Positions 1 through 64,000 of a stretch of DNA of 64,000 bases are shown one piece after another. Below the pieces are notes generated by a model that saw only the letters and a program-made list of their open reading frames with translations, was not told the DNA's origin and searched no databases. Within the stretch, counting starts at the first letter, position 1; every line of letters starts with the position of its first letter. This DNA is from Acidimicrobiales bacterium (GTDB taxonomy: Bacteria; Actinomycetota; Acidimicrobiia; Acidimicrobiales; Aldehydirespiratoraceae), in assembly GCA_965116865.1 (NCBI GenBank), contig OZ220727.1, positions 1,156,798 through 1,220,797 of the forward strand, in the 5' to 3' direction. Both the position numbers and the translations under genes were made by a program.

Positions 1-304
1 CAGCGGCGGCGTTGGCGGTGCTAGTTGCGGTGGCGTCCGGCGTGGTGTTGCTTGAGCAACTACTGACCTGTCTAGCCGGTAGAGATCTGCCGGTGCAGAT
101 GCGCTTCGACGGTCCGATGGACCGCTAGGCGACGGCTTGTGCGGCTCGGTCGGCGCAGTCGAGCAGGTACCGGTAGAGGTTGCGGTTCGTGACCCGGTGC
201 CAGCGAAGTCTGACGTGCGGGCATTGGTTCGATGATTCTTGGCGTGGCGGCGATACCGGCCGGCGGACAGCGCACGGGAAGCCACAGATCGCTGACGCGC
301 GCTG

Positions 305-754
305 TCAGCGGCCGGTCGCCAGCGCCTGCTCGAGTCGAGGACCGAGCTCGACCCGGTACGGGTTCGACAGCGCTGTCCCGATGGAGACCTCGTCGACGTC
401 GATGCCGTGCATGCGGCGCAGACGCTCGCTCACCCATTCGGGCGCTGTCGGGCGATCCTGTTCGTACTGTCTGAAGCACTCGCGCACGGCGTGGGCGAAG
501 TTCTTGCACGTGTGGTTGTGCAGACTGGTGTTGAGCCCGCGGTCGCTGCGCACGACGTAGCGGCTGCCGTCGCTGAGTTCGAGGAACTCTACGAAGCCGA
601 TACTGACATCGTTGCGGCGCCACCGGGGCCGTCGGCGTCTGAGGGACCTTCCGGTTCCGTCGGGGCGGTTGTGCAATTCGCACGTCACGCCAAGAGCGGC
701 TGCGGTCACCATGAACGGTGTCAGCCCAGGTTGTGGGGTCGGCAGTTGAGCCAC
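305..754 (-). CDS. hypothetical protein
   Basis: 149-aa ORF with coding-like composition. Its start overlaps the 3' end of the upstream secreted-protein gene. Its stop lies in a GCTGAC/GTCAGC hairpin (about 291-309). No recognisable motif. Confidence 0.4.
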   Translation of the reverse strand: MAQLPTPQPGLTPFMVTAAALGVTCELHNRPDGTGRSLRRRRPRWRRNDVSIGFVEFLELSDGSRYVVRSDRGLNTSLHNHTCKNFAHAVRECFRQYEQDRPTAPEWVSERLRRMHGIDVDEVSIGTALSNPYRVELGPRLEQALATGR

Positions 755-1295
755 TTCTCGTCAGAAGTCTTGTTGGCATGCTTGTCGAACCACCAACTGA
801 TCGGGACCCGGACGACCGTGTATGTCCACCACTTTCCCGGTTCTGTGAGGTCGCACGGGACGTGCAGCGGCACTTGGTCTCTGGAGCGCACATGGCGTGT
901 CCTCGAAGACTGCGTGTGCCAGTGGCAGGTGTACGGGAACACCTGCAGGCATCCGTACGCCTGCAGGTGCACCGTCACATAGGCCCGGTCCGGGCACCGG
1001 CTTGCGGGGTTCGACGTGTTCACCCAGTTGCCGTGCCCCGACGCGTCGTTGCCGGAGCGGTGTGGCCAGTGGGCCGCGGCACGAAACTTGCATCTGCGTC
1101 CGGGCCATCGAGCCTGGCTTGCCTCGTCGCTGTCTTGTGCGTCAGGGGTGTCGAATTCTGTCTGGTCGGAGGTGCCGGGCTTCGGTGAGCTGGCTTCGGT
1201 GAGCTGGCTTCGGCGGGCGCCGCCAGCGCGGCGATCAGCAGTCCGGCGGCGGCTACAACCAACAAAGACCGCGCGGGCGACAGCTTCTTGAACAC
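721..1295 (-). pseudogene. secreted Cys/Trp/His-rich protein gene, reading frame broken by a 14-bp tandem duplication
   Basis: GTG at 1295 is preceded by GGGAGG (1303-1308). The frame of ORF 1020..1388 gives the signal peptide VFKKLSPARSLLVVAAAGLLIAALAAPAEA. The frame of ORF 721..1332 gives the mature part ending at 721. Both frames read EASSPKP across the duplication and fuse in frame if one 14-bp unit is removed. Confidence 0.55.
1181..1213. repeat. 14-bp tandem duplication (ttcggtgagctggc x2.4)
   Basis: Units at 1181-1194 and 1195-1208, plus a partial ttcgg at 1209-1213, read directly. Confidence 0.9.
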
Positions 1296-1506
1296 GGTTC
1301 GACCTCCCTGTGTCAGGATGCAGGCCGCGCATCCTACGGGCCGGTGTCGTATCGTGTCAAGACCGTTGCGCGGAGCTTGCCGGTACATCTGATCGCGGCC
1401 CAGCGGGAGTCGCCGCGCCGAGTGTCGGCGGCCATGAGATCCTGCCTACTGGCGGCCATCGGTTCTGCCCAGCGGTGGCCAACAGGGTTAACCCAGATTT
1501 TTTCAG

Positions 1507-1647
1507 TAAGAGCGTCCGCGAATAGGTGAGAGCCGATTGTGTCGCAGCGGTGTCATTCCCGCTCTTGTTCGCTGCGCTCACGGGCCGCTCGGGCCACGGC
1601 CTCGCCCGTATGATCCGGACTGGCCCGCCTATTCGCTCGGCCTCTAA
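1507..1647 (+). repeat. structured dispersed repeat (MITE/REP-like), copy 1
   Basis: About 140 bp. The core gtgtcgcagcggtgtcattcccgctcttgttcgctgcgctcacgggccgctcgggccacggcctcgcccgt is shared with the copies at 10244 and 13473. Imperfect terminal inverted repeats contain GCGAATAGG and CCTATTCGC. The ends are TAAGAG and CTCTAAG. Confidence 0.75.
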
Positions 1648-1649
1648 GG

Positions 1650-2302
1650 GGTTCGGTCATGGGCTAGCCGCCAAGCGGCTCCGCTGGCGATACGACATCA
1701 AGCGAACACTCAGCGACGGATCCCTCGAGCAAACATGTCCGTTCCACGCGGGCAAGCTCTACAACCCCCGCTTCGGGATCCCCAACAGACGCAAGTCCGC
1801 GCTGTTCGTCCCCGACGAGGACATCCCGAAAGGCGCCACGCGATGCTGCAACGGCAACGTGGTCGCCACCCCCGAGCAGCTCACCCGGTTCGAGTTCCAG
1901 AAGCCCACCTTCGGCACCGTCGCCCACCAGCAGTTGATGGGCTACCGCAACCCAGTCGAGGGCACCAACGCCGACGCCAAGCGCCGTCACGGCCTCCGGC
2001 ACGACACATGCCTCGCCCCCGGCCTCATCCCCCACGCCCTCGCCGCGGCCATCAGCGCCGCGGTACGCAACCTGCAGTTGACGCTCAACGCCGAATTCAA
2101 GCGGAGGCGAGAGCACCAACGACGCAAGACGACGAGAAGCGCTCGACGCAAGACCCGGCACCGTCACCAAGCCCCCCACGACGGCCGCCCTTCACCCACC
2201 GGGCACGCCTCCCCCCAAACCCCTGAGGCATCCGACCAGGAGCCCGCCGGCGCCACCAGCGCCGGCTCCGGCACGCTCACCCCGCTCCGAGCGCCCCCGT
2301 AA
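1650..2302 (+). pseudogene. DDE transposase C-terminal remnant (family uncertain)
   Basis: ORF 1526..2302 first reads through the dispersed repeat. The stretch GYRNPVEGTNADAKRRHGLRHDTCLAPGLIPHALAAAISAAVRNLQL then resembles the C-terminal end of IS4/IS5/IS1182-type transposases. There is no N-terminal catalytic part and no plausible start. The tail is Arg/His-rich. Confidence 0.35.
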
Positions 2303-2508
2303 CGATCCTCGGCAACGAGGTTTGAGGCTGGCGGTCCCGCACCGTCAGCCTCGCCGCGCCCATCGGCAGGCTCACAGACAGCCCCGCATCCCGAGACCCC
2401 GCAATCTGCCGCTGGATGCCTCCAAGACGGCCCGGGAACACCCTCCAAGGCTCCTACAGCAGATTGGTGTTAGGTGTCTGGGCCGCTAGGTGTTAGCGAA
2501 CCCGCCCG

Positions 2509-2582
2509 CACCCCCGACAGGACTCGAACCCGCAACCTGAGGGGTAGAAACCCTCCGCTCTATCCAGTTGAGCTACGGGGGC
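2509..2582 (-). tRNA. tRNA-Arg (anticodon TCT)
   Basis: Manual cloverleaf. Acceptor GCCCCCG/CGGGGGT, D-arm GCTC-AACTGGATA-GAGC, anticodon stem GAGGG/CCCTC, loop TTTCTAC, T-arm GCGGG-TTCGAGT-CCTGT. No encoded CCA. Confidence 0.85.
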
Positions 2583-2601
2583 GCCCCGAGGCTAGCGGAC
2601 G

Positions 2602-2707
2602 CCGTCCGAGTATCGACGATCGGCCCGCACCCGGCAGCGACCGCTGCCCCGAACCCGGCAATGACCGCGAACACCGCCCGAGTATCGACGATCGGCCCAC
2701 GCCCGGC
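2602..2707. repeat. X-Y-X junction repeat, period 72 bp
   Basis: The segment ccg(t/c)ccgagtatcgacgatcggccc.c.cccggc occurs at 2602-2635 and 2674-2707, between tRNA-Arg and tRNA-His. Confidence 0.85.
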
Positions 2708-2753
2708 TTCCGGCGGCTGCGGTACACTGTGCATCGCCCGCTTCGGCGGTCGT

Positions 2754-2828
2754 GGTGGCCGTAGCTCAGTCGGTTAGAGCGCCGGGTTGTGGTCCCGGAG
2801 GTCGGGGGTTCGACTCCCCTCGGTCACC
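2754..2828 (+). tRNA. tRNA-His (anticodon GTG) with encoded G-1
   Basis: Acceptor GTGGCCG/CGGTCAC, with G-1 (2754) opposite C73. D-arm GCTC-AGTCGGTTA-GAGC, anticodon loop TTGTGGT, T-arm GGGGG-TTCGACT-CCCCT. Confidence 0.9.
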
Positions 2829-3026
2829 CGCCCCCTCCCCTGTGCGGAGTCGTCGGTGCCGCCGCGGTCGAAGTCGACGGGTCCCGCCGTGGTCGGGAGA
2901 TGGGCCTTGGGAAGCGTCGCGGCTGCGGCCGGGCGACGCTGCAACCATCGGCAGCGCATGGGCCGACAACACCGCACCTACCGAGCCACGCGACTGGAGT
3001 ATCCGGGCTAGCCTGGAAGCTTGCAA

Positions 3027-3100
3027 GCGCCTCTAGCTCAATCAGGCAGAGCAACGGACTCTTAATCCGCAGGTTCTGGGTTCGAGTCCCAGGGGGCGTA
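3027..3100 (+). tRNA. tRNA-Lys (anticodon CTT)
   Basis: Acceptor GCGCCTC/GGGGCGT, with G1-T72 and T6-G67 wobbles. D-arm GCTC-AATCAGGCA-GAGC, anticodon loop CTCTTAA, T-arm CTGGG-TTCGAGT-CCCAG. Confidence 0.8.
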
Positions 3101-3233
3101 CTTACGCAAATGCAGGGACCATCGCAGGCAGGGGAAGCCGTCGGCACCAGGCTAGGCTGTAAGCGCCGGTCGGGCTCCGCCCGGTGGTGCAGGTCTGGAT
3201 GGACCTCGTGCAGGCGCGAAGGGTGACGCCGAC

Positions 3234-4130
3234 ATGGACCGCTACGCGATATTCGTAGACGCCGAGTTCCTCTACCGAGAGGGCGGCGTGCTGTGCTGCA
3301 ACAGCCCGGACCGGCAAGAGATCCTCCTCTACGCCCTAGGCGCCAACGACTTCCTCGTCGGTCTCGCGACTGAGGTCTGCGATCTCCGGCCGCTTCGCAC
3401 CTATTGGTACGACACCTCGAGCGACGGGGCGCCGACCCCGGCCCAGCAGATGGTGGCGACGCTTCCCGACATGAAGCTGCGACTCCAGACCGGCGCCGGC
3501 CAGGACTCGCAATCGTCGCTGGGCGCGGCGATCCGGCGCGACCTGTCCACGCTGGCCCGCGAGCGGGCCATCTGCGACGCCTTCCTGCTGACGGACGACG
3601 AGGATCTGCTCGACTGCGTCCTCGAGGTCCAGGACCAGGGACTGCGGGTGACCCTGATCGACATCGCGTCGCATGGGGAGAGCGGGGAGGGGCCGGCCAG
3701 ACTGGCCAACGAATCGGACGAGGTCATCAAATTGACCAAGGACGATCTGTCGAGGTTCATCAGACGCCGACGCACTCCCGACGACGCTTCTGCCGACACC
3801 TACGACCCGGTCGACTCGGTCGCCGCAGCAGCGGCAGCCTTCGCCGAGAACTGGCTCTGCCAGGCCAGCGACGACGAGTTCTACGCCATGCTCGGCCATC
3901 GCCCCCGCATACCCGAATCGCTGGACGGCGACCTGCTCTACGCTGTCGAGAACGTGATCGGTGGAAGCCTGCGAGGCCAGGACCGCCTCAGGATCGCTGT
4001 GCGCCAGGCCTTCTGGAACAGGATCGAACAGGAGATCGAAGGACTGGCCCCTGAACCGGTGCGGTCTGCGGCACGGGAGGCGGGACCGCCGAACCGCACA
4101 CGGATGAATCAGTCCGCGGGACCGCGGTAG
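3234..4130 (+). CDS. NYN (LabA/DUF88-like, PIN-fold) domain protein with uncharacterised C-terminal half
   Basis: N-terminus MDRYAIFVDAEFL and the later segment AFLLTDDEDLLDCVLEVQDQGLRVTLI match the acidic-residue pattern of NYN ribonuclease-like domains. 298-aa ORF. Confidence 0.65.
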   Translation: MDRYAIFVDAEFLYREGGVLCCNSPDRQEILLYALGANDFLVGLATEVCDLRPLRTYWYDTSSDGAPTPAQQMVATLPDMKLRLQTGAGQDSQSSLGAAIRRDLSTLARERAICDAFLLTDDEDLLDCVLEVQDQGLRVTLIDIASHGESGEGPARLANESDEVIKLTKDDLSRFIRRRRTPDDASADTYDPVDSVAAAAAAFAENWLCQASDDEFYAMLGHRPRIPESLDGDLLYAVENVIGGSLRGQDRLRIAVRQAFWNRIEQEIEGLAPEPVRSAAREAGPPNRTRMNQSAGPR

Positions 4131-4163
4131 CGGCCTCGGTTCTGAACGCCCGCCGCCGTCCGC

Positions 4164-5123
4164 TCAGCCGTCGGCCGCCGGAGCAGGTGCCGGCCCGCGC
4201 CGCGCTCCGAGAGCACGCAGCAACGCCCTCCGCCCAAGTGGCGGCATCTCCGCCGCCTGACCGGGCCCGCGCCGCGCTCCGAGAGCACGCAGCAACGTCT
4301 GCACCGTGAGCACGGCCAAGAACACGACGACGGTGGCGAGGGCCATGGTGGCTCCGGCTGCGGTGTCGTAGTGATAGCTGGCCAGCAGGCCGACCACCAC
4401 GGAGCCGATCCCGACCGCGGCTGCGACGACCATGATGCGCGGCACCCGCCGCACGAGCAGCACGGCAGTGGCCGGAGGAGCGATGAGGAAGGCGAACACC
4501 AGCAGGTTCCCCACGGCCTCGAACGATGCGATGATCGAGACGGCCAGCAGCACCAGCAGCACACCGTGGGCGAGACGGGGACGGAGGCCGAGGACCTGGG
4601 CCTGGGCGTGGTCGAACGTCATGACCAGGAACGCCCGATAGAAAACGACGACCCCGCCCACCGAGAGGACCGCCGCGACAGCCTGGCGGCGGAGGTCGCC
4701 CGCGTCCACTCCGGTGACGGACCCGAACAGGAAGCGGTTCAGGTCCCCGACGTAAGCTCCCGACGAACTGGACATGATGGCCACGGCTAGGGCCAGGAAA
4801 CCGACGAACAGCACCCCGATGGACGTGTCCTCCGGCAGCGGTGAGCAGCTGCGGATCATGTTGATGCCGCACACCATGGCGATGGCCGCCACGAAGGCGC
4901 CGATGGTGGTGTCGACCCCGATGATGAACGCCAGCGCGATCCCGGGAAGCACGCCGTGGGCCAGCGCGTCCCCTAGGAAGCTCATGCCCCGCAGCACTAC
5001 CCATGTGCCCACGACCGACGTGGTGAGGACCGCGAGCAGGCCCGCATAGAGAGCCCGGCGCATGAAGATGTTGGATGTGAACGGGTCGACCCACCACGAC
5101 ATGGGGTCGGTCAGGAACTCCAC
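4164..5123 (-). CDS. znuB: metal (zinc-type) ABC transporter permease, ABC-3 family
   Basis: 319-aa polytopic ORF typical of ZnuB/MntB/TroC permeases, directly downstream of the binding-protein gene. The C-terminus is extended in frame by the 72-bp repeat (LLRALGARRGP appears twice). Confidence 0.8.
   Translation of the reverse strand: MEFLTDPMSWWVDPFTSNIFMRRALYAGLLAVLTTSVVGTWVVLRGMSFLGDALAHGVLPGIALAFIIGVDTTIGAFVAAIAMVCGINMIRSCSPLPEDTSIGVLFVGFLALAVAIMSSSSGAYVGDLNRFLFGSVTGVDAGDLRRQAVAAVLSVGGVVVFYRAFLVMTFDHAQAQVLGLRPRLAHGVLLVLLAVSIIASFEAVGNLLVFAFLIAPPATAVLLVRRVPRIMVVAAAVGIGSVVVGLLASYHYDTAAGATMALATVVVFLAVLTVQTLLRALGARRGPGQAAEMPPLGRRALLRALGARRGPAPAPAADG
4190..4297. repeat. X-Y-X junction repeat, period 72 bp, inside the 3' end of znuB
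   Basis: The segment ggcccgcgccgcgctccgagagcacgcagcaacg occurs at 4192-4225 and 4264-4297. Confidence 0.9.
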
Positions 5124-5180
5124 AGCCGGATGTTCTAGTCCGGTTCAGCCGAAGACGCACGACCCGCTGGCGGCGCCGGC

Positions 5181-6332
5181 TCAGCCGAGAGCGTCGACAA
5201 TGAGGTCGGCGTTGGTACGCACGAAGTCGACGTAGGTCTCGGCGCCGCTGCCGGCGGGACCGAGGCTGCCGGTGTAGAGCGTGACCACGTCGACGTCGCC
5301 GACCCGGTCGGCCAGCGCCTCGACGTCGTCGACGGAGTGCAGGGTCTCGGCGAAGATGGCCTTGATCCCCTCGTGCTCGATGATCTCGGCCAGCTCCTCG
5401 AGCCCGGCGGGGCTGGCCTGCGCCATGCTCGCCGGCGTCGGGATGACCGTGCCGATGAGCTCGAACCCGTAGCGGTCGGCGAAGTACCCGAGCGCCTCGT
5501 GGTTGGTGACCAGCTTGCGGCTCTCGGCGGGGAGTCGCTCGACCTTGGCGGCGACCTCGGCGTCCACCGCCTCCAGCTCGGCCAGGTAGCTGTCCAGGCA
5601 GGCTTCGATCGCGGCGGAGTCGAGACCGACCTCGCTCGTCAGCACCCGGGCGAGGCTCGACAGCGCACCCGACACCCGCTGAGGATCGAACCACACGTGG
5701 GGATCGCCTCCGCTGCCGTGGCCCTCTTCCTCGTGGCCCTCTTCTTCTTCCTCGTGGCCCTCTTCTTCCTCGTGGCCCTCTTCTTCCTCGTGGCCCTCTT
5801 CTTCCTCGTGACCCTCTTCTTCCTCGTGACCCTCTTCTTCCTCGTGTCCTTCGTCTTCTCCACCCTCGCCGTGGTGGTGAGCGCCCTCGAACGAGAACGG
5901 GATGGTCTCCATCCCGTCTGCGAACTCGAACACCGGCGTGCCCGACTCTGCGACTGCTTCGAGCGTGTCTTCGAGGGCCTCCTCCAGCTCCAGGCCGTTG
6001 GCCACCACCAGCGCGGCGTTCTCCATGAGGGCCCGGTCCTGAAGGGAGGGCTCGTAGCTGTGGGGATCGCCGCCGACTGGGATGATCGTCTCGATGTCGG
6101 CCAGCCCGCCGCAGGCCACGTTCGAGACGATGTCGGCCCAGATGCCCGTGGTTACCAGGATTGCCGGAGTCTCAGCGGCAGCCTCGGGCTCGGCCTCTGA
6201 GTCAGTGCCGTCCCCGCTGCACGCTGCGGCTGTCAGGGCCATGACGGCAACAGCCGCGGACATGGCCGTCAGTATCGATGGTCGGGCGCGGGCGGCTGCA
6301 ATGGCGGTGCCGGGGCTTGCTGAACGGATCAC
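5181..6332 (-). CDS. znuA: metal ABC transporter substrate-binding lipoprotein (ZnuA/TroA family) with His/Glu-rich loop
   Basis: Cluster-9 binding-protein-like sequence with lipobox LTAAAC. Loop HHHGEGGEDEGHEEEEGHEEEEGH... The preferred start is GTG 6332, with AAGGAG (6340-6345) 7 nt upstream. The track ORF extends to TTG 6368. Confidence 0.8.
   Translation of the reverse strand: MIRSASPGTAIAAARARPSILTAMSAAVAVMALTAAACSGDGTDSEAEPEAAAETPAILVTTGIWADIVSNVACGGLADIETIIPVGGDPHSYEPSLQDRALMENAALVVANGLELEEALEDTLEAVAESGTPVFEFADGMETIPFSFEGAHHHGEGGEDEGHEEEEGHEEEEGHEEEEGHEEEEGHEEEEGHEEEEEGHEEEGHGSGGDPHVWFDPQRVSGALSSLARVLTSEVGLDSAAIEACLDSYLAELEAVDAEVAAKVERLPAESRKLVTNHEALGYFADRYGFELIGTVIPTPASMAQASPAGLEELAEIIEHEGIKAIFAETLHSVDDVEALADRVGDVDVVTLYTGSLGPAGSGAETYVDFVRTNADLIVDALG
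5717..5852. repeat. coding 18-bp repeat encoding (GHEEEE)n
   Basis: About 7-8 tandem copies of ctcttcttcctcgtggcc-like units on the plus strand. Confidence 0.85.
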
Positions 6333-6383
6333 GCATAGACTCCTTGTGGCAGGTGGGGCGGATGTCAACCGACCATCCTATAA

Positions 6384-6398
6384 TGGGAATAGTTCTCA
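6384..6398. promoter_or_regulatory. candidate Zur/Fur-family operator
   Basis: TGGGAATAGTTCTCA is an AT-rich imperfect palindrome (5 of 7 arm positions pair). It lies in the 78-bp divergent znuA-zur intergenic region. Confidence 0.45.
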
Positions 6399-6410
6399 AC
6401 AACGACCTGG

Positions 6411-6947
6411 ATGCCTGTGCCAAGCAATCGACCAGATCCTGACCTGTCGCCCGCCCTTCGAGATCTGCACGCCATGGTGCGTGCCCTCCTGGCCCGGCAC
6501 GATTCCCGCTACACCCCCGGTCGGCGGCGGTTGGTCGAGGCGCTGGTGGGCGCGGGACGCCCGGTGACGCTGACCGAGATCGCCTCGTCCGCCCCCGATC
6601 TGCCCGTCAGCTCGACTTACCGCAACCTCAGCGTGCTTGAACGCTCGGGCGTGGTCAACCGGATCTCGATCCGAAGCGATCGTGCCTATTTCGAGCTGGC
6701 TGAACCACTGCTGTCGCATCACCACCATCTCGTGTGCGTTGTCTGCGGCGCGATCACCGACGTACACTTGGACGACGAGTTGGAGGAGATGATCGACCAC
6801 CGTCTCGCCGAGGCGGCTTGTCGGGTCAATTTCACGCCCCTTCGTCACATGCTCGACCTGCACGGCCATTGCTCGCGCTGCGTTCATTTCGTCGAAGACT
6901 TGGCATCGGGAGATGGCGCTACTAATATGAGGAAGTCCCCGGCGTGA
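6411..6947 (+). CDS. zur: Fur-family metalloregulator, probably Zur
   Basis: Winged-helix part TLTEIASSAPDLPVSSTYRNLSVLERSGVV, then HHHH, then CVVCG ... CSRC metal sites. It is divergent from znuA. Confidence 0.75.
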   Translation: MPVPSNRPDPDLSPALRDLHAMVRALLARHDSRYTPGRRRLVEALVGAGRPVTLTEIASSAPDLPVSSTYRNLSVLERSGVVNRISIRSDRAYFELAEPLLSHHHHLVCVVCGAITDVHLDDELEEMIDHRLAEAACRVNFTPLRHMLDLHGHCSRCVHFVEDLASGDGATNMRKSPA

Positions 6948-7225
6948 CCGTCATCCACGACGTGCATGCCTGGACGGTGACCTCCGGGTACGTGTCGCTC
7001 ACCGCCCACGTGCTGGCCGACCCTGAGCATGCGGGCGACTTGGACGACATGCTTAGGGAGTTGCGGCGCATCGCCAACGAAGAGCACGGCATCGCTCACA
7101 GCACCATCCAGTTGGAGACCTCGGTCAGAGGATGCACCTCCGATGACCACCATGTGGACCATCTGCTGGAGCGCCAGATGGCCCGCAAGAAGAAGAAGCT
7201 CGCTTTCTTCGGCCACCATCACTGA
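6944..7225 (+). CDS. stand-alone cation-diffusion-facilitator C-terminal (ZT_dimer-like) domain protein with His tail
   Basis: VIHDVHAWTVTSGYVSLTAHV ... HGIAHSTIQLE matches the cytoplasmic C-terminal domain of CzcD/ZitB-type CDF proteins. There is no transmembrane part. GTG 6944 overlaps the zur TGA (GTGA). The protein ends FFGHHH. Confidence 0.55.
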   Translation: MTVIHDVHAWTVTSGYVSLTAHVLADPEHAGDLDDMLRELRRIANEEHGIAHSTIQLETSVRGCTSDDHHVDHLLERQMARKKKKLAFFGHHH

Positions 7226-7325
7226 GCGCATCCCCGCCTGCAACCCCGAATCGGGAACGCATGCCGGGAGCAGGCGCCGGAAGTTGTCAGCCCTCCTCGA
7301 CTAGGCCGGCAGCGGGTCCGGCCCG

Positions 7326-9830
7326 CTAGCCGCCTTCGTCCATCAAGGTGGCCGCTGCGACGGGCACCTCGATCTCGCTGCTGCGGTACCAGACGCCCAC
7401 ACGGGCGTCGGCCGGCAGGAAGGCGATGTCAGGCGTGATCGCTTCGCCGTCGGTGCCGATGAAGCCCACCTGGGAACGGCCGCCGGCGACGCGTCTCGCC
7501 CGGATCTTCCCGATGGCGTTCCCGTCCACCTCGACGTCGCCGCTCACCCGCCAGATGCCGACAGTGGCGTCGGCGGGCAAGAATCGGGCCGGTGGCAGGA
7601 CCCGCTCACCGCCGGCCAGTCTGACGCCGTGCTCCAGCCGACCGTCGTCCCCCAGCCGGACGACGACGCGCAGCCGGTGAGGTTCGGGTGCCGGTGTGGT
7701 GACCGGCGGCGTCAGCCTGAGCATCTCGGCGCTGCCGTCGAGCGAGAGGCCCCGGAGGAACCGCGAGAGCGCCGCGTCTGCGGCCTCGGCCGCGCACAGC
7801 GTCCGGTCGACAGCCAAGCCGTGGACTGGCCGTTCCAGCCGCATCCCGGCGTCCAACGCGAGCAGCTCGTCGACGTTGTCGATGCCGGCAGACTCGAGCG
7901 CTCGACGCAGCGCGTTCCCTCCCGGACGGCAGCCCGACTGCTCGGCCATCATCCTACGGACCTCGGGATCGTCCCATCCATCGTCGGCGCTGCGGGCCGC
8001 CGCGACGATGTCGCCGGCGACGACTGCGGACGCCACGATGCTCTCGGCATAGGCGATCTGGGAATGGACGGCGCGTGCATCCCAGTACGTGAGTTCCGGT
8101 TCACCTTCGGTCTGGTCCAGAAGCGATCGCCAGCCGGCGGCCATCGACGCGTAGTGGGAGGATGCGGCGCCGGCCGCGGCGAGCCACAGGTCCTCTACGG
8201 CGACCGGATCGATGACTTCTCGGGCGAGCCACCCGCCGATCAGTCCCGATGCGCTCAACGAAGCAGCGTACTGCTGCCCGAAAGTCCTGAGAAGAGTGCC
8301 CGAGGAAGGGTTCGCCACATCGATCCGTTGAGGGTCCGACTCCTCGGACAGGTCCGCGAGCGCGGGCCGCTCGAAGAAGCCGTCCAGAAGCTGGGTCAGC
8401 ACGCCCGCCGTGTAGACGGCCTGGATTCGAACCTGCGGGTCGACCGCCGCGTCCGGGTCGGAGACACGGGTCACCTCGACAGTCACCCGTCCCTCGTCGT
8501 CGGCCTCCGCAGCCACCGTGTAGTCGTTGAAGCCGACGGTGACATCAACGGGCCCGAAGACAGGGCCGCTCAACACCATCAGATTGTGCCAGAGCCCGTG
8601 GAATCCGATCTCGTTGCCGTAGGCGTCCTCCGTGACCACGCCGACGAACAGCCACGACGGGCCGTGACCGCCGATGGTCGCCTCGAACGGCGTCACTTCG
8701 TCGTTCGCGGAACTCGACGCACTGGCGGTCGCATCGCCGGTGTGGTAGGCGACACCGGCGTCCCAGATGCCCGAGACGGGGCCCAGCAGGTCGAATATCC
8801 GCCGCGGCGCCAAGTAGATGAGGGCGTGGCTGCCGTCGTCGGGAAGTTCGCCGCCGCCGATGTTGCCGACCCGGAAGTGGACGGAGAACGGGTCGCCCGC
8901 GACGACCTCCTCCGGAGTCCGGACTTCCTCGATCTTCAGCCGGGGCGCCTGCCGGCGGGCCGCCTCATCCACGCGGTGGACGGTGAGGGTGAAGTCGGCC
9001 TGCAGCGGCTGCAAGTCGCGCTCCAGGTAGGTCGTCGCCTCGATGAGGTAGACGCCAGGCAGCAGGTATTGCTCGATACGAGCGTTGCCGAACTCGCCGC
9101 CGTCGTCGTTGGCGCCGATGATGCCGTGCTCGAGCGACGCCAGCGACAGCACTGGGTCGCCGTTCTCGGACTGCAGGTCGATGCGCACTCGGGCGGCCTC
9201 GGTCATGATGAAGGAGTAGGAATGGGCGGGGTGCGCCGAAACGAATCGGGAGCCGCACGTCTCCAGCGACCAGGTTCCCGATGCGGTCAGGTCGGCGCCC
9301 GCTTCCAACGTGCCGAGATGAGCGAAGTCGCAGCCTTCGACCCGGCTCACGGTAAGCGTGAAGTCGGCCGGTCCCCGTCCGCGGCCGCCGACGGTGGTGG
9401 CCTCTGCCAAGTAAGTTCCGGGTACGAGGTCGCGCTCGACGCGGGCGTCGAGGCCCGCCCCGCTGTCGTCGTTGTCAGCGATGCGTTCGCCGTGCTCGGT
9501 GAGCAGGTAGAGGTAGGAGTCGGCCTCAGCGGATGTCAGGCCGATCCTGACCCTGCCCGCCTCGGCGACGCGGAACCGGTAGGTGTGGGCGTCGCTGGCC
9601 TCCCCGAAACGCGAGTCGCAGTCCTCGGTCGTCCAGCGGCCCTCCGCCTCCAGCACGCTGCCGGCCTCAGCACCCAGCGTCCCCAGGTCCGTGATTTCGC
9701 AGTCAGCGGCTTCTTGGCCCAGCGCGATGCTCGACCCGCCGACGGGCAGCACGCCGGCCAACATCGCAACGGCGACACAAGCACGCGCCAGCCGCCGCAC
9801 TCGAGAGCCGTCCCCAGTTCCCCTATTCAT
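7326..9830 (-). CDS. large secreted protein with two pre-peptidase C-terminal (PPC)-like domains
   Basis: ATG 9830 with GGGAGG upstream, and signal peptide RRLARACVAVAMLAGVLPVGG. There are two modules of about 110 aa of the type D.H.Y.F.V.EA.RV.I.L ... NDD ... L.PG.YL.EATT ... ADFTLTV. Confidence 0.7.
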   Translation of the reverse strand: MNRGTGDGSRVRRLARACVAVAMLAGVLPVGGSSIALGQEAADCEITDLGTLGAEAGSVLEAEGRWTTEDCDSRFGEASDAHTYRFRVAEAGRVRIGLTSAEADSYLYLLTEHGERIADNDDSGAGLDARVERDLVPGTYLAEATTVGGRGRGPADFTLTVSRVEGCDFAHLGTLEAGADLTASGTWSLETCGSRFVSAHPAHSYSFIMTEAARVRIDLQSENGDPVLSLASLEHGIIGANDDGGEFGNARIEQYLLPGVYLIEATTYLERDLQPLQADFTLTVHRVDEAARRQAPRLKIEEVRTPEEVVAGDPFSVHFRVGNIGGGELPDDGSHALIYLAPRRIFDLLGPVSGIWDAGVAYHTGDATASASSSANDEVTPFEATIGGHGPSWLFVGVVTEDAYGNEIGFHGLWHNLMVLSGPVFGPVDVTVGFNDYTVAAEADDEGRVTVEVTRVSDPDAAVDPQVRIQAVYTAGVLTQLLDGFFERPALADLSEESDPQRIDVANPSSGTLLRTFGQQYAASLSASGLIGGWLAREVIDPVAVEDLWLAAAGAASSHYASMAAGWRSLLDQTEGEPELTYWDARAVHSQIAYAESIVASAVVAGDIVAAARSADDGWDDPEVRRMMAEQSGCRPGGNALRRALESAGIDNVDELLALDAGMRLERPVHGLAVDRTLCAAEAADAALSRFLRGLSLDGSAEMLRLTPPVTTPAPEPHRLRVVVRLGDDGRLEHGVRLAGGERVLPPARFLPADATVGIWRVSGDVEVDGNAIGKIRARRVAGGRSQVGFIGTDGEAITPDIAFLPADARVGVWYRSSEIEVPVAAATLMDEGG

Positions 9831-9922
9831 ACAGACCTCCCTTGGTGGCCGATCCCAACGGCGCGGCATCGGCTGATCCATGCGTGAGCGCCTAGATCGG
9901 CGGCAGAGAACCTAGCGCCAGA

Positions 9923-10264
9923 CCTGGAACGGACCTCAGAGCAAACGCAGACAGGCGAGAGTCCCAGCCCCATTCGCCGGTCACGCGCACCCTGCCCGCT
10001 GGAACGGACCTCAGAGCAAACGCAGACAGGCGAGAGTCCCAGCCCCATTCGCCGGTCACGCGCACCCTGCCCGCTGGAACGGACCTCAGAGCAAACGCAG
10101 ACAGGCGAGAGTCCCAGCCCCATTCGCCGGTCACGCGCACCCTGCCCGCTGGAACGGACCTCAGAGCAAACGCAGACAGGCGAGAGTCCCAGCCCCATTC
10201 GCCGGTCACGCGCACCCTGCCCGCTGGAACGGACCTCAGAGCAAACGCAGACAGGCGAGAGTCC
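9923..10264. repeat. 75-bp tandem array, 4.5 copies
   Basis: The segment ggaacggacctcagagc starts at 9926, 10001, 10076, 10151 and 10226. The last unit runs directly into dispersed-repeat copy 2. Confidence 0.95.
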
Positions 10265-10378
10265 GTGGTGTCGCAGCGGTGTCATTCCCGCTCTTGTTAG
10301 CTGCGACCTGAGGGCCGCTCGGGCCACGGCCTCGCCTGTTGGTGGCGGATTCGCTCGCCTATTTGCTCGGCCTCTCAG
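10244..10378 (+). repeat. structured dispersed repeat (MITE/REP-like), copy 2
   Basis: The core gtgtcgcagcggtgtcattcccgctcttgttagctgcgacctgagggccgctcgggccacggcctcgcc and the right end cgcctatttgctcggcctctcag. Confidence 0.75.
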
Positions 10379-10460
10379 CCCATCTGGCCGCGCGCCGTCA
10401 TCGACGAACAGCCCGAGCCAGGCCCTCGGAGGTCGCGGCGCCACGCTAACGTGTGGACCT

Positions 10461-10886
10461 ATGCCGCCCAAAGTCCTCACCACGGCCCAGATGCAGGCCC
10501 GGACCCTCAAACGCGGCCAACGGATCCGACTCGTCTCGGAGTTGCCCGGAGTTCCCGCTGGAACCGAAGGCAAGGTGGCCATGGCCAACGGGTTCACCTG
10601 GAACCGCTACTGGGTGAGGCTGGTCGACGGCCGGGTGGTGGGCCATGTCGATCACGGCGACCTGGTGCGCGCCAAGGACTACGATCGGTACCTGGTCGCC
10701 CGCGACCGCGAGGCCGAGTTGGCCGCTCTGGCGGCCGCTGAGGCCGCGGAGGCAGACCCGCAGGACGCTCCGGCCGGCGGCGCCGGCGCGGACGGCGGCT
10801 CGGGTGACGCCGTCGTCAACGGCGTCACCGTGCCCGCCTACTTGCTGCAACGCTCGGCCGACGCCAGGGCCAGACTCGGCGCCTGA
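10461..10886 (+). CDS. hypothetical protein
   Basis: 141-aa ORF with coding-like composition. No motif recognised. Confidence 0.5.
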   Translation: MPPKVLTTAQMQARTLKRGQRIRLVSELPGVPAGTEGKVAMANGFTWNRYWVRLVDGRVVGHVDHGDLVRAKDYDRYLVARDREAELAALAAAEAAEADPQDAPAGGAGADGGSGDAVVNGVTVPAYLLQRSADARARLGA

Positions 10887-11024
10887 GCCGAGCTGCAGTC
10901 GACATTGGCGAACCGGAGCCGCCAGCCTGGCTCAGTGATCAAGCGAGGCTCTCGGATGAGGCTCTCAGACCGACAACCCCAGCCAGCCCAAGGATATATC
11001 GACGAATCCTGCAGGCTGCGGCGC

Positions 11025-11052
11025 GTCGCCCACGGTCCTCACCGTGGGCGAC
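11025..11052. terminator. perfect 11-bp-stem hairpin between convergent genes
   Basis: GTCGCCCACGG-tcctca-CCGTGGGCGAC. No T tract follows. Confidence 0.4.
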
Positions 11053-11104
11053 ACCCAGCGGTGGCGCCGAGGCGCCCCGAGCGGTTGCAGAGTGCGAGGA
11101 GCGG

Positions 11105-11722
11105 CTAGAGGGCTGCGCCCTCGTTGGCCAAGAGCTCGGCCTTGAGGCCGGGGCCGTAGCCGTAGTTGCCCACTCCCCCGCTGCTGGGCACCACCCGGTG
11201 GCAGGGAACCAGCAGCGGCACCGGGTTGCGGGCTACAGCCGTGCCGACCGCCCTGGCCGCCTTGGGCCGGCCCACGCTGACGGCCAGTTCCCTGTAGGTG
11301 CGAACCTCCCCGCGGGGGATGCGGGCGGTAGCCCTCAGGACCTCTTGATGGAACGGCGAGCGAGACGACAAGTCGACCGGCACGTCCGTGCGCCCGGTGG
11401 CGAGGGCCTCACTGACACCGGCCACGAGCCCGGGGTCGGGGTCGGGGTCGGGCTCCACGTCTTTGCCCACCTCGTCACGCATATAGTCGACGAACCGTCC
11501 GGGATCGGGCTCGCGGCCGTCACACGTGAGCATGAGACCGGACACCCACCCGTTCGAGTGGGCCACCAGCACCGGCCCCGCGGGACTATCGGCAATGAAC
11601 CACCGGTCGGCCCGGGCTGCCCGCTCGGTGCTGGCGTCGGGTGTGCAGTCGCCCTCGATTGTCGGGCTGTCGTGGGTTGCGATCATGGGTCGAGTCTCCG
11701 TTCTCGAATACTCGAACGACAT
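11105..11722 (-). CDS. ogt: methylated-DNA--protein-cysteine methyltransferase
   Basis: C-terminal active-site motif LLVPCHRVV, followed by GYGPGLKAELLANEG. Confidence 0.85.
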   Translation of the reverse strand: MSFEYSRTETRPMIATHDSPTIEGDCTPDASTERAARADRWFIADSPAGPVLVAHSNGWVSGLMLTCDGREPDPGRFVDYMRDEVGKDVEPDPDPDPGLVAGVSEALATGRTDVPVDLSSRSPFHQEVLRATARIPRGEVRTYRELAVSVGRPKAARAVGTAVARNPVPLLVPCHRVVPSSGGVGNYGYGPGLKAELLANEGAAL

Positions 11723-11780
11723 CGGTCAAGATTCGACCCGGACGGTAACCCCGGCACCCGCACTGTGCAAGTGCCTGCCG

Positions 11781-12464
11781 CTAGCCCAACTCCGGGATCG
11801 CCCAGTCCACGGGCTCACGCCCGGCAGCGGCGAGGGCCTCGTTGGCCCGGCTGAAGGGCCGGCTGCCGAAGAAACCGCCCGACGCCGACAACGGCGACGG
11901 GTGGGCCGACTCGATCACGGTGTGGCGGCCGGTGTCCACCAGCGTCCTCTTGCGGCGGGCCGAGCCGCCCCACAAGATGAACACCACCCGCTCATCCTTG
12001 GCGTCGACGACCCGGATCACCTCGTCGGTGAAGGTCTCCCAGCCCCTGCCCCGGTGGCTGGCCGCCTGCCGGGCCCGAACCGTGAGGGTGGCGTTGAGCA
12101 GCAGCACCCCCTGGCGAGCCCAGTGCTCCAGCGAGCCGTGGCCGGGAACGGGTGCTCCGATGTCTTCGTGCAGTTCGTTGAGGATGTTCACCAGCGAAGG
12201 CGGCTTGGCCACCCCGGGACGCACCGAGAAGCAGAGCCCGTGGGCCTGCCGGGGTGCGTGGTAGGGGTCCTGGCCCATGACCAGGACCTTGACCGACGCG
12301 TGGGGCGTCAAGCGCAGCGCGGCGAACACCTCGTCGTGGGGCGGGAACACCTCGTACCGGGCCCGCTCGCTCCGCACGAAGTCCTGCAGTTCACGCCAGT
12401 AGGGCCGGTCGAACTCACTCCGCAGCAGCGGGTTCCAGTCAGTCTTGGGCGCCATCGGCACCAC
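11781..12464 (-). CDS. ung: uracil-DNA glycosylase, family 1
   Basis: Motifs GQDPYH, HGLCFSV, LLLNATLTV and SAHPSPLSA. Confidence 0.9.
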   Translation of the reverse strand: MVPMAPKTDWNPLLRSEFDRPYWRELQDFVRSERARYEVFPPHDEVFAALRLTPHASVKVLVMGQDPYHAPRQAHGLCFSVRPGVAKPPSLVNILNELHEDIGAPVPGHGSLEHWARQGVLLLNATLTVRARQAASHRGRGWETFTDEVIRVVDAKDERVVFILWGGSARRKRTLVDTGRHTVIESAHPSPLSASGGFFGSRPFSRANEALAAAGREPVDWAIPELG

Positions 12465-12597
12465 AGTAGATCAGATCGAGCGGGACGGACGTCCACGATG
12501 CCGGCCCGCGCGATATATCCGGGCGTCCGGGCATCAGTCGCCGGCCACGGTTGTCGGGGTGGTGGCGGACGGCATGGTGCGAATATACGGTTGCAGC

Positions 12598-13476
12598 ATG
12601 GTCAACGCCGTAGAGGTCTCAGACCTCACCGTCAAGTTCGACCACGTCACCGCTCTCGACGGGGTGACCCACATCTTCGAGCCGGGCACGTCCACCGCGG
12701 TGATGGGGGTCAACGGTTCGGGCAAGACCACCATGCTGGAATGCCTGGCCGGGCTGCAGAAGCCCACCGCGGGCAGCGTCCGGGGGGTGACGTCGAACCT
12801 CGCCTACGTGTGCCAGCACCTGCCCGCCTGCTGGATGCCCATCACAGCCGGCGAGGTTTTGGCCATGGGCCGCTACGGCAAGCGGGGACTGCTCGGGCGG
12901 CTGGGGGACGAGGACCGGGCCGCCATGCGGGACGCGGGAACCAAGCTCGATGTGAACCAGCTCGCGAAGAGGAGTTTCGGCGACCTCAGCGGAGGCCAGC
13001 AGCAGAGGGTGCGGATCGCGCAGGTGCTGGCAGGCGAGCCGGACGTCCTCATGCTCGACGAGCCCGTCACCGGCTTGGACATTCCCAGCCAGGAACGGAT
13101 CCTCGAAGTGATCGACGACTGCTCGAGCCGGGGTGCCGTCGTGATCATCACCACCCACCATCTCGACGAGGCCCGGCATTGCGACTCGGTGATGTTGATG
13201 GCCAACCGGCTGATCGCCGCGGGCACGCCCGCGGAGATCCTCACCGAGGAGCGGTTGAGGGAAGCGTTCGCGGATCGGCTGCTCGGGGGCCACGCAGGCC
13301 ACGATCACGACCATGAGCTCATCGTGCTCGACGACCACGGCCACGGGCACGTCCACGGGCACGTCCGTGATGGCCATGACCATCACGGAACCGGTCACAG
13401 TCACGGACACAGCCACGACCACGACCACAGACACCGGGAGCACGGCCATCAGGACCACGGACCCCACGCCCATTAG
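12598..13476 (+). CDS. metal ABC transporter ATP-binding protein (ZnuC-like) with about 60-aa His-rich tail
   Basis: Walker A GVNGSGKTT, signature LSGGQQQR and Walker B LMLDEP. Tail HAGHDHDHELIVLDDHGHGHVHGHVRDGHDHHGTGHSHGHSHDHDHRHREHGHQDHGPHAH. The start could be 12598 or 12574. Confidence 0.8.
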   Translation: MVNAVEVSDLTVKFDHVTALDGVTHIFEPGTSTAVMGVNGSGKTTMLECLAGLQKPTAGSVRGVTSNLAYVCQHLPACWMPITAGEVLAMGRYGKRGLLGRLGDEDRAAMRDAGTKLDVNQLAKRSFGDLSGGQQQRVRIAQVLAGEPDVLMLDEPVTGLDIPSQERILEVIDDCSSRGAVVIITTHHLDEARHCDSVMLMANRLIAAGTPAEILTEERLREAFADRLLGGHAGHDHDHELIVLDDHGHGHVHGHVRDGHDHHGTGHSHGHSHDHDHRHREHGHQDHGPHAH

Positions 13477-13615
13477 AGCGAGCGCGAATAGGCGAGGAAC
13501 CATCGTGCCGCAGCGGTGCCGATCCCGCTCTTGTTCGCTTCGCTCACGGGCCGTTCGGGCCACGGCCTCACCCGTATGCGCCTGATCGCTCACCTCTCCG
13601 CTCGGCCTCTGAGAG
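13473..13615 (+). repeat. structured dispersed repeat (MITE/REP-like), copy 3
   Basis: The left end ttagagcgagcgcgaataggcgagg contains the ATPase stop TAG (13474-13476). The core gtgccgcagcggtgccgatcccgctcttgttcgcttcgctcacgggccgttcgggccacggcctcacccgt is conserved. The right end is cggcctctgagag. Confidence 0.75.
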
Positions 13616-13628
13616 ACAGCGCGGCGCG

Positions 13629-14861
13629 ATGAGAGCGGTTCGGCGGGATGTGGCCGTCATCGGTGCCGGTCCGGCCGGGGCGGCGGCCGCCATCCGGGCC
13701 GCTCGGGGCGGCGCCCGGGTGACGGTCTTCGAGAAAGGGTCTCCCGGTCGGGACAAGGTGTGCGGAGACGGCCTCACTCCCAGGGCGGTGGCGGCCCTCG
13801 ATGAGCTCGGCGTCACCCTCGACGGAGCGCACCGCATCGACGGACTGCGGATGATCGCGGGCAGCACGCGGCGTGAGCTGCTGTGGCCCTCGAACAACCG
13901 GTTCGGCCCCCACGGAGCTGTGTGGCCCCGCCGAGCGCTGGACAAGCACCTCGTCGAGGCGGCCGGGGAGGCCGGTGCCGAGATCCTATGGAACACCGAG
14001 GTCATGCCCACCCTGGCGGACGACGGCACGGTCGTCGGCGTGGAGAGCGCCGACGACGGGGGGCGCTGGCCGGCCGACCTGGTCGTGCTGGCCGCCGGCG
14101 CCCCCGGCGCAGCCGCCCGCGCTCTCGGGGCCGAACGTGTCGAGTCGGAGCCCTTCGGTCTTGCCATCCGCACCTATGCCCCCAGCCCCCGCCACTCCGA
14201 CCGCCACCTCGAGGCATGCCTCACTCTGCGAGGAGCCGGGGGCGGATGGGTTCCCGGCTACGGCTGGATGTTCCCGGCCGGCGACGGCACGGTGAACATC
14301 GGCGCGGGCTCCATGTCCACCATGAAGGGCTTCCGAAAGCTCAACCTCAACCGCTTGTTGAGCGACTACCGGGATCTGGTGGCAGAAGAGTGGGAGCTCG
14401 GCGACTTCCTGGAACGGCCCCGGGCCTGGAGGCTGCCCATGAGCGTCGGCCGTCGCCACGGCCCCGGATGGGCCGCAGTGGGCGACGCGGCCGGACTGAT
14501 CAATCCGATGAACGGCGAGGGCATCGACTACGGGTTGGAGTCGGGGATGCTTCTGGCCGATCTGTTCCTGGCCGGCCCGGCGGCTGCTCCCGACGCCTAC
14601 GACCGCATCATCGGCGAGCGCTTCGACGGGTTCCTGCGCACCGGGCGGCGCTTCAGCTTCCTCATCGGCCACCCTTGGATCCTGCGCAACGGCCTGCGCT
14701 TGGCCGTCGGAACGCAGGCGGTAGCCGACATCACCCTGCAGGTGATGGGCAACCTCGTCGACGGCGACACGCCGGGGCTCGCGCCGCGCGTCCTGGACGT
14801 AGTCGACCGGGGCCTGAAGCTCGCCGATCCGCTGCTGCGCCGCACCCGAGCGGCCGCCTAG
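13629..14861 (+). CDS. geranylgeranyl reductase family FAD-dependent oxidoreductase
   Basis: N-terminal dinucleotide-binding fold DVAVIGAGPAGAAAA, plus KVCGDGLTPRAV, typical of this family. Confidence 0.8.
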   Translation: MRAVRRDVAVIGAGPAGAAAAIRAARGGARVTVFEKGSPGRDKVCGDGLTPRAVAALDELGVTLDGAHRIDGLRMIAGSTRRELLWPSNNRFGPHGAVWPRRALDKHLVEAAGEAGAEILWNTEVMPTLADDGTVVGVESADDGGRWPADLVVLAAGAPGAAARALGAERVESEPFGLAIRTYAPSPRHSDRHLEACLTLRGAGGGWVPGYGWMFPAGDGTVNIGAGSMSTMKGFRKLNLNRLLSDYRDLVAEEWELGDFLERPRAWRLPMSVGRRHGPGWAAVGDAAGLINPMNGEGIDYGLESGMLLADLFLAGPAAAPDAYDRIIGERFDGFLRTGRRFSFLIGHPWILRNGLRLAVGTQAVADITLQVMGNLVDGDTPGLAPRVLDVVDRGLKLADPLLRRTRAAA

Positions 14862-14884
14862 AGGCCGAGCGGGTAGGCAGCACC

Positions 14885-17722
14885 GTGGAAACGGGGCCCC
14901 GGGCCCGAGCGGCCCGCGAACGCACCGAAGAACAGCGGGAAACCCAACCCCGAGCGGCCCGCGAACGCACCGCAGAACAGCGGGAAACCCGGCTCGACGG
15001 GCCGCTGGGAGAGCTCGACTCCGCGTTGCGCGGCGACATCCGGCGTATCGGCGCCCAGCTCGGCGACACGCTGGTCCGCCAGCACGGACCCGGGCTGCTC
15101 GAACGGGTGGAGCAGGTGCGCCGCTTGGCCCGGGGTCTGCGTCGCAGCTACGAGGACAGCACAGAGCTGGCCGAGTTCCTGGCCGATGTGGGCGTGGCCG
15201 AGGCCGGCCTGCTCGCCCGGGCCTTCACCGTGTACTTCCATCTCGCCAACACCGCCGAGCAGGTACACCGCATCGACGACCTCACCGAGAAACGGGCGGC
15301 CGGCTCCAACCGCTTCGGCGAGATGGTCGGCCGGCTGCGCGAGATGGGCTACGCCGACGACGAGATAGTCGCCACCGTCAACTCGGCCGAACTGCGGCCC
15401 GTGTTCACCGCCCATCCCACTGAGGCGTCGCGCCGGTCGATCCTGGACAAGCTGGCCGAGATCTCCAGCCTGATCGAGCAGCGGGCCCACGCGGGCGCCG
15501 ACGAGACGGCCCGCCGCCGAGTGGACCGCAGAGTGGACGAGTTGATCGACGCCATCTGGCAGACGGACGAGTTGCGCCGACAGCGTCCCGACCCGGTGGA
15601 CGAGGCCCGGTCGATCCTCTACTTCCTCACCGAGATCGCGGTGGAGGGTACGCCCGAACTGTTCGACGACATCGACTCCGTACTCGAGTCTGTGGGAGGG
15701 GAACTCGATCCCGACCGGTCGCCCGTCCGCTTCGGGTCGTGGGTGGGCGGCGACCGGGACGGCAACCCCAACGTCACCCCGGCCACCACTGTGGAGGTGC
15801 TCGAGTTTCAGCGTCACAGGGCTCTGCGCTTGCTGATCGAGGAGATCGAGGGGCTGTCGTCGGAGTTGAGCGTGGGTCTGGCGGTTCGCGGGGTCTCCGA
15901 GGAGCTGGCCGAGCGGCTGGAGGCCGACCGCGAGCAGTTCCGAGAAGTCACGGCCCGGTTCGACACGCTCAGCGCGGGCGAGCCCTACCGCCAGAGGCTG
16001 GCGGTCGTGCACCGGCGCCTGCTCGAGACGGACCAGCCGGCGCCCGGAGCTCGCGCCTACCGCTCGGCGGACGAGTTGGCCCGCGACCTGGCCGTGATCG
16101 CTCGGTCGCTGGAGGCCAACCAGGGCCGCCTGCTGGCCCGCGGGCGGCTGGCCCGGGTGCGGCGCATCGTGGCAATGATCGGGTTCGACCTCGCCACTCT
16201 CGACATCCGCGAGCACTCCGAGCGCCACCACTTGGCGCTGGCCCGCCTGTTCGCGCCGCTTGGAATCGACTACCCCCGGCTGCCGGCAGAGGAACGGGCG
16301 GCGCTGCTCGCCGGTGAGCTGGCCGGCCCCCGGCCGCTGGCGCCGCGCGGGCGGCCCCTGCCGGACGGCGCCGAGGACGTGCTGGAGCTGTTCCGGGTGC
16401 TGCGCCGTCAGATGGACGCGCGCGGCGACCAGATCGTGCGCAGCTACATCGTGTCCATGACCCGCGGTGTCGACGACGTGCTGGCGCCGGCAGTCCTGGC
16501 GCGGGAGGCCGGGCTCGTAGACCTGACCGCGGGAGTGGCCCGGCTGGGGTTCGTGCCCCTGTTCGAGACCATCGACGACCTGCGCTCGGTCGGGCCGGTG
16601 CTGAGGGATCTGCTCGCAGTGGAGCCCTACCGGCGCCTCGTCGAGTTGCGGGGCGGCGTCCAGGAGGTGATGGTCGGCTACTCCGACTCCAACAAGGACG
16701 GCGGGATCACGACGTCGCAATGGGAGATCCACAAGGCGCTGAGAGCTATCGCGGAGGTCTCGGACGCCACCGGGGTTCAGACGACGGTGTTCCACGGCCG
16801 GGGAGGCACCGTCGGGCGGGGCGGAGGACCCACCCACGCCTCCATCCTGGGCCAGCCGCCCGGCGCGGTGCGCGGCTCGGTCAAAATCACCGAGCAGGGA
16901 GAGGTGATAGCCGACAAGTACGGACTGCCACGGCTGGCTCATCGCAACCTTGACCTGGCTTTCGCAGCCGTGGTCGAGGCGTCGATGGCCCACCGGTCGC
17001 CCCGCCACGACCCCGCCGTGACCCGGAGGTGGAACCAGGTGATGGAGACGGCCTCCGGCGCGGCCTACGGCGCCTACCGGGCCTTCCTGCAGGCCCCCGG
17101 CCTGGTCGAGTACTTCCAATCGTCCACTCCGGTGGAGGAGCTGACCAAGATGAACATCGGCTCCCGTCCGTCACGGCGCAGCCGCGCCGACGAGGGAATC
17201 GAGGGTCTGCGGGCCATCCCCTGGGTGTTCGGCTGGACCCAGTCCCGCCAAATCGTGCCGGGATGGTTCGGGGTCGGCACGGGACTGGCGGCGGCTCGAG
17301 CGGCCGGCATGGGTTCGGACCTGGGCGAGATGCACGAGGGGTGGCAGTTCTTCCGCACGTTCGTCTCCAACGTGGAGATGACCCTGTTCAAGACCGACCT
17401 GGCCATCGCCCACCACTACGTGTCGACGCTGGTAGATCCGGCTCTGCACTGCCACTTCGACGCGGTGTGTGCCGAGTACGACCGCACCGTCACCCAAGTG
17501 ACCGAGCTCACCGGCAGGGGCCTGCTCGAGGACTTGCCGATCCTGCGCCGCACCCTGGCGGTGCGCGACGCCTACCTCGACCCGATCAACGTGCTGCAGG
17601 CCGACCTCCTGGCCCGGCACAGGGCCGGACGGGCCGGAGTCTCAGCCGAGGACGAGTTTCTGCTCCGCACGCTGCTGCTCACTGTCAACGGTGTGGCCGC
17701 CGGCATGCGCAACACCGGCTGA
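14885..17722 (+). CDS. ppc: phosphoenolpyruvate carboxylase
   Basis: Motifs TAHPTE and GYSDSNKDGG, and the C-terminal GMRNTG. The start is uncertain. GTG 14885 would translate the 45-bp repeat. TTG 15026 gives MRGDIRRIGAQLG. The upstream part of track ORF 13883.. overlaps the reductase gene and is not coding. Confidence 0.9.
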   Translation: METGPRARAARERTEEQRETQPRAARERTAEQRETRLDGPLGELDSALRGDIRRIGAQLGDTLVRQHGPGLLERVEQVRRLARGLRRSYEDSTELAEFLADVGVAEAGLLARAFTVYFHLANTAEQVHRIDDLTEKRAAGSNRFGEMVGRLREMGYADDEIVATVNSAELRPVFTAHPTEASRRSILDKLAEISSLIEQRAHAGADETARRRVDRRVDELIDAIWQTDELRRQRPDPVDEARSILYFLTEIAVEGTPELFDDIDSVLESVGGELDPDRSPVRFGSWVGGDRDGNPNVTPATTVEVLEFQRHRALRLLIEEIEGLSSELSVGLAVRGVSEELAERLEADREQFREVTARFDTLSAGEPYRQRLAVVHRRLLETDQPAPGARAYRSADELARDLAVIARSLEANQGRLLARGRLARVRRIVAMIGFDLATLDIREHSERHHLALARLFAPLGIDYPRLPAEERAALLAGELAGPRPLAPRGRPLPDGAEDVLELFRVLRRQMDARGDQIVRSYIVSMTRGVDDVLAPAVLAREAGLVDLTAGVARLGFVPLFETIDDLRSVGPVLRDLLAVEPYRRLVELRGGVQEVMVGYSDSNKDGGITTSQWEIHKALRAIAEVSDATGVQTTVFHGRGGTVGRGGGPTHASILGQPPGAVRGSVKITEQGEVIADKYGLPRLAHRNLDLAFAAVVEASMAHRSPRHDPAVTRRWNQVMETASGAAYGAYRAFLQAPGLVEYFQSSTPVEELTKMNIGSRPSRRSRADEGIEGLRAIPWVFGWTQSRQIVPGWFGVGTGLAAARAAGMGSDLGEMHEGWQFFRTFVSNVEMTLFKTDLAIAHHYVSTLVDPALHCHFDAVCAEYDRTVTQVTELTGRGLLEDLPILRRTLAVRDAYLDPINVLQADLLARHRAGRAGVSAEDEFLLRTLLLTVNGVAAGMRNTG
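14887..14990. repeat. 45-bp tandem repeat (2.3 copies) at the 5' end of ppc
   Basis: The segment cccgagcggcccgcgaacgcaccg.agaacagcgggaaaccc occurs at 14904 and 14949. Confidence 0.85.
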
Positions 17723-17873
17723 GCAACTGGCTACGGCCGGGCAATCAGCTGCCACAGCCTGCGCTATCGCAGCGAAAGGCAACCCATACGCGAAGGCGCT
17801 CCGGTCGTCGCGGTCGGTCCTCTCGACTGCGCTGCTCAGAAGCCTGGACCTCGCAACGAGACGTCCACTCCGG

Positions 17874-19061
17874 TCATGGCGACTCTGAACGGGATCTGAG
17901 CCCTTCAAGCACCTCGGCGGTGTCGGCGCCCAGCGCAGGGGGTGCCAGGCGGTGCGAGGCCGGCGTGCGCGAGAAGCTGATGGGGTTGGCGACGGTGGCA
18001 GCCGACTGGCCGTCGCCGCTCGACAAACGGCGCACCGGGTCGAGTCCGAGCTCAGCAGCCAACCGGAACGCGTCCTCGATCGTGTTGACCGGACTGCAGG
18101 GCACCCCATGAGCAGTCAAGCGCTCCACCCACTGACCACAGGGCCGGTGCCGCAGGATGGACTCCAGTTCGGCCCTCACGGCCTCCCGGTGCTCAACACG
18201 AGCGGGATTGGACGACAAGCGACGGTCGGAAGCCAGGTGGGGCGCGTCCAGCGCCTCGCACAGAGCCGAGAACTGGCGATCGTTGGTGGCGGCGACGGCA
18301 ATGGGTTCCGTGGCCGTCGAGAACGTCTGGTACGGGGTGATGCTCGGATGGAGGTTCCCGATCCGGCCCGGCACCACCCCGCCGCTGACGAATGACGACG
18401 CCTGATTGACCAGCGCCGCCAGCGCCGACGACAGCAGGTTGACCTCGATGAACTGGCCCAGACCACTGGACTGTCGCTCGACCAGCGCGGCGACGACGCC
18501 GATCGTTGCATACAGCCCGGTCACCACATCGACTATGGCCACTCCGGTTCTGGCGGGCGTCCCTTCGGCCTCTCCGGTGATGCTCATCAGGCCGCTGGCC
18601 GCCTGCACGATGAAGTCGTAGCCCGTCAAGTCACGCCCGCCGGCGGGCCCGTAGGCGCTCACCCGGCAGTAGACCAGGCCCGGGTTGCCGGCCTGCAGCG
18701 ACTCGTAGTCGAGACCGAAGCGCTCCGCGGTGCCGGCGCGAAAGTTCTCCACCACCACGTCGGCGGAGCGGGCCAGGGCCCGGGCCTGGGCGAGCTGCTC
18801 GGGGTCGGCGAGGTCGAGGGTCGCGCTGCGCTTGTTGCGGTTCGCCGACAGGTAATAGGTGGCCGAGCCGTCATCGGCGAATGGCGGGCCCCACGAGCGG
18901 GTGTCGTCACCGAGGCCTGGCCGCTCGATCTTGATCACATCGGCACCGAGATCGCCCAGCATCATGGCGGCCAAGGGGCCGGCCAGGATGCGCGAGAAGT
19001 CGACAACCACGACACCGTCCAGCGGCCCTCCAGCCGAGACCTCAGCACCGGACATTGACAT
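17874..19061 (-). CDS. CaiB/BaiF family (class III) CoA-transferase
   Basis: The N-terminal segment VVVVDFSRILAGPLAAMMLGDLGADVIKIE is typical of family III CoA-transferases. Confidence 0.8.
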   Translation of the reverse strand: MSMSGAEVSAGGPLDGVVVVDFSRILAGPLAAMMLGDLGADVIKIERPGLGDDTRSWGPPFADDGSATYYLSANRNKRSATLDLADPEQLAQARALARSADVVVENFRAGTAERFGLDYESLQAGNPGLVYCRVSAYGPAGGRDLTGYDFIVQAASGLMSITGEAEGTPARTGVAIVDVVTGLYATIGVVAALVERQSSGLGQFIEVNLLSSALAALVNQASSFVSGGVVPGRIGNLHPSITPYQTFSTATEPIAVAATNDRQFSALCEALDAPHLASDRRLSSNPARVEHREAVRAELESILRHRPCGQWVERLTAHGVPCSPVNTIEDAFRLAAELGLDPVRRLSSGDGQSAATVANPISFSRTPASHRLAPPALGADTAEVLEGLRSRSESP

Positions 19062-19153
19062 TCACCCCGCCACTCTACGGCCACGGCGCGAGCTGGTTGC
19101 GACGCTGGTCCGCAGAGCCGCAGCTACGGTTCAGCTCCGCCTCTGGCGTTGTC

Positions 19154-20110
19154 TCAGCGTTCCTCGCGGTGGTAGGGCAGGCAGAGTTCGGCCGGTGCGG
19201 GAGACGGCCGGTTGCGGGCCCGCCAACTCACCAGCACCAACACAAGGACCGTGAGGACGAATGGCAGGATCCCGAGCAGCGCGGGCGAGATCGAGTTGAG
19301 ATGGACCCCCAGCACCGACACGTCGAAGGTCTGCAGGCGAGGCTGCAACGCCAGCGTGAAGCCGAACAACAGCGCGCCCGCGGCCAGCCGGCCGGGCCGC
19401 CACGCCCCGAAAATCACCAGAGCGACCGCTATCCAGCCGCGCCCGGCGACCATTCCCTCGGTCCATCCGGCCGCCATGTAGAGCGACAGGAAGGCGCCCG
19501 CGGCACCCGCGAAGGCGCCCCCCACAAGCACAGCCCCCGCACGGAGGCCCACCACCGAGTGCCCAGCGCCGTCCGTCGTCGCGGCGGACTCACCCACCGC
19601 CCGCAGGGCCAGGCCCAGCCGGGTGCGGTTCAGCACGAACCACGTCGCCGCTCCGAGCAGACCGGCCAGGTACACCACCGGCGGATGGTCGAACAGGACG
19701 GGGCCGATCCACGGTATGTCCGCCAACCCGACGATCCCCAAGTCGGTGAACACCGACTCCGGCCGGCGGATCACCCAGTCGCGGCCCACATAGGCCGACA
19801 GCCCCACTCCGCCGATGGTGATCGCCAGGCCCGACACGACCTGCCCGGCGCCGGCGGCCACGCTGACCACAGCATGCACCGCGGCCACGAGCATGCCCAC
19901 CACCGCCGCCGCGACGAAGCCGGCCCACGGGCTTCGGGTGCCCAGCGCCACGATGAATCCCGACACCGCCCCCATCGACATCATCCCCTCGACGCCGAGG
20001 TTCAGCACCCCGGCCCGCTCTGCGATGAGCTCGCCGAGAGCGGCCAGGTATATGAGGGTCCCGAACTGCACGCTCGCCACCAGCAGGCCGACGACGGCGT
20101 CTTCAGACAC
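19154..20110 (-). CDS. ABC transporter permease (BMP/nucleoside-type system)
   Basis: Polytopic 318-aa ORF that overlaps the upstream permease stop by 8 nt. Confidence 0.8.
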   Translation of the reverse strand: MSEDAVVGLLVASVQFGTLIYLAALGELIAERAGVLNLGVEGMMSMGAVSGFIVALGTRSPWAGFVAAAVVGMLVAAVHAVVSVAAGAGQVVSGLAITIGGVGLSAYVGRDWVIRRPESVFTDLGIVGLADIPWIGPVLFDHPPVVYLAGLLGAATWFVLNRTRLGLALRAVGESAATTDGAGHSVVGLRAGAVLVGGAFAGAAGAFLSLYMAAGWTEGMVAGRGWIAVALVIFGAWRPGRLAAGALLFGFTLALQPRLQTFDVSVLGVHLNSISPALLGILPFVLTVLVLVLVSWRARNRPSPAPAELCLPYHREER

Positions 20111-21209
20111 GCTCGGCCGTCCCGCGGTCGCCGGCGCCGGCTACGGTGCGGCGCTCGCCGATCTCCCACCGGATCCGATAGTTGAGGAGCACGGCCACCG
20201 CCAGCGCTGCGAGAAGGATCAACGCCTGCAGGATCACCGAGATCGACGACTCCACACCGAGCGTCTGGATCGACTGGCCGCCGACCTGCACAGCGCCGAA
20301 CACGCAGGCCACCACGGCCACGCCGGAGGGCCGCATCAGCGCGAGCGCGGCCACGATGATTCCCGCGTATCCGTAGCCGTTCGACAGGCCGGGAGACAGA
20401 CGGCTGGCCGTCCCGGTCAACTCCACCGCCCCGGCCAGTCCGGCGATGGCTCCGGACAGCAGCAGAGAGACCAAGATCTTGCGCTCCAAGGAGATCCCCG
20501 CATAGCGCGCCGTCGCCGCCGACGATCCAGCGACCCGGAGCTCGTACCCCCAGGCGGTGCGCGCCACCGCCAGCCAGAACACGATCAGCAGCCCCGCCGC
20601 CATCAGCACACCGACATGCGCCCGACCGAACAGCACCGGCAAGGACGACTGGTCGGGCAGTTCGGCGATGACCGCGAACCCGAACGAGTCGGGATCCTTC
20701 CAAGGCCCCACCTCGAGCCATTCGACGATCCGGATCGACACCTCCACCAGCATCAGGGTGGTGATGATCTCGTTCACGTTCAGGTACGCACGGGCCAGCG
20801 CCGGCCCGACGGCGAGAACCAGTCCCCCCAGCGCGCCGGCGGCGACCATCACCACGATCAGCGGCGGCCCGGCGAGGTCCTCAGCCACTAGGGCGACGGC
20901 GGTGGCCAGCGTGGCGCCGGCCATCATCTGACCCTCCGCTCCGATGTTCCAGAGCCCCATCGACCCCGCCACCGCCACCGCCAGCCCGGTCAACGCCAGC
21001 GGGGTGGCCCTCACCAGGGTGCGCGACAGCGAGTCGGTCCCGCCGAGAGAGGAGTCCAGCATCCGCTCGTACACGGTGATCGGGGAATGGCCCGAAGCCG
21101 CCAGCAGGACCGCGCCCACCACGAGGGCCGCTCCGATCCCGACCAGGAAGGCGACGCCCTGCGCAGCCGGCACCACGCGCTCGCGCCGCTGGAGCACCGG
21201 AAGGATCAT
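20103..21209 (-). CDS. ABC transporter permease (BMP/nucleoside-type system)
   Basis: Polytopic ORF. The likely start is ATG 21209 (MILPVLQRRERVV). The upstream 53 codons of the track ORF are repeat read-through. Confidence 0.8.
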   Translation of the reverse strand: MILPVLQRRERVVPAAQGVAFLVGIGAALVVGAVLLAASGHSPITVYERMLDSSLGGTDSLSRTLVRATPLALTGLAVAVAGSMGLWNIGAEGQMMAGATLATAVALVAEDLAGPPLIVVMVAAGALGGLVLAVGPALARAYLNVNEIITTLMLVEVSIRIVEWLEVGPWKDPDSFGFAVIAELPDQSSLPVLFGRAHVGVLMAAGLLIVFWLAVARTAWGYELRVAGSSAATARYAGISLERKILVSLLLSGAIAGLAGAVELTGTASRLSPGLSNGYGYAGIIVAALALMRPSGVAVVACVFGAVQVGGQSIQTLGVESSISVILQALILLAALAVAVLLNYRIRWEIGERRTVAGAGDRGTAERV

Positions 21210-21368
21210 GGCCCCACCCGCACGGCGGCCCCGCGGCCGCGGAATGGTCCCGCAACTGCCAATGGGATCATGAGACGCACCCGCACGGCGGCCCCGCGGC
21301 CGCGGAATGGTCCCGCAACTGCCAATGGGATCATGAGACGCACCCGCACGGCGGCCCCGCGGCCGCAT
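21201..21368. repeat. 63-bp tandem array (2.4 copies) between the ATPase stop and the permease start
   Basis: Units start with acccgcacgg at 21216, 21279 and 21342. Each unit ends gggatcatgagacgc, mimicking the permease start region ggaaggatcatg. Confidence 0.9.
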
Positions 21369-21420
21369 GCCCTGCGCCGGCAGCCCGTCCCCAGCCGCTC
21401 GGCGACCCCGGCCGGGCCGG

Positions 21421-23022
21421 TCACACCGCCTCCGACACCCGGCCGGCCATGGCCGCGCCGACCTCGGCGCGGCTGGTCCTCGTCGGGTCGAGGACGGCCA
21501 CCACCTCGCCGTCGAACATCACCGCGAGCCGGTCCGACAGCGCCATCAGCTCGTCGAGGTCCTCCGAGATGAGGAGAACGCCCACCCCGCGGCCTCGCTG
21601 GGAGACGATCTGATCCTGGACCGCAGCGATCCCCTGCACGTCCAAGCCGCGGGTCGGCTGCGCTGCCAGCAGCACGCTGGGCTCTCCGCTCAGCTCGCGG
21701 CCCAGCAGGAGCCGCTGCAGGTTCCCGCCCGACAGGGTCGCAGCCGGATCCTGGACCCGGCCCACGCTCACGCCGAACCGCTCCACCAGCCGCATGCAGA
21801 AGTCCAGGCACCGGCGCAGGCTCAGCACCGGACCGTCACGGTGCGACTTGTACGAGCGGATCACGGCGTTGTCGACCACCGACATGTTGCGGGCCAGACC
21901 CACACCCATCCGGTCCTCCGGGACATAGGCGAGGCCCCGCTGGAACCGGTTCCGCGGCGAGGCCGAAGTGACGTCCGCACCGGCGAGCACTACCCGTCCT
22001 GCGGACGCGGCACGCAGCCCGCTGATGGCCTCGGCCAGTTCCTTCTGACCGTTGCCTGACACCCCGGCGATGCCGACGATCTCGCCGGAACGCACTTCGA
22101 GCGACACGTTCCTGAGCGCCGGCAACCCACGGTCGCTGAGAGCGCCCAGTCCCTCCAGCACCAAGACCGGATCACCGGTCATGGCCGGCGGCGGACGCGG
22201 GATGTGCCCGCCCTCGGAGGATCCGACCATCAACTCGGCGAGCGTCGCGGGATCGACCGACGCGAGATCGTCGACGACGGCGGTGGTGCGGCCCCTGCGC
22301 AGCACCGTGGCCTCGTCGCAGCAGGCGATCACCTCGTCAAGCTTGTGGCTGATGTAGATCACCGAGCGGCCGGAGTCGGCCATGGCTCGGATGGTTCTGG
22401 CGAGTTCCTCAGCCTCCGCGGGGGTGAGCACCGCGGTAGGTTCGTCCAAGATCAGGATGTCCGCGTCCCGCCACAAGGCCTTCAAGATCTCCACCCGCTG
22501 ACGCTCCCCCATGGAGAGCTGCCAAACCGGACGGGATGGGTCGACCGCCAGCGAATAGGTGTCGGCCAGCTGCGCCACTCGCTGCTCAATGTCGTGGGTG
22601 TCCATCAGGCGCGGCGCCAATCCGAGCACGATGTTCTCGGCCACGGTGAGCGTCGGCACCAGACGGAACTCCTGATGGACCATCCCGACGCCAGCGGCGA
22701 TCGCGTCTGCGGGCGAGCGGAACCGACGGCGCCGGCCGGAGACGAACACCTCGCCGTGGTCGGGCAGGTACACGCCCGCCAGGACGCTCACCAGCGACGT
22801 CTTCCCAGCGCCGTTCTCGCCGATCAGTGCATGCACCGTGCCGGGCCTGACTGTCAGGTTGGCGCCGTCGCAGGCCACCACCCCCGGGAACTGCTTGCGT
22901 ATCCCGTTGAGCCGCACCGCGTCCGACGGCGCGCCGGAGCCGCCCTCACAGCCGGAGCCGGCCCGGCCGTGAGGGTCTGGACGCTCACCGCCCGCGGGCG
23001 CGGGCAAACCCGGCGCGGTCAC
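21421..23022 (-). CDS. ABC transporter ATP-binding protein with two ATPase domains
   Basis: Two Walker A motifs (GENGAGKTS and GVSGNGQKE) and the signatures LSMGERQR and LSGGNLQR. Confidence 0.9.
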   Translation of the reverse strand: MTAPGLPAPAGGERPDPHGRAGSGCEGGSGAPSDAVRLNGIRKQFPGVVACDGANLTVRPGTVHALIGENGAGKTSLVSVLAGVYLPDHGEVFVSGRRRRFRSPADAIAAGVGMVHQEFRLVPTLTVAENIVLGLAPRLMDTHDIEQRVAQLADTYSLAVDPSRPVWQLSMGERQRVEILKALWRDADILILDEPTAVLTPAEAEELARTIRAMADSGRSVIYISHKLDEVIACCDEATVLRRGRTTAVVDDLASVDPATLAELMVGSSEGGHIPRPPPAMTGDPVLVLEGLGALSDRGLPALRNVSLEVRSGEIVGIAGVSGNGQKELAEAISGLRAASAGRVVLAGADVTSASPRNRFQRGLAYVPEDRMGVGLARNMSVVDNAVIRSYKSHRDGPVLSLRRCLDFCMRLVERFGVSVGRVQDPAATLSGGNLQRLLLGRELSGEPSVLLAAQPTRGLDVQGIAAVQDQIVSQRGRGVGVLLISEDLDELMALSDRLAVMFDGEVVAVLDPTRTSRAEVGAAMAGRVSEAV

Positions 23023-23084
23023 CGCTCAGAGCGACCGCGCCGGGCGCGCCGCGACACGTACGGCGGGTGTTGCCGACGGTTCGA

Positions 23085-24497
23085 TCAGGGTGCGGCGTTC
23101 CCCACGACGCCCTCGACGAACCAGCTCATGCCCAGCATCGAGCCGTCGTCCATCGTCTCGCCGGCGGCGACCATCTCTTTGCCGTCCTGGTCGTTGATCG
23201 GGCCGGTGAACACGTCCCACGATCCGCTGACGATCTCCTCCGTTCTCGACGCGATGAGGTCGGCCGTGGCGCTGGGAACATCGTCCGCCAAAGGCGCCAG
23301 GCCGACTATGCCGTCGTCCATGCCGCCCCAGTATGCGCCGGACTTGTAGCTGCCGTCGGCCACAGCTTCGATAGTGGCCGCATAGCGGGGACCCCAGTTC
23401 CAGACGGGGGCGGTGATCCATGCTTCGGGGGCGAACAGGCTCATGTCGGAGTTGTAGGCCACCCAGCGGGCGCCCGCGTCCTGCGCTGCCGTCCCTGCCG
23501 CGGTGGAGTCCTGGTGCATAGCGATCACGTCGGCACCCGCCTCGAGGAGCGCCTTGGCTGTGTCGCCCTCGATCGTGGGATCGAACCAGGTGAAAGTCCA
23601 GTTGACATGGACCTGAGCGTCCGGGTTGGTGTCGCGAACGCCCAGCGTGAACGCGTTGATGCCCCTGATCACCTCAGGGATCGGGAACGCGGCCACGTAG
23701 CCGATGTTGCCCGTCTGGGTCATGGCGCCGGCCGCCAGACCCGAGAGGTAGCGGGGCTGGTACATGCGTCCGAAGTAGTTGCCGAAGTTGGTGTCGTTCA
23801 TCTTGTACCCGCTGGCGTGCTCGAACACGACTCCGGGGTACTCGCCGGCCAGTTCCTCCATCGCGTCCATGTAGCCGAACGACGTGCCGAAGATCACGTC
23901 GGCGCCGTCGTTGTCGATGAAGTCGATGGCGAACGCCTTGAAGTCCTCGGCGTTCTCCGGGACGCTCTCCACGAACAGGGTGGCGGCGCCGGTGTGCTCC
24001 TCGGCGTACTGCCGGCCCTGGTCGTGAGCCCAGTTCCAGCCTGCGTCTCCGACCGGCCCGACGAGCACGAAGGCCGCCGTGATGTCCGAGGCGTCGTCCA
24101 TAGAACCGTCGTCCATGGAACCGTCGTCCATGGAACCGTCGTCCATAGAACCGTCGTCCATAGACCCGTCGTCCATAGACCCGTCGTCCATAGAACCGTC
24201 GTCCATAGACCCGTCGTCCATGGAACCGTCGTCCATGGAACCGTCGTCCATGGAACCGTCGTCCATGGAACCGTCGTCCATGGAACCGTCGTCAGACCCG
24301 TCGTCCATGGAACCGTCGTCGGCGTCGGCCGTCTGCTCGTCGACCGTCGACTCCTCGTCTGTGGCAGGATCAACGGCGTCGTCGTCGCCGCCGCAGGCCG
24401 CGGCGAACAGAGCGAGCGCGGCCAGCGCGGCTACGAGCGTCCAGATCGTCCGGCCACCGCTGGACCGTGATCTACGGCATCGATTGAATTTAAGCAT
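23085..24497 (-). CDS. BMP-family (Med/PnrA-like) ABC substrate-binding lipoprotein with (DDGSM)n linker
   Basis: Lipobox LFAAACGG. The mature domain ITAAFVLVGPVGDAGWNWAHDQG is typical of the basic membrane protein family. Confidence 0.8.
   Translation of the reverse strand: MLKFNRCRRSRSSGGRTIWTLVAALAALALFAAACGGDDDAVDPATDEESTVDEQTADADDGSMDDGSDDGSMDDGSMDDGSMDDGSMDDGSMDDGSMDDGSMDDGSMDDGSMDDGSMDDGSMDDGSMDDGSMDDASDITAAFVLVGPVGDAGWNWAHDQGRQYAEEHTGAATLFVESVPENAEDFKAFAIDFIDNDGADVIFGTSFGYMDAMEELAGEYPGVVFEHASGYKMNDTNFGNYFGRMYQPRYLSGLAAGAMTQTGNIGYVAAFPIPEVIRGINAFTLGVRDTNPDAQVHVNWTFTWFDPTIEGDTAKALLEAGADVIAMHQDSTAAGTAAQDAGARWVAYNSDMSLFAPEAWITAPVWNWGPRYAATIEAVADGSYKSGAYWGGMDDGIVGLAPLADDVPSATADLIASRTEEIVSGSWDVFTGPINDQDGKEMVAAGETMDDGSMLGMSWFVEGVVGNAAP
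24093..24318. repeat. coding 15-bp repeat encoding (DDGSM)n, about 14 copies
   Basis: Units of the form gtcgtccat(g/a)ga(a/c)cc are repeated in tandem. Confidence 0.9.
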
Positions 24498-24769
24498 CTT
24501 GATCCCTCCAAGAAACGCGGATTCTCCGTTGGCACGCCCAGAACCGGCCCGTGCCGGAAGTGAACTCTAGTACGAAGCGCTCGCCAGCGCCACGCCCCGA
24601 GCAGCCGGGCGAGCCGCGGCGCGGGCGCTGATGCCCTCCCACCGATCCGGAACCGACGCTCAGAACGGGGCGCCGAGGCGCGGACGCCGGGCTCGGAGGC
24701 TGATCCGAATCGTGGAACACGGCCCGGCAGGCATGGATCCAAGGCTCGGGATCGCTACACTTCCGCCGC

Positions 24770-25399
24770 ATGATCTCCTCAACCGTCCCACCTTCCTGCT
24801 CGAGTTCCGGTGCCCTGACCGTGGCCCTGACCATGGACGGCGTCATCGCGAACTGGGTGAAGGGTCTGAGGGCGCATGTCGCCGCCCGGCACGCGATCGC
24901 GGACAGGCAACTGGCGCTGAACGTCTCCTGGGACCTCTCCGAATGGGGCGTGGACGACCCGGCGGGCATGATCCGCGACTTCCTGCTGTCACCGATGTCT
25001 GGGCGGCTCAAGCTCGTCGAAGGAGCGCAGGCTGGGATATCCAGGCTTCAGTCGGCCGGCTTCAGGGTCGTGGCTGTGACCCGACGCGACCACCTAGTCG
25101 GCGACGATCCCGACGACCAGGACAAGACCCGCGGCATCGCCCGCCAGTGGTTCGCCGGTCAGCCGCATCTGTGCATAGGCGACAATGACATCGTGTTCAC
25201 CGACGACCCGGTCGCTGTGGACGCCGATTTGTGGGTGGACGACGCGCCTCGGCGAGTGAAGCGCCTGGTCGAGGCCGAGAAGCCGGTGTGGGTGCTGCCG
25301 CAGCCGTGGAACCGCTCAGTAGTGCAGCATCCAGGCGTGCATGTGCTGTTCGACGGCTGGGAATCGGTCGACGATCTCATAGCAGCCCACGCCTCCTGA
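24770..25399 (+). CDS. NT5C-like 5'(3')-deoxyribonucleotidase/HAD-superfamily protein, motif I atypical
   Basis: VALTMDGVIANW aligns with the DMDGVLADF motif I, but the first Asp is replaced by Thr. The C-terminal DLWVDD is motif-IV-like. The start is uncertain (24770, GTG 24821 or ATG 24833). Confidence 0.5.
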   Translation: MISSTVPPSCSSSGALTVALTMDGVIANWVKGLRAHVAARHAIADRQLALNVSWDLSEWGVDDPAGMIRDFLLSPMSGRLKLVEGAQAGISRLQSAGFRVVAVTRRDHLVGDDPDDQDKTRGIARQWFAGQPHLCIGDNDIVFTDDPVAVDADLWVDDAPRRVKRLVEAEKPVWVLPQPWNRSVVQHPGVHVLFDGWESVDDLIAAHAS

Positions 25400-25549
25400 T
25401 CCCAGTCCGATGATGTCGGCGAGCCAGCGGCCTCAGGACAGCAGGCACCCGCTCCGTGCATCGCATCGACCCCGCCCGTGGTGCGGACGAACCCCGGACG
25501 GCGGCGGTTGCCGCGATTCGAGCGGCGCGGGAACCGGCCCCGGCGGGGG

Positions 25550-25555
25550 TATAAT
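25550..25555 (+). promoter_or_regulatory. candidate -10 box for a leaderless carD mRNA
   Basis: TATAAT lies 7 nt upstream of the carD GTG (25563), with no Shine-Dalgarno sequence between them. Confidence 0.35.
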
Positions 25556-25562
25556 CGGTTGA

Positions 25563-26042
25563 GTGAGCTTCAAGGTCGGAGATCGGGTGGTGTACCCGCA
25601 TCACGGTGCCGCTGAGATAGTGAGGCTGGAGAAACGCACAGACTTCGGCAAGGAGCAGGACTATCTCGTGCTGCGCATGACCCACGGCGACATGATCGTG
25701 GCCGTGCCCGCCGAGAAGGCAGAGGACGTCGGGATGCGCTGGCCCATCAGCACCGAGGACGTGGACGACCTCTTCGAGGTGCTGGCGCGCCGCGACGTGC
25801 GCGAGCCCGCCAACTGGTCGCGACGCTACAAGAACCATCAGGAGAAGCTCAAGTCGGGCGACGTGTACCAGGTGGCCGAGGTGGTGCGCAACCTGGCCCT
25901 GCGGGAGCGGGCCAAAGGACTCTCAGCAGGCGAGAAGACGCTCTACAACACCGCTCGCAGCGTGCTGGTCTCGGAGCTGTCGTTCGCGCTCGAAGTGAGC
26001 GAGGACGATGCGTCGCGCCGCGTCGACAACGCCCTGAACTGA
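25563..26042 (+). CDS. carD: CarD family RNA-polymerase-binding transcription regulator
   Basis: MSFKVGDRVVYPHHGAAEIVRLEKRTDFGKEQDYLVLRM is the typical CarD N-terminal Tudor-like domain. 159 aa. Confidence 0.9.
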   Translation: MSFKVGDRVVYPHHGAAEIVRLEKRTDFGKEQDYLVLRMTHGDMIVAVPAEKAEDVGMRWPISTEDVDDLFEVLARRDVREPANWSRRYKNHQEKLKSGDVYQVAEVVRNLALRERAKGLSAGEKTLYNTARSVLVSELSFALEVSEDDASRRVDNALN

Positions 26043-26118
26043 CTCCCGCGGGGCCGGCCGACGCCGCCGGCCGCGAACGATGCGAGCGTCCATCGCCGCT
26101 GGTGCTTCCCTTGCTGCC

Positions 26119-27468
26119 TCAATCGGCAGTCAACGAGACCACGATGGATTCCGCTACTCTCCGTGCTACCTCGCTCGGCTTCAACCTGGCCACGCGCCCG
26201 TCGGGCAGACGCACTGTCCACTTGTCGGCATTCGGCAGCTCCAGTGTCAACTCCTCAACCCCTGGGGAATGCGAGCAGGCGCGCCTCCACCTTCGGGCGC
26301 CCGCGAGATCAGGGACCGACCAGAAGACAGCCGGTCCGTCACCCGCCTTGAGCCAGTCCTTCATATCGTTGCTGCGAAATCCACACCACGCCAGGTAGCG
26401 ATTGTGATCCAGCCCCGGAACGTCCACGTCGATGCGGAACAGCCACGCGTTGCCCGCCGAGTCGCCCTCGCACAAGGCCGCATAGTCGCCTGCCGACATC
26501 TCTGACTCATACCACCGCGTGGTGACACGGCCCGTGTCGCCGACCGCGGACTCGATGGCGTCCGTCACGAGAGAGAACAGCAGGCTCGCCGCGTCGTTCC
26601 AGATGGCGACGCGCCGGGCCTGCGCCTTGCGGAGCATCTCCTGAGCCGCGTCGTAGCCCTCGTGCCGCTTGGCTGCGCGCTCCAAGTCGCGGAGTGCGTC
26701 CTCGGCTCTGGCCAGGATCAGTTCCGATATGGGCTCGAGATCTCCGCCCATGTCCGACTCGGCGAGCGCGTCGTAGTACCTCAGCCGGTCCTTGCGGCGA
26801 ATGATGACGCTCGGAAGACCGGCCCTGATCAGCTCCAGGTTCATGACTGCTCTCGCCGTGCGGCCGTTGCCGTCGGCGAAAGGGTGGATGTGCGTGAGCC
26901 ACGCGTGCAGGACGATCGCACGCAGCAGCGGAAGGGTGCCGGCCTGATCGGCGGACCAGCGCTCCCAGTCCTCCATGCTCGACATGACCTGGCCCCAGGT
27001 TGCGGGAGGGGTGTGAGGCGCTCCGGAGATGCGCACGGGATTCGAGCGGAACAGGCCGGCGGCCGGCCCCCCACCGAGAATCAGGCTGTGGAGCTCCTTC
27101 GCCTGACGACAGTCCGACGGCGACGGATCCTTCGCCAGCTCGACCATGTGCGCGAGCGCTCGCGACAAGTTGACGGCGTCAGCCGAGTATGCGGGGTCGT
27201 GGCCTGTGATCGTCACACCCTTCTCGACCGCCAGTTCTGTCTCCCCGACGCTCAGCGTGCTGCCCTCGATGGCGTTCGACTCTGCGATCTGCTCGTAGCG
27301 CTTGTCGCCGAAGTACGCCCGCAACGTCGCGTCGGTCAGGCTTCCCCGCGCCCTGAGAAGGTCGGCGCGCTCCTGGAGCTTCGCTGCATCTTCGAGCACG
27401 TGCCGGCCGGTGGCGGCGATCGTGTAGGGGCTGCCGTCGAGGCTGATCGCAGTGGGCTGCCCTGGCAT
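26119..27468 (-). CDS. Fic/DOC family protein
   Basis: Fic motif HPFADGNGRTARAV in a 449-aa ORF. Confidence 0.85.
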   Translation of the reverse strand: MPGQPTAISLDGSPYTIAATGRHVLEDAAKLQERADLLRARGSLTDATLRAYFGDKRYEQIAESNAIEGSTLSVGETELAVEKGVTITGHDPAYSADAVNLSRALAHMVELAKDPSPSDCRQAKELHSLILGGGPAAGLFRSNPVRISGAPHTPPATWGQVMSSMEDWERWSADQAGTLPLLRAIVLHAWLTHIHPFADGNGRTARAVMNLELIRAGLPSVIIRRKDRLRYYDALAESDMGGDLEPISELILARAEDALRDLERAAKRHEGYDAAQEMLRKAQARRVAIWNDAASLLFSLVTDAIESAVGDTGRVTTRWYESEMSAGDYAALCEGDSAGNAWLFRIDVDVPGLDHNRYLAWCGFRSNDMKDWLKAGDGPAVFWSVPDLAGARRWRRACSHSPGVEELTLELPNADKWTVRLPDGRVARLKPSEVARRVAESIVVSLTAD

Positions 27469-27566
27469 CCGTTAGAACCTACAGGCCGAGCACAGACCGG
27501 CAAGCGGATACCACGCGGTGGTCGAGACAGGCGAAGCGGACCCTGCATCCCGACGACCAGCAAGCC

Positions 27567-27673
27567 GTCGCCGGGGTCTTCGGCGGACTGATTCGAGTTC
27601 GTGCGCGCGGCGCGCCGAAAATCGTCCAGCCCCTCGAGTCGCCGGGGTCTTCGGCGGACTGATTCGAGTTCGT
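27567..27673. repeat. X-Y-X junction repeat, period 71 bp
   Basis: The segment gtcgccggggtcttcggcggactgattcgagttcgt occurs at 27567-27602 and 27638-27673, between the Fic start and tRNA-Pro. Confidence 0.9.
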
Positions 27674-27771
27674 CTCACACCGAGTCCCGGCAGACTCGGC
27701 AGCGGGCCACGCAGACCGAGACTCATCGCGCTTGGGGGCATGATCGTGCATCGGTAGCCTGACGAGTCGCT

Positions 27772-27845
27772 CGGGACGTGGCGCAGCCAGGTAGCGCACC
27801 TGCTTTGGGAGCAGGGGGTCGCCGGTTCGAATCCGGCCGTCCCGA
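27772..27845 (+). tRNA. tRNA-Pro (anticodon TGG)
   Basis: Acceptor CGGGACG/CGTCCCG, D-arm GCGC-AGCCAGGTA-GCGC, anticodon stem CCTGC/GCAGG, loop TTTGGGA, T-arm GCCGG-TTCGAAT-CCGGC. Confidence 0.9.
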
Positions 27846-27853
27846 CCCTTGTC

Positions 27854-29560
27854 ATGAGCCCACTTCACGAAGCCCAGCGCAGGGCCGACGCGATCAAGCG
27901 ATATCTAGCGCCCGAGTCGTTGGAAGACGCTCTGGACGTGCTCGCGACGCGCGGCCCCTCGGCACGGGCCATCGCCGGCGGCACCGACCTGCTGTTGGAA
28001 CTCAGCCGCGGCGCGCGGACCGGCATCGACACCCTCGTCGATCTGAGCGTGCTCGACGGGCTCGACACCATAACCGAGCACCGTGAGCGGGTCGAGCTGG
28101 GGCCCCTCGTCACCCACGCCGATGTCGTCGGGTACGAGAGGATGCCGTCGGTGGGACTGCCGCTCGCGCAGGCCTGCCTGGAAGTCGGAGGACCGCAGCT
28201 CCGCAACCGGGCCACGGTCGCCGGCAACATCGTCACAGCCAGTCCCGCCAACGACACTGTCTCCGCTCTGTACGCGCTCGGCGCCGACGTGACCGTCTCA
28301 TCAGCCGGAGGCGGCAACCGGACCATGCCGATCTCGGACTTCCTCACCGGTTTCCGCACCACCGCGCTGCAACCGGGCGAACTGGTGACCAGGATCGCCT
28401 TCGACGTCTTGGGAGGCCCCCGGCGGGGGATCTTCGTGAAGCTCGGGCTGAGGAGGGCGCAGGCCATCTCGGTGGTCCACGCCGCCGCGGTCGTCACCGA
28501 AGACAGCGACGGCGCCGTGGCCGACCTGGTGGTGGCTCTCGGAAGCGTCGGCCCGACCATCGAACTGGTGGACGCAGCCGTCGGCATAGCCAGGGGCCGG
28601 CGCCTCGCCGCCGCCGCCGCCGACGTAGCGGCCGCGTCACGGGCTGCGGTCACACCCATCGACGACCTGCGCGCCACAGCCGAGTACCGCAGCCGCACGG
28701 TCGAGGCAGTGGTGGAACGAGCGCTGCGCTCGCTGGCGGCCGGCACCGAGGCCGCCACCTGGCCGTATCGGCCTCCGCGCCTCGCGGCGGCCGCCCGCCC
28801 CGCAGCAGCGCCCGCGCCAGCGACCGACGGCGCCTCGCGGCGGGAGGACGCCGACGACAGCGCCGCCACCCGCGACGTGCTCACGGGCAGCGCCGTCGCC
28901 ACGGGCTCGCAGCGGGAGATCACCGACGGCAACACCATCACGGCGACCCACACCCCCGGCTGGCAGCTCCACCGGCCAGACGTTCGGGAGATCACCGACG
29001 GCAACACCATCACGGCGACGGTCAACGGCGTCGAGCGCCGCGCTGCCAACGCCGCGGGGCGCACGCTGCTCGACTGGCTGCGACTCGACCTCGGACTGAC
29101 CGGCACCAAGGAGGGCTGCGCCGAGGGCGAGTGCGGCGCCTGCACCGTCCATCTCGACGGCCGAGCCGTGCTGGCGTGTCTGGTGCCGGCCGCCCGGGCC
29201 GCCGCCGCCAGCGTCACCACGGTCGAGGGTCTGGCCTCGCCGGACGGAGCGCTGCATCCGGTCCAGCAGGCCCTGGCGGACTGCGGGGGCGTCCAGTGCG
29301 GCTTCTGCACCCCCGGGTTCGTGATGAGCGCCGCCATGCTGGCCGAGGAGGAGCCCCACCCGAGCCGGGCACAGGTGGAGCACGGTCTGGCCGGGAACCT
29401 GTGCCGCTGCACGGGGTACTACTCGATCATCAACTCCCTCACCGACAGCGACGCGTCCCCCGCCGCCGACACCACACCGCGAACCGGCAGCCACAAGCCC
29501 TCGAACGGGACTCCCCCGCCGCCGACTCCCACCGACGCGTCCGGAGCGGCCGGGCTGTGA
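27854..29560 (+). CDS. fused FAD-binding (CoxM/XdhB-like) and [2Fe-2S] (CoxS/XdhC-small-like) subunit of a molybdenum hydroxylase
   Basis: The N-terminal half has AIAGGTDLLLEL and other FAD-binding features. The C-terminal part has GCAEGECGACTV, QCGFCTPG and NLCRCTGY. An Ala/Pro-rich linker contains a 72-bp duplication. Confidence 0.85.
   Translation: MSPLHEAQRRADAIKRYLAPESLEDALDVLATRGPSARAIAGGTDLLLELSRGARTGIDTLVDLSVLDGLDTITEHRERVELGPLVTHADVVGYERMPSVGLPLAQACLEVGGPQLRNRATVAGNIVTASPANDTVSALYALGADVTVSSAGGGNRTMPISDFLTGFRTTALQPGELVTRIAFDVLGGPRRGIFVKLGLRRAQAISVVHAAAVVTEDSDGAVADLVVALGSVGPTIELVDAAVGIARGRRLAAAAADVAAASRAAVTPIDDLRATAEYRSRTVEAVVERALRSLAAGTEAATWPYRPPRLAAAARPAAAPAPATDGASRREDADDSAATRDVLTGSAVATGSQREITDGNTITATHTPGWQLHRPDVREITDGNTITATVNGVERRAANAAGRTLLDWLRLDLGLTGTKEGCAEGECGACTVHLDGRAVLACLVPAARAAAASVTTVEGLASPDGALHPVQQALADCGGVQCGFCTPGFVMSAAMLAEEEPHPSRAQVEHGLAGNLCRCTGYYSIINSLTDSDASPAADTTPRTGSHKPSNGTPPPPTPTDASGAAGL
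28914..29019. repeat. X-Y-X repeat, period 72 bp, in frame inside the CoxM-CoxS linker
   Basis: The segment gggagatcaccgacggcaacaccatcacggcgac occurs at 28914-28947 and 28986-29019. The protein reads REITDGNTITAT twice. Confidence 0.9.
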
Positions 29561-31800
29561 GCATCGGCGCCTCCCCGGTCCGCATCGATGCGTCGGCCAA
29601 GCTGACCGGCGCGGCCGAGTACCCGAGCGACAGGATCCCGCCCGACGCGCTGTGGGCCATGGCGGTGTTCACCGACCAGCCCCACGCCCGCCTGACCGGA
29701 CTCGACTTCTCCGCCGCGGAGGCCGTCGACGGAGTGGTGGCGGTGTTCGGCTCGGTCAACGTGCCCGTGAACGAGTTCGGTCTCACGATGGCAGACCATC
29801 CCGTGTTCGTCGGCCTGGAGCACACCGGCCGCAGTCCGCTGCCCTGCGACGTGTCCCGCTGGGAGGCGGACCGTCTGGCGCTGGTGGTGGCCGAGACCCC
29901 CGAGGCGGCCCGGGCGGGGGCAGCCGCCATCGAGGCTCGGTGGGCGCCGCTGCCGGTGCTGGCCGACATCGACCAGGCGCTGGCCTCCGAGACGCTGGTC
30001 CATCCCGAGAACGGCGAGCCCTCCAACGCCTACTACTCGCTGCGCATCCGCAAGGGGAACATGGATCAGGGCTGGGCCGACGCCGACGTGGTGGTCGAGT
30101 CGACCTACGAGTTCCCCTACCAGGAGCACGCCTACCTGCAGCCCGAGGCGGGCATGGCCTACTTCGACCGAGAGGGCCGGGTGACGGTGAAGGTGGCGGG
30201 CCAGTGGACCCACGAGGACCGGGAGCAGATCGCCCATGCCCTCGACCTTCCCGTCGAGCGGGTGCGGGTGGTCTATCCGGCCATAGGCGGCGCGTTCGGC
30301 GGCCGTGAGGACATATCGGTCCAGATCGTGCTGGCCCTGGCCGCGATGAGGCTCCGCGAGCGGGGCATCGACCGTCCAGTGGCCACCGTGTGGTCGCGCG
30401 AGGAGTCGATCGTCGGGCACGGCAAGCGGCACCGGGGCCGGATCACCGCCCGCTGGGGCGCCCGCCGCGACGGCCGCATCACTGCGGTGAGCAGCACGGC
30501 CTGGCTCGATGCGGGGGCCTACAACTTCACCTCCAACAAGGTGCTGGGCAACTGCCACCTGCACCAGGCCGGCCCCTACGAGGTTCCCAACGCCGAGATC
30601 GACAGCTTCGCGGTGTACACCAACGCCACTCCGGCGGGAGCGTTCCGGGGCTTCGGCGCCCCTCAGGCTGCCTTCGCGGCCGAGAGCCAGATCAACAAGC
30701 TGGCCGCCGCGCTGGGCATGGACCCGGTGGAGATCCGCCGCATCAACGCGCTGCGCGAGGGCAGCATCGGCGTCACCCAGACAGCCATGCCCGAAGGCGT
30801 GACGATGGGTGAGGTGATCGACCGCTGCGCCGAGGCCGCGGCGGAGCCCGCCTCCAACGGCGACGGCGCGGCCTTCAGCCCGTTCCTGTCGCTGCCGCCG
30901 GAGCCGTCGGCGCTGCGCCGGGGCCGGGGTTTCGCCTGCTCATTCAAGAACGTCGGGTTCTCCTTCGGCTTCCCGGAGCGCTGCGAGGCCGAGATAGTGC
31001 TCCACGGAGGCCAGGACTCCGACGTGCCCGAGCGGGCCGAGCTGTACCACGCCGGCGCCGAGGTGGGCCAGGGCGCCCACACCGCGCTGGTGCAGATGGC
31101 CGCCGAAGCCACCGGGCTGCCCGCGGACCGCATCGAGCACCGCTTCTCCGACACGGCCACCTCAGGCGACGCGGGCTCGGCGTCGGCGTCGAGGCTCACA
31201 TGGATGTCGGGCAACGCCATCCTGGGCGCTGCCGAGGAGGCCGAGAAGGCCTGGCGCGACGGCCGGCGCCCGGCCGCGGGCCGTTTCCGCTTCGTGCCTC
31301 CGCCCACCGAGACGCTCGACCCCGTCGACGGACGCGGTATGCCCAACTTCAGCTACGGCTACGTGGCCCAGTACGTCGAGCTCACGGTGGACACCGGCAC
31401 CGGCCACATACGTGTCGACCGGGTAGTCAGCGCCCACGACGTGGGGCGGGCCATCAACCCGGACCTGGTGGTGGGCCAGATCGAGGGCGCGGTCGTCCAG
31501 GCCCACGGCTACGCGCTGAGCGAGAACCTCCGATCGGACGGCGGCCGCCTGCAGAACATGCGGCTCAGCACCTACCTGATGCCCGGCGTCGGCGACATAC
31601 CCACCACCGTCGACAGCGTGGTGCTGGAGCTGGCCGACCCGCTCGGCCCGTGGGGCGCCCGCGGCATGGCCGAGATGGGCATGATCCCCTACGCCCCCGC
31701 GGTGACAGCCGCCCTCCACGACGCCACCGGCGTCTGGTTCGACAGCTTCCCCCTCACCCCCGACCGGGTCCTGACCGACCTCCGGCGGGCGCTCGGCTAG
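29557..31800 (+). CDS. molybdopterin-binding large subunit of the xanthine dehydrogenase/CO dehydrogenase family
   Basis: GTG 29557 overlaps the upstream TGA (GTGA). Family-typical segments include AIGGAFGGRE and GFGAPQ. About 747 aa. Confidence 0.85.
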   Translation: MSIGASPVRIDASAKLTGAAEYPSDRIPPDALWAMAVFTDQPHARLTGLDFSAAEAVDGVVAVFGSVNVPVNEFGLTMADHPVFVGLEHTGRSPLPCDVSRWEADRLALVVAETPEAARAGAAAIEARWAPLPVLADIDQALASETLVHPENGEPSNAYYSLRIRKGNMDQGWADADVVVESTYEFPYQEHAYLQPEAGMAYFDREGRVTVKVAGQWTHEDREQIAHALDLPVERVRVVYPAIGGAFGGREDISVQIVLALAAMRLRERGIDRPVATVWSREESIVGHGKRHRGRITARWGARRDGRITAVSSTAWLDAGAYNFTSNKVLGNCHLHQAGPYEVPNAEIDSFAVYTNATPAGAFRGFGAPQAAFAAESQINKLAAALGMDPVEIRRINALREGSIGVTQTAMPEGVTMGEVIDRCAEAAAEPASNGDGAAFSPFLSLPPEPSALRRGRGFACSFKNVGFSFGFPERCEAEIVLHGGQDSDVPERAELYHAGAEVGQGAHTALVQMAAEATGLPADRIEHRFSDTATSGDAGSASASRLTWMSGNAILGAAEEAEKAWRDGRRPAAGRFRFVPPPTETLDPVDGRGMPNFSYGYVAQYVELTVDTGTGHIRVDRVVSAHDVGRAINPDLVVGQIEGAVVQAHGYALSENLRSDGGRLQNMRLSTYLMPGVGDIPTTVDSVVLELADPLGPWGARGMAEMGMIPYAPAVTAALHDATGVWFDSFPLTPDRVLTDLRRALG

Positions 31801-32136
31801 TGTCCCGAGTGGCTAGTTCCTCGCGGTTGTGTCTTTGCGGTGGTCGGCGTTTCTGGCGGCACGCCGGTCGGTGAACAGCGGCCGACTGGCGAGCACTCTC
31901 ATGTCACCGTCTCGCGCCCCCTGACCGTTCTTGATGCAGTTGACCGTCCATGAGACGCACAACTGCATCAAGAACGGCCGGGCACCCCACAGGCGCCGCA
32001 GACCCCGCGGCTGGACCGACAATTGGATCGACAACCGCAACGAGCATCCGCACCCCTCCGTGTGGCGCATGACCGCCGACGAGAACCCGAGACCATCGCA
32101 GCATATCTGCAACGCATTCCCCACTCGGGACACTAG
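31797..32136. mobile_element. 340-bp element bounded by perfect 16-bp inverted repeats (MITE-like)
   Basis: CTAGTGTCCCGAGTGG at 31797-31812 and CCACTCGGGACACTAG at 32121-32136. An internal perfect 18-bp-stem hairpin lies at 31925-31977. There is no convincing ORF. The left repeat contains the coxL stop TAG. Confidence 0.6.
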
Positions 32137-32154
32137 CGCGCTGTTGGCTGAGGT

Positions 32155-34188
32155 TCAGGCGACTGCGAAGAGCCGGTTCCCGGCGGCGGGTCGGTGGTGT
32201 CCGCTTGTCGGCGGCGGCGCCGGCGGCGGGTCGGGTGCGTGTGCTGGTCCGTGGCGGGTCTGTTCGGGTGGGTGCAGGGTGTGGTTGCCGTCGGGGTTTT
32301 TGCGGATGCGCCAGTTGTGGTGGTGGATCTTCTGGTGGCAGTCCCAGCAGACGGGGGTCATGTTGTCGAGTTTGGTGGATCCGCCCTGAGCGACGGGTTT
32401 GATGTGGTGGATCTGGCACAGCGCGGGGTGCGCCGCGCAGTGGAAGCATCCGCCGTGGCGGGCCAGCAAGATCTGGCGCTGGGACTCGGTGGCGGTGCGG
32501 ACCGAGTGCGTCCGCCAGATCGGCTTGCCGTCGCGGTCGTACACCAGGCCGGTCAGTCTGGCGTTGCACGAGAGCTCCTCCAGCACAGCCCGCGGCAGCC
32601 GGGTGCCGTCGGGCAACTCCGCGACGAGCCTGCCAGTGGCACCGTCGACATGGGCGACCACACAGATGTCCGCTATCGGCCGGCCACCACCCCCGACACT
32701 GCGGCCGGAGCCGTCTGCTCGGCTGTTGCCGGGACCGTCTGCTCGGCCGCTGGTGTCGTTGTTGCGGGAGCCGCCTGCTCGGCCGCTGTCGTTGTTGCGG
32801 GAGCCGCTGTCGTTGTTGCGGGAGCCGCCTGCTCGGCCGCTGTCGTTGTTGCGGGAGCCGCTGTCGTTGTTGCGGGAGCCGCCTGCTCGGCCGCTGGTGT
32901 CGTTGTTGCGGGAGCCGCCTGCTCGGCCGCTGTCGTTGTTGCGGGAGCCGCTGTCGTTGTTGCGGGAGCCGCCTGCTCGGCCGCTGGTGTCGTTGTTGCG
33001 GGAGCCGCTGTCGTTGTTGCGGGAGCCGCCTGCTCGGCCGCTGTCGTTGTTGCGGGAGCCGCTGTCGTTGTTGCGGGAGCCGCCTGCTCGGCCGCTGGTG
33101 TCGTTGTTGCGGGAGCCGCCTGCTCGGCCGCTGTCGTTGTTGCGGGAGCCGCTGTCGTTGTTGCGGGAGCCGCCTGCTCGGCCGCTGGTGTCGTTGTTGC
33201 GGGAGCCGCCTGCTCGGCCGCTGTCGTTGTTGCGGGAGCCGCTGTCGTTGTTGCGGGAGCCGCCTGCTCGGCCGCTGGTGTCGTTGTTGCGGGAGCCGCT
33301 GTCGTTGTTGCGGGAGCCGCCTGCTCGGCCGCTGGTGTCGTTGTTGCGGGAGCCGCCTGCTCGGCCGCTGGTGTCGTTGTTGCGGGAGCCGCTGTCGTTG
33401 TTGCGGGAGCCGTTGTTGTGGGGTTTGTCTGTTGGGGTGTTGGTGGTGGTGAGGGCGTCGAGGGCGTCGGCCATGCATTGACCGAAATTGCGGCGGCCGG
33501 TTCCGTCGGCGGGGGCTTTCTTGTCGGCGCTGTGCATGCGAGCGGCTTGCGAGCGCAGCCGGTTGGCGACGCGTCTGCCGGTCACCGGGTCGAGCTCGCC
33601 GCGGAGATGGACCATCCCGTCGTCGCCGTCCCAGACACGAACACAGCGCCGCGCCCGCGAACGGCGATGCTGGGACTCCCCGTCGTCGCCGTCGCGGTCG
33701 ACCACCCACCGGCGAGCCTCTCGGGCGAACTGCTCGGGACGCATCGACACAGCCTTCGCCAACAGCTCCCCGTCGCCGTCGACAGCGCTGGCGCCGGCCG
33801 TCTCGGAAGCTTCGGCCAGCCGCCGCGCGTTCGCCGCGGACACCCGCCCCGACTCGACCGCATCACGCGCCGCGGGCGCCTCCCGCAACGCCTCGGCCGT
33901 CTTTAGGTGGCTGCGGGCCTCGCGCCGCGACAACCCGGCCGAACCCGCCAGCACCTCAGCGCCGCCGTCGCCGTGACGCTCACGGCCCGCCACCGCCGCC
34001 GCAGCCGACACCTGCGCAGCCGACAGCGCCGCCATCGCCGACCTCGACACCGCCAGCATCTCACGCAACTCCGAACACGACGCCGCGCCCGCGCCCACCA
34101 GCTCCAGCATCTCGGAGGCAGCGGCCTCGGCCCGACGAGCAGCTTCGATCAACATGCACACAGCATCCCACAGGGCTATGACATCCAC
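32155..34188 (-). CDS. DUF222/HNH endonuclease (REP13E12-type) with about 230-aa internal tandem-repeat expansion
   Basis: The N-terminal region resembles the mycobacterial 13E12 repeat family. The C-terminal HNH segment is CFHCAAHPALCQIHHIKPVAQGGSTKLDNMTPVCWDCHQKIHH. The middle is (GSRNNDSGSRNNDTSGRAGG)n. Confidence 0.8.
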   Translation of the reverse strand: MDVIALWDAVCMLIEAARRAEAAASEMLELVGAGAASCSELREMLAVSRSAMAALSAAQVSAAAAVAGRERHGDGGAEVLAGSAGLSRREARSHLKTAEALREAPAARDAVESGRVSAANARRLAEASETAGASAVDGDGELLAKAVSMRPEQFAREARRWVVDRDGDDGESQHRRSRARRCVRVWDGDDGMVHLRGELDPVTGRRVANRLRSQAARMHSADKKAPADGTGRRNFGQCMADALDALTTTNTPTDKPHNNGSRNNDSGSRNNDTSGRAGGSRNNDTSGRAGGSRNNDSGSRNNDTSGRAGGSRNNDSGSRNNDSGRAGGSRNNDTSGRAGGSRNNDSGSRNNDSGRAGGSRNNDTSGRAGGSRNNDSGSRNNDSGRAGGSRNNDSGSRNNDTSGRAGGSRNNDSGSRNNDSGRAGGSRNNDTSGRAGGSRNNDSGSRNNDSGRAGGSRNNDSGSRNNDSGRAGGSRNNDTSGRADGPGNSRADGSGRSVGGGGRPIADICVVAHVDGATGRLVAELPDGTRLPRAVLEELSCNARLTGLVYDRDGKPIWRTHSVRTATESQRQILLARHGGCFHCAAHPALCQIHHIKPVAQGGSTKLDNMTPVCWDCHQKIHHHNWRIRKNPDGNHTLHPPEQTRHGPAHAPDPPPAPPPTSGHHRPAAGNRLFAVA
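32710..33412. repeat. coding compound tandem repeat (21- and 39-bp sub-units)
   Basis: Alternating gccgctgtcgttgttgcgggagcc and gcctgctcggccgctggtgtcgttgttgcgggagcc blocks span about 700 bp. Confidence 0.9.
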
Positions 34189-34595
34189 CCCCCACAGCCC
34201 CCATCCTCACGCATTTCTCGATACTCCTCCACGCGAAAACTCCCACCAACCACACGATCCCGCGGATCCAGCGCCGCCGTCGCCGTGACGCTCACGGCCC
34301 GCCACCGCCGCCGCAGCCGACACCTGCGCAGCCGACAGCGCCGCCATCGCCGACCTCGACACCACCAACATCTCACGCAACTCCGAACACGACGCCGCGC
34401 CCGCGCCCACCAGCTCCAGCATCTCGGAGGCAGCGGCCTCGGCCCGACGAGCGGCTTCGATCAACATGCACACAGCATCCCACAGGGGTATGACATCCAC
34501 CCCCCACAGCCCCCATCCTCACGCATTTCTCGATACTCCTCCACGCGGAACTCCCACCAACCACGCGATCCCGCGGATCTAGCGCCGCCGTCGGT
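33957..34595. repeat. 311/312-bp tandem duplication covering the 5' end and upstream region of the HNH gene
   Basis: The segment cagcgccgccgtcgccgtgacgctcacgg starts at 33957 and 34269, with a third partial start at 34580. By eye the copies are about 97% identical. Confidence 0.9.
34207..34500 (-). pseudogene. duplicated N-terminal fragment of the DUF222/HNH gene
   Basis: MDVIPLWDAVCMLIEAARRAEAAASEMLELVGAGAASCSELREMLVVSRSAMAALSAAQVSAAAAVAGRERHGDGG is nearly identical to residues 1-76 of the 32155..34188 product. It then diverges and stops. Confidence 0.8.
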
Positions 34596-34662
34596 TGTCG
34601 TGGTCATCTTCGACGACCTCGTCGAGGCCATCCATGCGGTTCCGCGGATCTAGCGCCGCCGC
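34571..34662. repeat. X-Y-X junction repeat, period 71 bp
   Basis: The segment ccgcggatctagcgccgccg occurs at 34571 and 34642. Confidence 0.75.
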
Positions 34663-34719
34663 CGTTGCCGTGTCCGTCGGTTCGGGGCCCCGGGCTGTTG
34701 CCGCGCGCCGACCGGTTGG

Positions 34720-35121
34720 ATGGACGTGACCCGCTTCGGGCGCTGCGCGGCTGCGCCGAACTGCTCTGCTGTCATCGACCCGGCGCCGCGCGGATGGATC
34801 GTCGCGCTGGTGTCGGCCGAGGAGACCGCCGCCCAGACAGCGTTCTGCGACGCCTTCGAAGCCGAGGACCTCGTCGGCGCCGTCGAGGGCCGCCCCGGCG
34901 CCGGCGAACTTCCCGGCAGCGACGAGATCCCCGTCTTGTCGGCGGTCTCCGACAACGGCGCGCCCGCGACCGTCGACGCCGCCGAGGCGTTCATGGCGCT
35001 GTGCTCGACCGTGCAGCACCCCGACCGGCCCGACACTCCCACCGACCAGGTGCCGCAGCGGCGCGTGCAGAGAACGTTGGACGCCCCAACGCCGGGAATG
35101 GCCGGTGCTTCGCACTCATAG
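34720..35121 (+). pseudogene. integrase-core (rve) transposase fragment
   Basis: SAVIDPAPRGWIVALVSAEETAAQTAFCDAFEAE ... VLSAVSDNGAPATVDAAEAFMALCSTVQHPDRPDTPTDQ follows the rve-domain pattern (viD..sR.ivgw ... hSDNG ... P.dN). It lacks both N- and C-terminal parts. Confidence 0.5.
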
Positions 35122-35742
35122 TGTTGGTGGTGTCTTCGATGGGTGCGGGTCTGACTCGGTGCTTCGCTGGCTTCGTGTCTTGCAAACGATCTGTCGGCTG
35201 GTGCCCGTCGGGGACGCGCGCCAGCCGGTCGGAGGGAATGTGACCTGATAGGAGCCTCGGTTCGAGCGCCTTGAGTGTATTGTCGGTTGTTCCGGCCGGT
35301 GGTGCCCAGCCAGCTGGAAGTGGTCCAAAGGAAGGGCAGACCGATTGTGCCAGATGTACAACGAATCGTCATGGGTGGGGTGGACACCCACCGTGACGAG
35401 CGCACGGTAGGTGTCCATCGATTTGGCGGGGCGGCTGCTGGGCACGGCCTCGTTCGCGGTGACACGGGAAGGCTATGGGCAGCTACTGGGGTGGTTGCGC
35501 AGTCTCGGCGGGGTGGAGTGTGTCGGAGCAGAGGGCACCAGCAGCTACGGCGCGGGCCTGGCGCGTCGTCTCGCAGCGGAGGGCGTGAGCGTGGTCGAGG
35601 TGCTGCGCCCCAAGCGCGGGGCGCGCCGCGGGGACAAGTCGGATCCCGCGGATACCGAGGCGGCCGCGCGGGCTGTGCTGTCAGGAGAGGCCACAGCCCG
35701 CCCGAAGTCCGCTGACGGCCCGGTGGAGGCGATCCGGGTGCT

Positions 35743-35850
35743 GCGCGCCGCGCGGCGCTCCGCGGTCAAGGCCCGCACCCGAATCGCTGCTGCCTGCCTC
35801 GCTCACGGCTCACGCGCGCCGCGCGGCGCTCCGCGGTCAAGGCCCGCACC
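35743..35850. repeat. X-Y-X repeat, period 71 bp, disrupting the IS110 transposase frame
   Basis: The segment gcgcgccgcgcggcgctccgcggtcaaggcccgcacc occurs at 35743-35779 and 35814-35850. Confidence 0.9.
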
Positions 35851-36218
35851 GCCGCCGTCAACCAGATCAAAGCGCTGTTGGTGACCGCCCCCGAGCAGAT
35901 CGCCGCCCCGCTGCGGGGCCTTCGCACCGCCGCTTTGGTCGGTGCCTGTGCTCGACTGCGGCCCGATACCGCCGGCGGCGAGGCTGCCGGCGCGGCGAAG
36001 AGGACCATGCGCGGCCTGGCGCGACGGCACCGGGCGCTCAGCGGCGAGATAGACGAGCTCGACGCTGAGATCGCCCGCCTGTGCATGCAGGCGAATCCCG
36101 CTTTGATGGCCGCGCCCGGCGTCGGCGCGCAGACTGCCGCCGCGCTGCTCGTCGCCGCTGGCGACAACCCGCGGCGCCTGCACAGCGAGGCGTCCCTCGC
36201 GGCGCTCTGCGGAGCCGG

Positions 36219-36306
36219 CCCCATCGAGGCGTCCTCGGGGCGCACAATGGCTGTCCTCGTGGGCCGCGACAGCCAGTCGCCCCATCGAGGCGTCCTCGGG
36301 GCGCAC
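36219..36306. repeat. X-Y-X repeat, period 61 bp, disrupting the IS110 transposase frame
   Basis: The segment ccccatcgaggcgtcctcggggcgcac occurs at 36219-36245 and 36280-36306. Confidence 0.9.
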
Positions 36307-36454
36307 CGTGCGCCACCGCCTCAACCGCGGCGGCGACCGAGCAGCCAAACTCAGGACATTAGAGACCGAGCGCTTTGCGCAGTACCTCGTCGATGGCGCG
36401 GCGGCGTCGCAGCCGCCGGACCTGGCCCCTGATCCGCACCGATAGACCGTCTCG

Positions 36455-36703
36455 ATGTCCAAGGGCGCCTGCTGCGAGGCCGACGGACCACCGCCAGAGA
36501 ACGAGATACCGGTAGCCGACTACTTCCTGCAGTGCGCTGTCGAGGACGGCGAGAGCGAACAGCACATCGCCGAGCGCGTCGCGGCCGCCCTCTCGAACGG
36601 CACATCATGGAAGCGAGTCGCCGAGATCCTCGGGGTGTCAGTCGGCGAGGCCGAACGGCGCTTCGCTCACCTCCGGGCCAGCACATCGCCCGAACAGTCG
36701 TAG
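36455..36703 (+). CDS. small hypothetical protein with possible helix-turn-helix
   Basis: 82-aa ORF. SWKRVAEILGVSVGEAERRF looks HTH-like. No Shine-Dalgarno sequence was seen. Confidence 0.3.
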   Translation: MSKGACCEADGPPPENEIPVADYFLQCAVEDGESEQHIAERVAAALSNGTSWKRVAEILGVSVGEAERRFAHLRASTSPEQS

Positions 36704-36765
36704 AAGCTCCAACAGCGGGCGAGAGTCGCCGTCGGCGGACCACCACTGCCGCAGTTCACGAACAG

Positions 36766-37026
36766 TACCGGCCGAGGCTAGTCAGGGGACCTCCGTCGAC
36801 AGCGTCGTGGTGTTCCCATACGGTGCCGAGTTCGAGGCACCGGCCGAAGCTGGTCAGAGGACCTCCGTCGACAGCGTCGTGGTGTTCCCATACGGTGCCG
36901 AGTTCGAGGCACCGGCCGAAGCTGGTCAGAGGACCTCCGTCGACAGCGTCGTGGTGTTCCCATACGGTGCCGAGTTCGAGGCACCGGCCGAAGCTGGTCA
37001 GGGGACCTCCGTCGACAGCGTCGTGC
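36766..37026. repeat. 72-bp tandem array (3.6 copies)
   Basis: The segment gacctccgtcgacagcgtcgtg starts at 36788, 36860, 36932 and 37004. Confidence 0.95.
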
Positions 37027-38392
37027 TGGAGCTGGCCGACCCGCTCGGCCCGTGGGGCACCCGCCGGGCGGTCAATTGGCGGGCGGCACCCGGCTGGTAG
37101 CGTTCGCTGCGGGGACGGGCGTTGTAGTTCTCCATCCATTCCTGCACGTCGGCGTCGTTGTCGAAGTCGACGCCGTCGGCGATCATGTCGGTGACGATGT
37201 TGGTGGTGGCCGACCTCTTGGCCGGGTCCGCCGCGTTGGCCCTCATATCGCCGAACGCCCCTCGGGCCGCCTCGAGGTTCTCCTGCAACCGGTCCTGCGC
37301 GAGGCCCCGTTGCTGCGCCGCGAAGCGCAGCCATTGCGGGAACACCGACTCGACGACGTCGTGCCACCCCTCGTCGCACACCGACTTGGCCGGTATCCAC
37401 ACACTCACGAACTCCACAACCCTTCGCGGGCTCCAGCACAGCACATCACCGTCCCACCATGCTTCAGAGAACCGGCAGGCCGCCGCGAGCACCGTGTCGG
37501 CGTCGGAGGCGTCCCGCTCGTCGACCACGGCGCGGAACTCCCCGCGGAGGTCGTCGATCTCCTCGTCGGTCAGCCATCGGGGCCCGTGCTCCTCACCACA
37601 TGCCGGCAGCAGCCCGATCCGATGCTCCAACAGCGCCCTCAGCTTCTCGTCCATCATTTCGTCGTCACCGCCGTTGTCGCCGCCGTTGTCGCCGCCATGG
37701 CGGAGCGCCGCTGCGACGTCCTGCACCTCCAGAGCGGCCTCGACGATCACCCGAGCGTCACCCAGGCTGATCTCCTCCACTACCGCGTCGGGCCACTGCT
37801 TGAATTCTGCGGCCACCGTCTCAACCGCCGGGCCGTAGGCGAGACTGCTCGCGCCCTTGCCTGCCGTCGCGTGGACTGCGACGCCCATCCCCCGCACCGC
37901 GCCGTCGGGGCGCTGGAAGTCGATCCACACCGCTCGCTCGTCTCCCCATGGGTCGGTGAGCAGCACCGAGCGGCGCGGCACGACATCGCCGAGCGCCGCA
38001 GCCCAGCCAGGCGGCGGCTCACCGTCACCGGCCAACTGCTCCAACAGGTCATGCGCCTGGGCCCGGCATCCGGGCGGCCCGTACACCCCCATCGCCGCGG
38101 CCACCGCCCCGGCCGCGGCACGGTCGTCGCAGACCTCCGCCGCGGCCAGCACCCTCGGCGCAGCCATCGCGGGATCGCACGCGTAGACGAAGGGACGGAA
38201 CAGCGCCTGTATCGACGACGCCCAATACTCCGCCACGTCGAGGTCGGTGAGGACTGCGGCGTCGGCGGCGTCCGTCAACAGCACCTGTTCCAGCTGCGGT
38301 TCCGGGCCCGCAGCCGCCCTGAGGCGATCGCCGGGCCTGGTCCCTTTCGGCGTGACGCGACCGCCCCCGCAGCGGCGCTTCGGTCGTGGCAT
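36998..38392 (-). CDS. hypothetical protein (Arg/Lys-rich N-terminus MPRPKRRCGGGRVTPKGTRPG)
   Basis: Long ORF with coding-like composition. The preferred start is ATG 38392. The last roughly 20 codons are antisense read-through of the coxL-like fragment and repeat. Confidence 0.6.
   Translation of the reverse strand: MPRPKRRCGGGRVTPKGTRPGDRLRAAAGPEPQLEQVLLTDAADAAVLTDLDVAEYWASSIQALFRPFVYACDPAMAAPRVLAAAEVCDDRAAAGAVAAAMGVYGPPGCRAQAHDLLEQLAGDGEPPPGWAAALGDVVPRRSVLLTDPWGDERAVWIDFQRPDGAVRGMGVAVHATAGKGASSLAYGPAVETVAAEFKQWPDAVVEEISLGDARVIVEAALEVQDVAAALRHGGDNGGDNGGDDEMMDEKLRALLEHRIGLLPACGEEHGPRWLTDEEIDDLRGEFRAVVDERDASDADTVLAAACRFSEAWWDGDVLCWSPRRVVEFVSVWIPAKSVCDEGWHDVVESVFPQWLRFAAQQRGLAQDRLQENLEAARGAFGDMRANAADPAKRSATTNIVTDMIADGVDFDNDADVQEWMENYNARPRSERYQPGAARQLTARRVPHGPSGSASSSTTLSTEVP
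37007..37068 (+). other. 62-bp ectopic copy of an internal coxL segment
   Basis: This segment matches coxL 31604-31665 at about 58 of 62 positions in the same orientation. The matching peptide is TVDSVVLELADPLGPWGARG. Confidence 0.85.
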
Positions 38393-38467
38393 GTGCGGCC
38401 CCCTTGTTCTCTCCGGCACGGAACCGATCTGGGCATCGTCGCGCACCGACCGGATCCGTCTCTTCTA

Positions 38468-38819
38468 GCCGCGGCCGACGCACAACTGGGCGATCCCCCG
38501 CCGACCCAGCGTCGAGGCACCGACCACCCTCGGAATCCTCCTCAAGCCGCGGCCGACACACAACTGGGCGATCCCCCGCCGACCCAGCGTCGAGGCACCG
38601 ACCACCCTCGGAATCCTCCTCAAGCCGCGGCCGACACACAACTGGGCGATCCCCCGCCGACCCAGCGTCGAGGCACCGACCACCCTCGGAATCCTCCTCA
38701 AGCCGCGGCCGACACACAACTGGGCGATCCCCCGCCGACCCAGCGTCGAGGCACCGACCACCCTCGGAATCCTCCTCAAGCCGCGGCCGACACACAACTG
38801 GGCGATCCCCCGCCGACCC
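38468..38819. repeat. 78-bp tandem array (4.5 copies) in a divergent intergenic region
   Basis: The segment gccgcggccgac starts at 38468, 38546, 38624, 38702 and 38780. Confidence 0.95.
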
Positions 38820-38981
38820 GGCAGTCAGCCGAGGTTCTGACCGTCGATGAGAACTGTCGGGCGTCGAGGGTGCAGTGATCATTCCCGCTCACCCCCGACC
38901 AGGCCATGGCCGGTTCCAGGGCCGTCTACCGGCGGCACGGCGCCTGAGAATTCGAGCCGTGAAGTAGATTCGAGACGGCAA

Positions 38982-39404
38982 GTGAGACTCAACACCGATT
39001 TCTTGAACCGCTGCGTGCGGACGCTGGCCGCGGCTCTCGACCGCCTCGATGACGTCGAGACCGGCGACGACGACTACGACATCTTCAGGGCGGCCTGCGT
39101 CAAGGAGTTCGAGATCATCCTGGAACAGTGCGGCAGCCTTCTCAGGAAACGCCTCCGGCCCTACTTCTCATCGAACCGCGAGGCCGACTCGCTCGCCTTC
39201 AAGGCCACGTTCCGCGAGGCCGCCCGGCACGGCCTGATCGCAGTGGAGGCGTGCGAGCGGTGGCTGGAGTACCGCGACTGCCGCAACGACACGTCCCACA
39301 AGCACGGCGAGGCGTTCGCGGAGGCCACGCTGGCGGTGCTTCCGGCGTTCGTGGCCGACGCCCGCCGGATCGCCGCCGTCGTCGGGGAACCCTTCGATGA
39401 CTGA
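38982..39404 (+). CDS. HEPN-type nucleotidyltransferase substrate-binding protein (HI0074 family; HepT-like toxin)
   Basis: FRAACVKEFEIILEQCGSLLRK ... WLEYRDCRNDTSHKHGE carries the R-x4-H HEPN motif. The GTG 38982 start is in frame. Confidence 0.75.
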   Translation: MRLNTDFLNRCVRTLAAALDRLDDVETGDDDYDIFRAACVKEFEIILEQCGSLLRKRLRPYFSSNREADSLAFKATFREAARHGLIAVEACERWLEYRDCRNDTSHKHGEAFAEATLAVLPAFVADARRIAAVVGEPFDD

Positions 39405-39741
39405 CCGGCTGGATCTTCGCTGCCGCCACCGCCGACGGGTCGAGGCGCTGCTCGCGGCCCATGTGCCCGACACCGAAGTGTGGGCCTACGGCAGCCGTGT
39501 CAACGGCGGAGGCCACGAGGCAAGCGACTTGGACCTCGTGCTGCGCGGCCCTAACCTCGGCCCGATCCCCCGCGGGCGCATGGCCCGGCTCGATACCGCT
39601 CTCGAACAGTCCAACATTCCCATCGTGGTGCAGACCCTCGACTGGGCAAGGCTGCCGCAGAGCTTCCGCGACGAGATCGAGAAGCAGTACGTGGTCCTAC
39701 GCGCGGCGCCTCAGCCCAGCCCCGACCGACAGGCAGAATGA
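39397..39741 (+). CDS. minimal nucleotidyltransferase (MNT/HI0073-like antitoxin)
   Basis: AYGSRVNGGGHEASDLDLVL matches the GS..G..DxD motif. Its ATG overlaps the upstream stop. Confidence 0.8.
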   Translation: MTDRLDLRCRHRRRVEALLAAHVPDTEVWAYGSRVNGGGHEASDLDLVLRGPNLGPIPRGRMARLDTALEQSNIPIVVQTLDWARLPQSFRDEIEKQYVVLRAAPQPSPDRQAE

Positions 39742-40400
39742 GCCGCGGCGGCGAACTGCACCGCCAGAGGCTCGACACCGGAGCCTGCGACGTCGGCGAG
39801 CCGTCCGGGACCGACTATGCGGCCTTGACAACGCACCGCCAGAGGCTCACACCGGAGCCTGCGACGTCATCTGACAGCGTCGACGAGCAGCACCTCAGGA
39901 GTTCCCTCGCCGTCTGGCTCGTGCGCGTCCGCGACGGCGCCGACCCCGACCCGGTCGCCGCCACACGCTTCGCGGACGTGTCCGCCGACCATCCCCACGC
40001 CGCGTTCATAGAACGCTTCGCTCAACTCGAAGTCACCGAAGGCTGCCGCGACGGCACCCGCTACTGCCCCGACGACACCGTCACCCGTGCCCAGATGGCG
40101 AGCTTCCTGCACCGTGCCCGGACCCTGAAACTCCTCGAGCTCGACGACGCGCCCGCGCTGGAGGTGCTCCGAGCCGACCCGCACCTGGTGGGCACCTACC
40201 CGCCGCCGGTGGTCATAATGGCAGCGCCTCCCCGCGGTGTTCGACGCCGTGAGACGGGCCGTGGACGACGACCGCTCCCCGGGGCGGTTCCTCATCACCG
40301 GCTCAACCTCGCCCAAGCGGCCTCCGACCACCACTCTTCACGGCTGAGCCGATGCACGGCTTCGGCCACGACATCGAGCATGGTCGTGCCCCGCTGCTGA
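39738..40400 (+). pseudogene. composite remnant: SLH-like domain fragment followed by a fragment of a DUF4143-type AAA ATPase
   Basis: FADVSADHPHAAFIERFAQLEVTEGCRDGTRYCPDDTVTRAQMASFLHRA is SLH-like. In another frame at about 40240-40350, AVFDAVRRAVDDDRSPGRFLITGSTSP parallels residues of the 41708..43000 ATPase (GRPGQFILTGSAVP). Confidence 0.35.
39759..39868. repeat. X-Y-X repeat, period about 75 bp
   Basis: The segment caccgccagaggctcgacaccggagcctgcgacgtc occurs at 39759. The second copy at 39834 has a 1-nt deletion. Confidence 0.85.
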
Positions 40401-40468
40401 GCCAAGCGAGAAATCTCGTCCCTCAACTCGACGGGGACCCGCAACGCAGTAGTCTCAGAAAGCGCCAT
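40295..40468 (-). CDS. orphan ribbon-helix-helix (CopG/Arc-like) protein
   Basis: MALSETTALRVPVELRDEISRLAQQRGTTMLDVVAEAVHRLS has the typical RHH beta-alpha-alpha pattern, starting at ATG 40468. No partner toxin is adjacent. Confidence 0.5.
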   Translation of the reverse strand: MALSETTALRVPVELRDEISRLAQQRGTTMLDVVAEAVHRLSREEWWSEAAWARLSR

Positions 40469-40613
40469 ATTTGTAGCCCAACAAAGCAACTCCATGCACC
40501 CTAGTGCTGTGTCGTCGAAATGGCTAGGGCAGCGCAGCAGGACCGAGACCCTGCTTGGGAGCGCTCCGGACACCCCGATTATTTCAGCGACGGACCCCTA
40601 GCTGGTAGCAATT

Positions 40614-40640
40614 CTACTGCTACTATAGTAGTATTATAAT
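40614..40640. promoter_or_regulatory. AT-rich operator/promoter of mazEF
   Basis: CTACTG CTACTATAGTAG contains a perfect 12-bp palindrome at 40620-40631. TAGTAT and TATAAT hexamers lie just upstream of ATG 40642. There is no Shine-Dalgarno sequence. Confidence 0.5.
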
Positions 40641-40641
40641 T

Positions 40642-40866
40642 ATGAAAATCAGTGTGAGCATTCCTGAGGGCGATGTCGAGTTCCTGGACGACTACGCCGC
40701 GACCCATGGCATGGCGTCCCGGTCGGCAGCACTGCAACGGGCGATACGGCTGCTACGGGCCAACGAACTGTCGCGGCACTACGCGGCAGCCTTCGCCGAA
40801 TGGGCTGACGACGCCGACAGCCGCGTGTGGGATGACGCCGTCGCCGACGGGCTGAGTGGAGACTGA
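40642..40866 (+). CDS. mazE: RHH antitoxin (MazE/CopG-like)
   Basis: MKISVSIPEGDVEFLDDYAATHGMASRSAALQRAIRLL is an RHH fold. Its stop overlaps the toxin ATG by 1 nt. Confidence 0.7.
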   Translation: MKISVSIPEGDVEFLDDYAATHGMASRSAALQRAIRLLRANELSRHYAAAFAEWADDADSRVWDDAVADGLSGD

Positions 40867-41213
40867 TGCGACGGGGCGAGATCCGCATCGTCGGGCTGGA
40901 CCCGGTGGTGGGCACCGAGTCGGCCCGGACCCGTCCCGCGGTGGTCGTCAGCAACGACGGCGCCAACACGATCGCGGCTCTGCTGGGGCAGGGCGTCGTG
41001 ACGGTCGTCCCGGTGACTTCCAACACCGAGGTGATCCACCCCTTCCAAGTGATGCTGGCCGCGTCCAGCACCGGCCTCAGGCTCGACTCGAAGGCCCAGG
41101 TCGAGCAGATCAGATCTGTAGACGTGAAGCGGATCGGCGACACGGTCGGCCTGGTGCCGCTCGATCTCATGGCGCAAATCGAAGACGCCATGCGACTGCA
41201 TCTGGAACTCTGA
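40866..41213 (+). CDS. mazF: MazF/PemK family endoribonuclease toxin
   Basis: MRRGEIRIVGLDPVVGTESARTRPAVVVSND ... VVPVTSN ... AQVEQIRSVDVKRI is the typical PemK pattern. Confidence 0.85.
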   Translation: MRRGEIRIVGLDPVVGTESARTRPAVVVSNDGANTIAALLGQGVVTVVPVTSNTEVIHPFQVMLAASSTGLRLDSKAQVEQIRSVDVKRIGDTVGLVPLDLMAQIEDAMRLHLEL

Positions 41214-41707
41214 CATCCGGCCCGGCAGCCGGCCGGAGCGCGAAGTGTCTGAGTTCGCCGCGGCCCGCCGTTCGATGACGACTCGCCGGGCGCCGACAAC
41301 GAGCACCGCGAGCCAGCACCGTTCCGAACTCACAAACCCCGCAACACAAAAACACCGCCCCCCGACGCCGAACACGCGCTACTCCGGCCCAGCTGGAAGC
41401 TGCTCGACACCCTCACCCCGACCTGAACGCGGAAAGCCTGTAATCGTCGATGAACTCGCCCAGTGACCGAGCCTCCACGCCGACCAAGCGCTCACAGCGA
41501 CGCCACGGCTCCAGAAGACTCTGCCACATTTTTCCTTTCTAAAAGGAGAAAATATCAGTGAATTGTCCTTTTCAAGAGGAGAAGTTTCTGCCATGGTGCG
41601 GTCCGGCAGCAGAGCGGATGCTTCGGATGGGACGTGTTGACTTGTAGCGAATTGCATTCGATCGCCGGCTTGAGGCAGCGCGCCGCTGCCCCGTGACGAC
41701 AGTCGTC

Positions 41708-43000
41708 TCAGGGTGCCAGGGCGGTGATGGGGGCCACTGCCACGCCGTCGGGGCGCTCGTAGGCGTATCCGCCGGCGGTGACGACGAGCAGTTTGGCCGG
41801 CTCGCCCGCCTTGTCGAGGTTCACCTTGTTGCGCAGCCGCAGAAGCGCGGCCGCGGCGTCATCGGGGCCGCGGCCGCCGCCGAGCTTGATCTCCGCGGCG
41901 ATCCACCGCCCGTCGGAGCGTTCGAGGACGGCGTCCACCTCCAGTCCGGTGTTGTCGCGGTAGTAGTGGATGCTCGCGTCGTTGGCCTCGGCGTACACCC
42001 GCAGGTCGCGCACCGCCAAGGCTTCGAACAGTGCGCCGAACCCCCTCGGGTCGGCCATGAGCCGGGCCCGGTTGGACCGCAGGGCCGCCACCGCCAGCGA
42101 CGGGTCCACCAGGTAGCGCTTCGGTGTGGCCGCGATGTGAGCCCGGGACCGCAGATCGGCGGGCCACGGGGTGAGATGCTCCAGGACGAACAGCTGCTCC
42201 AGGGCCGACAGGTAGGCGGCCACCGTCCTCGGGTCCGCGGGGCGGACCGTGTCCATGTCGGCCGCGAGGACCCTTCGTGAGGCGCTGGTGGCGATGTTGC
42301 GGGCCAGCGACTCCAGCAGCCGAGCCACGCCCGCAGGGTCGCGGCGGGCCCGGTCGACGTACTCGATGTCGGCCTTGCACAGGTCGGCCAGATAGTCGCG
42401 CAGCACCTGCTGGGCCCCGGCGCCGTCGGCAGTCACCAGCGCGGGCCAGCCGCCCCGGCACACCAGCTCGTAGACGTCGGGCTCGTCGCCGATCGCGGGC
42501 GCCGACACCTCCCCGGAGCCGAACAGGGCGCCCAGCGACACGGCCCCGGACGACTCGCCGGACTCGAACAGCGTCATGGGCCGCATCCGCACCCTGCGCA
42601 CCCGCCCCGCCCCGGTGTGGCGGGTGTGGCTGTCGGGCGGCACCGCCGAGCCGGTGAGGATGAACTGCCCCGGCCGTCCGATCTCGTCGCAGGCCCGCCG
42701 CATCGGGTTCCAGATGCCCGGCGACAGGTGGTACTCGTCGATGAGCCGGGGCCGCTCGCCCTCTAGCAGCAGCCTCCTGGCCATTGCCGAGGTGAGAGCT
42801 GCCGACTCCTCGGCGTCGATCAGCACGGCGCTGCGGGCCGCGTTGCCTCCCGTCCAGGTCTTGCCGCAGGCCCGCGGGCCCTCGACGAGCACCGCCGGGG
42901 CAGCCCCGAGGGCCTGAGCGAGAAGTGCGTCCGCGATCCGGGGCCGGTACCGCCCGCGGATCGTCATCAAGAGAGGATGCTCGCCCATCGCGCTGTCCAC
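41708..43000 (-). CDS. AAA ATPase with DUF4143-type C-terminal domain
   Basis: Walker A-like GPRACGKT and Walker B-like LIDEYH. The C-terminal restriction-endonuclease-like part contains YYRDNTGLEVDAVLE. 430 aa. The start could be GTG 43000 or ATG 42988. Confidence 0.75.
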   Translation of the reverse strand: MDSAMGEHPLLMTIRGRYRPRIADALLAQALGAAPAVLVEGPRACGKTWTGGNAARSAVLIDAEESAALTSAMARRLLLEGERPRLIDEYHLSPGIWNPMRRACDEIGRPGQFILTGSAVPPDSHTRHTGAGRVRRVRMRPMTLFESGESSGAVSLGALFGSGEVSAPAIGDEPDVYELVCRGGWPALVTADGAGAQQVLRDYLADLCKADIEYVDRARRDPAGVARLLESLARNIATSASRRVLAADMDTVRPADPRTVAAYLSALEQLFVLEHLTPWPADLRSRAHIAATPKRYLVDPSLAVAALRSNRARLMADPRGFGALFEALAVRDLRVYAEANDASIHYYRDNTGLEVDAVLERSDGRWIAAEIKLGGGRGPDDAAAALLRLRNKVNLDKAGEPAKLLVVTAGGYAYERPDGVAVAPITALAP

Positions 43001-43252
43001 AAAATCAATGTATCAAATTTGAGCTGTACAATGCACTAATATCAAATGCCGCAATGCATGAATGCTCGCCCGTGAGATTCTGCTCGAGAAGGACGGCCCG
43101 GCTGGAATTGTCTCTTGCGGAACGGAGACCGCGCAGGAGGCGAGCGGGCCCGCCGTGCGCGGCCGGCGCCGCAGGACACCATTGATCGCGGGCCGCGCAG
43201 GCGACGGAGCCGCCCGCCTGAACCGGAACCGCTCGCCTGTGCGCTCGGCCGA

Positions 43253-43678
43253 TCAGAGCGGGTTGCGCCAGCGCAGCCCCGGGAAGCGAGCGAAGTCGCT
43301 GTCGTTGGAGTGGACTTCGGCTTGGTGCTCGACGGCCAGCGCGGCGATGTGAGTGTCCGTGACGAGGTTGCCCCCCACGCCGGCGGCAGTCAGCATGCTT
43401 CGGAAGACAGCGATGTGCTGCGTGCCCGGGTTCAGCGGTGTGACGCCGGGCGACCGGAACCATTCGGCCACGAGGTCGACGGCGTGCTCCGGAGCCGCCG
43501 GCGCGTCCATGACACTGGGATGGGTGAGCAGCCGCACGAACCCGGCAGCCACGAGCCACGGAACCCCCACTCGCTCAGTTCCGTTCACCGCGTCCTCCCA
43601 CCACCGGCGCGCCGGTCCGTGCAACCGCGCACCGGTGCTGTGTGCGTAGACGAGCAAGTTCAGGTCTGGGACGATCAA
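43253..43678 (-). CDS. vapC: PIN-domain toxin
   Basis: TTG 43678 gives (M)IVPDLNLLVYAH... with VTDTHIAALAVEH and SNDSDFARF. A 4-nt TTGA overlap links it to the antitoxin stop. Confidence 0.8.
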   Translation of the reverse strand: MIVPDLNLLVYAHSTGARLHGPARRWWEDAVNGTERVGVPWLVAAGFVRLLTHPSVMDAPAAPEHAVDLVAEWFRSPGVTPLNPGTQHIAVFRSMLTAAGVGGNLVTDTHIAALAVEHQAEVHSNDSDFARFPGLRWRNPL

Positions 43679-43932
43679 TGTGGCGGCGAGCCCGTGAAGC
43701 CGGCAGCCTCGAGCGAGTCGTTGACCTGGTTCAGCCGCAACGGATCGACGCCGGGCCTGAAACCGCTGTCGTGGCACCTGACCACATAGTCGGGCCTCGG
43801 CTCTGCCGGCACAGGGGACAGACCCCGCCGCAGAGTGTCGTTGACGACCTTCTTGAACGGCTCCCCCGCCAGTTGGGCCTGCTCCTTCAGAGCCGCGGCC
43901 AAGTCGTCGTCGAGAGTCAACGTTGTACGCAT
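43675..43932 (-). CDS. vapB: VapB-type antitoxin
   Basis: MRTTLTLDDDLAAALKEQAQLAGEPFKKVVNDTLRRGL from ATG 43932. The upstream part of the track ORF is repeat read-through. Confidence 0.75.
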   Translation of the reverse strand: MRTTLTLDDDLAAALKEQAQLAGEPFKKVVNDTLRRGLSPVPAEPRPDYVVRCHDSGFRPGVDPLRLNQVNDSLEAAGFTGSPPH

Positions 43933-44004
43933 CAAGACATCGTAGCACCTTCTTTGAATGATGCCTTGACGCTCCGCCTCGATCGCAGCAGGCCCTCGAT
44001 GCTC

Positions 44005-44550
44005 GGAAGACCCCCGCGTGGGCGGCGCCTCAGACGGTCCACCTCCTCGCAGACCCGGCGCTTGGGGAAGACCCCCGCGTGGGCGGCGCCTCACCCCCGG
44101 ATCCGTCGCAGCGCCTCTGTCGCGTTCATCGGCAAAGCGGTCCGCACCCGCGTGGGCGGCCCTTCACCCCCGGATCCGTCGCAGCGCCTCTGTCGCGTTC
44201 ATCGGCAAAGCGGTCCGCACCCGCGTGGGCGGCCCTTCACCCCCGGATCCGTCGCAGCGCCTCTGTCGCGTTCATCGGCAAAGCGGTCCGCACCCGCGTG
44301 GGCGGCCCTTCACCCCCGGATCCGTCGCAGCGCCTCTGTCGCGTTCATCGGCAAAGCGGTCCGCACCCGCGTGGGCGGCCCTTCACCCCCGGATCCGTCG
44401 CAGCGCCTCTGTCGCGTTCATCGGCAAAGCGGTCCGCACCCGCGTGGGCGGCGCCTCACTCCCGGATCCGTCGCAGCGCCTCTGTCGCGTTCATCGGCAA
44501 AGCGGTCCGTACCCGCGTGGGCGGCCCTTCACCCCCGGATCCGTCGCAGC
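44005..44550. repeat. tandem array, 8 X copies (first interval 61, then 75, then 72 bp x5), seeded on the HIT gene stop
   Basis: The segment acccccgcgtgggcgg / acccgcgtgggcgg starts at 44010, 44071, 44146, 44218, 44290, 44362, 44434 and 44506. The unit contains ccttcacccccggatccgtcgcagc, which is the last 6 codons plus the TGA of the HIT gene. Confidence 0.95.
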
Positions 44551-45134
44551 TGGCCAGCCGCCGCCTGGCTCGGCCATGCGGCGGTCAGGCGCTCCCAGCA
44601 GTCCTGGAGGCTCCGGGGCAGGACCCTCACGTCGGCGATGGCGGTCATGAAGTTGGTGTCGGAACGCCAACGGGGCAGCACGTGAATATGGACATGGTCG
44701 AAGACGCTGGGGCCGGCGCCCTCTCCGAGATTGGCGCCGATGTTCACCCCGTCGGGCGAGAACGCGGCCTTCACCGCGGCCACAGCGTCGTGGACGGTGT
44801 CCCAGAGCTCGCGGCGCTCGCCGGAGTCCAGGCCCTCCAGGTCTCCAACAGCCCGATAGGGCAGGATCAGCAGGTGGCCCGTGGAGTACGGGTAGCGGTT
44901 CAGGATGGCGAAGACCAGTTCGCCCCGATGCACGATGTGGGTCTTGTCGTCGGGCAGGCCCGAGCTGAGGATGGCCTCGAACAGGCTCTTGCCCTCCCCG
45001 ACGCCCGGGCCGGTCCCGGCGCCGGGGACCGTGCCCGGGATGGTGCCGGAAGAGTTCACGATCCCGGCGGCGGCCGCCTCCCGGCCCTCCATCATGGCAG
45101 GGATCCGCCACCCGGCCCAGAGGCGCTCCACCAT
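44529..45134 (-). CDS. HIT-family nucleotide hydrolase/transferase (Ap4A phosphorylase-like)
   Basis: Histidine triad HVHIHVLPR, plus NRYPYSTGHLLILPYR. Confidence 0.8.
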   Translation of the reverse strand: MVERLWAGWRIPAMMEGREAAAAGIVNSSGTIPGTVPGAGTGPGVGEGKSLFEAILSSGLPDDKTHIVHRGELVFAILNRYPYSTGHLLILPYRAVGDLEGLDSGERRELWDTVHDAVAAVKAAFSPDGVNIGANLGEGAGPSVFDHVHIHVLPRWRSDTNFMTAIADVRVLPRSLQDCWERLTAAWPSQAAAGQLRRIRG

Positions 45135-45135
45135 G

Positions 45136-47124
45136 TCAGCCCCGAGCCTCCACCTCGGCCGCCAAACGGGCCGCGAAGGACTCCAGCGGGACGTCGCGCT
45201 CGGGGCTCTTGGCGCCCCGGGCGTTGACCCCGACCGTGCCGCCGGCCATATCGTCGTCGCCCACCACCAGCACGTACGGGACCTTGGCCACCTTGGCGTT
45301 GCGGACCCGCTTCCCCAGGGGATCTTCCGCCAGACTCACCTCAGTGCGGAAGCCTCGGCGCCGCAGCACGGCGGCCACCTCGGCGGCGTAGTCGGCGTGG
45401 GCCGCCGCCACCGGCAGAACCTCGGCCTGCACTGGCGCCAGCCAGGCCGGGAAGGCGCCTGCGTAATGCTCGATCAACACCCCGAAGAAGCGCTCGACCG
45501 ACCCGAACAGAGCGCGGTGGATCATCACCGGGCGAGGACGGGAACCGTCCGACGCCACATATTCCAGCCCGAAGCGCTCGGGCAGGTTGAAGTCCACCTG
45601 GATGGTGGAGAGCTGCCACGACCGTCCGATGGCGTCGCGCACGTCGACGTCGATCTTGGGGCCGTAGAAGGCGCCGCCGCCCTCGTCGGTCTCGTAGTCG
45701 AGCCCGGCCGACTCCAGCGCAGCCCGCAGACCGGCGGTGGCGTCGTCCCACAGCGCCTCCTCGCCCACGTACTTCTCTGCGGGCCGGGTGGACAGCTTGG
45801 CTTGGAACTCGGTGAAGCCGAAAGCCTCGAGCACGCTCAGCACGAACTCCAGCAGCGAGGCCAACTCGGCTCCGACATGCTCGCGGACGCAGAAGATATG
45901 GGCGTCGTCCTGGGTGAAGCCCCGGCTGCGAAGCAGACCGTGCACCGCGCCCGACAGCTCGTAGCGGTACACCGCGCCGAGCTCGAACAACCGCATGGGC
46001 AGTTCCCGGTAGCTGCGCTGCGACGACCGGTAGACCATCACATGGAACGGACAGTTCATCGGCTTCGGGTAGTAGTCGGCGCCGTCCATCTCCATGGGCG
46101 GGTACATGCTCTCGGCGTAGAAGTCGAGATGTCCGGAGGTCTCCCACAGCACCGACTTGGCGATGTGGGGCGAGAACACGAGCTCGTACCCGCCGTCTGC
46201 GTGGCGCCTGCGCGAGTAGTCCTCCATCAGCGTGCGCACCAGCGCTCCCTTGGGATGCCATACCGCCAGGCCGGGACCCAGCTCGGTCGGCCACGACACC
46301 AGGTCGAGCTCCGCTGCCAGGCGCCGGTGGTCGCGCCGCTCGGCCTCGGCAAGGCGGTACAGGTGGGCCTTGAGCTCCTTGCGGGCAGCCCAGGCCGTGC
46401 CGTAGATGCGCTGCAGCATCGGGTTGCTCTCACTGCCCCGCCAGTAGGCCCCGCTGACCCGCTGCAGCGCGAAATGCCCCAGCCGCCCGGTGGACGGCAC
46501 ATGGGGGCCGAGGCACAGGTCCACGAACCCGTCGGAGTCGCCGTTGCCGTCATCGTTGCGGTAGCAGCTGACGTTGCCGCCCTCGGACGCCTCCGAGACC
46601 AGGTCGCGGCCGGCGTCCGCGCCCATGGCCACCGCCTCGATGATGGCCCGCTTGTAGGGATGCTCAGCGAACAGCTCCAGAGCGTCCGCGGCGGCCATCT
46701 CGACCCGCCGGAACGGCTGGTCGGCCTCGATGATCTCCCGCATGCGGGCCTCGATGCGATCCAGGTCGGCGTCGGAGAATGTGCCGCCTTCGGGAAGCTC
46801 GAAGTCGTAGTAGAAGCCGTGCTCTATGGGCGGCCCGATGGCGAAAGTGGCCCCCGGAAAGAGGTCCAGCACCGCTTGGGCCAGCACATGCGCGGTGGAG
46901 TGGCGCAGAGTGTGCAATCCCCGGTCCGACGATGCGGCGACGATCTCCACCGACGCGCCGTCGGGCAGTGGCGCAACCAGGTCCCTCTCGTGGCCATCGA
47001 CCACCGCGACCACCGCATCGGCAGCCAGTCGGGGGCCGATGGCGGCAGCCAGATCGGCCGCGCTGGACCCCTCGGGCAGCTCACGAGCGGAGCCGTCAGG
47101 CAGCGAGACCGAGACCACGGACAT
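45136..47124 (-). CDS. thrS: threonine--tRNA ligase
   Basis: TGS-domain start MSVVSVSLPDGSARELPEGSSAADLA, editing-domain HSTAHVLAQAV, and class II motifs. The likely start is ATG 47124. Confidence 0.9.
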   Translation of the reverse strand: MSVVSVSLPDGSARELPEGSSAADLAAAIGPRLAADAVVAVVDGHERDLVAPLPDGASVEIVAASSDRGLHTLRHSTAHVLAQAVLDLFPGATFAIGPPIEHGFYYDFELPEGGTFSDADLDRIEARMREIIEADQPFRRVEMAAADALELFAEHPYKRAIIEAVAMGADAGRDLVSEASEGGNVSCYRNDDGNGDSDGFVDLCLGPHVPSTGRLGHFALQRVSGAYWRGSESNPMLQRIYGTAWAARKELKAHLYRLAEAERRDHRRLAAELDLVSWPTELGPGLAVWHPKGALVRTLMEDYSRRRHADGGYELVFSPHIAKSVLWETSGHLDFYAESMYPPMEMDGADYYPKPMNCPFHVMVYRSSQRSYRELPMRLFELGAVYRYELSGAVHGLLRSRGFTQDDAHIFCVREHVGAELASLLEFVLSVLEAFGFTEFQAKLSTRPAEKYVGEEALWDDATAGLRAALESAGLDYETDEGGGAFYGPKIDVDVRDAIGRSWQLSTIQVDFNLPERFGLEYVASDGSRPRPVMIHRALFGSVERFFGVLIEHYAGAFPAWLAPVQAEVLPVAAAHADYAAEVAAVLRRRGFRTEVSLAEDPLGKRVRNAKVAKVPYVLVVGDDDMAGGTVGVNARGAKSPERDVPLESFAARLAAEVEARG

Positions 47125-47188
47125 CGCCTGCGAGGCTACCGCTGCCCCTGAGGGCGCGGCTCCGCTCGAACGGCGGTCCACGGCGTCC

Positions 47189-47464
47189 GAGCCGCTCCAA
47201 GGGGGCCGAGCCGCCCCAAGGAGGTCTCGTGCGGACGACTCCCTGCAGCCGCCGACGCCGGAGCCTCACCGTGCGCATCGCCCGCAACCGGAGAGGTCTC
47301 GTGCGGACGACTCCCTGCAGCCGCCGACGCCGAGATCTGGCAGCGGCGGCGCTGGTGCCCCAAGGAGGTCCCGTGCGGACGACTCCCTGCAGCCGCCGAC
47401 GCCGAGAGCTGGCAGCGGCGGCGCTGGTGCCCCAAGGAGGTCTCGTGCGGACGACTCCCTGCAG
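47189..47464. repeat. repeat-spacer-like array, period 72 bp (X 40 bp, Y 32 bp), in the thrS/fabI divergent region
   Basis: X (gaggtctcgtgcggacgactccctgcagccgccgacgccg) occurs at 47221, 47293 and 47365, with a partial copy at 47437. Y1 at 47261-47292 differs from Y2 and Y3 (47333, 47405), which differ from each other by 1 nt. Confidence 0.9.
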
Positions 47465-47582
47465 TGCTGTCCGGGGCTGATCCGTGGCCGGCGTGCTCCC
47501 TGATCGTCGCGACGCCCGAGAAGACCCCCGCGCCCCGGGCCGCGTCGTGGAACGGCACGTTCTCAAGGTACCGTTGGCGGCT

Positions 47583-48350
47583 GTGGGCATCCTCGACGGC
47601 AAGCGCATCGTCGTCACCGGAGTCCTGACCGATGCCTCGCTCGCCTACGGCGCGGCCGCGCTGGCACTGGCCGAGGGCGCCGAGATCGTTTTGACCGGAG
47701 CCGGCCGGGCCATGCGCCTCACCCAGCGCACCGCCCGCAAGCTCGGCGACGGCATCGACGTGGTGGAGTTCGACGCTACCGAGCCGTCCCACGCCGACGC
47801 CCTGCGCGAGCACCTCGCCGGCAGCTGGGGGCAGGTGGACGGCGCGCTCCACGCCATCGGGTTCGCTCCCGAGGTGTGCCTGGGCGGCACGTTCATGGAA
47901 GCCAGCTGGGAAGACGTCAAGGTGGCGCTGGAGATCTCCACCTACTCGCTGAAGATGCTCGCCGACGCGGTCGCTCCTCTGATGCCGGCCGGCGGCTCGA
48001 TCCTGGGCCTGGACTTCGACGCCACCCGTGCCTGGCCGGGCTACGACTGGATGGGCGTGGCCAAGGCCGGCCTCGAGTCCACCTGCCGGTACCTGGCCCG
48101 CTACCTCGGACCGAAGGGGATCCGGGTGAACCTGGTCTCCGCCGGTCCGATGAGGACCATGGCCGCACGCTCCATCCCCGGCTTCTCCGACTTCGAGGAC
48201 GCCTGGGCGATGCGGGCGCCGCTCGGTTGGAGCGTCACCGACCCGACCGGCGTGTCGCGCACGATCGTGGCCATGCTGAGCGACTGGCTGCCGGCCACCA
48301 CCGGATCGGTCGTGCATGCGGACGGCGGCTACCACGCCGTCGGCGCCTGA
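47583..48350 (+). CDS. fabI: enoyl-[acyl-carrier-protein] reductase (NADH), FabI/InhA type
   Basis: GTG 47583 gives (M)GILDGKRIVVTGVLTDASLAYG. Later segments include GYDWMGVAKAGLES and VNLVSAGPMRT. Confidence 0.85.
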   Translation: MGILDGKRIVVTGVLTDASLAYGAAALALAEGAEIVLTGAGRAMRLTQRTARKLGDGIDVVEFDATEPSHADALREHLAGSWGQVDGALHAIGFAPEVCLGGTFMEASWEDVKVALEISTYSLKMLADAVAPLMPAGGSILGLDFDATRAWPGYDWMGVAKAGLESTCRYLARYLGPKGIRVNLVSAGPMRTMAARSIPGFSDFEDAWAMRAPLGWSVTDPTGVSRTIVAMLSDWLPATTGSVVHADGGYHAVGA

Positions 48351-48353
48351 GCA

Positions 48354-48546
48354 TCCCGAGCACCGGATCCGCCGAGCGTCGGACAATCTCGGCTTGCCGC
48401 CTCCGGCTCGCCCCATGGTGCGAACTCGGCAACGGAGCGGGCTCCAGAGCGTCCCGAGCACCGGATCCGCCGCGCGTCGGACAATCTCGGCTTGCCGCCT
48501 CCGGCTCGCCCCATGGTGCGAACTCGGCAACGGAGCGGGCTCCAGG
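48354..48546. repeat. 98-bp tandem duplication (about 2 copies) between convergent genes
   Basis: The segment tcccgagcaccggatccgcc occurs at 48354 and 48452. Confidence 0.9.
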
Positions 48547-48595
48547 CCGCACCGTGTCGCCGGGCCGGAGACCGGCTGAGAAACCGTTGCAACCC

Positions 48596-49654
48596 TCACG
48601 GGCCGCTGTCGTCGGTCTCGTCGAAGATGTCGCCCACCAGGCCCTCGAGGATGTCCTCCAGGGTGACCACGCCCAGCATGCGCCCGGTGTCGCTTCGCAC
48701 CAGAGCCATGTGAACTCGCGACCGCCGCATGTCGAGCAGGAGGTCGCGACCGGCCATATCAGGGCCCACCACCCGCATGCGGCGCACCAACTCCAACGGC
48801 AGCGGATCGTCGCAGGCCTCCTCCGGCATGCGGATCAGGTCCTTGGCGTGGACGAACCCCAGCACGTCGTCGGGTTCCGACCCCCACATCGGGATCCGGG
48901 TGTGTCCGGTGGCGGCCACCACATCCTCGAGTCGGGCCGCGGACGCCCCCCGGGGCACGGACACCAGCCGGTCGGCGGGCACCATCACCGATCCGACCGA
49001 CTGGGCACGGAACTCCAGCGCGCCCGACAGCAACTCGTGCTCGGTGGGCTCGATCACGCCCTCCTCGCGGGCGCCCGCGAGCAGCGTCCGGAACTCGTTG
49101 ATGGTGAGCGCGGTGTTGATCTCGTCCACCGGATTGATGCCCATCAGGCGCACGATGCGGTTCCCCACGAAGTTGAGGGACGCGATGACCGGTCTGAACA
49201 CTGCACCGTAGATGCGCATGGCCGGCGCCAGCAGCCGTGCCGACGCCTCCGGCTCGGCAATGGCCATGTTCTTGGGGACCATCTCGCCCACCACCACATG
49301 CAGCGTCGTCACCACGAACAGCGCCACCGCGAAGGAGATCGTGTGCAGGACGCCGGACGGAACCTCCACGACCCTCTCGATGACCGGCTCGATGAGGTGG
49401 GCGATGGCCGGCTCGGCCACATAGCCCAGCACCAGCGAGGCCATGGTGATGCCGAACTGGGCTCCAGCGAGCTGGGTCTGCAGGTCGCGCACCGCTGCCA
49501 GGGCGATGCCGCTGCGCCTGTCGCCGTCGGACGCGGCCGCCTCCAAGCGAACAGCACGGGCCGCGACCAGCGCGAACTCGGCCGCCACGAAAAAGGCGTT
49601 GGCCCCGAGCATCACCACCGCCACAACCAAGGCTACGACCGTCGCCGTGCTCAC
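48596..49654 (-). CDS. CNNM/CorC/TlyC family protein (DUF21 + CBS pair)
   Basis: GTG 49654 gives VSTATVVALVVAVVMLGANAFFVAAEFALV (DUF21), followed by CBS-pair-like regions. The track ORF start at 49849 lies inside the repeat. Confidence 0.8.
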   Translation of the reverse strand: MSTATVVALVVAVVMLGANAFFVAAEFALVAARAVRLEAAASDGDRRSGIALAAVRDLQTQLAGAQFGITMASLVLGYVAEPAIAHLIEPVIERVVEVPSGVLHTISFAVALFVVTTLHVVVGEMVPKNMAIAEPEASARLLAPAMRIYGAVFRPVIASLNFVGNRIVRLMGINPVDEINTALTINEFRTLLAGAREEGVIEPTEHELLSGALEFRAQSVGSVMVPADRLVSVPRGASAARLEDVVAATGHTRIPMWGSEPDDVLGFVHAKDLIRMPEEACDDPLPLELVRRMRVVGPDMAGRDLLLDMRRSRVHMALVRSDTGRMLGVVTLEDILEGLVGDIFDETDDSGP

Positions 49655-49876
49655 CGCGACACCCCCGAACCGACCAAGCACCGACCCCGCCGAAAAAAAC
49701 AGCCCACAACCGTCGCCGCGCTCACCGCGACACCCCCGAACCGACCAAGCACCGACCCCGCCGAAAAAACAGCCCACGACCGTCGCCGTGCTCACCGCGA
49801 CACCCCCGAACCGACCAAGCACCGACCCCGCCGAAAAAACAGCCCGCAACCGTCGCCGTGCTCACCGCGACACCCC
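49636..49876. repeat. 70/71-bp tandem array (3.4 copies) seeded on a GTGA stop/start junction
   Basis: The segment g(t/c)gctcaccgcgacaccccc occurs at 49647, 49718, 49788 and 49858. The A7 tract at 49693-49699 contrasts with A6 tracts in the other units. Confidence 0.95.
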
Positions 49877-51235
49877 CGGTGCTGCCGGGCCGCACCCGTC
49901 CCTTCGCCCCAGCGCGGGCGCGGCTACGGATACGACAGGCGCCGCCACCCGGACAGCGGCGATCCTCAAACGGTCGACAGCCACCACCTCGAGGCGCCAG
50001 CCGTCCACGGTGACGACCTCGCCGGGCACCGGTATGTGGCCCAGCCTGTCCAGCACCAGCCCGGCCAGCGTCTCGTAGCCGCCTTCGGGCATGGCGAAGC
50101 CGGTAGCGTCGAACACCTCGTCGGTGTGCAGCGACGCGGACAGCACCGTCGAGCCCCGGGACTCGGACCGGGTGCGCTCAGGGGTGGACGAGTCGTGCTC
50201 GTCGTCGATCTCACCGACGATCTCCTCAAGCACGTCCTCGAGGGTGATGATCCCCGCCGTGCCGCCGTGCTCGTCGACCACCACGGCCAGCAGACCCGCG
50301 CCGGCGCGCAGGTCGTGCAGGATGTCGTTGAGATCGCGGGACTCGGGCACGGCAAGCACCGGCTGCATCAACTGCGACACCGGCGTGGAATGCCGTTGCG
50401 GCCCGGGCACGGCGAACAGCGATTTCACATGGACCACGCCGGCCACGTTGTCGAGATGGCCCGCCGTGACCGGAAACCGGGAATGGCCGGTGCCGACGGC
50501 CAGTTCGGCGAGGTAAGCCACCGAGGCGTCGGCCTCGATGGCGACCACCTCCACCCTGGGCACCATGGCGTCGTCGGCCTGCTTGTCGGCCAGGCGGATC
50601 GACCGGGTGAGCAGCCACACCTCGTCCTCGTCGAGCATCCCCCCCTGCCCCGATGAAACGAAGAGGTGTTCGAGTTCGTCGCGATCAGGCACCGTGTCTA
50701 TCTCCTCGCGCGGCTCCATGCCGAGTCGGCGCACCATCCAGTTGGCCGCGCCGTTGAGGAAAGCCACCACAGGCCGGGCCAGCACGCCGTACACGGTGGT
50801 CGGAACGGCCACCGCCACCGCTGTCCCGAAGGGCTTCGTGGTGGCCACCGCCTTGGGGACGAGCTCGCCCATCATCATCTGCACGATCGTGGCCAGCATC
50901 AGCGCGACCGCGACGGACACGCCCGAGGGCGTGTTGCCCCCGAACAGCGCCTCGACTCCGGGCGCAATCATCGGCGCCAGGGCCGGTTCGACCATGAAGC
51001 CGAGAAGCAACGACGAGACCGTGATGCCGATCTGCGCGCCCGACAGGTGAAACGACAGCCGGGCCACCAAGCGCTGGACCATCCGGGCCCGGCGGTCTCC
51101 GGCCCCTGCCCGTTCGTCCACTCGGGTGCGGTCCACCGCCACCAGCGCGAACTCCATGGCGACGAAGAAGGCGTTGGCTGCCATCAGCGCGAGAGCGGCC
51201 AAGAGCCACAGCGCGGTCTCTATCGGTCCTCCCAA
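49862..51235 (-). CDS. CNNM/CorC/TlyC family protein (DUF21 + CBS pair + CorC_HlyC)
   Basis: N-terminus LLAALALMAANAFFVAMEFALVAVDR, then CBS-like segments and the C-terminal transporter-associated domain. 457 aa. Confidence 0.85.
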   Translation of the reverse strand: MGGPIETALWLLAALALMAANAFFVAMEFALVAVDRTRVDERAGAGDRRARMVQRLVARLSFHLSGAQIGITVSSLLLGFMVEPALAPMIAPGVEALFGGNTPSGVSVAVALMLATIVQMMMGELVPKAVATTKPFGTAVAVAVPTTVYGVLARPVVAFLNGAANWMVRRLGMEPREEIDTVPDRDELEHLFVSSGQGGMLDEDEVWLLTRSIRLADKQADDAMVPRVEVVAIEADASVAYLAELAVGTGHSRFPVTAGHLDNVAGVVHVKSLFAVPGPQRHSTPVSQLMQPVLAVPESRDLNDILHDLRAGAGLLAVVVDEHGGTAGIITLEDVLEEIVGEIDDEHDSSTPERTRSESRGSTVLSASLHTDEVFDATGFAMPEGGYETLAGLVLDRLGHIPVPGEVVTVDGWRLEVVAVDRLRIAAVRVAAPVVSVAAPALGRRDGCGPAAPGVSR

Positions 51236-51280
51236 GAATCTCCGGGCCCTTCGGGACCCGAATCTATCCGGCCGGCCCTC

Positions 51281-51320
51281 TCATGCCCGCTCCTGTTCGA
51301 TGCGACCTGAGGGCCGTGTC
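51281..51320 (+). repeat. partial fourth copy of the structured dispersed repeat
   Basis: By eye, tcatgcccgctcctgttcgatgcgacctgagggccgtgtc is about 80% identical to copy 2 (tcattcccgctcttgttagctgcgacctgagggccgctc). Confidence 0.5.
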
Positions 51321-51339
51321 GAGCTGGGACGGTTCCTGT

Positions 51340-51650
51340 GGCCCCACCGATACGGCTCGTGGTGGCATTCCTGCTGGTGGGCGGCGAGACCGTCGAGCTG
51401 CAGCTCGGACCGCTGTTCACCCAGATCGGGGTTGACGACGGCATCACGGCCCGCGACACGCGCCGCCGCCGCGGTGACCATCGCCCATCGCCTCACCACC
51501 GCCCGGCGGGCGGATCGCATCGCGGTGGTCGATGCTGGTCGTATCGTCGAGATCGGGACCCACCGCGAGCTGGTGGATCTGGGCGGGCGCTATGCGACGA
51601 TGTGCGAGATGTGGGAGAGCCACGACGAAAAGATCCCCGTCCGCGCAGAG
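51340..51650 (+). pseudogene. decayed 3' remnant of an ABC exporter-type ATPase
   Basis: VTIAHRLTTARRADRIAVVDAGRIVEIGTHRELVDLGGRYATMCEMW is the typical C-terminal end of MsbA/CydCD-type ATPases. Weaker signature and Walker B-like traces (LVGGETVELQLGPLF..IGVDDGIT) lie in a different frame upstream. Confidence 0.55.
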
Positions 51651-51772
51651 CCTCGACCGCGACGGTGCGACCCGGTGACCGCGCCGGACGCACAGGGGCC
51701 GCCCGGGGCTGCCGTGCCGGTGCCCGGAGGCCGAGCGGATGCACGACAATCTCACGAGAGCCCCGAGAGACC

Positions 51773-52696
51773 GTGAGCGAGGCCGAGGCCCGAGCGGCCC
51801 TTGGGCGCAGCAAGCAGGAGCGAGACGCGCAACGCTGCACAGCCAAGCGGCTCCACCTGCCCGTTCTGGCTCTGCGGGGTGTTCAGCGCACGATCGACGG
51901 AGCCTGCCTGCTGCGGGACGTCGACTGGGAGGTGCGACCAGGCCAGAGGTGGGTGGTGCTCGGTCCGAACGGCTCGGGCAAGACCACGCTCATGCGTATC
52001 GCCACGATGTGGGACCACCCCTCCGCAGGCGCCGTCGAGCTGCTCGGCGAGCGGCTGGGGAGCACCGATGTGCGAAAGCTGCGAGCCAGGGTCGGGTTCA
52101 CGAGCGCGGCGCTGGCCGCCATGCTGCAGCCGTCGTTGACCGTGGCCGAGGTGGTGATGACGGCCAGGCACGCTGCGCTGGCCCCGTGGTGGCATGCCTA
52201 CGAAGCCGACGATGCCGGCCGGGCTCGGGCCGCCCTGGCTCGAGTCGGTTGCGAGGACCGGGCCGACCGGCGCTTCGGGACGCTTTCCTCGGGTGAGCAG
52301 CAGCGGGTGCTGCTGGCTCGAGTGCTGTCACTGGAGCCAGCAGTGATCGTTCTCGACGAGCCCAACGCCGGGCTCGACCTGGCGGGACGCGAGCAGTTGA
52401 TGGTCACGTTGAGCGGCCTGGCTCACGATCCGCTGACCCCGCCGTTGGTGCTGGTGACCCACCACACCGAGGAGATACCGGACGGTTTCACCCACGCGCT
52501 GCTGCTCCGCGACGGAGCAGTGCTGGCGGCGGGACCGATCGACGAGACGCTGACGAGCACCGGCCTCTCGGAGTGCTTCGGGCTCGACCTGATGCTGGAA
52601 CGCCGACGCGGCCGCTGGACCGTCCGAGCGACCGGCCCCGAGACGCAAAGGCCAGGACGCCCGGCCGCCGACTCGCGGACCCCAGACTCGGCTTGA
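51773..52696 (+). CDS. ABC transporter ATP-binding protein (single domain, no adjacent permease)
   Basis: Walker A GPNGSGKTT, signature LSSGEQQR and Walker B VLDEPNAGLD. The start is uncertain. GTG 51773 is in frame. Confidence 0.75.
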   Translation: MSEAEARAALGRSKQERDAQRCTAKRLHLPVLALRGVQRTIDGACLLRDVDWEVRPGQRWVVLGPNGSGKTTLMRIATMWDHPSAGAVELLGERLGSTDVRKLRARVGFTSAALAAMLQPSLTVAEVVMTARHAALAPWWHAYEADDAGRARAALARVGCEDRADRRFGTLSSGEQQRVLLARVLSLEPAVIVLDEPNAGLDLAGREQLMVTLSGLAHDPLTPPLVLVTHHTEEIPDGFTHALLLRDGAVLAAGPIDETLTSTGLSECFGLDLMLERRRGRWTVRATGPETQRPGRPAADSRTPDSA

Positions 52697-52708
52697 CACA
52701 TACTGTGA

Positions 52709-53110
52709 TTGCATCTCGCTATTCTCAGTGCTAAGGTGGAGGATGTGCAGACGCTCTCATTCGCAGACCTGGCGCCCGTGCTCGCCGCCGTCCTCGGACC
52801 GATACTGCTGTTAGCGGTCACGATCATGCGCTACCAGCACGTCGACAGCACCAAGACCCGCGACCTCATCGACCGCAACCGCGAAGCCAGCGAACAAGCC
52901 CACAAAGAAACCCGCGACCTCATCGACCGCAACCGCGAAGCCAGCGAACAAGCCCACAAAGAAACCCGCGACCTCATCGACAAGAACTATCGGGAGATGG
53001 TCAGCGGCCTCGGACGCGCCGATGCGCGACTGAGCCGCATAGAGGGCACCCTGGGTATTCTGTCGGCGACTGCTCACAACGTGGACGACAGCGGCACCGA
53101 GGCAGCCTGA
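52709..53110 (+). CDS. small membrane-anchored protein with 18-aa tandem repeat
   Basis: One TM segment, LAPVLAAVLGPILLLAVTIM. TRDLIDRNREASEQAHKE occurs 2.3 times, encoded by a 54-bp repeat at 52856-52981. AAGGTGGAGG lies upstream of the alternative GTG starts at 52736 and 52745. Confidence 0.55.
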   Translation: MHLAILSAKVEDVQTLSFADLAPVLAAVLGPILLLAVTIMRYQHVDSTKTRDLIDRNREASEQAHKETRDLIDRNREASEQAHKETRDLIDKNYREMVSGLGRADARLSRIEGTLGILSATAHNVDDSGTEAA

Positions 53111-53147
53111 GCCACCCACTCGAGAACCCGACGCGGGCGCGCCGACG

Positions 53148-53325
53148 GTCGTTCCGGAGGACCGCGACCTGACGGCACCGCACCCCCGGGCTCCGGAACC
53201 TCACCGGCATGTTCCTCGCAGACCGTGACCTGACGGCACCGCACCCCCGGGCTCCGGACAAGCCCGCAGCCTCATGAGGCAAGTCGTTCTGGAGGACCGC
53301 GACCTGACAGCGCCGCGCCGGTGCC
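53148..53325. repeat. three-copy X-Y repeat (intervals 61 and 74 bp) between convergent genes
   Basis: The segment gaccg(c/t)gacctgac(g/a)gc(a/g)ccgc occurs around 53161, 53222 and 53296. Confidence 0.75.
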
Positions 53326-53365
53326 GACGTGACCGTGCCGGTGCGGGCTCTGCAGGCCCGCCGTG

Positions 53366-54028
53366 CTAGACCGCGGCCAGGCCGGGACCGCCGACCGCGC
53401 CGCAGGGGCGGATGGCCAGCAGCACGCCCTCGGCCACCTCCACCGTCGGCGGCGCGGCAACGATCACGTTGGAGGTGCCCCGTCCGGAAGTCGGGCTGAG
53501 CGCCTCCTCGACCAGCGGGAACAGCAGACCAGAGGTGGACGCGACCAGCGCGGGCCCGCCGACAGCCAGCAGCGACACGACCTCCCCCACCTCGCCGCGG
53601 AGACGACGCAGTCCCCGCACCACAGTCACATGGGCCTCCCCCACCGTGGCCGACACCTCCAGCGAGGACCAGCGAGGCGAGGCCAGAACCGCCAGGCTGG
53701 CCATCGCCTGGTCGAGCCGCCCTCCGGTGGGGAGCAGCACATGCACCGCCGAGACCTGCCGCAGCGCCAGCGCCATGGCCAGCTCGAGGTCGGTGGCGTC
53801 CTTGTCGACAGGATGCGCGTCGACGGTGCTGCCGCAGCGCTCGGCCCAATCCAGCGCGGCCTCGCCGGCGGAGTCCAGGTCGCCCACCACGGCATCGACG
53901 CGCAACCGCCAGCGGCGGGCCGCGTCAAGCCCGCCGTCAGCTGCGATCACGAGGTCGGGAGATCCCGTCGCGGGCGCCTCGCCGTGCTGGTCGCCCGCCA
54001 CCAGCAACGCCCACGATCGACGTCTCAC
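53366..54028 (-). CDS. thiamine pyrophosphokinase
   Basis: VIAADGGLD ... VVGDLDS ... DKDATDLELA and a C-terminal thiamine-binding-like domain. The start is GTG 54028. Confidence 0.8.
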   Translation of the reverse strand: MRRRSWALLVAGDQHGEAPATGSPDLVIAADGGLDAARRWRLRVDAVVGDLDSAGEAALDWAERCGSTVDAHPVDKDATDLELAMALALRQVSAVHVLLPTGGRLDQAMASLAVLASPRWSSLEVSATVGEAHVTVVRGLRRLRGEVGEVVSLLAVGGPALVASTSGLLFPLVEEALSPTSGRGTSNVIVAAPPTVEVAEGVLLAIRPCGAVGGPGLAAV

Positions 54029-54046
54029 GATCGACGTCTCACGATC
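54013..54046. repeat. 14-bp tandem duplication (acgatcgacgtctc x2.4) covering the thiamine pyrophosphokinase start codon
   Basis: Units at 54013-54026 and 54027-54040, with a partial unit at 54041-54046. Confidence 0.9.
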
Positions 54047-54070
54047 CTGCCGGCGCTGTGCAGTCGAACC

Positions 54071-55288
54071 TCACGGGAGGTACGGCGTGGGGTCCACGGC
54101 CCTGCCGTCGATGCGCATCTCGAAGTGCAGGTGGGGGCCGGTGGACCATCCGGTGGAGCCGATCGCACCGATGCGGTCCCCGCTCTGCACGTCCTGGCCC
54201 TCGGACACCTCGATACGGCTGAGATGGCCGTAGAGGGTGCTGTATCCGAAACCGTGGTAGATGACGACCACGTTGCCGAAACCGCCCCGCTGCCCGGCCA
54301 GGATCACTTCACCGGAGCGGGCCGCTCTGACCCGGTCGCCGGTGTCGCCGTCGAGGTCGATCCCGTTGTGCTGGCGCACCGACCCGAAGATGGGGTGGAC
54401 CCTCGGCCCGAAGCCCGACGTCGTCTCGCCGTCCGCGGGCCAGGCCACCAGCTCGAACGGGCCGTTCTCCGCCTCGTGGCGACGGCGCTCCTCCTCGATC
54501 GCGCGGCGGCGCTCCTCCTCCTCCTGGCGGCGGCGCTCCTCCTCCCTGCGGCGGATCTCGTCCTCGATGCGGAAGATCTCCCGCTCCATCTCCTCGTCCG
54601 CCTGCTCGATCTCGGCCGAGACGAGGTCCCATTCGCGGATGCGGGCCTGGATCTCCCGGCGCAGCTCCAGCGCAGCCGACCGGGCGTCCTCGAGGTCTGC
54701 GAGCCGCTGCTGCTGGGCTAAGCGCTCCTCGTCGGCGTCGGCGGCCCGGTCGAGGGCCCGCCGACGCACCACTTCGATCTGCGCCTCCGCGGTCCGCAGC
54801 TCGTCGGTGATCTCCAACTCGTTGCCGAGGGCGAGGTCGAGCAGGAACAGCTTCACAGCGCTCTGGTTGAGGCCCGTCGAGAACTGCTCGACGAGATTGG
54901 CCGGCGGCTGGACGTAAGCCTCCACAGCCCGTCGGCGCAGCCGTTCTCGGAGGGCCTCGATCTCGTCCACGAACCATTCGGCCTCGGCCCGGGCCGCGTC
55001 AGCCTCGGCCTCCGCAGCCGCGATGGCTGCCTCCGCCGCTTCGACCCGGGTGTGTTGGAGGTCGATGTAGTCGTCCAGCTGCTGGAGCGCATCGACGAGG
55101 GCCGCGTCGTCCGCGACGAGCGCATCGACCTGGACAGCGACGTCAGCGGCATCGCGGGCCAGCTGCACCCGCTGCCGACGGAGGCCGTCGAGGCGCTCGT
55201 CGTCCTGTGCCGGCGCGGCTGCCGCCATCAGCGCTGCCGCGGAAACGATCAGAAGTAGCGCTCCGCAGAGGCGTCGCAGCCTACGCAC
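54071..55288 (-). CDS. M23 family metallopeptidase with long N-terminal coiled coil
   Basis: C-terminal HNGIDLDG ... GHLSRI ... GSTGWSTGPHLHFE. The candidate start GTG 55288 gives the signal peptide RRLRRLCGALLLIVSAAALMAAAAPA. The track ORF extends to 55450. Confidence 0.85.
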   Translation of the reverse strand: MRRLRRLCGALLLIVSAAALMAAAAPAQDDERLDGLRRQRVQLARDAADVAVQVDALVADDAALVDALQQLDDYIDLQHTRVEAAEAAIAAAEAEADAARAEAEWFVDEIEALRERLRRRAVEAYVQPPANLVEQFSTGLNQSAVKLFLLDLALGNELEITDELRTAEAQIEVVRRRALDRAADADEERLAQQQRLADLEDARSAALELRREIQARIREWDLVSAEIEQADEEMEREIFRIEDEIRRREEERRRQEEEERRRAIEEERRRHEAENGPFELVAWPADGETTSGFGPRVHPIFGSVRQHNGIDLDGDTGDRVRAARSGEVILAGQRGGFGNVVVIYHGFGYSTLYGHLSRIEVSEGQDVQSGDRIGAIGSTGWSTGPHLHFEMRIDGRAVDPTPYLP

Positions 55289-55309
55289 GAAGATCAGCGT
55301 GACGGAACC

Positions 55310-55342
55310 GCAATATTTCCGCAATTTTAGTGCAATATTTCT
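55310..55342. promoter_or_regulatory. three helically phased 11-bp direct repeats upstream of the M23 peptidase gene
   Basis: The units gcaatatttcc, gcaattttagt and gcaatatttct lie at 55310, 55321 and 55332. The block is AT-rich in a GC-rich background and sits 22 nt upstream of the candidate start. Confidence 0.5.
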
Positions 55343-55380
55343 GGCGGTGCGCCCATGGCGGCCCGACCCGGTCCCTCCCG

Positions 55381-55492
55381 GCCCGCGCAACAGAGACAAC
55401 GCCTGTGGTTGTCGCACCTTGAAGATCTCGTCGGCGGTCATGCGCCGCACGGAGCCCGCGCAACATAGACAACGCCTGTGGTTGTCGCACCT
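55381..55492. repeat. X-Y-X junction repeat, period 73 bp, seeded on the stop of the 55491..56912 gene
   Basis: The segment gcccgcgcaaca(g/t)agacaacgcctgtggttgtcgcacct occurs at 55381-55419 and 55454-55492. Each X carries the hairpin gacaac-gcctgtg-gttgtc. Confidence 0.9.
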
Positions 55493-56912
55493 AGGCGCCG
55501 AGCAGCAGGAGCAGGCCGATGACGGTGTAGCAGACCATCACGGCCAGCATCGGGTACTGCGAGCGCATCGCCAACCTGTGAGGCCAGCGCTCCACCGCCC
55601 GGTCGTGGGACACCGCGACGGCCAGGACATGGCCCACTGCGATGGCCGCGGTCTGCGTCCAGGCGATTGTGTCGGTGGAGACGGCGGTGAAGTTCACCAG
55701 ATAGGAGGCAGTGCCGAAGAGGTCCCATCCCCGACCGAAGGGGTCGGAGACGTGCGCGATGATCTGCTGGCCCTCCAGCATCAGGTAGCTGAAATAGTGG
55801 GCGACTGTGTAGGCCGCCGCGATGGGCAGAAGCGAGGGCGCGAAGGCGTCGGCCAGTTCCCTCTCGCTGTCGCCGGTGACGGCGGCCATCCCGGCAATGG
55901 CCGCCCGGTACAGCACGAACACGACGAAGATCGCGAACACGAGCCCTACGGTGTTGACCGCGGTCAACTCCCAGCCGGTGCGTTGGGCGGCGACGTCGAG
56001 CCACACCGAACTGCGGGTGAAGCCGTCGTAGGTGGTGGAGCCGAGCACCACGAGGATGAACGCCACCGAGCCTCGCTTGACCGGCAGCACGGCCAGACCG
56101 GCCAGCGGCGCCCTCAGTCTCAGGGCGCCGCCCTCACGGTGCAGCGGCGCCATGGCAGACAGCTTGGTGAACAGCACGCCGAACCCCTCGGCGTCGTGCA
56201 GCCAGCCCCGACCGAACGCTGCCGCGCCCGCTAGCAACGCGACCGTGTAGGCAACCAGGCACATACCGAGCACCCGGATGTCGGTGTTGTCGTGGAAGGC
56301 GAGCTCGAACCAGACGAAGCCGAACACTGCGGCGGTGGCCCACCAGTGGTTTCCGGCGCCGCGGTCGGCGTCGGTTGCCGCCTGACCGCGGAGGCGGGCC
56401 CGCAGTCGGGCCGATCCGTCGGCGATGGTGGTGAACGGGCTGAGGTGCAGCCACACATCCCCCACCAGCACCGACACCACCTGGAGGCCCACCCAGAAGA
56501 TGACGTAGACCGCGACCGGGGCGATGTTCACCGACGGGTTGGTGTTGCCGGCCAGCCCTGCGTAGAGCAGCACGGCCAGCATGAACAGGCCGAGCGCTCT
56601 GAGCAGCGCCGCCAGGAACCGGCAGGCCTGCTGGAACAGCTCTGGGAGGATCCGTCCGGCTGCGGCCGCCCGGAACTTCGGCGTGTCCCAGAACATGCCC
56701 AGCGCCACGAACGAGGCAGCCACCGCGAACGACGCGGCCCATGCCAGTTGCCAGACGGGGACGGGCAGGTCGAGCCGTCCGCCCACGCCGTGCGCGGCCG
56801 CGTCGCCGGCCGACACCCACAGCACAGCGGCGGCCAGCGCCCCTGCGGCCAGGGTTCGGCAGACGGTGGGGCTCACGGCAGCAACGGCTCCTGGTCTATG
56901 GCGGTCCCGCAA
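55491..56912 (-). CDS. polytopic membrane protein, function unknown
   Basis: 473-aa ORF with more than 10 hydrophobic segments. The N-terminus contains AAAHGVGGRLDLPVPVWQLAW. Confidence 0.7.
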   Translation of the reverse strand: MRDRHRPGAVAAVSPTVCRTLAAGALAAAVLWVSAGDAAAHGVGGRLDLPVPVWQLAWAASFAVAASFVALGMFWDTPKFRAAAAGRILPELFQQACRFLAALLRALGLFMLAVLLYAGLAGNTNPSVNIAPVAVYVIFWVGLQVVSVLVGDVWLHLSPFTTIADGSARLRARLRGQAATDADRGAGNHWWATAAVFGFVWFELAFHDNTDIRVLGMCLVAYTVALLAGAAAFGRGWLHDAEGFGVLFTKLSAMAPLHREGGALRLRAPLAGLAVLPVKRGSVAFILVVLGSTTYDGFTRSSVWLDVAAQRTGWELTAVNTVGLVFAIFVVFVLYRAAIAGMAAVTGDSERELADAFAPSLLPIAAAYTVAHYFSYLMLEGQQIIAHVSDPFGRGWDLFGTASYLVNFTAVSTDTIAWTQTAAIAVGHVLAVAVSHDRAVERWPHRLAMRSQYPMLAVMVCYTVIGLLLLLGA

Positions 56913-56936
56913 GAGGTGGCGACGGATCTGAACCGG

Positions 56937-57010
56937 TGGGCGATACTGGACTCGAACCAGTGACCTCTGCCGTGTGAAAGCAGCACTCTAGCCATCTGAG
57001 CTAATCGCCC
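56937..57010 (-). tRNA. tRNA-Val (anticodon CAC)
   Basis: The reverse complement reads GGGCGAT-TA-GCTC-AGATGGCTA-GAGT-G-CTGCT-TTCACAC-GGCAG-AGGTC-ACTGG-TTCGAGT-CCAGT-ATCGCCC-A. Confidence 0.9.
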
Positions 57011-57103
57011 TGGTAACGGTCGAGGCTACCAGCGGCATGGGAGTTGAGAACGCCGGGTTGACGGCAAGGGGACCGCGCCGCCGGCTTCAGCCCCAAACCG
57101 AGA

Positions 57104-57194
57104 GTCCGGTCAGACCGCGTCGGGGGCGATGGTCCGACCGCATCGCCGTTGCCGCCGCCGGCGCCGTCCGGTCAGACCGCGTCGGGGGCGATGG
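57104..57194. repeat. X-Y-X junction repeat, period 62 bp, seeded on the amidase stop
   Basis: The segment gtccggtcagaccgcgtcgggggcgatgg occurs at 57104-57132 and 57166-57194. The second copy contains the amidase TGA (57172-57174). Confidence 0.9.
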
Positions 57195-58584
57195 GATCGA
57201 GGGCCAGAAGGTCCTCAATCACGGCGACGGTCTCAAGGACGGACAGATCGTCGAGCTGGTGGCCCACAACCTGCAAGCCGATGGGCACGCCCTCGGTGCT
57301 GAAGCCGCAGCACACCGTGCCGGCCGGGCGCCGGGCGAGGTTGGCCAGAGGCGTGAAACGGAACCAGTTGGGGGTCTCGACGCCGTTGATGGTGCCGTGC
57401 CCGGCCGGGGCCGGGGCCTGACCCGCCAGGGTGGGCGTCAGCAAGACATCGTAGCCGTCCATTAGTTCGGCCAGGCGGATGGACAGCTCACCGGCCTGCC
57501 GACGGGCGCCGTAGAGCGACTCCGGCGTGGCGCGCTGGTAGGCGTCCTCCAGCATGACTGCCAGCACGTCGGTGACGTCGTCCCACTCGTCGGTGCCGTA
57601 CAGCGGGCGGAGCGCGGGCCCGATCAAACCCCCCAGGAACAGCTGGAGGAACGCTCCGGGCACTGCGGTGATCACCGCGCCGGCCTCGACCACCGCCACA
57701 CCCTCGGCGGCCAGACGTTCGACCGCTGCTGTGCAGGCCGCCGCGATCTCGGCGTCTACCGGCTCTCCGTCGATCGCCGGCGCCCACAGCACCCGGGCCG
57801 GCGCCCGCGGGCTGTCGAGCGCGGCCCGCCAGGACGTGTCCGGCTTGGGCAGGCTGCGCAGGTCAGCCGGATGGGGGCCGACCACGGCGTCCAGGCACAG
57901 GGCCACGTCGCGGATGAGGCGGGCCATCGGACCCACGCACGACAGGTCGATCAGGCCCGACGGCGGCGGGCCGCTCGGCACCCGGCCCTGGCTTGTCTTG
58001 ATGCCCGACAAGCCGCACAGAGCCGACGGTATGCGGATCGAGCCGCCCCCGTCTGACCCGGTGCCTGCCGGGACCATCCCCGACGCGATGGCCGCGCCCG
58101 TGCCCCCCGAGGACCCGCCCGGCGAGCGCTCCAGGTTCCAGGGGTTGAGCGTGGGCCCGAACCGGGGGTTCCAGGTGTCGCCCATGCAGCCGTGCTCGGG
58201 AGTGTTGGTCTTGCCCACGATCACGCAGCCCGCAGCCCGCATCCGGGCGACCTCTGTGCTGTCGAAAGCGGCCTGCGGGTCGTCGCGGGTGTGCATCGCT
58301 CCCTTGGAGGTGCAGAACCCGGCCGCGTCCGCCAGGTCCTTCACGCCGATGGGGATCCCCGCCAGCGGACCGACGTCCTCGCCGGCTTCGATCCGGGCAT
58401 CGATCGCCTCTGCCTGGGATCGTGCGCCGTCGACATCCACGGACACGAAGGCGTTCAGCACCGGGTTGAGCGCCTCTATGCGCTCGAGCGCATGCTCGAC
58501 AACCGCGGCGGCGGTGAGGGCGCCGTCCCGCACCATGGTCGCGAGGGCCTCCACGGTCACCGTCCGGAAGTCGGGTACTTCCAT
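57172..58584 (-). CDS. amidase-signature family amidase
   Basis: GGSSGGTGAAIASG and GSDGGGSIRIPSALCG motifs. 470 aa. Confidence 0.85.
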   Translation of the reverse strand: MEVPDFRTVTVEALATMVRDGALTAAAVVEHALERIEALNPVLNAFVSVDVDGARSQAEAIDARIEAGEDVGPLAGIPIGVKDLADAAGFCTSKGAMHTRDDPQAAFDSTEVARMRAAGCVIVGKTNTPEHGCMGDTWNPRFGPTLNPWNLERSPGGSSGGTGAAIASGMVPAGTGSDGGGSIRIPSALCGLSGIKTSQGRVPSGPPPSGLIDLSCVGPMARLIRDVALCLDAVVGPHPADLRSLPKPDTSWRAALDSPRAPARVLWAPAIDGEPVDAEIAAACTAAVERLAAEGVAVVEAGAVITAVPGAFLQLFLGGLIGPALRPLYGTDEWDDVTDVLAVMLEDAYQRATPESLYGARRQAGELSIRLAELMDGYDVLLTPTLAGQAPAPAGHGTINGVETPNWFRFTPLANLARRPAGTVCCGFSTEGVPIGLQVVGHQLDDLSVLETVAVIEDLLALDPIAPDAV

Positions 58585-58679
58585 TGACTCAGCCCTCCCG
58601 TGTATGTCTCCCGCCGCCGGCCCGAGCAGCCAGTCCGAAGGGGCTCACCCACAACCTGCCGGCCGGGTGGGTGGGCATT

Positions 58680-59087
58680 TCACCACACCGTCGGCGCCGA
58701 GGGGGACCCGCGGTGCCGTCTCATGCGGTCGTCCTTGGCGACGAGGCTCCAGCCGTGCTCGACGGCAGTGGCGTAGATCAGACGGTCCGCGGGGTCGCCG
58801 GGGAACGTGTCGGGCAGAGACGCCGCGATGGACGCGACGGACGGGCTCGACACCGCTGCACGAACGGACTCGGCGAGCTGTCCGAGCCATCTGCCAATGG
58901 GCAGGCTCACACTGATCCGGCCCCGTCGGGCCAGCCAGCCGAGCTCATACCAGGTGATGGCGGCCACCGCTAGCTCGTCGGCTTCCTCCAGTGCGGTCCG
59001 CGCTGCGGCACTGACCCGTTCGGGCTCGGCAGACCACCAATGAAGAACATGAGTGTCGACAAGGAGCGCGCTCAATCGAAGTCCCAC
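58680..59087 (-). CDS. vapC: PIN-domain toxin
   Basis: LLVDTHVLHWW ... ITWYELGWL ... DPADRLIYATAVEH. The GTG 59087 start overlaps the antitoxin 3' end. Confidence 0.75.
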   Translation of the reverse strand: MGLRLSALLVDTHVLHWWSAEPERVSAAARTALEEADELAVAAITWYELGWLARRGRISVSLPIGRWLGQLAESVRAAVSSPSVASIAASLPDTFPGDPADRLIYATAVEHGWSLVAKDDRMRRHRGSPSAPTVW

Positions 59088-59299
59088 TCCGCGCCGGTAG
59101 TGAAGAGGGGCTCGCCATCGGTGACGCTTCGAGCCACGCCGATGAACCGGCCCCGCAGAGAGGCGGGTCCGGAGGCCGGTACGAGCCGGGCGACGGTGCG
59201 GCCGTGCTTGGTTATCTCGATCTCGTCTCCGGCTGCGACATCGTCCAGCAGAGCGAGGATGCCGGCCTTCGCCTGAGTTGCCGTCACTTGCCTGGCCAT
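59072..59299 (-). CDS. Phd/YefM-type antitoxin
   Basis: QVTATQAKAGILALLDDVAAGDEIEITKHGRTVARLVP is the typical Phd/YefM N-terminal fold pattern. Confidence 0.75.
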   Translation of the reverse strand: MARQVTATQAKAGILALLDDVAAGDEIEITKHGRTVARLVPASGPASLRGRFIGVARSVTDGEPLFTTGAEWDFD

Positions 59300-59318
59300 A
59301 TTGCCATTGTAATGGCCA

Positions 59319-60677
59319 TCACCGGTGTGCGCTGCCGCCAGAGAGATGCTCCACTAGCCGTTCCAGCCCGGCGACCCGCGATCCCTTCACCAGCACGGCC
59401 GATGAATCGTCCAAGGGACCGATGCCTGCCAGTGCGGCCAGGGCTCCGGCGATGCCCTCTGCCTCCACGGCTGCGGCTCCGCCCGACGAATAGAGCGGCG
59501 CGTCGACTGCGATCACCTTGATTCCGAGCTGTCCTGCCAACGAGCCGACGGCGGCATGCTCCGCGGCTTCGAACTCCCCGAGTTCCGCCATAGTGCCCAG
59601 CACGGCGATACGGCGCGAGGCTGGCAGCGCTGCCAAGGCGCGCAGGGCCGCCCGCATCGACAGCGGATTGGCGTTGTAGGTGTCGTTCAGGAGTCTGGCG
59701 CCCCCTGCAGTCCGCACGACCTCCATACGCAACGGCGACAGCGTCGGCTCCGCCAGCCCCGCCGCCACATCGTCCAGCGCCACCCCGAGTTCGATGCCGA
59801 CCGCGGCTGCGGCCAGGGCATTGTCGACCGAATGCAGGCCGCGGGCTCCCAGCTCGACCTCGATCTCCCCGGCCGGGCTCTGAAGCACGAAGCGGGGGGT
59901 GAGTTCGTCATCGAGGGTGAGGTTCCGTGCCCGCACCTCGCCGCCGGCGCCGAATGTGACCACCCGGACGTCCGCGGCCTTCGCCATGGCGGCCACCTCG
60001 GGCACGCCCGAGTTGAGGAAGGCCACTCCCCCGACGCCGGCAGCGGGGAGGCACTCGACCAGCTCCCGCTTGGCCGCCACCACCGCGGCGAGCGACCCCA
60101 GCTCGCTGGTGTGCGACAGCCCCACCGTGGTGACCACGCCCATGGTCGGACGGGCCACACGACACATTTCGGCGATGTGCCCGGCGCCCCTCGAACCCAT
60201 CTCGACCACCAGCGCTTCGACGTCGTCCGGGGCCGACAGCAGAGTGATCGGCACTCCGATCTCGTTGTTGAACGACCGGGTGCTGGCCCACACCCGTCTG
60301 TCCCGCCCGAGCACCGCTGCCAGCAGGTCCTTGGTGATGGTCTTGCCCACCGACCCGGTCACGCCCACCACCGGCGCCGACCCGAGCCGGCGCCGTGCAG
60401 CGCAGGCCAGGGCGGTCAACGCTGCCAGGGTGTCGTCCACCTCCACCGCGGCGGCGTCGACACCGACGGGCCCGCGGGCGGTCAGATAGGCGGACGCGCC
60501 TGCTGCGACCGCATCGGCGATGAAGTCGTGACCGTCGCGCTCGGCCACCAGCGGGACGAACAGCATGCCCGGCTGCACGTCTCGGCTGTCCTGGATGGCG
60601 CCGTCGATCGTGGCGGCACCGTCGCCGCGCAGGCAGCCCCCGGTGGCCGCCGCGACCTCATCGAGCGTCCAGCGCAT
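59319..60677 (-). CDS. murF: UDP-N-acetylmuramoyl-tripeptide--D-alanyl-D-alanine ligase
   Basis: ATG 60677 gives MRWTLDEVAAATGG...IQDSRDVQPGMLFVPL. P-loop VGVTGSVGKTITKD. The C-terminal end is Mur-ligase-like. The upstream 181 codons of the track ORF are repeat read-through. Confidence 0.85.
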   Translation of the reverse strand: MRWTLDEVAAATGGCLRGDGAATIDGAIQDSRDVQPGMLFVPLVAERDGHDFIADAVAAGASAYLTARGPVGVDAAAVEVDDTLAALTALACAARRRLGSAPVVGVTGSVGKTITKDLLAAVLGRDRRVWASTRSFNNEIGVPITLLSAPDDVEALVVEMGSRGAGHIAEMCRVARPTMGVVTTVGLSHTSELGSLAAVVAAKRELVECLPAAGVGGVAFLNSGVPEVAAMAKAADVRVVTFGAGGEVRARNLTLDDELTPRFVLQSPAGEIEVELGARGLHSVDNALAAAAVGIELGVALDDVAAGLAEPTLSPLRMEVVRTAGGARLLNDTYNANPLSMRAALRALAALPASRRIAVLGTMAELGEFEAAEHAAVGSLAGQLGIKVIAVDAPLYSSGGAAAVEAEGIAGALAALAGIGPLDDSSAVLVKGSRVAGLERLVEHLSGGSAHR

Positions 60678-60708
60678 GCCGCGAGTGTTGCACGCCCAGC
60701 CACGGCTG

Positions 60709-60885
60709 GCAGAACAAAGCACGCGCGCGCACGCCATGCACGACCGGTGCGCGTGTTTGGACCGAACACGCGCACCGGTGGCAGAACAAAGCGCGCGCAC
60801 GCCATGCACGACCCCGGTGGCCCGGCCCCGGTGGACGGCCCGCAGCCGCGCAGAACAAAGCACGCGCGCGCACGCCATGCACGAC
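60709..60885. repeat. repeat-spacer-like array (X 36/32/36 bp, two unrelated Y of 36 and 37 bp) in the murF/ddl divergent region
   Basis: X (gcagaacaaagc(ac)gcgcgc(gc)acgccatgcacgac) occurs at 60709, 60781 and 60850. Y1 (60745-60780) is a perfect 14-bp-stem hairpin. Y2 (60813-60849) is unrelated to Y1. Confidence 0.9.
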
Positions 60886-60935
60886 GCTGCCATTTCGGCG
60901 CCGGCGCTAGCGTCGTCGGCGTGGAGGACCGCAGG

Positions 60936-62048
60936 GTGAGGCTGGTCGTGCTGTTCGGAGGACGCTCCGCCGAACACGACGTGTCGTGCGTCTCGGCCCG
61001 TCATGTGGTGGCCGCCGCCGATCCCGCGAAGTACATCGTCGAGCCGGTGGGCATAACCCGGGAGGGCCGCTGGGTGCGGGCGACGGAAGCCCTCGGCGCC
61101 GGCTCCGACGCTCTGCCCGAGCGACTCAGCGCCGCCGGTCAGGAGATCGAGCCTCTGACGCTGGCCGCAGACCGCGGAGACGACCCGTCCCGACCGACGG
61201 TGGTGCTTCCGATCCTGCACGGTCCGATGGGCGAGGACGGAACGGTGCAGGGCTTGCTGGAGCTGGCCCGGGTCCCCTACGCCGGGGCCGGGGTGCTGGC
61301 CTCAGCGCTGTGCATGGACAAGACCGCGGCCGCGACGATGCTGACAGCGGCCGGCATCGCCCACACCCGCTGGCGCAGCATGACGCTCGACGACCCGGAC
61401 GCTAGCGACGCCGCGCTGGCACCGCAGGTCGAGGCCATCGTCGATGATCTCGGCCTGCCGGTGTTCGTGAAGCCGGCCGGCATGGGATCGTCGGTCGGCA
61501 TCTCCAGGGCGGCCACCCGCCGCGGCATAGCCGACGGACTGCGCCTGGCATGCCGCTACGACCGATCCGTCATCGTGGAGGAGGAGGCCCGTGCCCGCGA
61601 GATCGAGGTGGCCGTGCTCGGCAACGACGAGCCCGCAGCGAGCCTGCCCGGTGAGATAGTCCCCGGCGCGGACTTCTACGACTACGCAGACAAGTACGAC
61701 GACGGCGCCGATCTGCTGGTCCCGGCGCCCCTCGACGACGACGAGACCGACGCTTGCCGGAGCCTCGCCGTCGCCGCCTACCGGGCGCTGCGGGCGGAGG
61801 GCCTGGCCCGGGTGGACTTCCTGTACGAGGACGGGCGCGGCGGGCGCGGCGACCGGGGCTGGATGGTGAGCGAACTGAACACGATGCCGGGCTTCACTCC
61901 CATATCGATGTACCCGAAGCTCTGGGCCGCGACCGGGCTCACCTACCCCCGGCTCATCGACCGTCTCGTGGAGCTTGCCCTGGAACGCCACGCCCGCCGC
62001 GAGCACCACACCCGCACCGATCCCGACACCGCCCTTCGCTTCGACTGA
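60936..62048 (+). CDS. ddl: D-alanine--D-alanine ligase
   Basis: GTG 60936 with GGAGGA 7 nt upstream. VVLFGGRSAEHDVSCVSA, ILHGPMGEDGTVQGLLEL and ELNTMPGFT. Confidence 0.9.
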   Translation: MRLVVLFGGRSAEHDVSCVSARHVVAAADPAKYIVEPVGITREGRWVRATEALGAGSDALPERLSAAGQEIEPLTLAADRGDDPSRPTVVLPILHGPMGEDGTVQGLLELARVPYAGAGVLASALCMDKTAAATMLTAAGIAHTRWRSMTLDDPDASDAALAPQVEAIVDDLGLPVFVKPAGMGSSVGISRAATRRGIADGLRLACRYDRSVIVEEEARAREIEVAVLGNDEPAASLPGEIVPGADFYDYADKYDDGADLLVPAPLDDDETDACRSLAVAAYRALRAEGLARVDFLYEDGRGGRGDRGWMVSELNTMPGFTPISMYPKLWAATGLTYPRLIDRLVELALERHARREHHTRTDPDTALRFD

Positions 62049-62139
62049 CAGGCCGATCGGCGCGCCGTGCATGGCGAGCGGCCCGTGATGCCGGTGGATT
62101 CAGGCTCCATCAGAAGTCGGCCGCGCTCGGCAGCAGGCT

Positions 62140-62403
62140 TCATCGAGACCTGCAGACGTCGCGGCGATGGCCGACGCGGATCACATGGATCACCAGGCGC
62201 TCGCCGATGACCTCATACAAGATCCGATAGTCGCCGACGCTCACCCGATACACGGACTCCTCACCCGCGAGAGCGACACAGTTCGGAGGCCTCGGCTCGT
62301 CAGCCAGCAGGTCTATCGCGGCTCGAACACGGCGCTGTTCGTGACGGGGCGCGGTTGGAGTTGGTGTTACCGCGTTCATTCGTCGCAGCATCGCCGGGGT
62401 CAC
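62140..62403 (-). CDS. relE: RelE/ParE-family toxin, N-terminally atypical and without a cognate antitoxin gene
   Basis: C-terminal YRVSVGDYRILYEVIGERLVIHVIRVGHRRDV is the canonical RelE/ParE core. The N-terminal strand and helix are replaced by repeat-derived sequence. Confidence 0.6.
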   Translation of the reverse strand: MTPAMLRRMNAVTPTPTAPRHEQRRVRAAIDLLADEPRPPNCVALAGEESVYRVSVGDYRILYEVIGERLVIHVIRVGHRRDVCRSR

Positions 62404-62459
62404 GGCCTCGACGTCCAGTCAATAGTTGGAGTTGGTGCTACCGCGTTCATTCGTCACAG
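62354..62459. repeat. X-Y-X junction repeat, period 71 bp, at the relE 5' end
   Basis: The segment gttggagttggtg(t/c)taccgcgttcattcgtc(g/a)cag occurs at 62354-62388 and 62425-62459. X contains an ATGA stop/start junction on the minus strand. Confidence 0.9.
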
Positions 62460-62520
62460 TGTCTTGAGACCGGCTGAACTGGAGAGATTTCGTATGATGT
62501 TCCACCCTCGCCGAGGCCGC

Positions 62521-63279
62521 TCACCCAGCCTGACCCTCAGCCGCTCCGGGTTGGATGTCGAGGAGGGGGCCGAGCTCCCGGAGGCGGGCGCGTCGTATGC
62601 GGTAGTCGGGCACGGCCTGGGCGACCACAGCCCAGTATTCGGGCGTGTGGCCGCGGACGCGCAGGTGTGCGAGCTCGTGGGCGATCACGTAGTCGAGGAG
62701 GGCGGGCGGGGCCATGACGGCACGCCAGTTGAAGCGCAGCGTGCCGTCCGGGGCGCAGCTCGCCCAGCGGCGGCGCTGACCGCGGACGAGGACCGCTTTC
62801 GGCTGCGCGCCGAGGAGGCTCGCGATGCGCTCCACGCGCGGCGGGAGCTTCAGCGCGGCGCGGTCGCGGTACCACGCCTCGAATGCGGCCCGCACCTTCT
62901 CGAGCCGTTCCTCGCCTCGCAGAAAGCGGGGGACGCCGACGTCGAACTCCCAGTGGTGGAACCCGACCTCGACCCTGGCGCCGTCGATGGGATGCACGGT
63001 GAGGCGCACCGACCGGCCGAGATAGGGCAGGGACTCGCCGCTGACGAACCGGCGGGGCGGTGCGCACGCCGTGGCCGCGCCGTCGTGCCGGACGATCCAG
63101 CCGGCACGGCGACGCACAGTCTCCTCGACTTGCTCCGCAGGCGTGTCGACAGGCGCCGCCACCCTGACGACACCGGGCGCATCGACGGTGACCTCGATCG
63201 TCTTGCGCCGTCTCGGGCTGCGGACGACCTGGTACTCGATCCGGGCTTCGCCGAAGACGACCTCCCCGCGCTCTGTCAC
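62521..63279 (-). CDS. DUF45/YgjP-like (M48-type) zinc metallopeptidase
   Basis: The HELAHL zinc motif lies within LDYVIAHELAHLRVRGH. The real start is GTG 63279 (VTERGEVVFGEARIEYQVVRS). This gene type is a common companion of type I R-M systems. Confidence 0.8.
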   Translation of the reverse strand: MTERGEVVFGEARIEYQVVRSPRRRKTIEVTVDAPGVVRVAAPVDTPAEQVEETVRRRAGWIVRHDGAATACAPPRRFVSGESLPYLGRSVRLTVHPIDGARVEVGFHHWEFDVGVPRFLRGEERLEKVRAAFEAWYRDRAALKLPPRVERIASLLGAQPKAVLVRGQRRRWASCAPDGTLRFNWRAVMAPPALLDYVIAHELAHLRVRGHTPEYWAVVAQAVPDYRIRRARLRELGPLLDIQPGAAEGQAG

Positions 63280-63450
63280 ACGAGCCTCTTGCGGGCCATC
63301 TCCATGACCTTCGAGCACCGCGACGACGACGCCGTACAGGCCCGCGTCACACGAGCCTCTTGCGGGCCATCTCCATGACCTTCGAGCACCGCGACGACGA
63401 CGCCGTACAGGCCCGCGTCACACGAGCCTCTTGCGGGCCATCTCCATGAC
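63275..63450. repeat. 71-bp tandem array (X-Y-X-Y-X) seeded on the hsdR stop / DUF45 start GTGA junction
   Basis: X (gtcacacgagcctcttgcgggccatctccatgac) occurs at 63275, 63346 and 63417. Y (cttcgagcaccgcgacgacgacgccgtacaggcccgc) occurs twice. Confidence 0.95.
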
Positions 63451-64000
63451 TTGGCGGGCCAGCTCCTCGACCTCGCCCTCGTCGTAAGGGCCGGCACGCA
63501 GGCGGCGCTTAATGTCGCGCCGCACCTCGCGCTGGCTCTCGAGGTTCTCGTGCCAGTCGAGCAAGGACTGGAGGTTCCGAACGATCTCCTCGATGTCGAG
63601 GGCCGTCTCTTTGACCCTGGCGTCAAGGTCGGCGGGTTGGAGCTCCAGGTGCTCCGATGCTGCGGGTGAGGAGCCGCCGGGGTCGCCTGCCTCGGTGCGT
63701 TTGCGGCCCAGCAGGCCGTACACCGCGTACGCCATCGGCGTGAGGCCCTGGTCTGCGGCGAACATTTCCTCCTGAGTGACCTGCTCGCGCAGCGCGGCCA
63801 TGCGTTTGCAGCCCTCGGCCGCGTCGATCACCTTGCCCCGCAGCTCGCCGATGATGCGGGCGAGCGCCTCCGAGAGCCTCTCGTAGAGGGCGGGATTCTC
63901 TGCGACCCGCTCGTTGATCTGGGCCCGCAGCGCGTGCTCCATCAGCGAGGCCCGCGCCTCGTCGTGGGGCAGGCTCTCGATCTTCTGTTCGAAGTCGCGG
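63418..64000 (-). CDS. hsdR: type I restriction enzyme R subunit, C-terminal part (gene continues beyond the window)
   Basis: The frame is open to the window edge. FEQKIESLPHDEARASLMEHALRAQINERVAENPALYERLSEALARII resembles the HsdR C-terminal (DUF3387-like) region. It ends MEMARKRLV. Confidence 0.7.
   Translation of the reverse strand, partial: RDFEQKIESLPHDEARASLMEHALRAQINERVAENPALYERLSEALARIIGELRGKVIDAAEGCKRMAALREQVTQEEMFAADQGLTPMAYAVYGLLGRKRTEAGDPGGSSPAASEHLELQPADLDARVKETALDIEEIVRNLQSLLDWHENLESQREVRRDIKRRLRAGPYDEGEVEELARQVMEMARKRLV

What the first reader, a model, noticed from the sequence alone, without database searches (positions are those of the whole stretch)
49636..49876. The array between the two CNNM paralogues propagates a GTGA stop/start junction, and an A6/A7 tract sets the frame
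The upstream paralogue ends GVSR with TGA 49862-49864, overlapped by a GTG (GTGA). The same junction recurs at 49792, 49722 and 49651. The last recurrence is the real start of the downstream paralogue (GTG 49654, VSTATVVALVVAVVMLGANAFF).

The unit nearest the downstream gene is 71 bp long, with an A7 tract at 49693-49699. It encodes a 24-codon mini-ORF running exactly from one GTGA to the next, so termination-reinitiation coupling can be relayed. The two distal units are 70 bp (A6) and shift frame. This creates the alternative 65-codon N-terminal extension seen in track ORF 48596..49849.

The layout matches the MIRU description of mini-ORFs overlapping flanking genes, and adds a homopolymer that could toggle coupling.
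Basis: partly seen in the sequence, partly recalled or inferred. Interest (0 to 1): 0.7.

Follow-up and report, generated by a model that had tools for sequence, protein, structure and literature searches.

The report
Stop/start-copying repeat between paralogous genes
A 70-71-bp tandem repeat sits at the 4-base stop/start overlap between two neighbouring CNNM-type transporter genes of a sponge-associated actinobacterium and copies that overlap four times, so ribosomes could still pass from one gene to the next; the layout resembles mycobacterial MIRUs, but the repeat is locus-specific, not a mobile family.

Summary
On the minus strand, three units (70, 70 and 71 bp; T6, T6, T7) lie between two CNNM paralogues, and GTGA recurs at 49865, 49795, 49725 and 49654.

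With the 24-codon ORF that follows, the stop/start chain is unbroken.

About 29 related Acidimicrobiia loci carry a single ATGA/GTGA overlap here, so that is the ancestral state. Four other lineages grew their own arrays at this junction (20, 28/29, 35 and 50 bp), all with intact relays. Two more junction arrays lie in this window.

The units are unrelated between loci, so this is MIRU-like in layout but not a MIRU-type dispersed family.

An independent sponge-metagenome contig (99% identical) reproduces T6/T7, so the tract difference is not a sequencing error and shows no sign of toggling. That contig has only two units (141 nt), which fuses the first GTG in frame with gene B. This is either real copy-number variation or short-read collapse.

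Evidence that the relay is selected is suggestive only, because codon-phase microhomology predicts much of the same period bias. The origin of the 40-nt core of the unit is unexplained.

The parts
49862..51235 (-). Upstream paralogue (gene A), 457 aa, CNNM + CBS + CorC_HlyC; ends GVSR, TGA 49864-49862
   Evidence: orthologues lie directly upstream of gene B in all relatives
48596..49654 (-). Downstream paralogue (gene B), 352 aa, CNNM + CBS; start GTG 49654-49652 within GTGA #4
   Evidence: The source genome's own call (P0001, 338 aa) starts 14 codons later; the JGI call (P0121, 399 aa) starts 47 codons earlier
49638..49878 (-). Tandem array with structure J-C-J-C-J-C-J. J is the 30-nt junction module CGGGGGTGTCGCG-GTGA-GCACGGCGACGGT (4 copies). 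C is a 39/40-nt core GTGGGCTG-T6/7-CGGCGGGGTCGGTGCTTGGTCGGTT (3 copies)
   Evidence: family D8
49796..49865 (-). Unit 1, 70 bp, T6 at 49839-49834
49726..49795 (-). Unit 2, 70 bp, T6 at 49769-49764; absent from the independent contig L158
49655..49725 (-). Unit 3, 71 bp, T7 at 49699-49693
49722..49865 (-). Mini-ORF 1: GTG 49865 (overlaps the stop of gene A) to TGA 49724-49722, 47 codons, VSTATVAGCFFGGVGAWSVRGCRGEHGDGRGLFFRRGRCLVGSGVSR
49651..49725 (-). Mini-ORF 2: GTG 49725 to TGA 49653-49651 (overlaps the start of gene B), 24 codons, VSAATVVGCFFRRGRCLVGSGVSR
49655..49795 (-). 47-codon in-frame extension of gene B from GTG 49795 (GTGA #2), preceded by the same SD-like motif as the true start. 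In the two-unit allele the equivalent extension starts at the GTG that overlaps gene A's stop
49662..49666 (-). SD-like GGGGG, 7 nt upstream of GTG 49654 and repeated in every unit; relatives have GGAGG at the same distance
   Evidence: read from the sequence
49775..49790 (-). Weak terminator-like hairpin CACGGCGACGGTCGTG followed by GGCTGTTTTT; a second copy lies at 49705-49720
   Evidence: 2 found, 1.5 expected in shuffles, so not enriched

Best explanation
This is a locus-specific minisatellite that grew in place out of the 4-nt stop/start overlap (RTGA) of an old, translationally coupled pair of CNNM paralogues in a sponge-associated Acidimicrobiia genome. Each unit re-creates the whole junction module: the last 13 nt of gene A with an SD-like GGGGG, then GTGA, then the first 13 nt of gene B. 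It also carries a 40-nt core of unknown origin. The array puts 211 nt between the two genes but leaves both intact. In the three-unit allele, a ribosome finishing gene A at TGA 49864-62 can restart at the overlapping GTG, translate a 47-codon throw-away ORF, stop at GTGA #3, restart, translate a 24-codon ORF, and stop on the start codon of gene B. This is a termination-reinitiation relay that keeps B coupled to A. Shown: the anatomy, the intact frame chain, the single-overlap ancestor, the repeated independent origin at this junction, and the reality of T6/T7. Inferred: that ribosomes actually use the relay, and that arrays persist here because their lengths keep it (or an in-frame fusion) intact.
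For: Anatomy and frame chain. Single RTGA overlap in about 29 related loci, with GGAGG 7 nt upstream. Independent arrays at the same junction, all with unbroken GTG-to-TGA chains: L002 (20 bp x3.2), L005 (steps of 38 and 29 nt), L009 (35 bp x2), L031 (50 bp x6.1). Their nearest relatives have single junctions. The same architecture occurs at two other co-directional junctions in this window. One is 63275-63450 (71 bp x2.5, GTGA x3, two 24-codon ORFs) between an HsdR-like C-terminal domain and a YgjP-like gene. The other is 21203-21366 (a 72-codon ORF from GTGA to ATGA) between an ABC ATPase and a permease. Non-junction arrays and dyads of the same window are 0 mod 3 in 9 of 12 cases and 2 mod 3 in 1 of 12, whereas the junction arrays have relay-competent lengths (Fisher p = 0.033 for two arrays, 0.009 for three). 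B's start region is poorly accessible in all lineages (unpaired probability 0.23 here, 0.29 +/- 0.07 in relatives), which fits a need for coupling. T6/T7 is reproduced in an independent assembly.
Against: No expression data exist. A neutral model predicts much of the period bias: in 29 unexpanded junctions, k-mer matches that would seed a junction-spanning duplication fall in the 2-mod-3 class 48% (k=3) to 83% (k=7) of the time. Five of five intact relays then has p = 0.025 to 0.39. Contig L158 (99% identical) has two units (141 nt, 0 mod 3), which gives no relay but an in-frame 47-aa extension of B; if real, the relay is dispensable. L017 and L024 have 46- and 178-nt non-repeat spacers, so the overlap is not obligatory in the clade. 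Every unit has its own SD-like motif, so B could be translated independently of A. The array does not mask B's start more than single junctions do.
Confidence: 0.55

Rival explanations
1. Neutral by-product. The genome makes tandem arrays at a very high rate. Only those that leave genes intact survive, and a duplication spanning a -4 junction does leave both genes intact. Period classes reflect codon-phase microhomology, gene B is translated from its own SD and GTG, and the mini-ORFs have no role.
For: Array density is about 27 per 100 kb in the window, against 5 in relatives and 3.3 in other taxa. The microhomology null gives 48-83% in the 2-mod-3 class. L002's 20-bp unit lies exactly between two CGGGC 5-mers of the ancestor-like L035 sequence. 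A two-unit allele without a relay exists. Spacers without overlap occur in L017 and L024. There is no extra RNA masking.
Against: The window's array is not a plain microhomology duplication. Its 40-nt core has no local source, so the codon-phase null does not obviously apply to it. Junction arrays differ in period class from the same genome's other arrays. The overlap itself is conserved in about 29 of about 38 loci, which points to selection on coupling.
Confidence: 0.3
2. MIRU-type mobile element: a dispersed repeat family that inserts at start codons and brings its own coupled ORF.
For: Unit size is 70-71 bp, the position is intercistronic, the orientation matches the genes, and the ORFs overlap the flanking stop and start at -4 spacing. 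This matches how MIRUs are described (PMC12548453; PMC3184786, citing Supply et al. 1997). The core is absent from all relatives, as at an empty versus a filled site.
Against: The unit core is absent elsewhere in the window. Ten long-period arrays in the window share no sequence (1 of 55 pairs above the 95th percentile of the null). Arrays at the same junction in relatives have different units built from local sequence. The duplicated target is 30 nt, not 4. The host is Acidimicrobiia, not Mycobacterium.
Confidence: 0.03
3. Phase-variable switch: slippage of the A6/A7 tract, or of unit number, toggles coupling or the N-terminus of gene B as a contingency locus.
For: Tract length decides whether a unit is relay-competent. 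Two assemblies differ in unit number, 3 versus 2, which switches between a relay and an in-frame 47-aa extension.
Against: T6 and T7 are identical in the two assemblies. Tracts of 6-7 T are short for phase variation (general knowledge). The unit-number difference may be short-read collapse, since that contig also ends inside the neighbouring 98-bp array.
Confidence: 0.07
4. Transcriptional attenuator: each unit carries a weak hairpin plus a T run that partly terminates transcription between A and B, so unit number sets the A:B ratio.
For: Two terminator-like sites lie on the gene strand inside units 2 and 3. The array RNA folds more stably than shuffles (z = -4.3).
Against: The count is not enriched over shuffles (2 against 1.5). 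The stems have only 6 pairs including a G-T pair, with a 5-nt gap before the T run. Unit 1 lacks the site. The arrays in relatives have no such motif.
Confidence: 0.05

Closest known systems
MIRU (mycobacterial interspersed repetitive units; Supply et al. 1997, as summarised in PMC12548453 and PMC3184786)
   Same: Tandem units of 40-100 bp lie between co-directional genes of an operon, in the same orientation. Each unit carries an ORF whose start and stop overlap those of the flanking genes at -4 spacing. Unit lengths of 77 and 53 bp (PMC4213456) are 2 mod 3, like 71 bp here.
   Different: MIRUs are a dispersed family of about 40-50 loci with a shared consensus, flanked by 4-nt direct repeats, thought to be mobile, and found in Mycobacterium. 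Here the unit is unique to the locus, the duplicated target is 30 nt, other arrays in the genome are unrelated, and the host is Acidimicrobiia.
NTGA (-4) overlapping gene pairs coupled by termination-reinitiation (Huber et al. 2019, 2023, cited in PMC12548453)
   Same: The ancestral junction is exactly this motif with an SD inside the upstream gene. The array repeats the motif.
   Different: The classical case has one overlap. Here there are four in series, with two intervening throw-away ORFs.
Locus-specific bacterial VNTRs / minisatellites
   Same: High-identity head-to-tail copies, locus-specific sequence, and a probable copy-number difference between two assemblies.
   Different: The unit is anchored on a stop/start overlap, and its length class preserves a reading-frame relay.
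Borg tandem repeats (PMC9879509)
   Same: Arrays are abundant, perfect or near-perfect, arise independently, and are unique to each locus. [quoted passage not shown]
   Different: Borg tandem repeats are A-rich, occur in archaeal extrachromosomal elements, and mostly have shorter units. No junction-relay property was described there.

Membership tests
MIRU | Units of 40-100 bp in tandem between co-directional genes, oriented with them | tested here: met
   70/70/71-bp units between two minus-strand CNNM genes
MIRU | Unit-borne ORFs whose start and stop codons overlap those of the flanking genes | tested here: met
   47- and 24-codon ORFs chained by GTGA
MIRU | Dispersed family: tens of loci per genome sharing a consensus | tested here: not met
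   The core is absent from the rest of the 64-kb window. The window's arrays are mutually unrelated. No match beyond the junction itself in about 1.1 Mb of related loci. The rest of the source genome could not be searched.
MIRU | Filled versus empty sites with tetranucleotide direct repeats (an insertion signature) | tested here: not met
   Empty sites exist in relatives, but the flanking direct repeat here is the 30-nt junction module
MIRU | Occurs in Mycobacterium | tested here: not met
   Closest relatives are Acidimicrobiales / Ca. Aldehydirespirator MAGs; an independent copy comes from a sponge metagenome
-4 overlap translational coupling | RTGA stop/start overlap with an SD inside the upstream gene | tested here: met
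   About 29 relatives have ATGA/GTGA with GGAGG 7 nt upstream; in the window it occurs four times with GGGGG
-4 overlap translational coupling | Downstream translation depends on upstream translation | not testable with these tools
   Needs a reporter assay or ribosome profiling
VNTR / minisatellite | Copy number varies between strains | tested here: inconclusive
   Window 3 units, L158 2 units at 99% flank identity; short-read collapse cannot be excluded
Homopolymer contingency locus | Tract length varies between closely related genomes | tested here: not met
   T6 (first unit) and T7 (last unit) are identical in the two assemblies; n = 2 only
CRISPR-like / off-target spacer integration | Repeat of fixed length, spacer-sized inserts of foreign origin | tested here: not met
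   J is 18-48 nt and C is 25-40 nt across arrays, and the cores are identical within an array. Three cores have no exact match in viral contigs (a weak test).
CNNM/CorC-HlyC transporters (flanking genes) | CNNM transmembrane domain plus a CBS pair, with or without CorC_HlyC | tested here: met
   Pfam: A E = 3e-40 / 4.8e-12 / 3.4e-20; B E = 8.4e-43 / 3.9e-09

The most novel reading that the evidence does not exclude
This Acidimicrobiia lineage has a distinctive repeat-forming process. It duplicates an 18-48-nt target around a 25-40-nt filler of unknown origin, with a total near 72 bp, and then amplifies the pair. This is the same unsolved flanking-partial-repeat geometry noted for Borg elements. 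The reading-frame geometry of the site filters which lengths survive: multiples of 3 elsewhere, 3n-1 at -4 gene junctions. On this reading, the junction arrays are natural experiments showing that termination-reinitiation relays through throw-away ORFs are selected.
Probability: 0.2. Interest if true: 0.7.

Novelty: new variant of a known kind. Interest (0 to 1): 0.42.

Why it matters
This shows that the MIRU design, in which intercistronic repeats carry their own stop/start overlaps, can arise without a mobile element. A -4 junction was simply duplicated, at least five separate times at one gene pair and three times within one 64-kb window. These loci form a set of natural variants: a single overlap, relays of 7 to 47 codons, an in-frame fusion, and plain spacers. 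That set could be used to test how far termination-reinitiation coupling can be stretched. On the practical side, the array misleads gene callers. The same gene B is annotated at 338 aa in one record and 399 aa in another, while the conserved length is 352 aa. The repeat geometry (period about 72 bp, cores of unknown origin) also points to an uncharacterised mutational process in a sponge-symbiont lineage.

Tried and rejected
1. MIRU-type dispersed family: rejected.
2. Derivation of the 40-nt core from the adjacent gene B start or gene A end: no significant similarity (P = 0.22 and 0.83, P = 0.10 and 0.93; Fisher combined over nine arrays 0.20).
3. A source for the cores elsewhere in the window, either strand: none above the shuffled level.
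4. Spacer-like foreign origin of the cores: three viral-contig scans found nothing, and J and C lengths are not fixed.
5. Known RNA family: none in 49300-50200 at E <= 1.
6. Special RNA masking of B's start by the array: not seen. The strong fold (z = -4.3) comes from pairing between copies of the imperfectly palindromic junction motif.
7. Promoter in the array: none found.
8. The metagenome scan for more arrays at this junction gave only three more close relatives, all with a single overlap.
9. Exact-protein look-ups of genes A and B under four start choices failed, and P0001's contig could not be fetched.
10. A hotspot test against other -4 junctions was underpowered, with only about 8 other junctions in the fetched loci.
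11. Over-long homologue calls (P0012, P0015, P0021) were checked for N-terminal arrays and turned out to be C-terminal extensions.
12. The generic chain scan also returns chance chains without repeats (L013, L016 and alternative-frame cases within gene A), so only TRF-supported arrays were counted.

Full report
**What is there.** The window is 69.5% G+C. On the minus strand, a 457-aa gene (49862-51235; CNNM, CBS and CorC_HlyC domains) is followed by a 352-aa paralogue (48596-49654; CNNM and CBS). Between them TRF reports an array at 49638-49878, period 70, 3.4 copies, 96% matches.

Reading the minus strand, GTGA occurs at 49865-62, 49795-92, 49725-22 and 49654-51. The units between them are 70, 70 and 71 bp. 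They differ by a T6/T6/T7 run (49839-34, 49769-64, 49699-93) and by three substitutions. The first TGA is the stop of the upstream gene and the last GTG is the start of the downstream gene. Every coordinate in the finding is correct.

GTG 49865 opens a 47-codon ORF that runs through both 70-bp units (140 is 2 mod 3) and stops at TGA 49724-22, inside GTGA #3. [quoted passage not shown] So the chain is unbroken: gene A stop, then a 47-codon ORF, then a 24-codon ORF, then gene B start.

GTGA #2 is skipped by this chain. Its GTG (49795) lies in frame with gene B, 47 codons upstream, and is preceded by the same GGGGG-N7 motif as the real start. The 65-codon extension from TTG 49849 is only the mechanical limit of that frame.

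**Organism and ancestral state.** The closest loci in the genome collection are Acidimicrobiales / "Candidatus Aldehydirespirator" and sponge-derived Acidimicrobiaceae MAGs, with at most 91% amino-acid identity. The family was named in PMC11706023. The paralogue pair is syntenic in all of them.

In about 26 of these loci, plus three metagenome contigs, the two genes overlap by exactly ATGA or GTGA, with GGAGG 7 nt upstream. Two loci (L017, L024) instead have non-repeat spacers of 46 and 178 nt. Homologue N-termini (MSTGTIVAL..., VSTTTIVAL...) confirm GTG 49654 as the conserved start.

**The junction has been expanded repeatedly.** Four other lineages carry their own arrays at this very junction:
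- L002: 20 bp x3.2
- L009: 35 bp x2
- L031: 50 bp x6.1
- L005: GTGA at 145, 155, 183 and 212, with effective steps of 38 and 29 nt

. Their units differ in length and boundaries and are plainly the end of gene A plus the start of gene B. The nearest relative of each has a single overlap, so these are independent events. In all four the GTG-to-TGA chain is unbroken.

**The same thing happens elsewhere in this window.** At 63275-63450, a 71-bp unit (2.5 copies, 100% identical, unrelated sequence) repeats GTGA three times. It lies between an HsdR-like C-terminal domain and a YgjP-like metallopeptidase gene, and gives two 24-codon relay ORFs. At 21203-21366 (units of 63 and 62 bp), a 72-codon ORF runs from the GTGA at the stop of an ABC ATPase to an ATGA at the likely start of the permease; that start was not verified. 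A 14-bp x2.5 repeat after the M23 peptidase gene (54012-54046) is a weaker case.

**Not a MIRU family member.** MIRUs are described as units of 40-100 bp present at about 40-50 dispersed loci. They are flanked by 4-nt direct repeats, thought to be mobile, and insert at start codons with an ORF coupled at -4 spacing (PMC3184786; PMC12548453).

Here the layout matches but the family criteria fail. The unit core occurs nowhere else in the window. The window's ten long-period arrays share no sequence, with 1 of 55 pairs above the 95th percentile of the null. Relatives use different units at the same site. The host is not a mycobacterium. It works like a MIRU but is not one.

**Is the relay selected?** At first sight, five of five lineages with periods that are 2 mod 3 looks decisive (p = 0.004 at one-third each). 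However, I tested a neutral rival. The two genes are strongly codon-periodic and B's frame is offset by -1, so short matches between the end of A and the start of B should favour distances that are 2 mod 3. In 29 unexpanded junctions this class holds 48% of candidate seeds at k = 3, 61% at k = 5 and 75-83% at k = 6-8. Five of five then has p = 0.025 to 0.39. L002's unit does lie exactly between two CGGGC pentamers of the ancestor-like sequence.

A second, internal control points the other way. Among 12 non-junction arrays and dyads of this window, 9 have periods that are 0 mod 3 and only 1 is 2 mod 3, whereas the junction arrays have relay-competent lengths (Fisher p = 0.033 for two arrays, 0.009 for three). 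Period class therefore tracks the reading-frame geometry of the site. Whether that comes from selection on translation or from a phase-aware mutational bias remains open.

B's start region is poorly accessible in every lineage: unpaired probability is 0.23 here and 0.29 +/- 0.07 at single junctions. That is compatible with a general need for coupling, but the array adds no extra masking.

**The A6/A7 tract and copy number.** The large protein collection holds the window's gene B as P0001. It is 100% identical but called at 338 aa, from the ATG at codon 15, on a 3.32-Mb contig. The same cluster holds a second member, P0121, at 399 aa.

P0121 sits on an independent 2,043-bp contig from JGI sponge metagenome 3300003175 (record SP3TswiDRAFT_1005732, locus L158), which is 99.1-99.6% identical to the window in the flanks. 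Its array consists of unit 1 (70 bp, T6) followed directly by unit 3 (71 bp, T7); unit 2 is missing. Two conclusions follow.

First, the T6/T7 difference is reproduced independently. It is not a sequencing error, and it shows no sign of toggling.

Second, with two units (141 nt, 0 mod 3) there is no mini-ORF relay. The GTG that overlaps gene A's stop is in frame with gene B, giving the 47-aa extension that JGI annotated. This is either genuine copy-number polymorphism or short-read collapse; the contig also ends inside the neighbouring 98-bp array. If real, it shows that the relay is not indispensable, and that unit number rather than the homopolymer is what switches the mode of coupling.

**An unexplained feature of the unit.** The window's array is not a plain duplication of the end of A plus the start of B. 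It is J-C-J-C-J-C-J. J is the 30-nt junction module present once in relatives. C is a 39/40-nt core containing the T run, and it is absent from every relative.

C has no significant similarity to the sequence just outside the array (P = 0.22 and 0.83; P = 0.10 on the B side). It has no source elsewhere in the window.

The same n + 0.5 geometry holds for eight of the ten long-period arrays of the window (fractional copy number 0.43-0.62; post-hoc binomial p = 4e-4). Unexpanded 1.5-copy dyads with the same spacing also exist: 55381/55454 (39 nt, spacing 73), 2595/2667 (41 nt, spacing 72), and 60701/60773/60842 (about 45 nt, three copies, with different fillers).

Periods cluster at 69-78 bp in this clade: 10 of 25 arrays with period of at least 30 fall in 70-78 bp, against 0 of 4 in twice as much DNA from other taxa. 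Array density is about 12-fold higher.

Across arrays J is 18-48 nt and C is 25-40 nt, so neither part has a fixed length. Three cores have no exact match in viral contigs. The Borg tandem-repeat study describes the same puzzle: flanking partial repeats, and an unexplained origin for the central regions (PMC9879509).

**Other checks.** There is no Rfam match and no promoter-like site. Two weak terminator-like hairpins followed by T runs lie inside units 2 and 3, not enriched over shuffles. The array RNA folds more stably than shuffles (z = -4.3) because neighbouring copies of the imperfectly palindromic junction motif GTCGCGGTGA|GCACGGCGAC pair with each other.

**Verdict.** It is incomplete about the frame logic, and it lacks support on the homopolymer toggle.

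The best reading is a home-grown, locus-specific minisatellite that copies a -4 stop/start junction and, in the three-unit form, preserves a termination-reinitiation relay. It is a new variant of a known kind. Interest is moderate, raised by the repeated independent origin at one junction and by the unexplained repeat geometry of about 72 bp in this lineage.

Noticed in passing
window 63275-63450 (-): A second junction array with the same architecture but unrelated sequence: 71 bp x2.5, 100% identical, GTGA at 63421, 63350 and 63279, and two 24-codon ORFs (VTRACTASSSRCSKVMEMARKRLV). It lies between a type I restriction HsdR-like C-terminal domain and a YgjP-like metallopeptidase gene.
   Followed up: partly
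window 21203-21366 (-): A 63/62-bp array between an ABC ATPase and a BPD_transp_2 permease. A 72-codon ORF runs from the GTGA at the ATPase stop (21424) to an ATGA at the putative permease start (MILPVLQRR). That start was not verified against homologues.
   Followed up: partly
window 54012-54046 (-): A 14-bp x2.5 repeat (GATCGTGAGACGTC) just after the M23 peptidase stop (GTGA at 54074) gives an 11- plus 5-codon chain into the thiamine pyrophosphokinase gene. It is short and could be chance.
   Followed up: partly
window 9924-10264, 36767-37025, 38460-38819, 44074-44550, 47215-47464, 52856-52981: Six further high-identity arrays (periods 75, 72, 78, 73, 72, 54) abut gene ends. All are mutually unrelated and all have n + about 0.5 copies (partial repeat at both ends, central core of unknown origin). 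Array density is about 27 per 100 kb.
   Followed up: partly
window 55381-55492; 2595-2707; 60701-60886: Unexpanded dyads and a triad with the same geometry: 39-45-nt direct repeats spaced 69-73 bp apart. The three copies at 60701-60886 (GCAGAACAAAGC.CGCGCGC..ACGCCATGCACGAC) are separated by different fillers and could instead be repeated regulatory sites.
   Followed up: partly
window-wide (12 non-junction arrays and dyads): Nine of 12 arrays that look intergenic have periods divisible by 3 (binomial p = 0.004), with no evident coding constraint. Several frames are open across them, so repeat-peptide ORFs cannot be excluded.
   Followed up: partly
window 48342-48545: A 98-bp x2.1 array lies in the convergent gap between the enoyl-ACP reductase-like gene (47484-48350) and gene B's stop. 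Relatives L015 and L021 have different 36- and 33-bp arrays in the same gap. The independent contig L158 ends inside this array.
   Followed up: partly
window 32754-33416 and 33957-34593: Complex nested repeats (21/54/57/90/201/291 bp, and 312 bp x2) lie inside a long GC3-rich ORF region (32155-34206 minus, or 32390-33481 plus), probably a repeat-rich protein.
   Followed up: no
window 24092-24320 and 5725-5858: In-frame short-period arrays inside genes: 15 bp x15.5 (CGTCGTCCATGGAAC) in ORF 23085-24566 (-), and 18 bp x7.3 in ORF 5181-6377 (-).
   Followed up: no
gene B annotation (P0001, P0121; window 48596-49795): The same gene is called at 338 aa in the source record (ATG at codon 15, losing half of the first transmembrane helix) and at 399 aa in the JGI contig. 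The conserved length in relatives is 352 aa, so the array misleads start prediction.
   Followed up: yes
homologues P0015, P0021, P0026, P0012: The C-terminal tails of gene B homologues carry their own short amino-acid repeats (GSGTH x2-3, ETD x3, Ala/Ser/Asp-rich tails). Both ends of this gene are repeat-prone in the clade.
   Followed up: no

What the first reader, a model, noticed from the sequence alone, without database searches (positions are those of the whole stretch)
60677..60936. The murF/ddl divergent promoter region holds three repeats separated by two unrelated spacers, one a perfect 14-bp hairpin
murF (ATG 60677, minus strand) and ddl (GTG 60936, plus strand) are functionally consecutive enzymes arranged head to head. 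The 258-bp gap between them contains X (gcagaacaaagcacgcgcgcgcacgccatgcacgac) at 60709, 60781 and 60850. The middle copy is 4 bp shorter in its GC run.

Y1 (60745-60780) forms ccggtgcgcgtgtt-tggaccg-aacacgcgcaccgg, spanning 60744-60778. Y2 (60813-60849), cccggtggcccggccccggtggacggcccgcagccgc, is unrelated to Y1.

This is the second array with heterogeneous inserts. It sits where both cell-wall genes must be transcribed.
Basis: seen in the sequence. Interest (0 to 1): 0.65.

Follow-up and report, generated by a model that had tools for sequence, protein, structure and literature searches.

The report
Scattered CRISPR-like repeat-spacer scars
The three repeats with two unrelated fillers between murF and ddl are real, and they are one of about twenty repeat-filler-repeat scars in this stretch of an Acidimicrobiales genome whose sizes match those of CRISPR spacer insertion, as if an integrase had been inserting short DNA pieces all over the chromosome.

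Summary
X (36 nt) lies at 60709, 60781 (4 nt shorter) and 60850. Y1 (36 nt, near-perfect palindrome) and Y2 (37 nt) are unrelated to each other, to X and to the flanks.

X is not foreign. It is the left three quarters of a ~49-nt palindromic element (E) that occupies the same murF-ddl gap in all close relatives, in 2-4 copies in a 71-72-nt register. Relatives' spacers align with one another, but not with Y1 or Y2.

The likely core promoters lie outside the array.

The window holds about 21 such repeat-filler-repeat loci. Their spacing is sharply bimodal: 61-63 nt and 68-78 nt (mode 71-72). Mismatch-free single events are quantised at 28-29 + 33 nt and 34-37 + 34-38 nt.

Three relatives lack the filler and carry the repeat once at two loci tested. 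One of these is an in-frame 72-nt insertion inside a gene.

This is the geometry of CRISPR spacer integration: target duplication plus a spacer-sized insert. Best reading: ectopic integration scars, some later amplified by slippage, not a dedicated regulator.

No cas genes were seen in 73 kb, and the integrase is inferred.

The parts
59319..60677 (-). murF (452 aa), ATG at 60677
   Evidence: Translation MRWTLDEV.... Pfam Mur_ligase_M/C on the identical called gene. More than 2400 homologues.
60684..60692 (-). Putative extended -10 of murF (TGcAACACT on the minus strand), 6 nt before the ATG, so probably a leaderless mRNA
   Evidence: TGn + (C/A)A..CT, then 6 nt, then the start codon. This is conserved in the window, L002-L008 and L083-L092. 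Inference from sequence; no TSS data.
60707..60712 (.). TGGCAG, the left inverted-repeat arm of element E. Its reverse complement CTGCCA lies 17 nt upstream of the murF -10
   Evidence: Sequence. The same arm is at the same distance in the relative L091. A role as a -35 is inferred.
60709..60744 (.). X1, repeat copy 1 (36 nt)
60745..60780 (.). Y1, filler 1 (36 nt), a near-perfect palindrome (arms 60743-60760 and 60762-60779)
   Evidence: z = -3.65. Not alignable to X, Y2, the flanks or relatives' spacers. No hit in IMG/VR, phages or plasmids.
60781..60812 (.). X2, repeat copy 2 (32 nt; 4-nt deletion in the alternating GC run)
60813..60849 (.). Y2, filler 2 (37 nt, 89% G+C), with an internal 14-nt tandem copy (60806-60833)
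   Evidence: Weak resemblance to the ddl SD region only (p about 0.1). No external hit.
60850..60885 (.). X3, repeat copy 3 (36 nt), identical to X1. With 60886-60896 it forms a complete E element
   Evidence: X3 plus flank versus E of relatives scores 41, against a null of 15.4 +/- 3.4.
60886..60896 (+). GCTGCCATTTC, the right inverted-repeat arm of E. It holds the -35-like CTGCCA (60887-60892) of ddl
   Evidence: blastn homology to relatives resumes exactly at 60885. GCTGCCAATTC is conserved in L002, L003, L082-L087, L091 and L092. The spacer to the -10 is 15 nt here and 16 nt in relatives. The role is inferred.
60908..60913 (+). TAGCGT, putative -10 of ddl
   Evidence: GGCGCTAGCGTCG is invariant in the window, L002-L005, L082-L087, L091 and L092. 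Inference.
60923..60928 (+). GGAGGA, Shine-Dalgarno of ddl
   Evidence: Conserved TGGAGGA(C/T)C, 7 nt before the start codon.
60936..62048 (+). ddl (370 aa), GTG at 60936

Best explanation
The X-Y1-X'-Y2-X structure is a scar of two successive 'insert a spacer-sized piece and duplicate the target' events.

The starting material was a single resident copy of a small palindromic element, E. E is TGGCAG, then about 30 nt, then CTGCCA. It lies back to back between the murF promoter (extended -10, leaderless) and the ddl promoter (-35-like CTGCCA, -10 TAGCGT).

Twice, a 36-nt stretch (X, the left three quarters of E) was cut at both ends in staggered fashion. A 36- or 37-nt piece of unrelated DNA (Y1, Y2) was joined in. 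Gap filling then duplicated X. Later, replication slippage removed 4 nt from the GC run of X2.

The same process acted at about 20 other places in this 64-kb window, with two size classes:
- 28-29 nt duplicated plus 33 nt inserted.
- 34-37 nt duplicated plus 34-38 nt inserted.

At some loci, slippage between the duplicated copies amplified the unit to as many as 6.5 copies.

These dimensions are those of CRISPR adaptation. The first class equals type I-E (28 nt duplicated, 33 nt inserted). The second equals systems with 36-37-nt repeats. I therefore think the agent is a Cas1-Cas2 type integrase, or an enzyme of the same geometry, working off target.

Shown:
- The anatomy and its quantisation.
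- The native origin of the repeats.
- Absence of the fillers from the empty sites of relatives.
- Lineage specificity.

Inferred:
- The staggered-cut mechanism.
- The identity of the enzyme.
- The promoter assignments.

I see no evidence that the array regulates murF or ddl. It is probably tolerated because it falls between the two core promoters.
For: 1. Census of exact direct repeats of at least 18 nt within 300 nt of each other.
- Outside two coding micro-repeat regions there are 24 loci.
- Spacings are 61, 61, 61, 62, 63 and 68-78 (mode 71-72), plus 45, 54 and 98.
- In 648 kb of distant Acidimicrobiia and other loci only 2 of 20 repeat pairs fall at 61-78 nt, with no peak.
- In 159 kb of close relatives about 5 do, all tied to E or to the murF-ddl gap.

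2. Single events whose repeat copies are identical.
- Repeat/filler lengths are 34/38, 36/35, 35/37, 37/34, 28/33, 28/33 and 29/33.
- 55381 is 39/34, with one mismatch between its repeat copies.
- The present array is 36/36/37.

3. Array length is n x period plus 31-48 nt in 11 arrays. That means n+1 repeats and n fillers, not a simple tandem duplication.

4. Empty sites.
- At 28913, relatives L088 and L089 have the 35-nt repeat once and no filler. In L090 the site is too diverged to align. The window has an in-frame 72-nt insertion inside a gene.
- At 49638, the repeat spans the ATGA overlap of two CNNM genes. It is single-copy in L088-L090, and the filler is absent.

5. Fillers show no in-register identity to the flanks (8 arrays, all p > 0.05).

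6. The filler of 55381 matches window 32057-32084 at 27 of 28 nt, inside a 12.8-kb island. The filler of 39775 shares 16 exact nt with 26473-26488.

7. Four loci carry two or more different fillers on the same or an overlapping repeat: 60709, 47215, 53148 and 44005/44074. This indicates site preference.

8. GTC at one terminus of the repeat in 5 of 16 loci against 0.76 expected (p = 0.0004, post hoc). The repeat at 36218, read in reverse, starts GTGCGCCCCG and has a CCCC/GGGG stem, like type I-E repeats (my knowledge).

9. X is homologous to E.

10. Y1 and Y2 are unalignable to relatives' spacers. Those spacers align among themselves (p <= 0.001) at equal murF divergence of 80-86%.

11. Off-target Cas1-Cas2 integration that seeds new arrays is documented: Nivala et al. 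2018, as cited in 10.1101/148544, PMC7054753 and PMC11788318; in vitro in PMC6698737.
Against: - No cas gene or canonical CRISPR array was seen in the 64-kb window or in 9.3 kb beyond it. The rest of the 3.3-Mb genome could not be read.
- A density of about 1 event per 3 kb is far above anything reported for off-target integration.
- Several multi-copy arrays do not fit the two size classes: 38460 (48/30), 36767 (43/29), 21203 (38/25) and 49638 (31/39).
- In relatives, the E arrays keep the 71-72-nt register although the duplicated part is 49-57 nt (L003, L085) or about 17-20 nt (L092). This suggests that the period, not the repeat and the filler separately, is what is measured.
- 61.5 and 72 nt differ by one helical turn, which could point to a different kind of ruler.
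- The E insertion at the L085 thiolase junction has a 29-nt duplication but a 126-nt insert.
- No filler matches any phage, plasmid or IMG/VR contig.
- Filler G+C (0.706) equals that of the host (0.695).
- The filler of 38460 resembles its left flank.
- The three X copies are positionally equivalent to units 1-3 of the closest relative L091. Inheritance plus gene conversion is therefore not excluded for this particular locus.
Confidence: 0.5

Rival explanations
1. Inherited element cluster with concerted evolution. The three units descend from the three E units seen in relatives such as L091 and L085. That would make them a REPIN-like cluster of a small palindromic mobile element. Gene conversion then homogenised the X parts, overwriting the different interior of unit 3. 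The inter-unit DNA, including two right arms, was replaced or scrambled by indels.
For: - The number of units, the register (72 and 69 nt against 71-72) and the short left flank match L091.
- E is dispersed: L085 has a second locus with two E copies 71 nt apart.
- Tandem REPIN clusters whose units are separated by a short non-repeated stretch are described in Pseudomonas (PMC3116915, section 'REPIN clusters' and Fig. S7 legend).
- X3 plus its flank is a complete E.
Against: - L003 and L091 differ as much in murF (81%) as the window does from either (80-82%), yet their spacers still align (p = 0.001). Y1 and Y2 align with nothing.
- Conversion tracts would have to end at the same sharp 36-nt boundaries in all copies.
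- This does not explain about 20 other loci built from unrelated local sequence with the same dimensions.
- None of those other units has unusual fold potential (z from -1.4 to +0.9), so they are not REP-like.
Confidence: 0.2
2. Replication error without an integrase. The nascent strand leaves the template after copying the repeat. It copies a short stretch elsewhere, which becomes the filler. It then returns upstream and copies the repeat again (template switching of the MMBIR/FoSTeS type). Ordinary slippage later amplifies the unit. This would make the arrays minisatellites like mycobacterial MIRU/VNTR loci.
For: - The filler of 55381 is templated elsewhere in the same genome.
- Filler G+C equals host G+C.
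- Arrays lie at gene junctions and overlap stop and start codons, as described for MIRUs (my knowledge of Supply et al. 1997; window 49638 and 63275, and L083 16629 with mini-ORFs).
- Copy number varies among close relatives (L083 4.4, L087 3.4, L086 2.6 copies).
- Simple duplications also occur (14904, 48342).
Against: - Template switching has no ruler. It does not predict 28/33, 28/33, 29/33 and 34-37/34-38, nor the sharp peaks at 61 and 71-72 nt.
- Junction microhomology at 55381 is at most 1 nt, and there are 6 unexplained nt.
- It does not explain the roughly 100-fold excess over other Acidimicrobiia.
Confidence: 0.15
3. Regulatory or insulating device for the divergent murF and ddl promoters. 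X copies would act as operator sites or as weak terminators against read-in towards murF. The alternating purine-pyrimidine run of X (Z-DNA-prone) and the Y1 palindrome (cruciform-prone) would absorb the negative supercoils made by divergent transcription.
For: - Each X, read on the minus strand, matches a hairpin-plus-T-run pattern. There are 8 overlapping hits on the three X copies, against 0.3 expected.
- X holds a 16-nt perfectly alternating Pu-Py run (sequence).
- Y1 is a strong hairpin.
- X1 and X3 are identical while the fillers differ.
- The murF-ddl arrangement is conserved across the class.
Against: - The stems need 3 G-T pairs, and nothing is known to be transcribed towards murF from there.
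- Distant relatives manage with gaps of 43-80 nt and no such element.
- Relatives have other spacers and other interiors.
- Similar arrays disrupt translational coupling (49638) or sit inside genes (28913). That speaks for a mutational process rather than design.
- There is no Rfam match.
Confidence: 0.08
4. A genuine small orphan CRISPR array that is transcribed and used for interference.
For: Three 36-nt repeats, unique 36- and 37-nt spacers, and a regular period.
Against: - The repeat is a derivative of a promoter-region element shared with relatives.
- The repeat is absent from 185,579 GTDB species representatives.
- No cas genes lie nearby.
- There is no AT-rich leader.
- Spacers have no match.
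- About 20 sister arrays each have a different repeat, so no single Cas6/Cascade could process them.
Confidence: 0.03

Closest known systems
Off-target ('non-canonical') spacer integration by Cas1-Cas2, giving neo-CRISPR loci (Nivala, Shipman & Church 2018, Nat Microbiol 3:310, as cited in 10.1101/148544, PMC7054753 and PMC11788318; in vitro off-target sites in PMC6698737)
   Same: - A non-CRISPR chromosomal sequence of repeat length is duplicated around a spacer-length insert.
- Repeated hits on the same site grow a mini-array with different spacers.
- Target sites partly resemble repeats.
- The size classes 28-29+33 and about 35+37 equal known CRISPR geometries.
   Different: - No cas genes or parent array were seen.
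- The number of events is far higher: about 21 in 64 kb, in a natural genome. They include essential-gene promoters, operon junctions and an in-frame hit inside a gene.
- Many loci were later amplified with identical fillers.
- Some loci lie off the size classes.
- Fillers have host-like composition and no known protospacer.
REP/REPIN elements and their ordered tandem clusters (Bertels & Rainey 2011, PMC3116915)
   Same: - Element E is a ~49-nt hairpin made of two inverted halves.
- It is extragenic and occurs at two or more loci in one genome (L085).
- It is arranged in tandem units separated by short non-repeated DNA.
- A characteristic spacing of about 71 nt is also seen for Pseudomonas GI REP doublets.
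   Different: - No RAYT transposase was seen.
- IS200/IS605-type mobility makes no target duplication, but the L085 insertion has a 29-nt one.
- In the window only a truncated part of E is repeated.
- The other ~20 arrays are not hairpin elements.
Mycobacterial interspersed repetitive units and other actinobacterial minisatellites (MIRU-VNTR; PMC3635867 for their nature as minisatellites; the operon-junction and overlapping-codon features from my knowledge of Supply et al. 1997)
   Same: - Intergenic tandem units of 40-100 nt in an actinobacterium.
- They often lie between genes of an operon and overlap stop and start codons.
- Copy number varies between strains.
   Different: - MIRUs are one dispersed sequence family. 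Here every locus is built from its own local sequence plus an unrelated filler.
- The present locus lies between divergent promoters, not inside an operon.
Insertion sequences of the IS1634/IS1549 group, which make long, variable target duplications (my knowledge: Plikaytis et al. 1998; Vilei et al. 1999)
   Same: Long direct duplications of the target (tens of nt) in an actinobacterium.
   Different: - Those flank a complete IS of more than 1.5 kb.
- Here the insert is 33-38 nt with no common ends, and the duplication length is quantised.

Membership tests
CRISPR array (functional) | Direct repeats of 23-50 nt, near-identical, regularly spaced by unique spacers of similar length | tested here: met
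   Three copies of 36 nt (one 4 nt shorter), with spacers of 36 and 37 nt.
CRISPR array (functional) | cas genes in the neighbourhood, or the same repeat in a cas-linked array | tested here: not met
   No Cas family among the ORFs of the window or of the 9.3 kb beyond it. The repeat is absent from the GTDB representatives. The rest of the genome was not readable.
CRISPR array (functional) | The repeat is specific to arrays, not derived from ordinary local sequence | tested here: not met
   X is homologous to element E in the orthologous gap of relatives. The other arrays use gene junctions, a MITE end and coding sequence as their repeat.
CRISPR array (functional) | Spacers match mobile elements | tested here: not met
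   0 hits for Y1 and Y2 in IMG/VR, and for 22 fillers in INPHARED phages and PLSDB plasmids. The databases hold few relevant viruses, so this is weak.
Ectopic Cas1-Cas2 integration scar (neo-CRISPR) | The target sequence is present once at the empty site and is duplicated around the insert | tested here: met
   Empty sites in relatives for 28913 (L088, L089) and 49638 (L088-L090). For the murF-ddl gap itself no empty site with a single E was found in a relative; this is inferred.
Ectopic Cas1-Cas2 integration scar (neo-CRISPR) | Duplication length equals the repeat length, and insert length equals the spacer length, of the genome's own CRISPR system(s) | not testable with these tools
   Lengths are quantised (28-29/33 and 34-37/34-38) and equal known system geometries. 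The genome's own arrays could not be read.
Ectopic Cas1-Cas2 integration scar (neo-CRISPR) | cas1 and cas2 present in the genome | not testable with these tools
   Only 73 kb of the 3.32-Mb contig was available.
Ectopic Cas1-Cas2 integration scar (neo-CRISPR) | Target sites share features with the canonical repeat | tested here: inconclusive
   GTC at one terminus in 5 of 16 loci (p = 0.0004, post hoc). The repeat of 36218 resembles type I-E repeats (my recollection). The canonical repeat is unknown.
REP/REPIN (RAYT-mobilised) | Short extragenic palindrome made of two inverted halves, present at many loci | tested here: inconclusive
   E in relatives is a hairpin, found at 2 loci in the 21 kb of L085. 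X-like sequence occurs nowhere else in the window.
REP/REPIN (RAYT-mobilised) | A RAYT gene, and insertion without target duplication | tested here: not met
   No RAYT was seen in the sequence held. The L085 insertion carries a 29-nt target duplication.
MIRU-like minisatellite | Head-to-tail units of 40-100 nt belonging to a dispersed sequence family, inside operons | tested here: not met
   Units are not head-to-tail identical (the fillers differ). There is no shared sequence between loci. This locus lies between divergent genes.
Intrinsic terminator | Stable G+C-rich stem followed by a U run, downstream of a transcription unit | tested here: inconclusive
   Pattern hits on the minus strand of each X, but the stems rely on G-T pairs and no upstream transcription unit is evident. 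Y1 has no T run.
Known RNA family | Rfam covariance-model match | tested here: not met
   Only a chance microRNA hit, at E = 0.16, on the palindrome.

The most novel reading that the evidence does not exclude
This Acidimicrobiales genome carries a natural record of ectopic integration on a massive scale. If the density holds genome-wide, a CRISPR adaptation integrase has inserted spacer-sized DNA at hundreds of chromosomal sites. The alternative agent is an unknown enzyme that measures 6 or 7 helical turns, given the 61.5- and 72-nt periods. The sites include essential-gene promoters, operon junctions and open reading frames, and the insertions seed many new repeat-spacer arrays. That would show CRISPR-array birth, or a new class of short-insert integrase, operating in nature.
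Probability: 0.35. Interest if true: 0.9.

Novelty: new variant of a known kind. Interest (0 to 1): 0.72.

Why it matters
How new CRISPR arrays arise, and what uncontrolled spacer integration costs a cell, are open questions. Off-target integration has been shown mainly in E. coli over-producing Cas1-Cas2, with only circumstantial natural cases (10.1101/148544).

A wild genome with dozens of clean, datable events would make three things directly measurable:
- target choice;
- the rulers that set repeat and spacer length;
- the selective filter, seen here as intergenic sites, in-frame hits, and duplication of stop/start signals at operon junctions.

If the enzyme is not Cas1-Cas2, the two periods one helical turn apart point to an undescribed DNA-insertion mechanism.

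For annotation, it warns that CRISPR finders and promoter analyses will misread such loci. For murF and ddl themselves, the likely message is modest: the divergent core promoters tolerate 140 nt of extra DNA between them.

Tried and rejected
- Rfam scan of 58-64 kb: only a chance hit on the palindrome.
- Exact search for the X pattern in 185,579 GTDB representative genomes: none.
- Conserved ddl-promoter pattern in JGI metagenomes: one extra relative, L082.
- Literature searches for Acidimicrobiia tandem repeats and for actinobacterial minisatellites: nothing relevant.
- Simple tandem duplication: rejected. Arrays end with a half unit, and fillers do not match the flanks.
- Y1 as an inverted copy of X: not significant.
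- Y2 as a decayed copy of the ddl promoter/SD region: only p about 0.1.
- Hairpin-driven (REP-like) origin of all arrays: rejected. Unit folds are ordinary except for Y1.
- Fillers as phage or plasmid protospacers: no hits in IMG/VR (4 exact scans), INPHARED or PLSDB.
- The 482-aa ORF flanked by two arrays (36998-38446) as a candidate enzyme: no Pfam, NCBIfam or PDB match, and not pursued.
- Arrays as by-products of the 135-nt MITE: only one array (9924) abuts a copy.
- Extending the genome sequence to look for cas genes: 9.3 kb gained, holding a type I R-M locus and toxin-antitoxin genes, with no cas genes and no further arrays.
- Look-up of the source contig by its ThrRS: not on record.
- The Nivala 2018 paper itself could not be read.

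Full report
**1. The observation**

The sequence between the murF start (ATG 60677, minus strand) and the ddl start (GTG 60936, plus strand) is as described.
- X (36 nt) is exact at 60709 and 60850. At 60781 it lacks 4 nt of its alternating GC run.
- The fillers are Y1 (60745-60780) and Y2 (60813-60849).
- Exact and near matches to X or its ends occur nowhere else in the window and are far above shuffle expectation.
- Y1 is an 18+18-nt palindrome with one mismatch. It gives the only significantly structured unit among all arrays tested (z = -3.65).
- Y1, Y2, X and the flanks are mutually unalignable.
- Both gene starts are supported by the translated N-termini and by Pfam domains on the identical called genes.
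- A contig from another sample is 99.93% identical over 11.5 kb and carries the same arrays.

**2. Organism and conservation of the locus**

MurF relatives place the window in the Acidimicrobiales, near 'Ca. Aldehydirespirator' and sponge-associated MAGs.

The head-to-head murF/ddl pair is conserved across the class.
- Distant members have gaps of 43-80 nt.
- The closest relatives have 154-360 nt.

Two blocks are conserved in all close relatives.
- Next to murF, read on its own strand: TGn-(C/A)AnnCT, then 6 nt, then the start codon. I read this as an extended -10 of a leaderless mRNA.
- Next to ddl: GCTGCCAATTC, about 16 nt, TAGCGT, about 9 nt, GGAGGA, 7 nt, start. I read this as -35-like box, -10 and Shine-Dalgarno.

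These assignments are inferences from sequence. The consensus promoter scan finds nothing in this G+C-rich DNA. In the window these blocks lie at 60684-60692 and 60886-60928, so they are outside X1-Y1-X2-Y2.

**3. What X is**

In L002, L003, L082-L087, L091 and L092 the gap holds 2-4 copies of a ~49-nt palindromic element, E. Its sequence is GAAyTGGCAGC-acaaTGCACGcataCCGTGCAaaac-GCTGCCAATTC.
- Copies sit in a 71-72-nt register.
- They are separated by 15-25-nt spacers unrelated to one another.
- L004 and L005 lack E.
- The window's X3 plus the following GCTGCCATTTC aligns to E over 47 columns with one 6-nt gap (score 41 against 15.4 +/- 3.4). X is therefore the left arm plus interior of E.

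E is dispersed. In L085 two copies 71 nt apart interrupt the 2-nt junction of two thiolase-like genes, flanked by a 29-nt duplication of the target. L083 shows the empty site.

Spacers are orthologous among relatives:
- L091-S1 = L002-S1 = L003-S.
- L085-S1 = L092-S1.
- L091-S2 = L085-S2.
- All p <= 0.001.

Y1 and Y2 align with none of them, although murF divergence is the same (80-86%). So the architecture is old in the clade, but the fillers of this genome are its own.

**4. The wider pattern**

TRF and repeat searches show a dozen intergenic arrays of period 63-78 nt in the window, each with a different sequence.

A k-mer census adds ten single-event loci.
- Excluding two coding micro-repeat regions, 24 loci have direct repeats within 300 nt.
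- Spacings are 61, 61, 61, 62, 63; then 68-78 with a mode at 71-72; plus 45, 54 and 98.
- The same scan of 648 kb of other loci gives 20 pairs with scattered spacing.
- The same scan of 159 kb of close relatives gives about five pairs at 71-73 nt, all E- or gap-related.

Arrays always end with a partial unit of 31-48 nt. That means n+1 repeats (R) and n fillers (S).

Events whose repeat copies are identical are quantised:

| Class | R/S lengths |
|---|---|
| Short | 28/33, 28/33, 29/33 |
| Long | 34/38, 36/35, 35/37, 37/34 |
| 55381 (one mismatch between copies) | 39/34 |
| 63275 (2.5 copies) | 34/37 |
| This locus | 36/36/37 |

Older events (2595, 34557, 39775) fit once mismatches are allowed.

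**5. Native repeat, novel filler**

- At 28913 the 35-nt R is coding sequence at the start of the Fer2 domain of a xanthine-dehydrogenase-type subunit. L088 and L089 have it once, followed directly by the downstream sequence. The window has R-S-R, an in-frame 72-nt insertion.
- At 49638, R spans the ATGA overlap of two CNNM genes. It is single in L088-L090, and S is absent.
- At 9924, R includes 26 nt of the end of a 135-nt MITE.
- Fillers show no in-register identity to the flanks. Only 38460 shows a gapped local resemblance.
- One filler (55381) is a 27/28 copy of window 32057-32084, inside a 12.8-kb island that relatives lack. Another shares 16 exact nt with 26473-26488.
- Filler G+C (0.706) equals that of the window (0.695).
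- No filler matches phage, plasmid or IMG/VR sequence.

**6. Mechanism**

An event that duplicates a fixed length of target around a fixed length of new DNA is what a staggered-cut integrase does.
- The two size classes equal CRISPR adaptation geometries. Type I-E duplicates 28 nt and inserts 33 nt (my knowledge: Goren et al. 2016; Swarts et al. 2012). Several other types use 36-37-nt repeats with spacers of about 35 nt.
- Off-target integration by Cas1-Cas2 that seeds new arrays is documented (section 'closest known').
- Four loci carry different fillers on the same or an overlapping repeat. This speaks for site preference.
- GTC is enriched at one repeat terminus (5 of 16, post hoc p = 0.0004).
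- Multi-copy arrays with identical fillers need a second step, slippage between the duplicated repeats. That is plausible, because copy number of a 40-nt array differs among near-identical relatives.

I therefore rank ectopic integration by an adaptation-type integrase first. I put it at about 0.5 overall. Of that, about 0.8 is that a genome-wide 'insert and duplicate' process made this array, and about 0.45 is that the enzyme is Cas1-Cas2.

**7. What does not fit**

- No cas genes in 73 kb.
- An unprecedented density of events.
- Outlier arrays: 48/30, 43/29, 38/25 and 31/39.
- The E arrays of relatives keep the 71-72-nt period while the duplicated part is 49-57 nt or about 17-20 nt.
- The L085 insertion has a 29-nt duplication but a 126-nt insert.
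- The two periods differ by one helical turn.

Together these suggest the period itself may be what is measured. An unknown enzyme remains possible. For this locus, inheritance of three E units with gene conversion is not excluded either (rival 1).

**8. Function**

I find no support for a dedicated regulatory role.
- The terminator-like pattern of X on the minus strand, its Z-DNA-prone run and the Y1 cruciform are worth a reporter test.
- Against design: distant relatives lack any such element, and sister arrays sit in places where they can only be neutral or harmful.

Noticed in passing
window 1510-1648, 10239-10378, 13473-13621; L085 20632-20770; L004 8658-8715; L089 18642-18742: A dispersed ~135-nt MITE-like element. 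Its ~22-nt terminal inverted repeats are AGAGCGAGCGCGAATAGGTGAG and CTCGCCTATTCGCTCGGCCTCT. The copy at 10239 supplies part of the repeat of the 9924 array.
   Followed up: partly
window 31785-44571: A 12.8-kb island absent from relatives L088-L090, where the xanthine-dehydrogenase and HIT/ThrRS genes are adjacent. It holds MazF, VapC, HEPN/MNT and DUF4143-ATPase genes, several ORFs with no family match, long coding repeats (32754-33416; 33957-34593, 312 nt x 2) and eight of the repeat-filler-repeat loci.
   Followed up: partly
window 36998-38446 (minus): A 482-aa ORF with good codon bias but no Pfam, NCBIfam or PDB match. It is flanked on both sides by multi-copy arrays (36767-37025 and 38460-38819), which are the two with the most deviant repeat and filler lengths.
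   Followed up: partly
window 47150-47523: Relatives have a ~375-aa tRNA-synt_1e (CysS/MshC-like) gene between the SDR gene and thrS. The window has lost it and instead has 374 nt that include the heterogeneous 72-nt array at 47215-47464.
   Followed up: partly
window 55355-55490: Relatives L083-L087 carry about 3.5 kb here (two OB_ChsH2 and two thiolase-like genes) between the 461-aa gene and the M23 peptidase gene. The window has only 136 nt at this point, mostly the 55381 repeat-filler-repeat. Its filler copies the start region of the first island ORF (32057-32084).
   Followed up: partly
window 28913-29019: An in-frame insertion of 24 codons (35-nt duplication plus 37-nt filler) at the start of the Fer2 domain of a xanthine-dehydrogenase-type FAD/Fe-S subunit. 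It is absent in L088 and L089; L090 is too diverged at this point to tell.
   Followed up: yes
window 4192-4297: A 34-nt duplication plus 38-nt filler (72 nt, in frame) in the C-terminal tail of the ABC-3 (Znu/Mnt-type) permease ORF, beyond its Pfam domain.
   Followed up: no
L085 17946-18130 (empty site L083 17830-17860): Two copies of element E, 71 nt apart, inserted at the TGAccGTG junction of two thiolase-like genes. A 29-nt target duplication preserves the stop codon of one gene and the ribosome-binding site and start of the next.
   Followed up: yes
L083 16629-16804; L087, L086, L085 equivalents: A 40-nt array at the ATGA junction of the OB_ChsH2 and thiolase genes, with 4.4, 3.4, 2.6 and 2.2 copies in close relatives. 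Each unit is a 10-codon mini-ORF that starts with the first codons of the downstream gene, as described for mycobacterial MIRUs.
   Followed up: partly
L004 3716-3893: A separate 72-nt x 2.5 array lies between the ddl Shine-Dalgarno sequence and the ddl coding region in this relative. Its unit contains a copy of the SD/start region.
   Followed up: partly
L093 6656-9862 (window-equivalent about 63.4-66.6 kb): The type I restriction hsdR gene is split into four called fragments (HSDR_N, ResIII, a 39-aa piece, T1RH-like_C), so it is probably a pseudogene. hsdM and hsdS are interleaved with HicAB and HEPN/MNT toxin-antitoxin pairs.
   Followed up: no
window 24092-24320 and 5725-5858: 15-nt x 15.5 and 18-nt x 7.3 in-frame coding repeats. 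They lie in the N-terminal regions of a Bmp-family lipoprotein and a ZnuA-type binding protein (low-complexity linkers).
   Followed up: no
window 58585-59318 and 62100-62520: murF and ddl are flanked here by toxin-antitoxin genes (PhdYeFM, PIN, ParE-like) and a YgjP-like gene that the closest relatives lack at these positions (compare L083).
   Followed up: no

What the first reader, a model, noticed from the sequence alone, without database searches (positions are those of the whole stretch)
63275..63450. The hsdR-DUF45 GTGA junction is amplified into an array of in-frame 24-codon mini-ORFs
hsdR ends AAG AGG CTC GTG TGA. The DUF45 peptidase gene starts with the GTG that overlaps that TGA (GTG ACA GAG, 63279). 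The 34-bp X covering the junction occurs three times at exactly 71-bp spacing.

Because 71+1 is divisible by 3, each unit encodes VTRACTASSSRCSKVMEMARKRLV. The mini-ORF starts at one GTGA and stops at the next. Its last 9 residues copy the HsdR C-terminus. Translational coupling can therefore be relayed from hsdR through two mini-ORFs to the DUF45 gene.

This is the cleanest example in the window of junction-preserving amplification. Track ORFs 62521..63318 and 63276..63626 are artefacts of it.
Basis: partly seen in the sequence, partly recalled or inferred. Interest (0 to 1): 0.75.

Follow-up and report, generated by a model that had tools for sequence, protein, structure and literature searches.

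The report
Young 71-bp repeat at gene overlap
A perfect 71-base tandem repeat has recently formed exactly where a restriction-enzyme gene and its partner peptidase gene overlap; it leaves both genes intact and creates two tiny relay reading frames, but it is one of many such young repeats in this sponge-type symbiont genome rather than a purpose-built device.

Summary
Window 63275-63450 holds a 71-bp unit repeated 2.48 times at 100% identity: X(34)-Y(37)-X-Y-X on the minus strand. X carries the last 10 hsdR codons, a Shine-Dalgarno-like AAGAGG and the GTGA stop/start overlap.

In 18 of 20 related junctions, across three phyla, hsdR and the DUF45 gene share one GTGA/ATGA overlap and no repeat. 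The 142 extra bases are therefore derived.

It is not a simple amplification of the junction. Only X is native; Y matches nothing I could search.

The array is one of 11 near-perfect arrays (45-98 bp periods) in 64 kb. About 476 kb from more distant relatives has none. At sister loci I found an allelic series of 0, 1 and 4 extra units, and a 2.4 versus 3.4 copy polymorphism between samples. At two sister loci Y is a mutated re-copy of the adjacent native flank.

Best reading: a young, lineage-specific minisatellite. It is tolerated because a duplication across a stop/start overlap keeps both gene ends, and because 71 = 2 mod 3 makes internal ORFs stop at the next start. Relay of translational coupling is possible but untested, and the frame fit is near chance. 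The closest analogue is the mycobacterial MIRU.

The parts
63418..64000 (-). 3' end of hsdR (type I restriction R subunit), 193 visible codons. Stop TGA at 63420..63418. The gene runs off the window.
   Evidence: Pfam PF11867 T1RH-like_C, E = 3.3e-13. The frame is intact to the window end and matches L001 HsdR (RDFEQKIESLPHDEARASLMEHAL...).
63417..63450 (-). X copy 1 (34 bp), contiguous with hsdR. Contains the last 10 hsdR codons, AAGAGG (63432..63427) and GTGA (63421..63418).
   Evidence: X matches the relatives' junctions over 36 nt.
63380..63416 (-). Y copy 1 (37 bp), orphan spacer.
   Evidence: Found only inside the array. No donor in the window, L038 or the relatives. No match in JGI metagenomes or IMG/VR. 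Similarity to either native flank is at chance level, p about 0.3.
63346..63379 (-). X copy 2 (internal), with AAGAGG 63361..63356 and GTGA 63350..63347.
63309..63345 (-). Y copy 2, identical to Y copy 1.
63275..63308 (-). X copy 3, contiguous with DUF45. This is the native translation-initiation region: AAGAGG 63290..63285, GTG 63279..63277.
63347..63421 (-). Mini-ORF 1: 24 codons plus stop. GTG overlaps the hsdR TGA, and its own TGA overlaps the next GTG.
63276..63350 (-). Mini-ORF 2: identical 24 codons. Its TGA overlaps the DUF45 GTG.
62521..63279 (-). DUF45 / YgjP-like (M48/SprT-type) metallopeptidase gene, 252 aa, HELAH motif present. True start is the GTG at 63279.
   Evidence: Pfam PF01863, E = 1.4e-51, covering 1-206 of 207 profile positions. 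The N-terminus V/M-T-E-R-G-E is conserved in relatives. Called as 252 aa on L038.

Best explanation
The array is a young, lineage-specific minisatellite (VNTR-type tandem duplication) that arose at the hsdR-DUF45 stop/start overlap.

Step 1 (inferred). A local duplication event of about 70 bp turned A-X-B into A-X-Y-X-B. At two sister loci Y is demonstrably an error-ridden re-copy (substitutions plus indels) of the native flank next to X. That suggests a template-switch or slippage duplication whose first few dozen bases were synthesised with very low fidelity. For this array Y is too different from either flank to prove the same origin.

Step 2 (inferred here; shown by allelic series at sister loci). 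Slippage or unequal exchange between the X copies added a second Y-X unit.

Step 3 (inferred: the selection filter). The event survives for three reasons. A tandem duplication spanning a 4-nt overlap automatically keeps an intact hsdR end and stop in the first X. It keeps an intact SD and start for DUF45 in the last X. And 71 = 2 mod 3 makes ribosomes that start at internal GTGs terminate on the TGA overlapping the next GTG, so they do not run out of frame into DUF45.

A relay of termination-reinitiation from hsdR through two 24-codon ORFs to DUF45 is therefore possible. It is a tolerated by-product rather than the reason the array exists.
For: Ancestral state:
- One GTGA/ATGA overlap and no repeat in 18 of 20 relatives' junctions.
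- The flanks around the 142-bp insertion are almost identical to L001.

Genome-wide phenomenon:
- 11 arrays with periods of 45-98 bp in 64 kb, 4.2% of the window.
- 0 such arrays in about 413 kb of RM-centred loci and 0 in 63 kb of syntenic loci from relatives at 82-88% aa identity.
- Array units are unrelated to each other.
- At least 10 of 11 arrays avoid gene interiors, P about 2e-5.

Youth and dynamics:
- 78-bp locus: L045 (96-98% nt identity) has X only, L047 has X-Y-X, and the window has X-(Y-X)4.
- 70-bp DUF21 junction array: 2.4 copies in JGI contig L046 (99.1-99.4% identity) versus 3.4 in the window.
- L047 has its own perfect 72 x 2.9 array where the window is single-copy.

Flank origin of Y at sister loci:
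- L047 patch: 31 of 37 bases identical to the native flank, p = 0.0016.
- DUF21 array: 27 of 40, p = 0.016.

Frames and expression:
- All four junction configurations are frame-benign.
- No promoter-like or terminator-like site in the array.
- Predicted accessibility of the gene-proximal initiation region is not reduced: 0.62 versus 0.49 in the reconstructed ancestor.

Reality of the array: present on a second contig.
Against: - For this array the flank origin of Y is not demonstrable: p about 0.3 against either flank. The combined test over all arrays is p = 0.14-0.19.
- No copy-number variation was seen for this array itself. Only two contigs were available, and both carry 2.48 copies.
- The mechanism that would produce an error-rich patch is hypothetical.
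- The clustering of periods around 70-78 bp is unexplained.
- hsdR upstream of the window could not be read for this genome.
Confidence: 0.65

Rival explanations
1. Adaptive expression device. The array is a contingency-type locus whose copy number and relay mini-ORFs tune how much DUF45 peptidase is made per HsdR, by attenuating or relaying termination-reinitiation.
For: - The 4-nt overlap is conserved across three phyla, so coupling probably matters.
- Frames are benign in all four junction configurations. In the DUF21 array the only 71-bp unit is the gene-proximal one, which closes the chain.
- Copy number is polymorphic at the analogous DUF21 junction.
Against: - The frame fit is near chance, about 0.2 overall (my estimate).
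- Each X has its own SD, so no relay is needed.
- Most arrays in the window are not at overlapping junctions.
- Both available contigs carry the same copy number.
- Internal initiation regions are predicted to be more structured, 0.25-0.27 unpaired.
Confidence: 0.12
2. Insertion of captured DNA with a long target duplication. A staggered-cut integration, or end-joining with filler DNA, placed a foreign or distant 37-bp fragment (Y) and duplicated the 34-bp target (X). Cas1-Cas2-like off-target spacer integration would be one such route. The unit was then amplified.
For: - Y of this array is orphan.
- The X/Y sizes (34/37) resemble CRISPR repeat/spacer geometry.
- Most arrays have n.5 copies, the X-(Y-X)n form.
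- A nested second X''(28)-Y''(33)-X'' lies at the same stop codon at 44013..44100.
Against: - At two sister loci Y derives from the adjacent flank.
- X ranges from 18 to 48 bp and Y from 25 to 39 bp, so there is no ruler.
- Spacers within an array are identical.
- No Cas Pfam domain appears among the called genes within +/-10 kb.
- No donor was found for five Y segments in IMG/VR or for this Y in JGI metagenomes.
Confidence: 0.12
3. Assembly or sequencing artefact: the repeat is not in the organism's DNA.
For: The units are 100% identical. Copy numbers of perfect repeats can be mis-assembled. The second contig comes from a low-coverage (4x) assembly, possibly of the same sample.
Against: - The array is identical on two contigs.
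- Sister arrays are confirmed in independent samples and assemblers (JGI 3300003175, Logan SRR23561550, ENA ERZ24894577), with an allelic series and a copy-number polymorphism.
- An artefact would not invent a unique 37-bp Y.
Confidence: 0.03

Closest known systems
Mycobacterial interspersed repetitive units (MIRU-VNTR; Supply et al. 1997, as summarised in PMC12548453)
   Same: Tandem 40-100-bp units in an Actinomycetota genome, sitting between co-directional genes. Each unit carries a small ORF whose stop/start overlaps the neighbouring start with -4 nt spacing, so the insertion has minimal impact on the downstream gene. Copy number varies between strains.
   Different: MIRUs are one dispersed, sequence-related and apparently mobile family. 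Here every array has its own unit, built from local sequence (X) plus an orphan or scrambled segment (Y). There is no shared consensus. The host is an uncultured Acidimicrobiia, not Mycobacterium.
[quoted passage not shown]
   Same: Host-associated bacterium. Many locus-specific tandem repeats confined to non-coding regions. Active expansion and contraction between strains.
   Different: The details of the Ehrlichia repeats could not be read here because the papers are not held. I have no evidence that stop/start-overlap junctions, relay ORFs or scrambled junction patches were described there.
CRISPR arrays / off-target 'neo-CRISPR' spacer integration
   Same: Roughly 34-bp direct repeats separated by roughly 37-bp spacers, period about 71 bp. 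The repeat is a duplicated target.
   Different: The spacers are identical within the array. Repeat length is not constant between arrays (18-48 bp). No cas genes lie nearby. At two sister loci the 'spacer' is a mutated copy of the flank.
Translational coupling at 4-nt ATGA/GTGA overlaps (termination-reinitiation; review PMC12548453)
   Same: Each X reproduces the conserved hsdR/DUF45 overlap together with an upstream SD-like AAGAGG. Short upstream ORFs can deliver ribosomes to a coupled gene.
   Different: Here the overlap is triplicated, with two non-conserved 24-codon ORFs in between. No expression data exist.

Membership tests
Bacterial minisatellite / VNTR | Head-to-tail repeats of a 10-100-bp unit with high identity | tested here: met
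   71 bp x 2.48 copies, 100% identity.
Bacterial minisatellite / VNTR | Copy number differs between strains or samples | tested here: inconclusive
   This array has 2.48 copies on both available contigs. Sister arrays differ: 2.4 versus 3.4 copies, and 0, 1 and 4 extra units.
MIRU | Member of a dispersed family of sequence-related units found at many loci | tested here: not met
   Units of the 11 arrays share only chance matches of 12 nt or less. Y-Y comparisons give a maximum z of 3.6 among 132 tests. Only the 45-bp unit at 14904 is dispersed.
MIRU | Unit ORF whose stop and start overlap those of the flanking genes (-4 spacing) | tested here: met
   GTGA at 63421, 63350 and 63279. The 24-codon ORFs chain hsdR to DUF45.
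MIRU | Host is Mycobacterium | tested here: not met
   Relatives are Acidimicrobiia MAGs (Ca. Aldehydirespiratoraceae and allies).
CRISPR array | Constant repeats separated by different spacers | tested here: not met
   The two Y copies are identical.
CRISPR array | cas genes or a leader nearby | tested here: not met
   Pfam labels of called genes within +/-10 kb show RM, toxin-antitoxin, murF, ddl and amidase genes, and no Cas domains. The rest of the genome was not searched.
Translationally coupled gene pair (termination-reinitiation) | Stop/start overlap conserved in relatives | tested here: met
   18 of 20 relatives' junctions have GTGA or ATGA.
Translationally coupled gene pair (termination-reinitiation) | Downstream translation depends on upstream translation | not testable with these tools
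   Needs reporters or Ribo-seq.
Type I R-M operon with YgjP-like/DUF45 peptidase | HsdR C-terminal domain followed by a YgjP-like metallopeptidase, with hsdM and hsdS upstream | tested here: met
   PF11867 and PF01863. HsdM, HsdS and HSDR_N/ResIII lie upstream on L042.

The most novel reading that the evidence does not exclude
A lineage of sponge-type Acidimicrobiia (the window's 3.32-Mb genome and a 4.12-Mb relative) harbours an active, undescribed mutational process. It creates roughly 70-bp tandem duplications with an error-scrambled patch at the joint, at up to hundreds of gene boundaries. These then expand and contract as VNTRs. At stop/start overlaps they generate de novo relay mini-ORFs or N-terminal extensions. 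That would be a natural system for studying translational coupling across inserted ORFs and the birth of new coding sequence.
Probability: 0.25. Interest if true: 0.75.

Novelty: new variant of a known kind. Interest (0 to 1): 0.5.

Why it matters
If the relay works, this locus and its DUF21 sister locus (which has natural 2-unit and 3-unit alleles) are ready-made natural experiments. They would show how far termination-reinitiation can be chained through meaningless short ORFs.

More broadly, the window shows a bacterial lineage with an exceptional density of young, locus-specific minisatellites: 4.2% of the sequence, against none in more distant relatives. Their internal halves appear to be scrambled copies of local DNA. 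That points to an unusual replication or repair behaviour in an uncultured symbiont, possibly linked to genome reduction. It would also be a source of new short ORFs and protein extensions.

For annotation, such arrays systematically create spurious ORFs and wrong start calls.

Tried and rejected
1. 'hsdR is a pseudogene, so coupling is moot.' I inferred this from about 13 frameshifts on contig L038 and then withdrew it. All 8 differences between L038 and the window lie in 63964..63994, and the window reads in frame like intact HsdR there. The 174-aa fragment is on record only for the 4x contig. A search for a full-length HsdR was inconclusive.
2. Units as a dispersed MIRU/REP-like family: rejected.
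3. Y copied from elsewhere in the window, L038 or 41 related loci: no match. The best local score was 33, against 27.1 +/- 2.6 (max 36) for shuffles.
4. Y or X in JGI metagenomes: 0 hits. Five different Y segments in IMG/VR: 0 hits.
5. Y as a copy of X or an inverted copy of the flanks: not significant.
6. Y as a scrambled copy of the adjacent flank, tested on all arrays: combined p = 0.19 with shuffles and 0.14 with genomic decoys. It is significant only at the 78-bp locus (L047) and the DUF21 locus, not for this array.
7. Unusual base composition of Y, which would suggest untemplated synthesis: GC is 69%, the same as the genome, with only mild skew.
8. Special secondary structure of the units: z is between -3.6 and +1.7 and is not general. 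No Rfam family matches. No promoter-like or terminator-like sites.
9. A closer allele of this junction: the listed DUF45 cluster members are all about 91% identical or less.
10. The Ehrlichia repeat papers (PMC545511, PMC1428390) are not held.

Full report
OBSERVATION

Both genes lie on the minus strand. hsdR runs off the window end. Its visible 193 codons carry Pfam T1RH-like_C, and it ends AAG AGG CTC GTG TGA with the stop at 63420..63418.

TRF reports 63275..63450 as a 71-bp unit, 2.5 copies, 100% identical. The structure is X-Y-X-Y-X.
- X is 34 bp, at 63417, 63346 and 63275.
- Y is 37 bp, at 63380 and 63309.
- Neither is expected by chance.

On the coding strand, X contains three things: the last 10 codons of hsdR, an SD-like AAGAGG 5 nt upstream of a GTG, and the GTGA in which that GTG overlaps the TGA.
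- The GTGs at 63421 and 63350 each open a 24-codon ORF (VTRACTASSSRCSKVMEMARKRLV) that stops on the TGA overlapping the next GTG.
- The GTG at 63279 opens the 252-aa YgjP-like/DUF45 metallopeptidase gene.

The two 'track ORFs' are mechanical consequences of the array.

A second contig, L038, is identical to the window from 63963 to 51617 and carries the same array.

ANCESTRAL STATE

A scan of reference genomes with the DUF45 protein returned 37 loci. They come from uncultured Acidimicrobiia (including Ca. Aldehydirespirator), Tepidiformaceae/Dehalococcoidia and a Vicinamibacteraceae MAG, with up to 90% aa identity.

In 18 of the 20 junctions I printed, hsdR and the DUF45 gene share one GTGA or ATGA and there is no repeat. 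L001 is almost base-identical to the window on both sides of the insertion.

So A-X-B became A-X-Y-X-Y-X-B. X is native: it matches relatives over 36 nt. Y is new.

L006, and several MAG proteins of 261 aa, carry an independent 57-bp X2-Y2-X2' duplication on the DUF45 side of the same junction. It reads in frame as a 19-residue N-terminal extension.

NOT A ONE-OFF

The window holds 11 near-perfect arrays with periods of 45-98 bp. Eight have periods between 70 and 78 bp. Together they make up 4.2% of the sequence. Most have n.5 copies, the X-(Y-X)n form.
- Their units are unrelated to one another. The exception is a 45-bp unit that belongs to a short dispersed element.
- At least 10 of the 11 lie in intergenic DNA or overlap a gene terminus, P about 2e-5 for random placement.
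- About 413 kb of RM-centred loci, and 63 kb of syntenic loci from relatives at 82-88% aa identity, contain none.

A second array spans a stop/start overlap: 49638..49878, between two DUF21/CNNM genes.
- Relatives have a single ATGA/GTGA there.
- In the window the units measure 70, 70 and 71 bp.
- This again gives an unbroken chain: upstream stop/GTG, then 47 codons, then TGA/GTG, then 24 codons, then TGA/GTG at the true start.

YOUTH AND DYNAMICS

Closer relatives were found through two window proteins.

At the 78-bp locus (38460..38819):
- L045 (Logan SRR23561550, 96-98% nt identity) has one native X of 51 nt.
- L047 (a 4.12-Mb genome from ENA ERZ24894577) has X-Y-X.
- The window has X-(Y-X)4.

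L047 also has its own perfect 72 x 2.9 array at a gene junction where the window is single-copy.

The JGI contig L046 (sample 3300003175, record 'SP3TswiDRAFT') is 99.1-99.4% identical to the window. It carries the DUF21 array with 2.4 rather than 3.4 copies. In that allele the first GTG reads in frame into the gene, giving 399 = 352 + 47 aa, and the second GTG relays to the true start.

The arrays are therefore real, recent and variable in copy number. They are shared by a narrow clade. For the hsdR-DUF45 array itself, only two contigs were available, and both have 2.48 copies.

WHERE Y COMES FROM

Y of this array has no match in any of the following:
- the window, L038 or the related loci;
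- JGI metagenomes or IMG/VR;
- X or an inverted flank.

Its GC content equals the genome's.

The allelic series gave the key lead. In L047, the last 10 nt of X plus Y form a substitution- and indel-ridden copy of the native sequence that follows X: 31 of 37 bases identical, p = 0.0016 against genomic decoys. At the DUF21 junction, Y likewise resembles the first 37 nt or so of the downstream gene: 27 of 40, p = 0.016.

The flanking genomes differ by only about 3%, while the patch differs from its source by roughly 16% or more. The scrambling must therefore have arisen at or near the birth of the duplication, not by slow divergence. This step is inference.

For the hsdR-DUF45 array, similarity of Y to either flank is at chance level (23-25 of 37 bases, p about 0.3). 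All-array tests are also not significant (p = 0.14-0.19). Those tests have little power, though: the window's own 78-bp Y reaches only p = 0.03-0.05.

A local origin of Y here is therefore the most economical reading, but it is not shown.

FUNCTION

Shown:
- The array keeps an intact hsdR end in the first X and an intact SD and start for DUF45 in the last X.
- It adds no promoter-like or terminator-like site.
- It does not lower the predicted accessibility of the DUF45 initiation region: 0.62 versus 0.49 in a reconstructed ancestor. The internal copies are at 0.25-0.27. This is soft evidence.

Frame logic, which follows from the sequence:
- Unit length = 2 mod 3 gives a stop at the next start (relay).
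- Unit length = 0 mod 3 gives an in-frame extension.
- Unit length = 1 mod 3 gives out-of-frame read-through into the gene.

All four junction configurations seen are benign: this array, the two DUF21 alleles and L006. By my estimate the chance of that is only about 0.2.

[quoted passage not shown] 1997). But it is neither required, since each X has its own SD, nor demonstrated.

CORRECTION MADE DURING THE WORK

I first took hsdR to be a pseudogene, because L038 shows about 13 frameshifts. The window itself is in frame where L038 is not. All differences between the two start at 63964. The fragment protein is recorded only for the 4x contig.

The degraded hsdR therefore belongs to a variant or low-coverage contig. 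The status of hsdR upstream of the window is unknown (one search was inconclusive).

COMPARISON AND VERDICT

The array works like a MIRU: a tandem unit between co-directional genes, with a mini-ORF overlapping the stop and start. It fails the defining MIRU feature of being a dispersed, sequence-related family.

As a genome-wide population of variable intergenic repeats, it resembles the Ehrlichia ruminantium repeats (PMC10710844).

It has CRISPR-like geometry but fails the CRISPR criteria: the spacers are identical, the repeat length varies between arrays, and no cas genes lie nearby.

I classify it as a new variant of a known kind, a bacterial minisatellite/VNTR. The specific finding is moderately interesting. 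The more unusual aspects are the density, the youth and the scrambled-patch architecture of these arrays in this lineage.

Noticed in passing
window 14904-14990 and 1556-1593; L002, L008, L019, L020, L039-L041: The 45-bp unit CCCGAGCGGCCCGCGAACGCACCGAAGAACAGCGGGAAACCCAAC is not orphan. Copies of 37-38 nt at about 85% identity occur in both orientations in many related genomes and elsewhere in the window. This is a short dispersed, REP-like element of these Acidimicrobiia.
   Followed up: partly
L038/L042/L043 positions upstream of window 63964 (contig ERZ25072196 ctg183246_4x_l): A 4x-coverage contig is 100% identical to the window for 12.3 kb. It then abruptly carries an hsdR with about 13 frameshifts, nearly all in the same direction, plus in-frame stops, while hsdM, hsdS and the neighbouring genes are intact. 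This is either a co-existing haplotype with a degraded hsdR or a localised assembly problem.
   Followed up: partly
window ~44.0-44.6, 47.1-47.5, 51.3-51.9 and 52.6-53.4 kb, versus L039-L041 and L047: The window genome (3.32-Mb contig) lacks genes that syntenic relatives (3.8-4.6 Mb) carry. These are ABC transporters, an aminotransferase plus Peptidase_S13, and a tRNA-synt_1e-like gene; the xanthine-dehydrogenase cluster that follows the HIT gene in relatives is displaced rather than lost, since L047 copies of it match window 27.7-31.8 kb. Several arrays sit at these breakpoints. This suggests ongoing genome reduction and rearrangement.
   Followed up: partly
window 44013-44100: Just beyond the 73-bp x 6.5 array there is a second, nested X''(28 nt, TGAGGCGCCGCCCACGCGGGGGTCTTCC)-Y''(33 nt)-X'' structure. 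It involves the same stop-codon-proximal sequence, so this would be two independent events at one site.
   Followed up: no
L047 13662-13873 (window counterpart about 29459-29533): The 4.12-Mb relative has its own perfect 72-bp x 2.9 array at the MoCoBD/FAD_binding_5 gene junction, where the window is single-copy. Most of that unit is homologous to the window's single-copy sequence.
   Followed up: partly
L006 5944-6003; proteins P0208, P0216: An independent 57-bp duplication at the same hsdR-DUF45 junction, on the DUF45 side, with diverged copies. It gives a 19-residue in-frame N-terminal extension (261-aa DUF45) and is present in several MAGs.
   Followed up: partly
loci L010-L018 versus the window: The hsdR-DUF45 cassette is 71-83% identical at the protein level between Acidimicrobiia (Actinomycetota), Tepidiformaceae/Dehalococcoidia (Chloroflexota) and a Vicinamibacteraceae (Acidobacteriota) MAG. 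This suggests horizontal spread of this type I R-M module among co-occurring uncultured bacteria.
   Followed up: no
window 31797-37078: Relative to L045 and L047, the window has about 5.2 kb of extra DNA after the 464-aa gene. It includes an IS110-family transposase fragment, a 312-bp x 2 repeat (33957-34593) and a long ORF full of 21/54/90-bp coding repeats (32754-33416). The 72-bp array at 36767-37025 lies at its edge.
   Followed up: no
window 60480-60940 (murF-ddl intergenic region): Several dispersed copies of a motif about 40-50 bp long are visible as repeated 'HAMHD/RTKHARARHAR' strings in ORF translations. TRF did not call them as a tandem array.
   Followed up: no
window 24092-24320 and 5725-5858: Short-period arrays inside high-GC3 ORFs: 15 bp x 15.5 and 18 bp x 7.3. 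They are probably in-frame coding repeats and a different class from the roughly 70-bp arrays.
   Followed up: no
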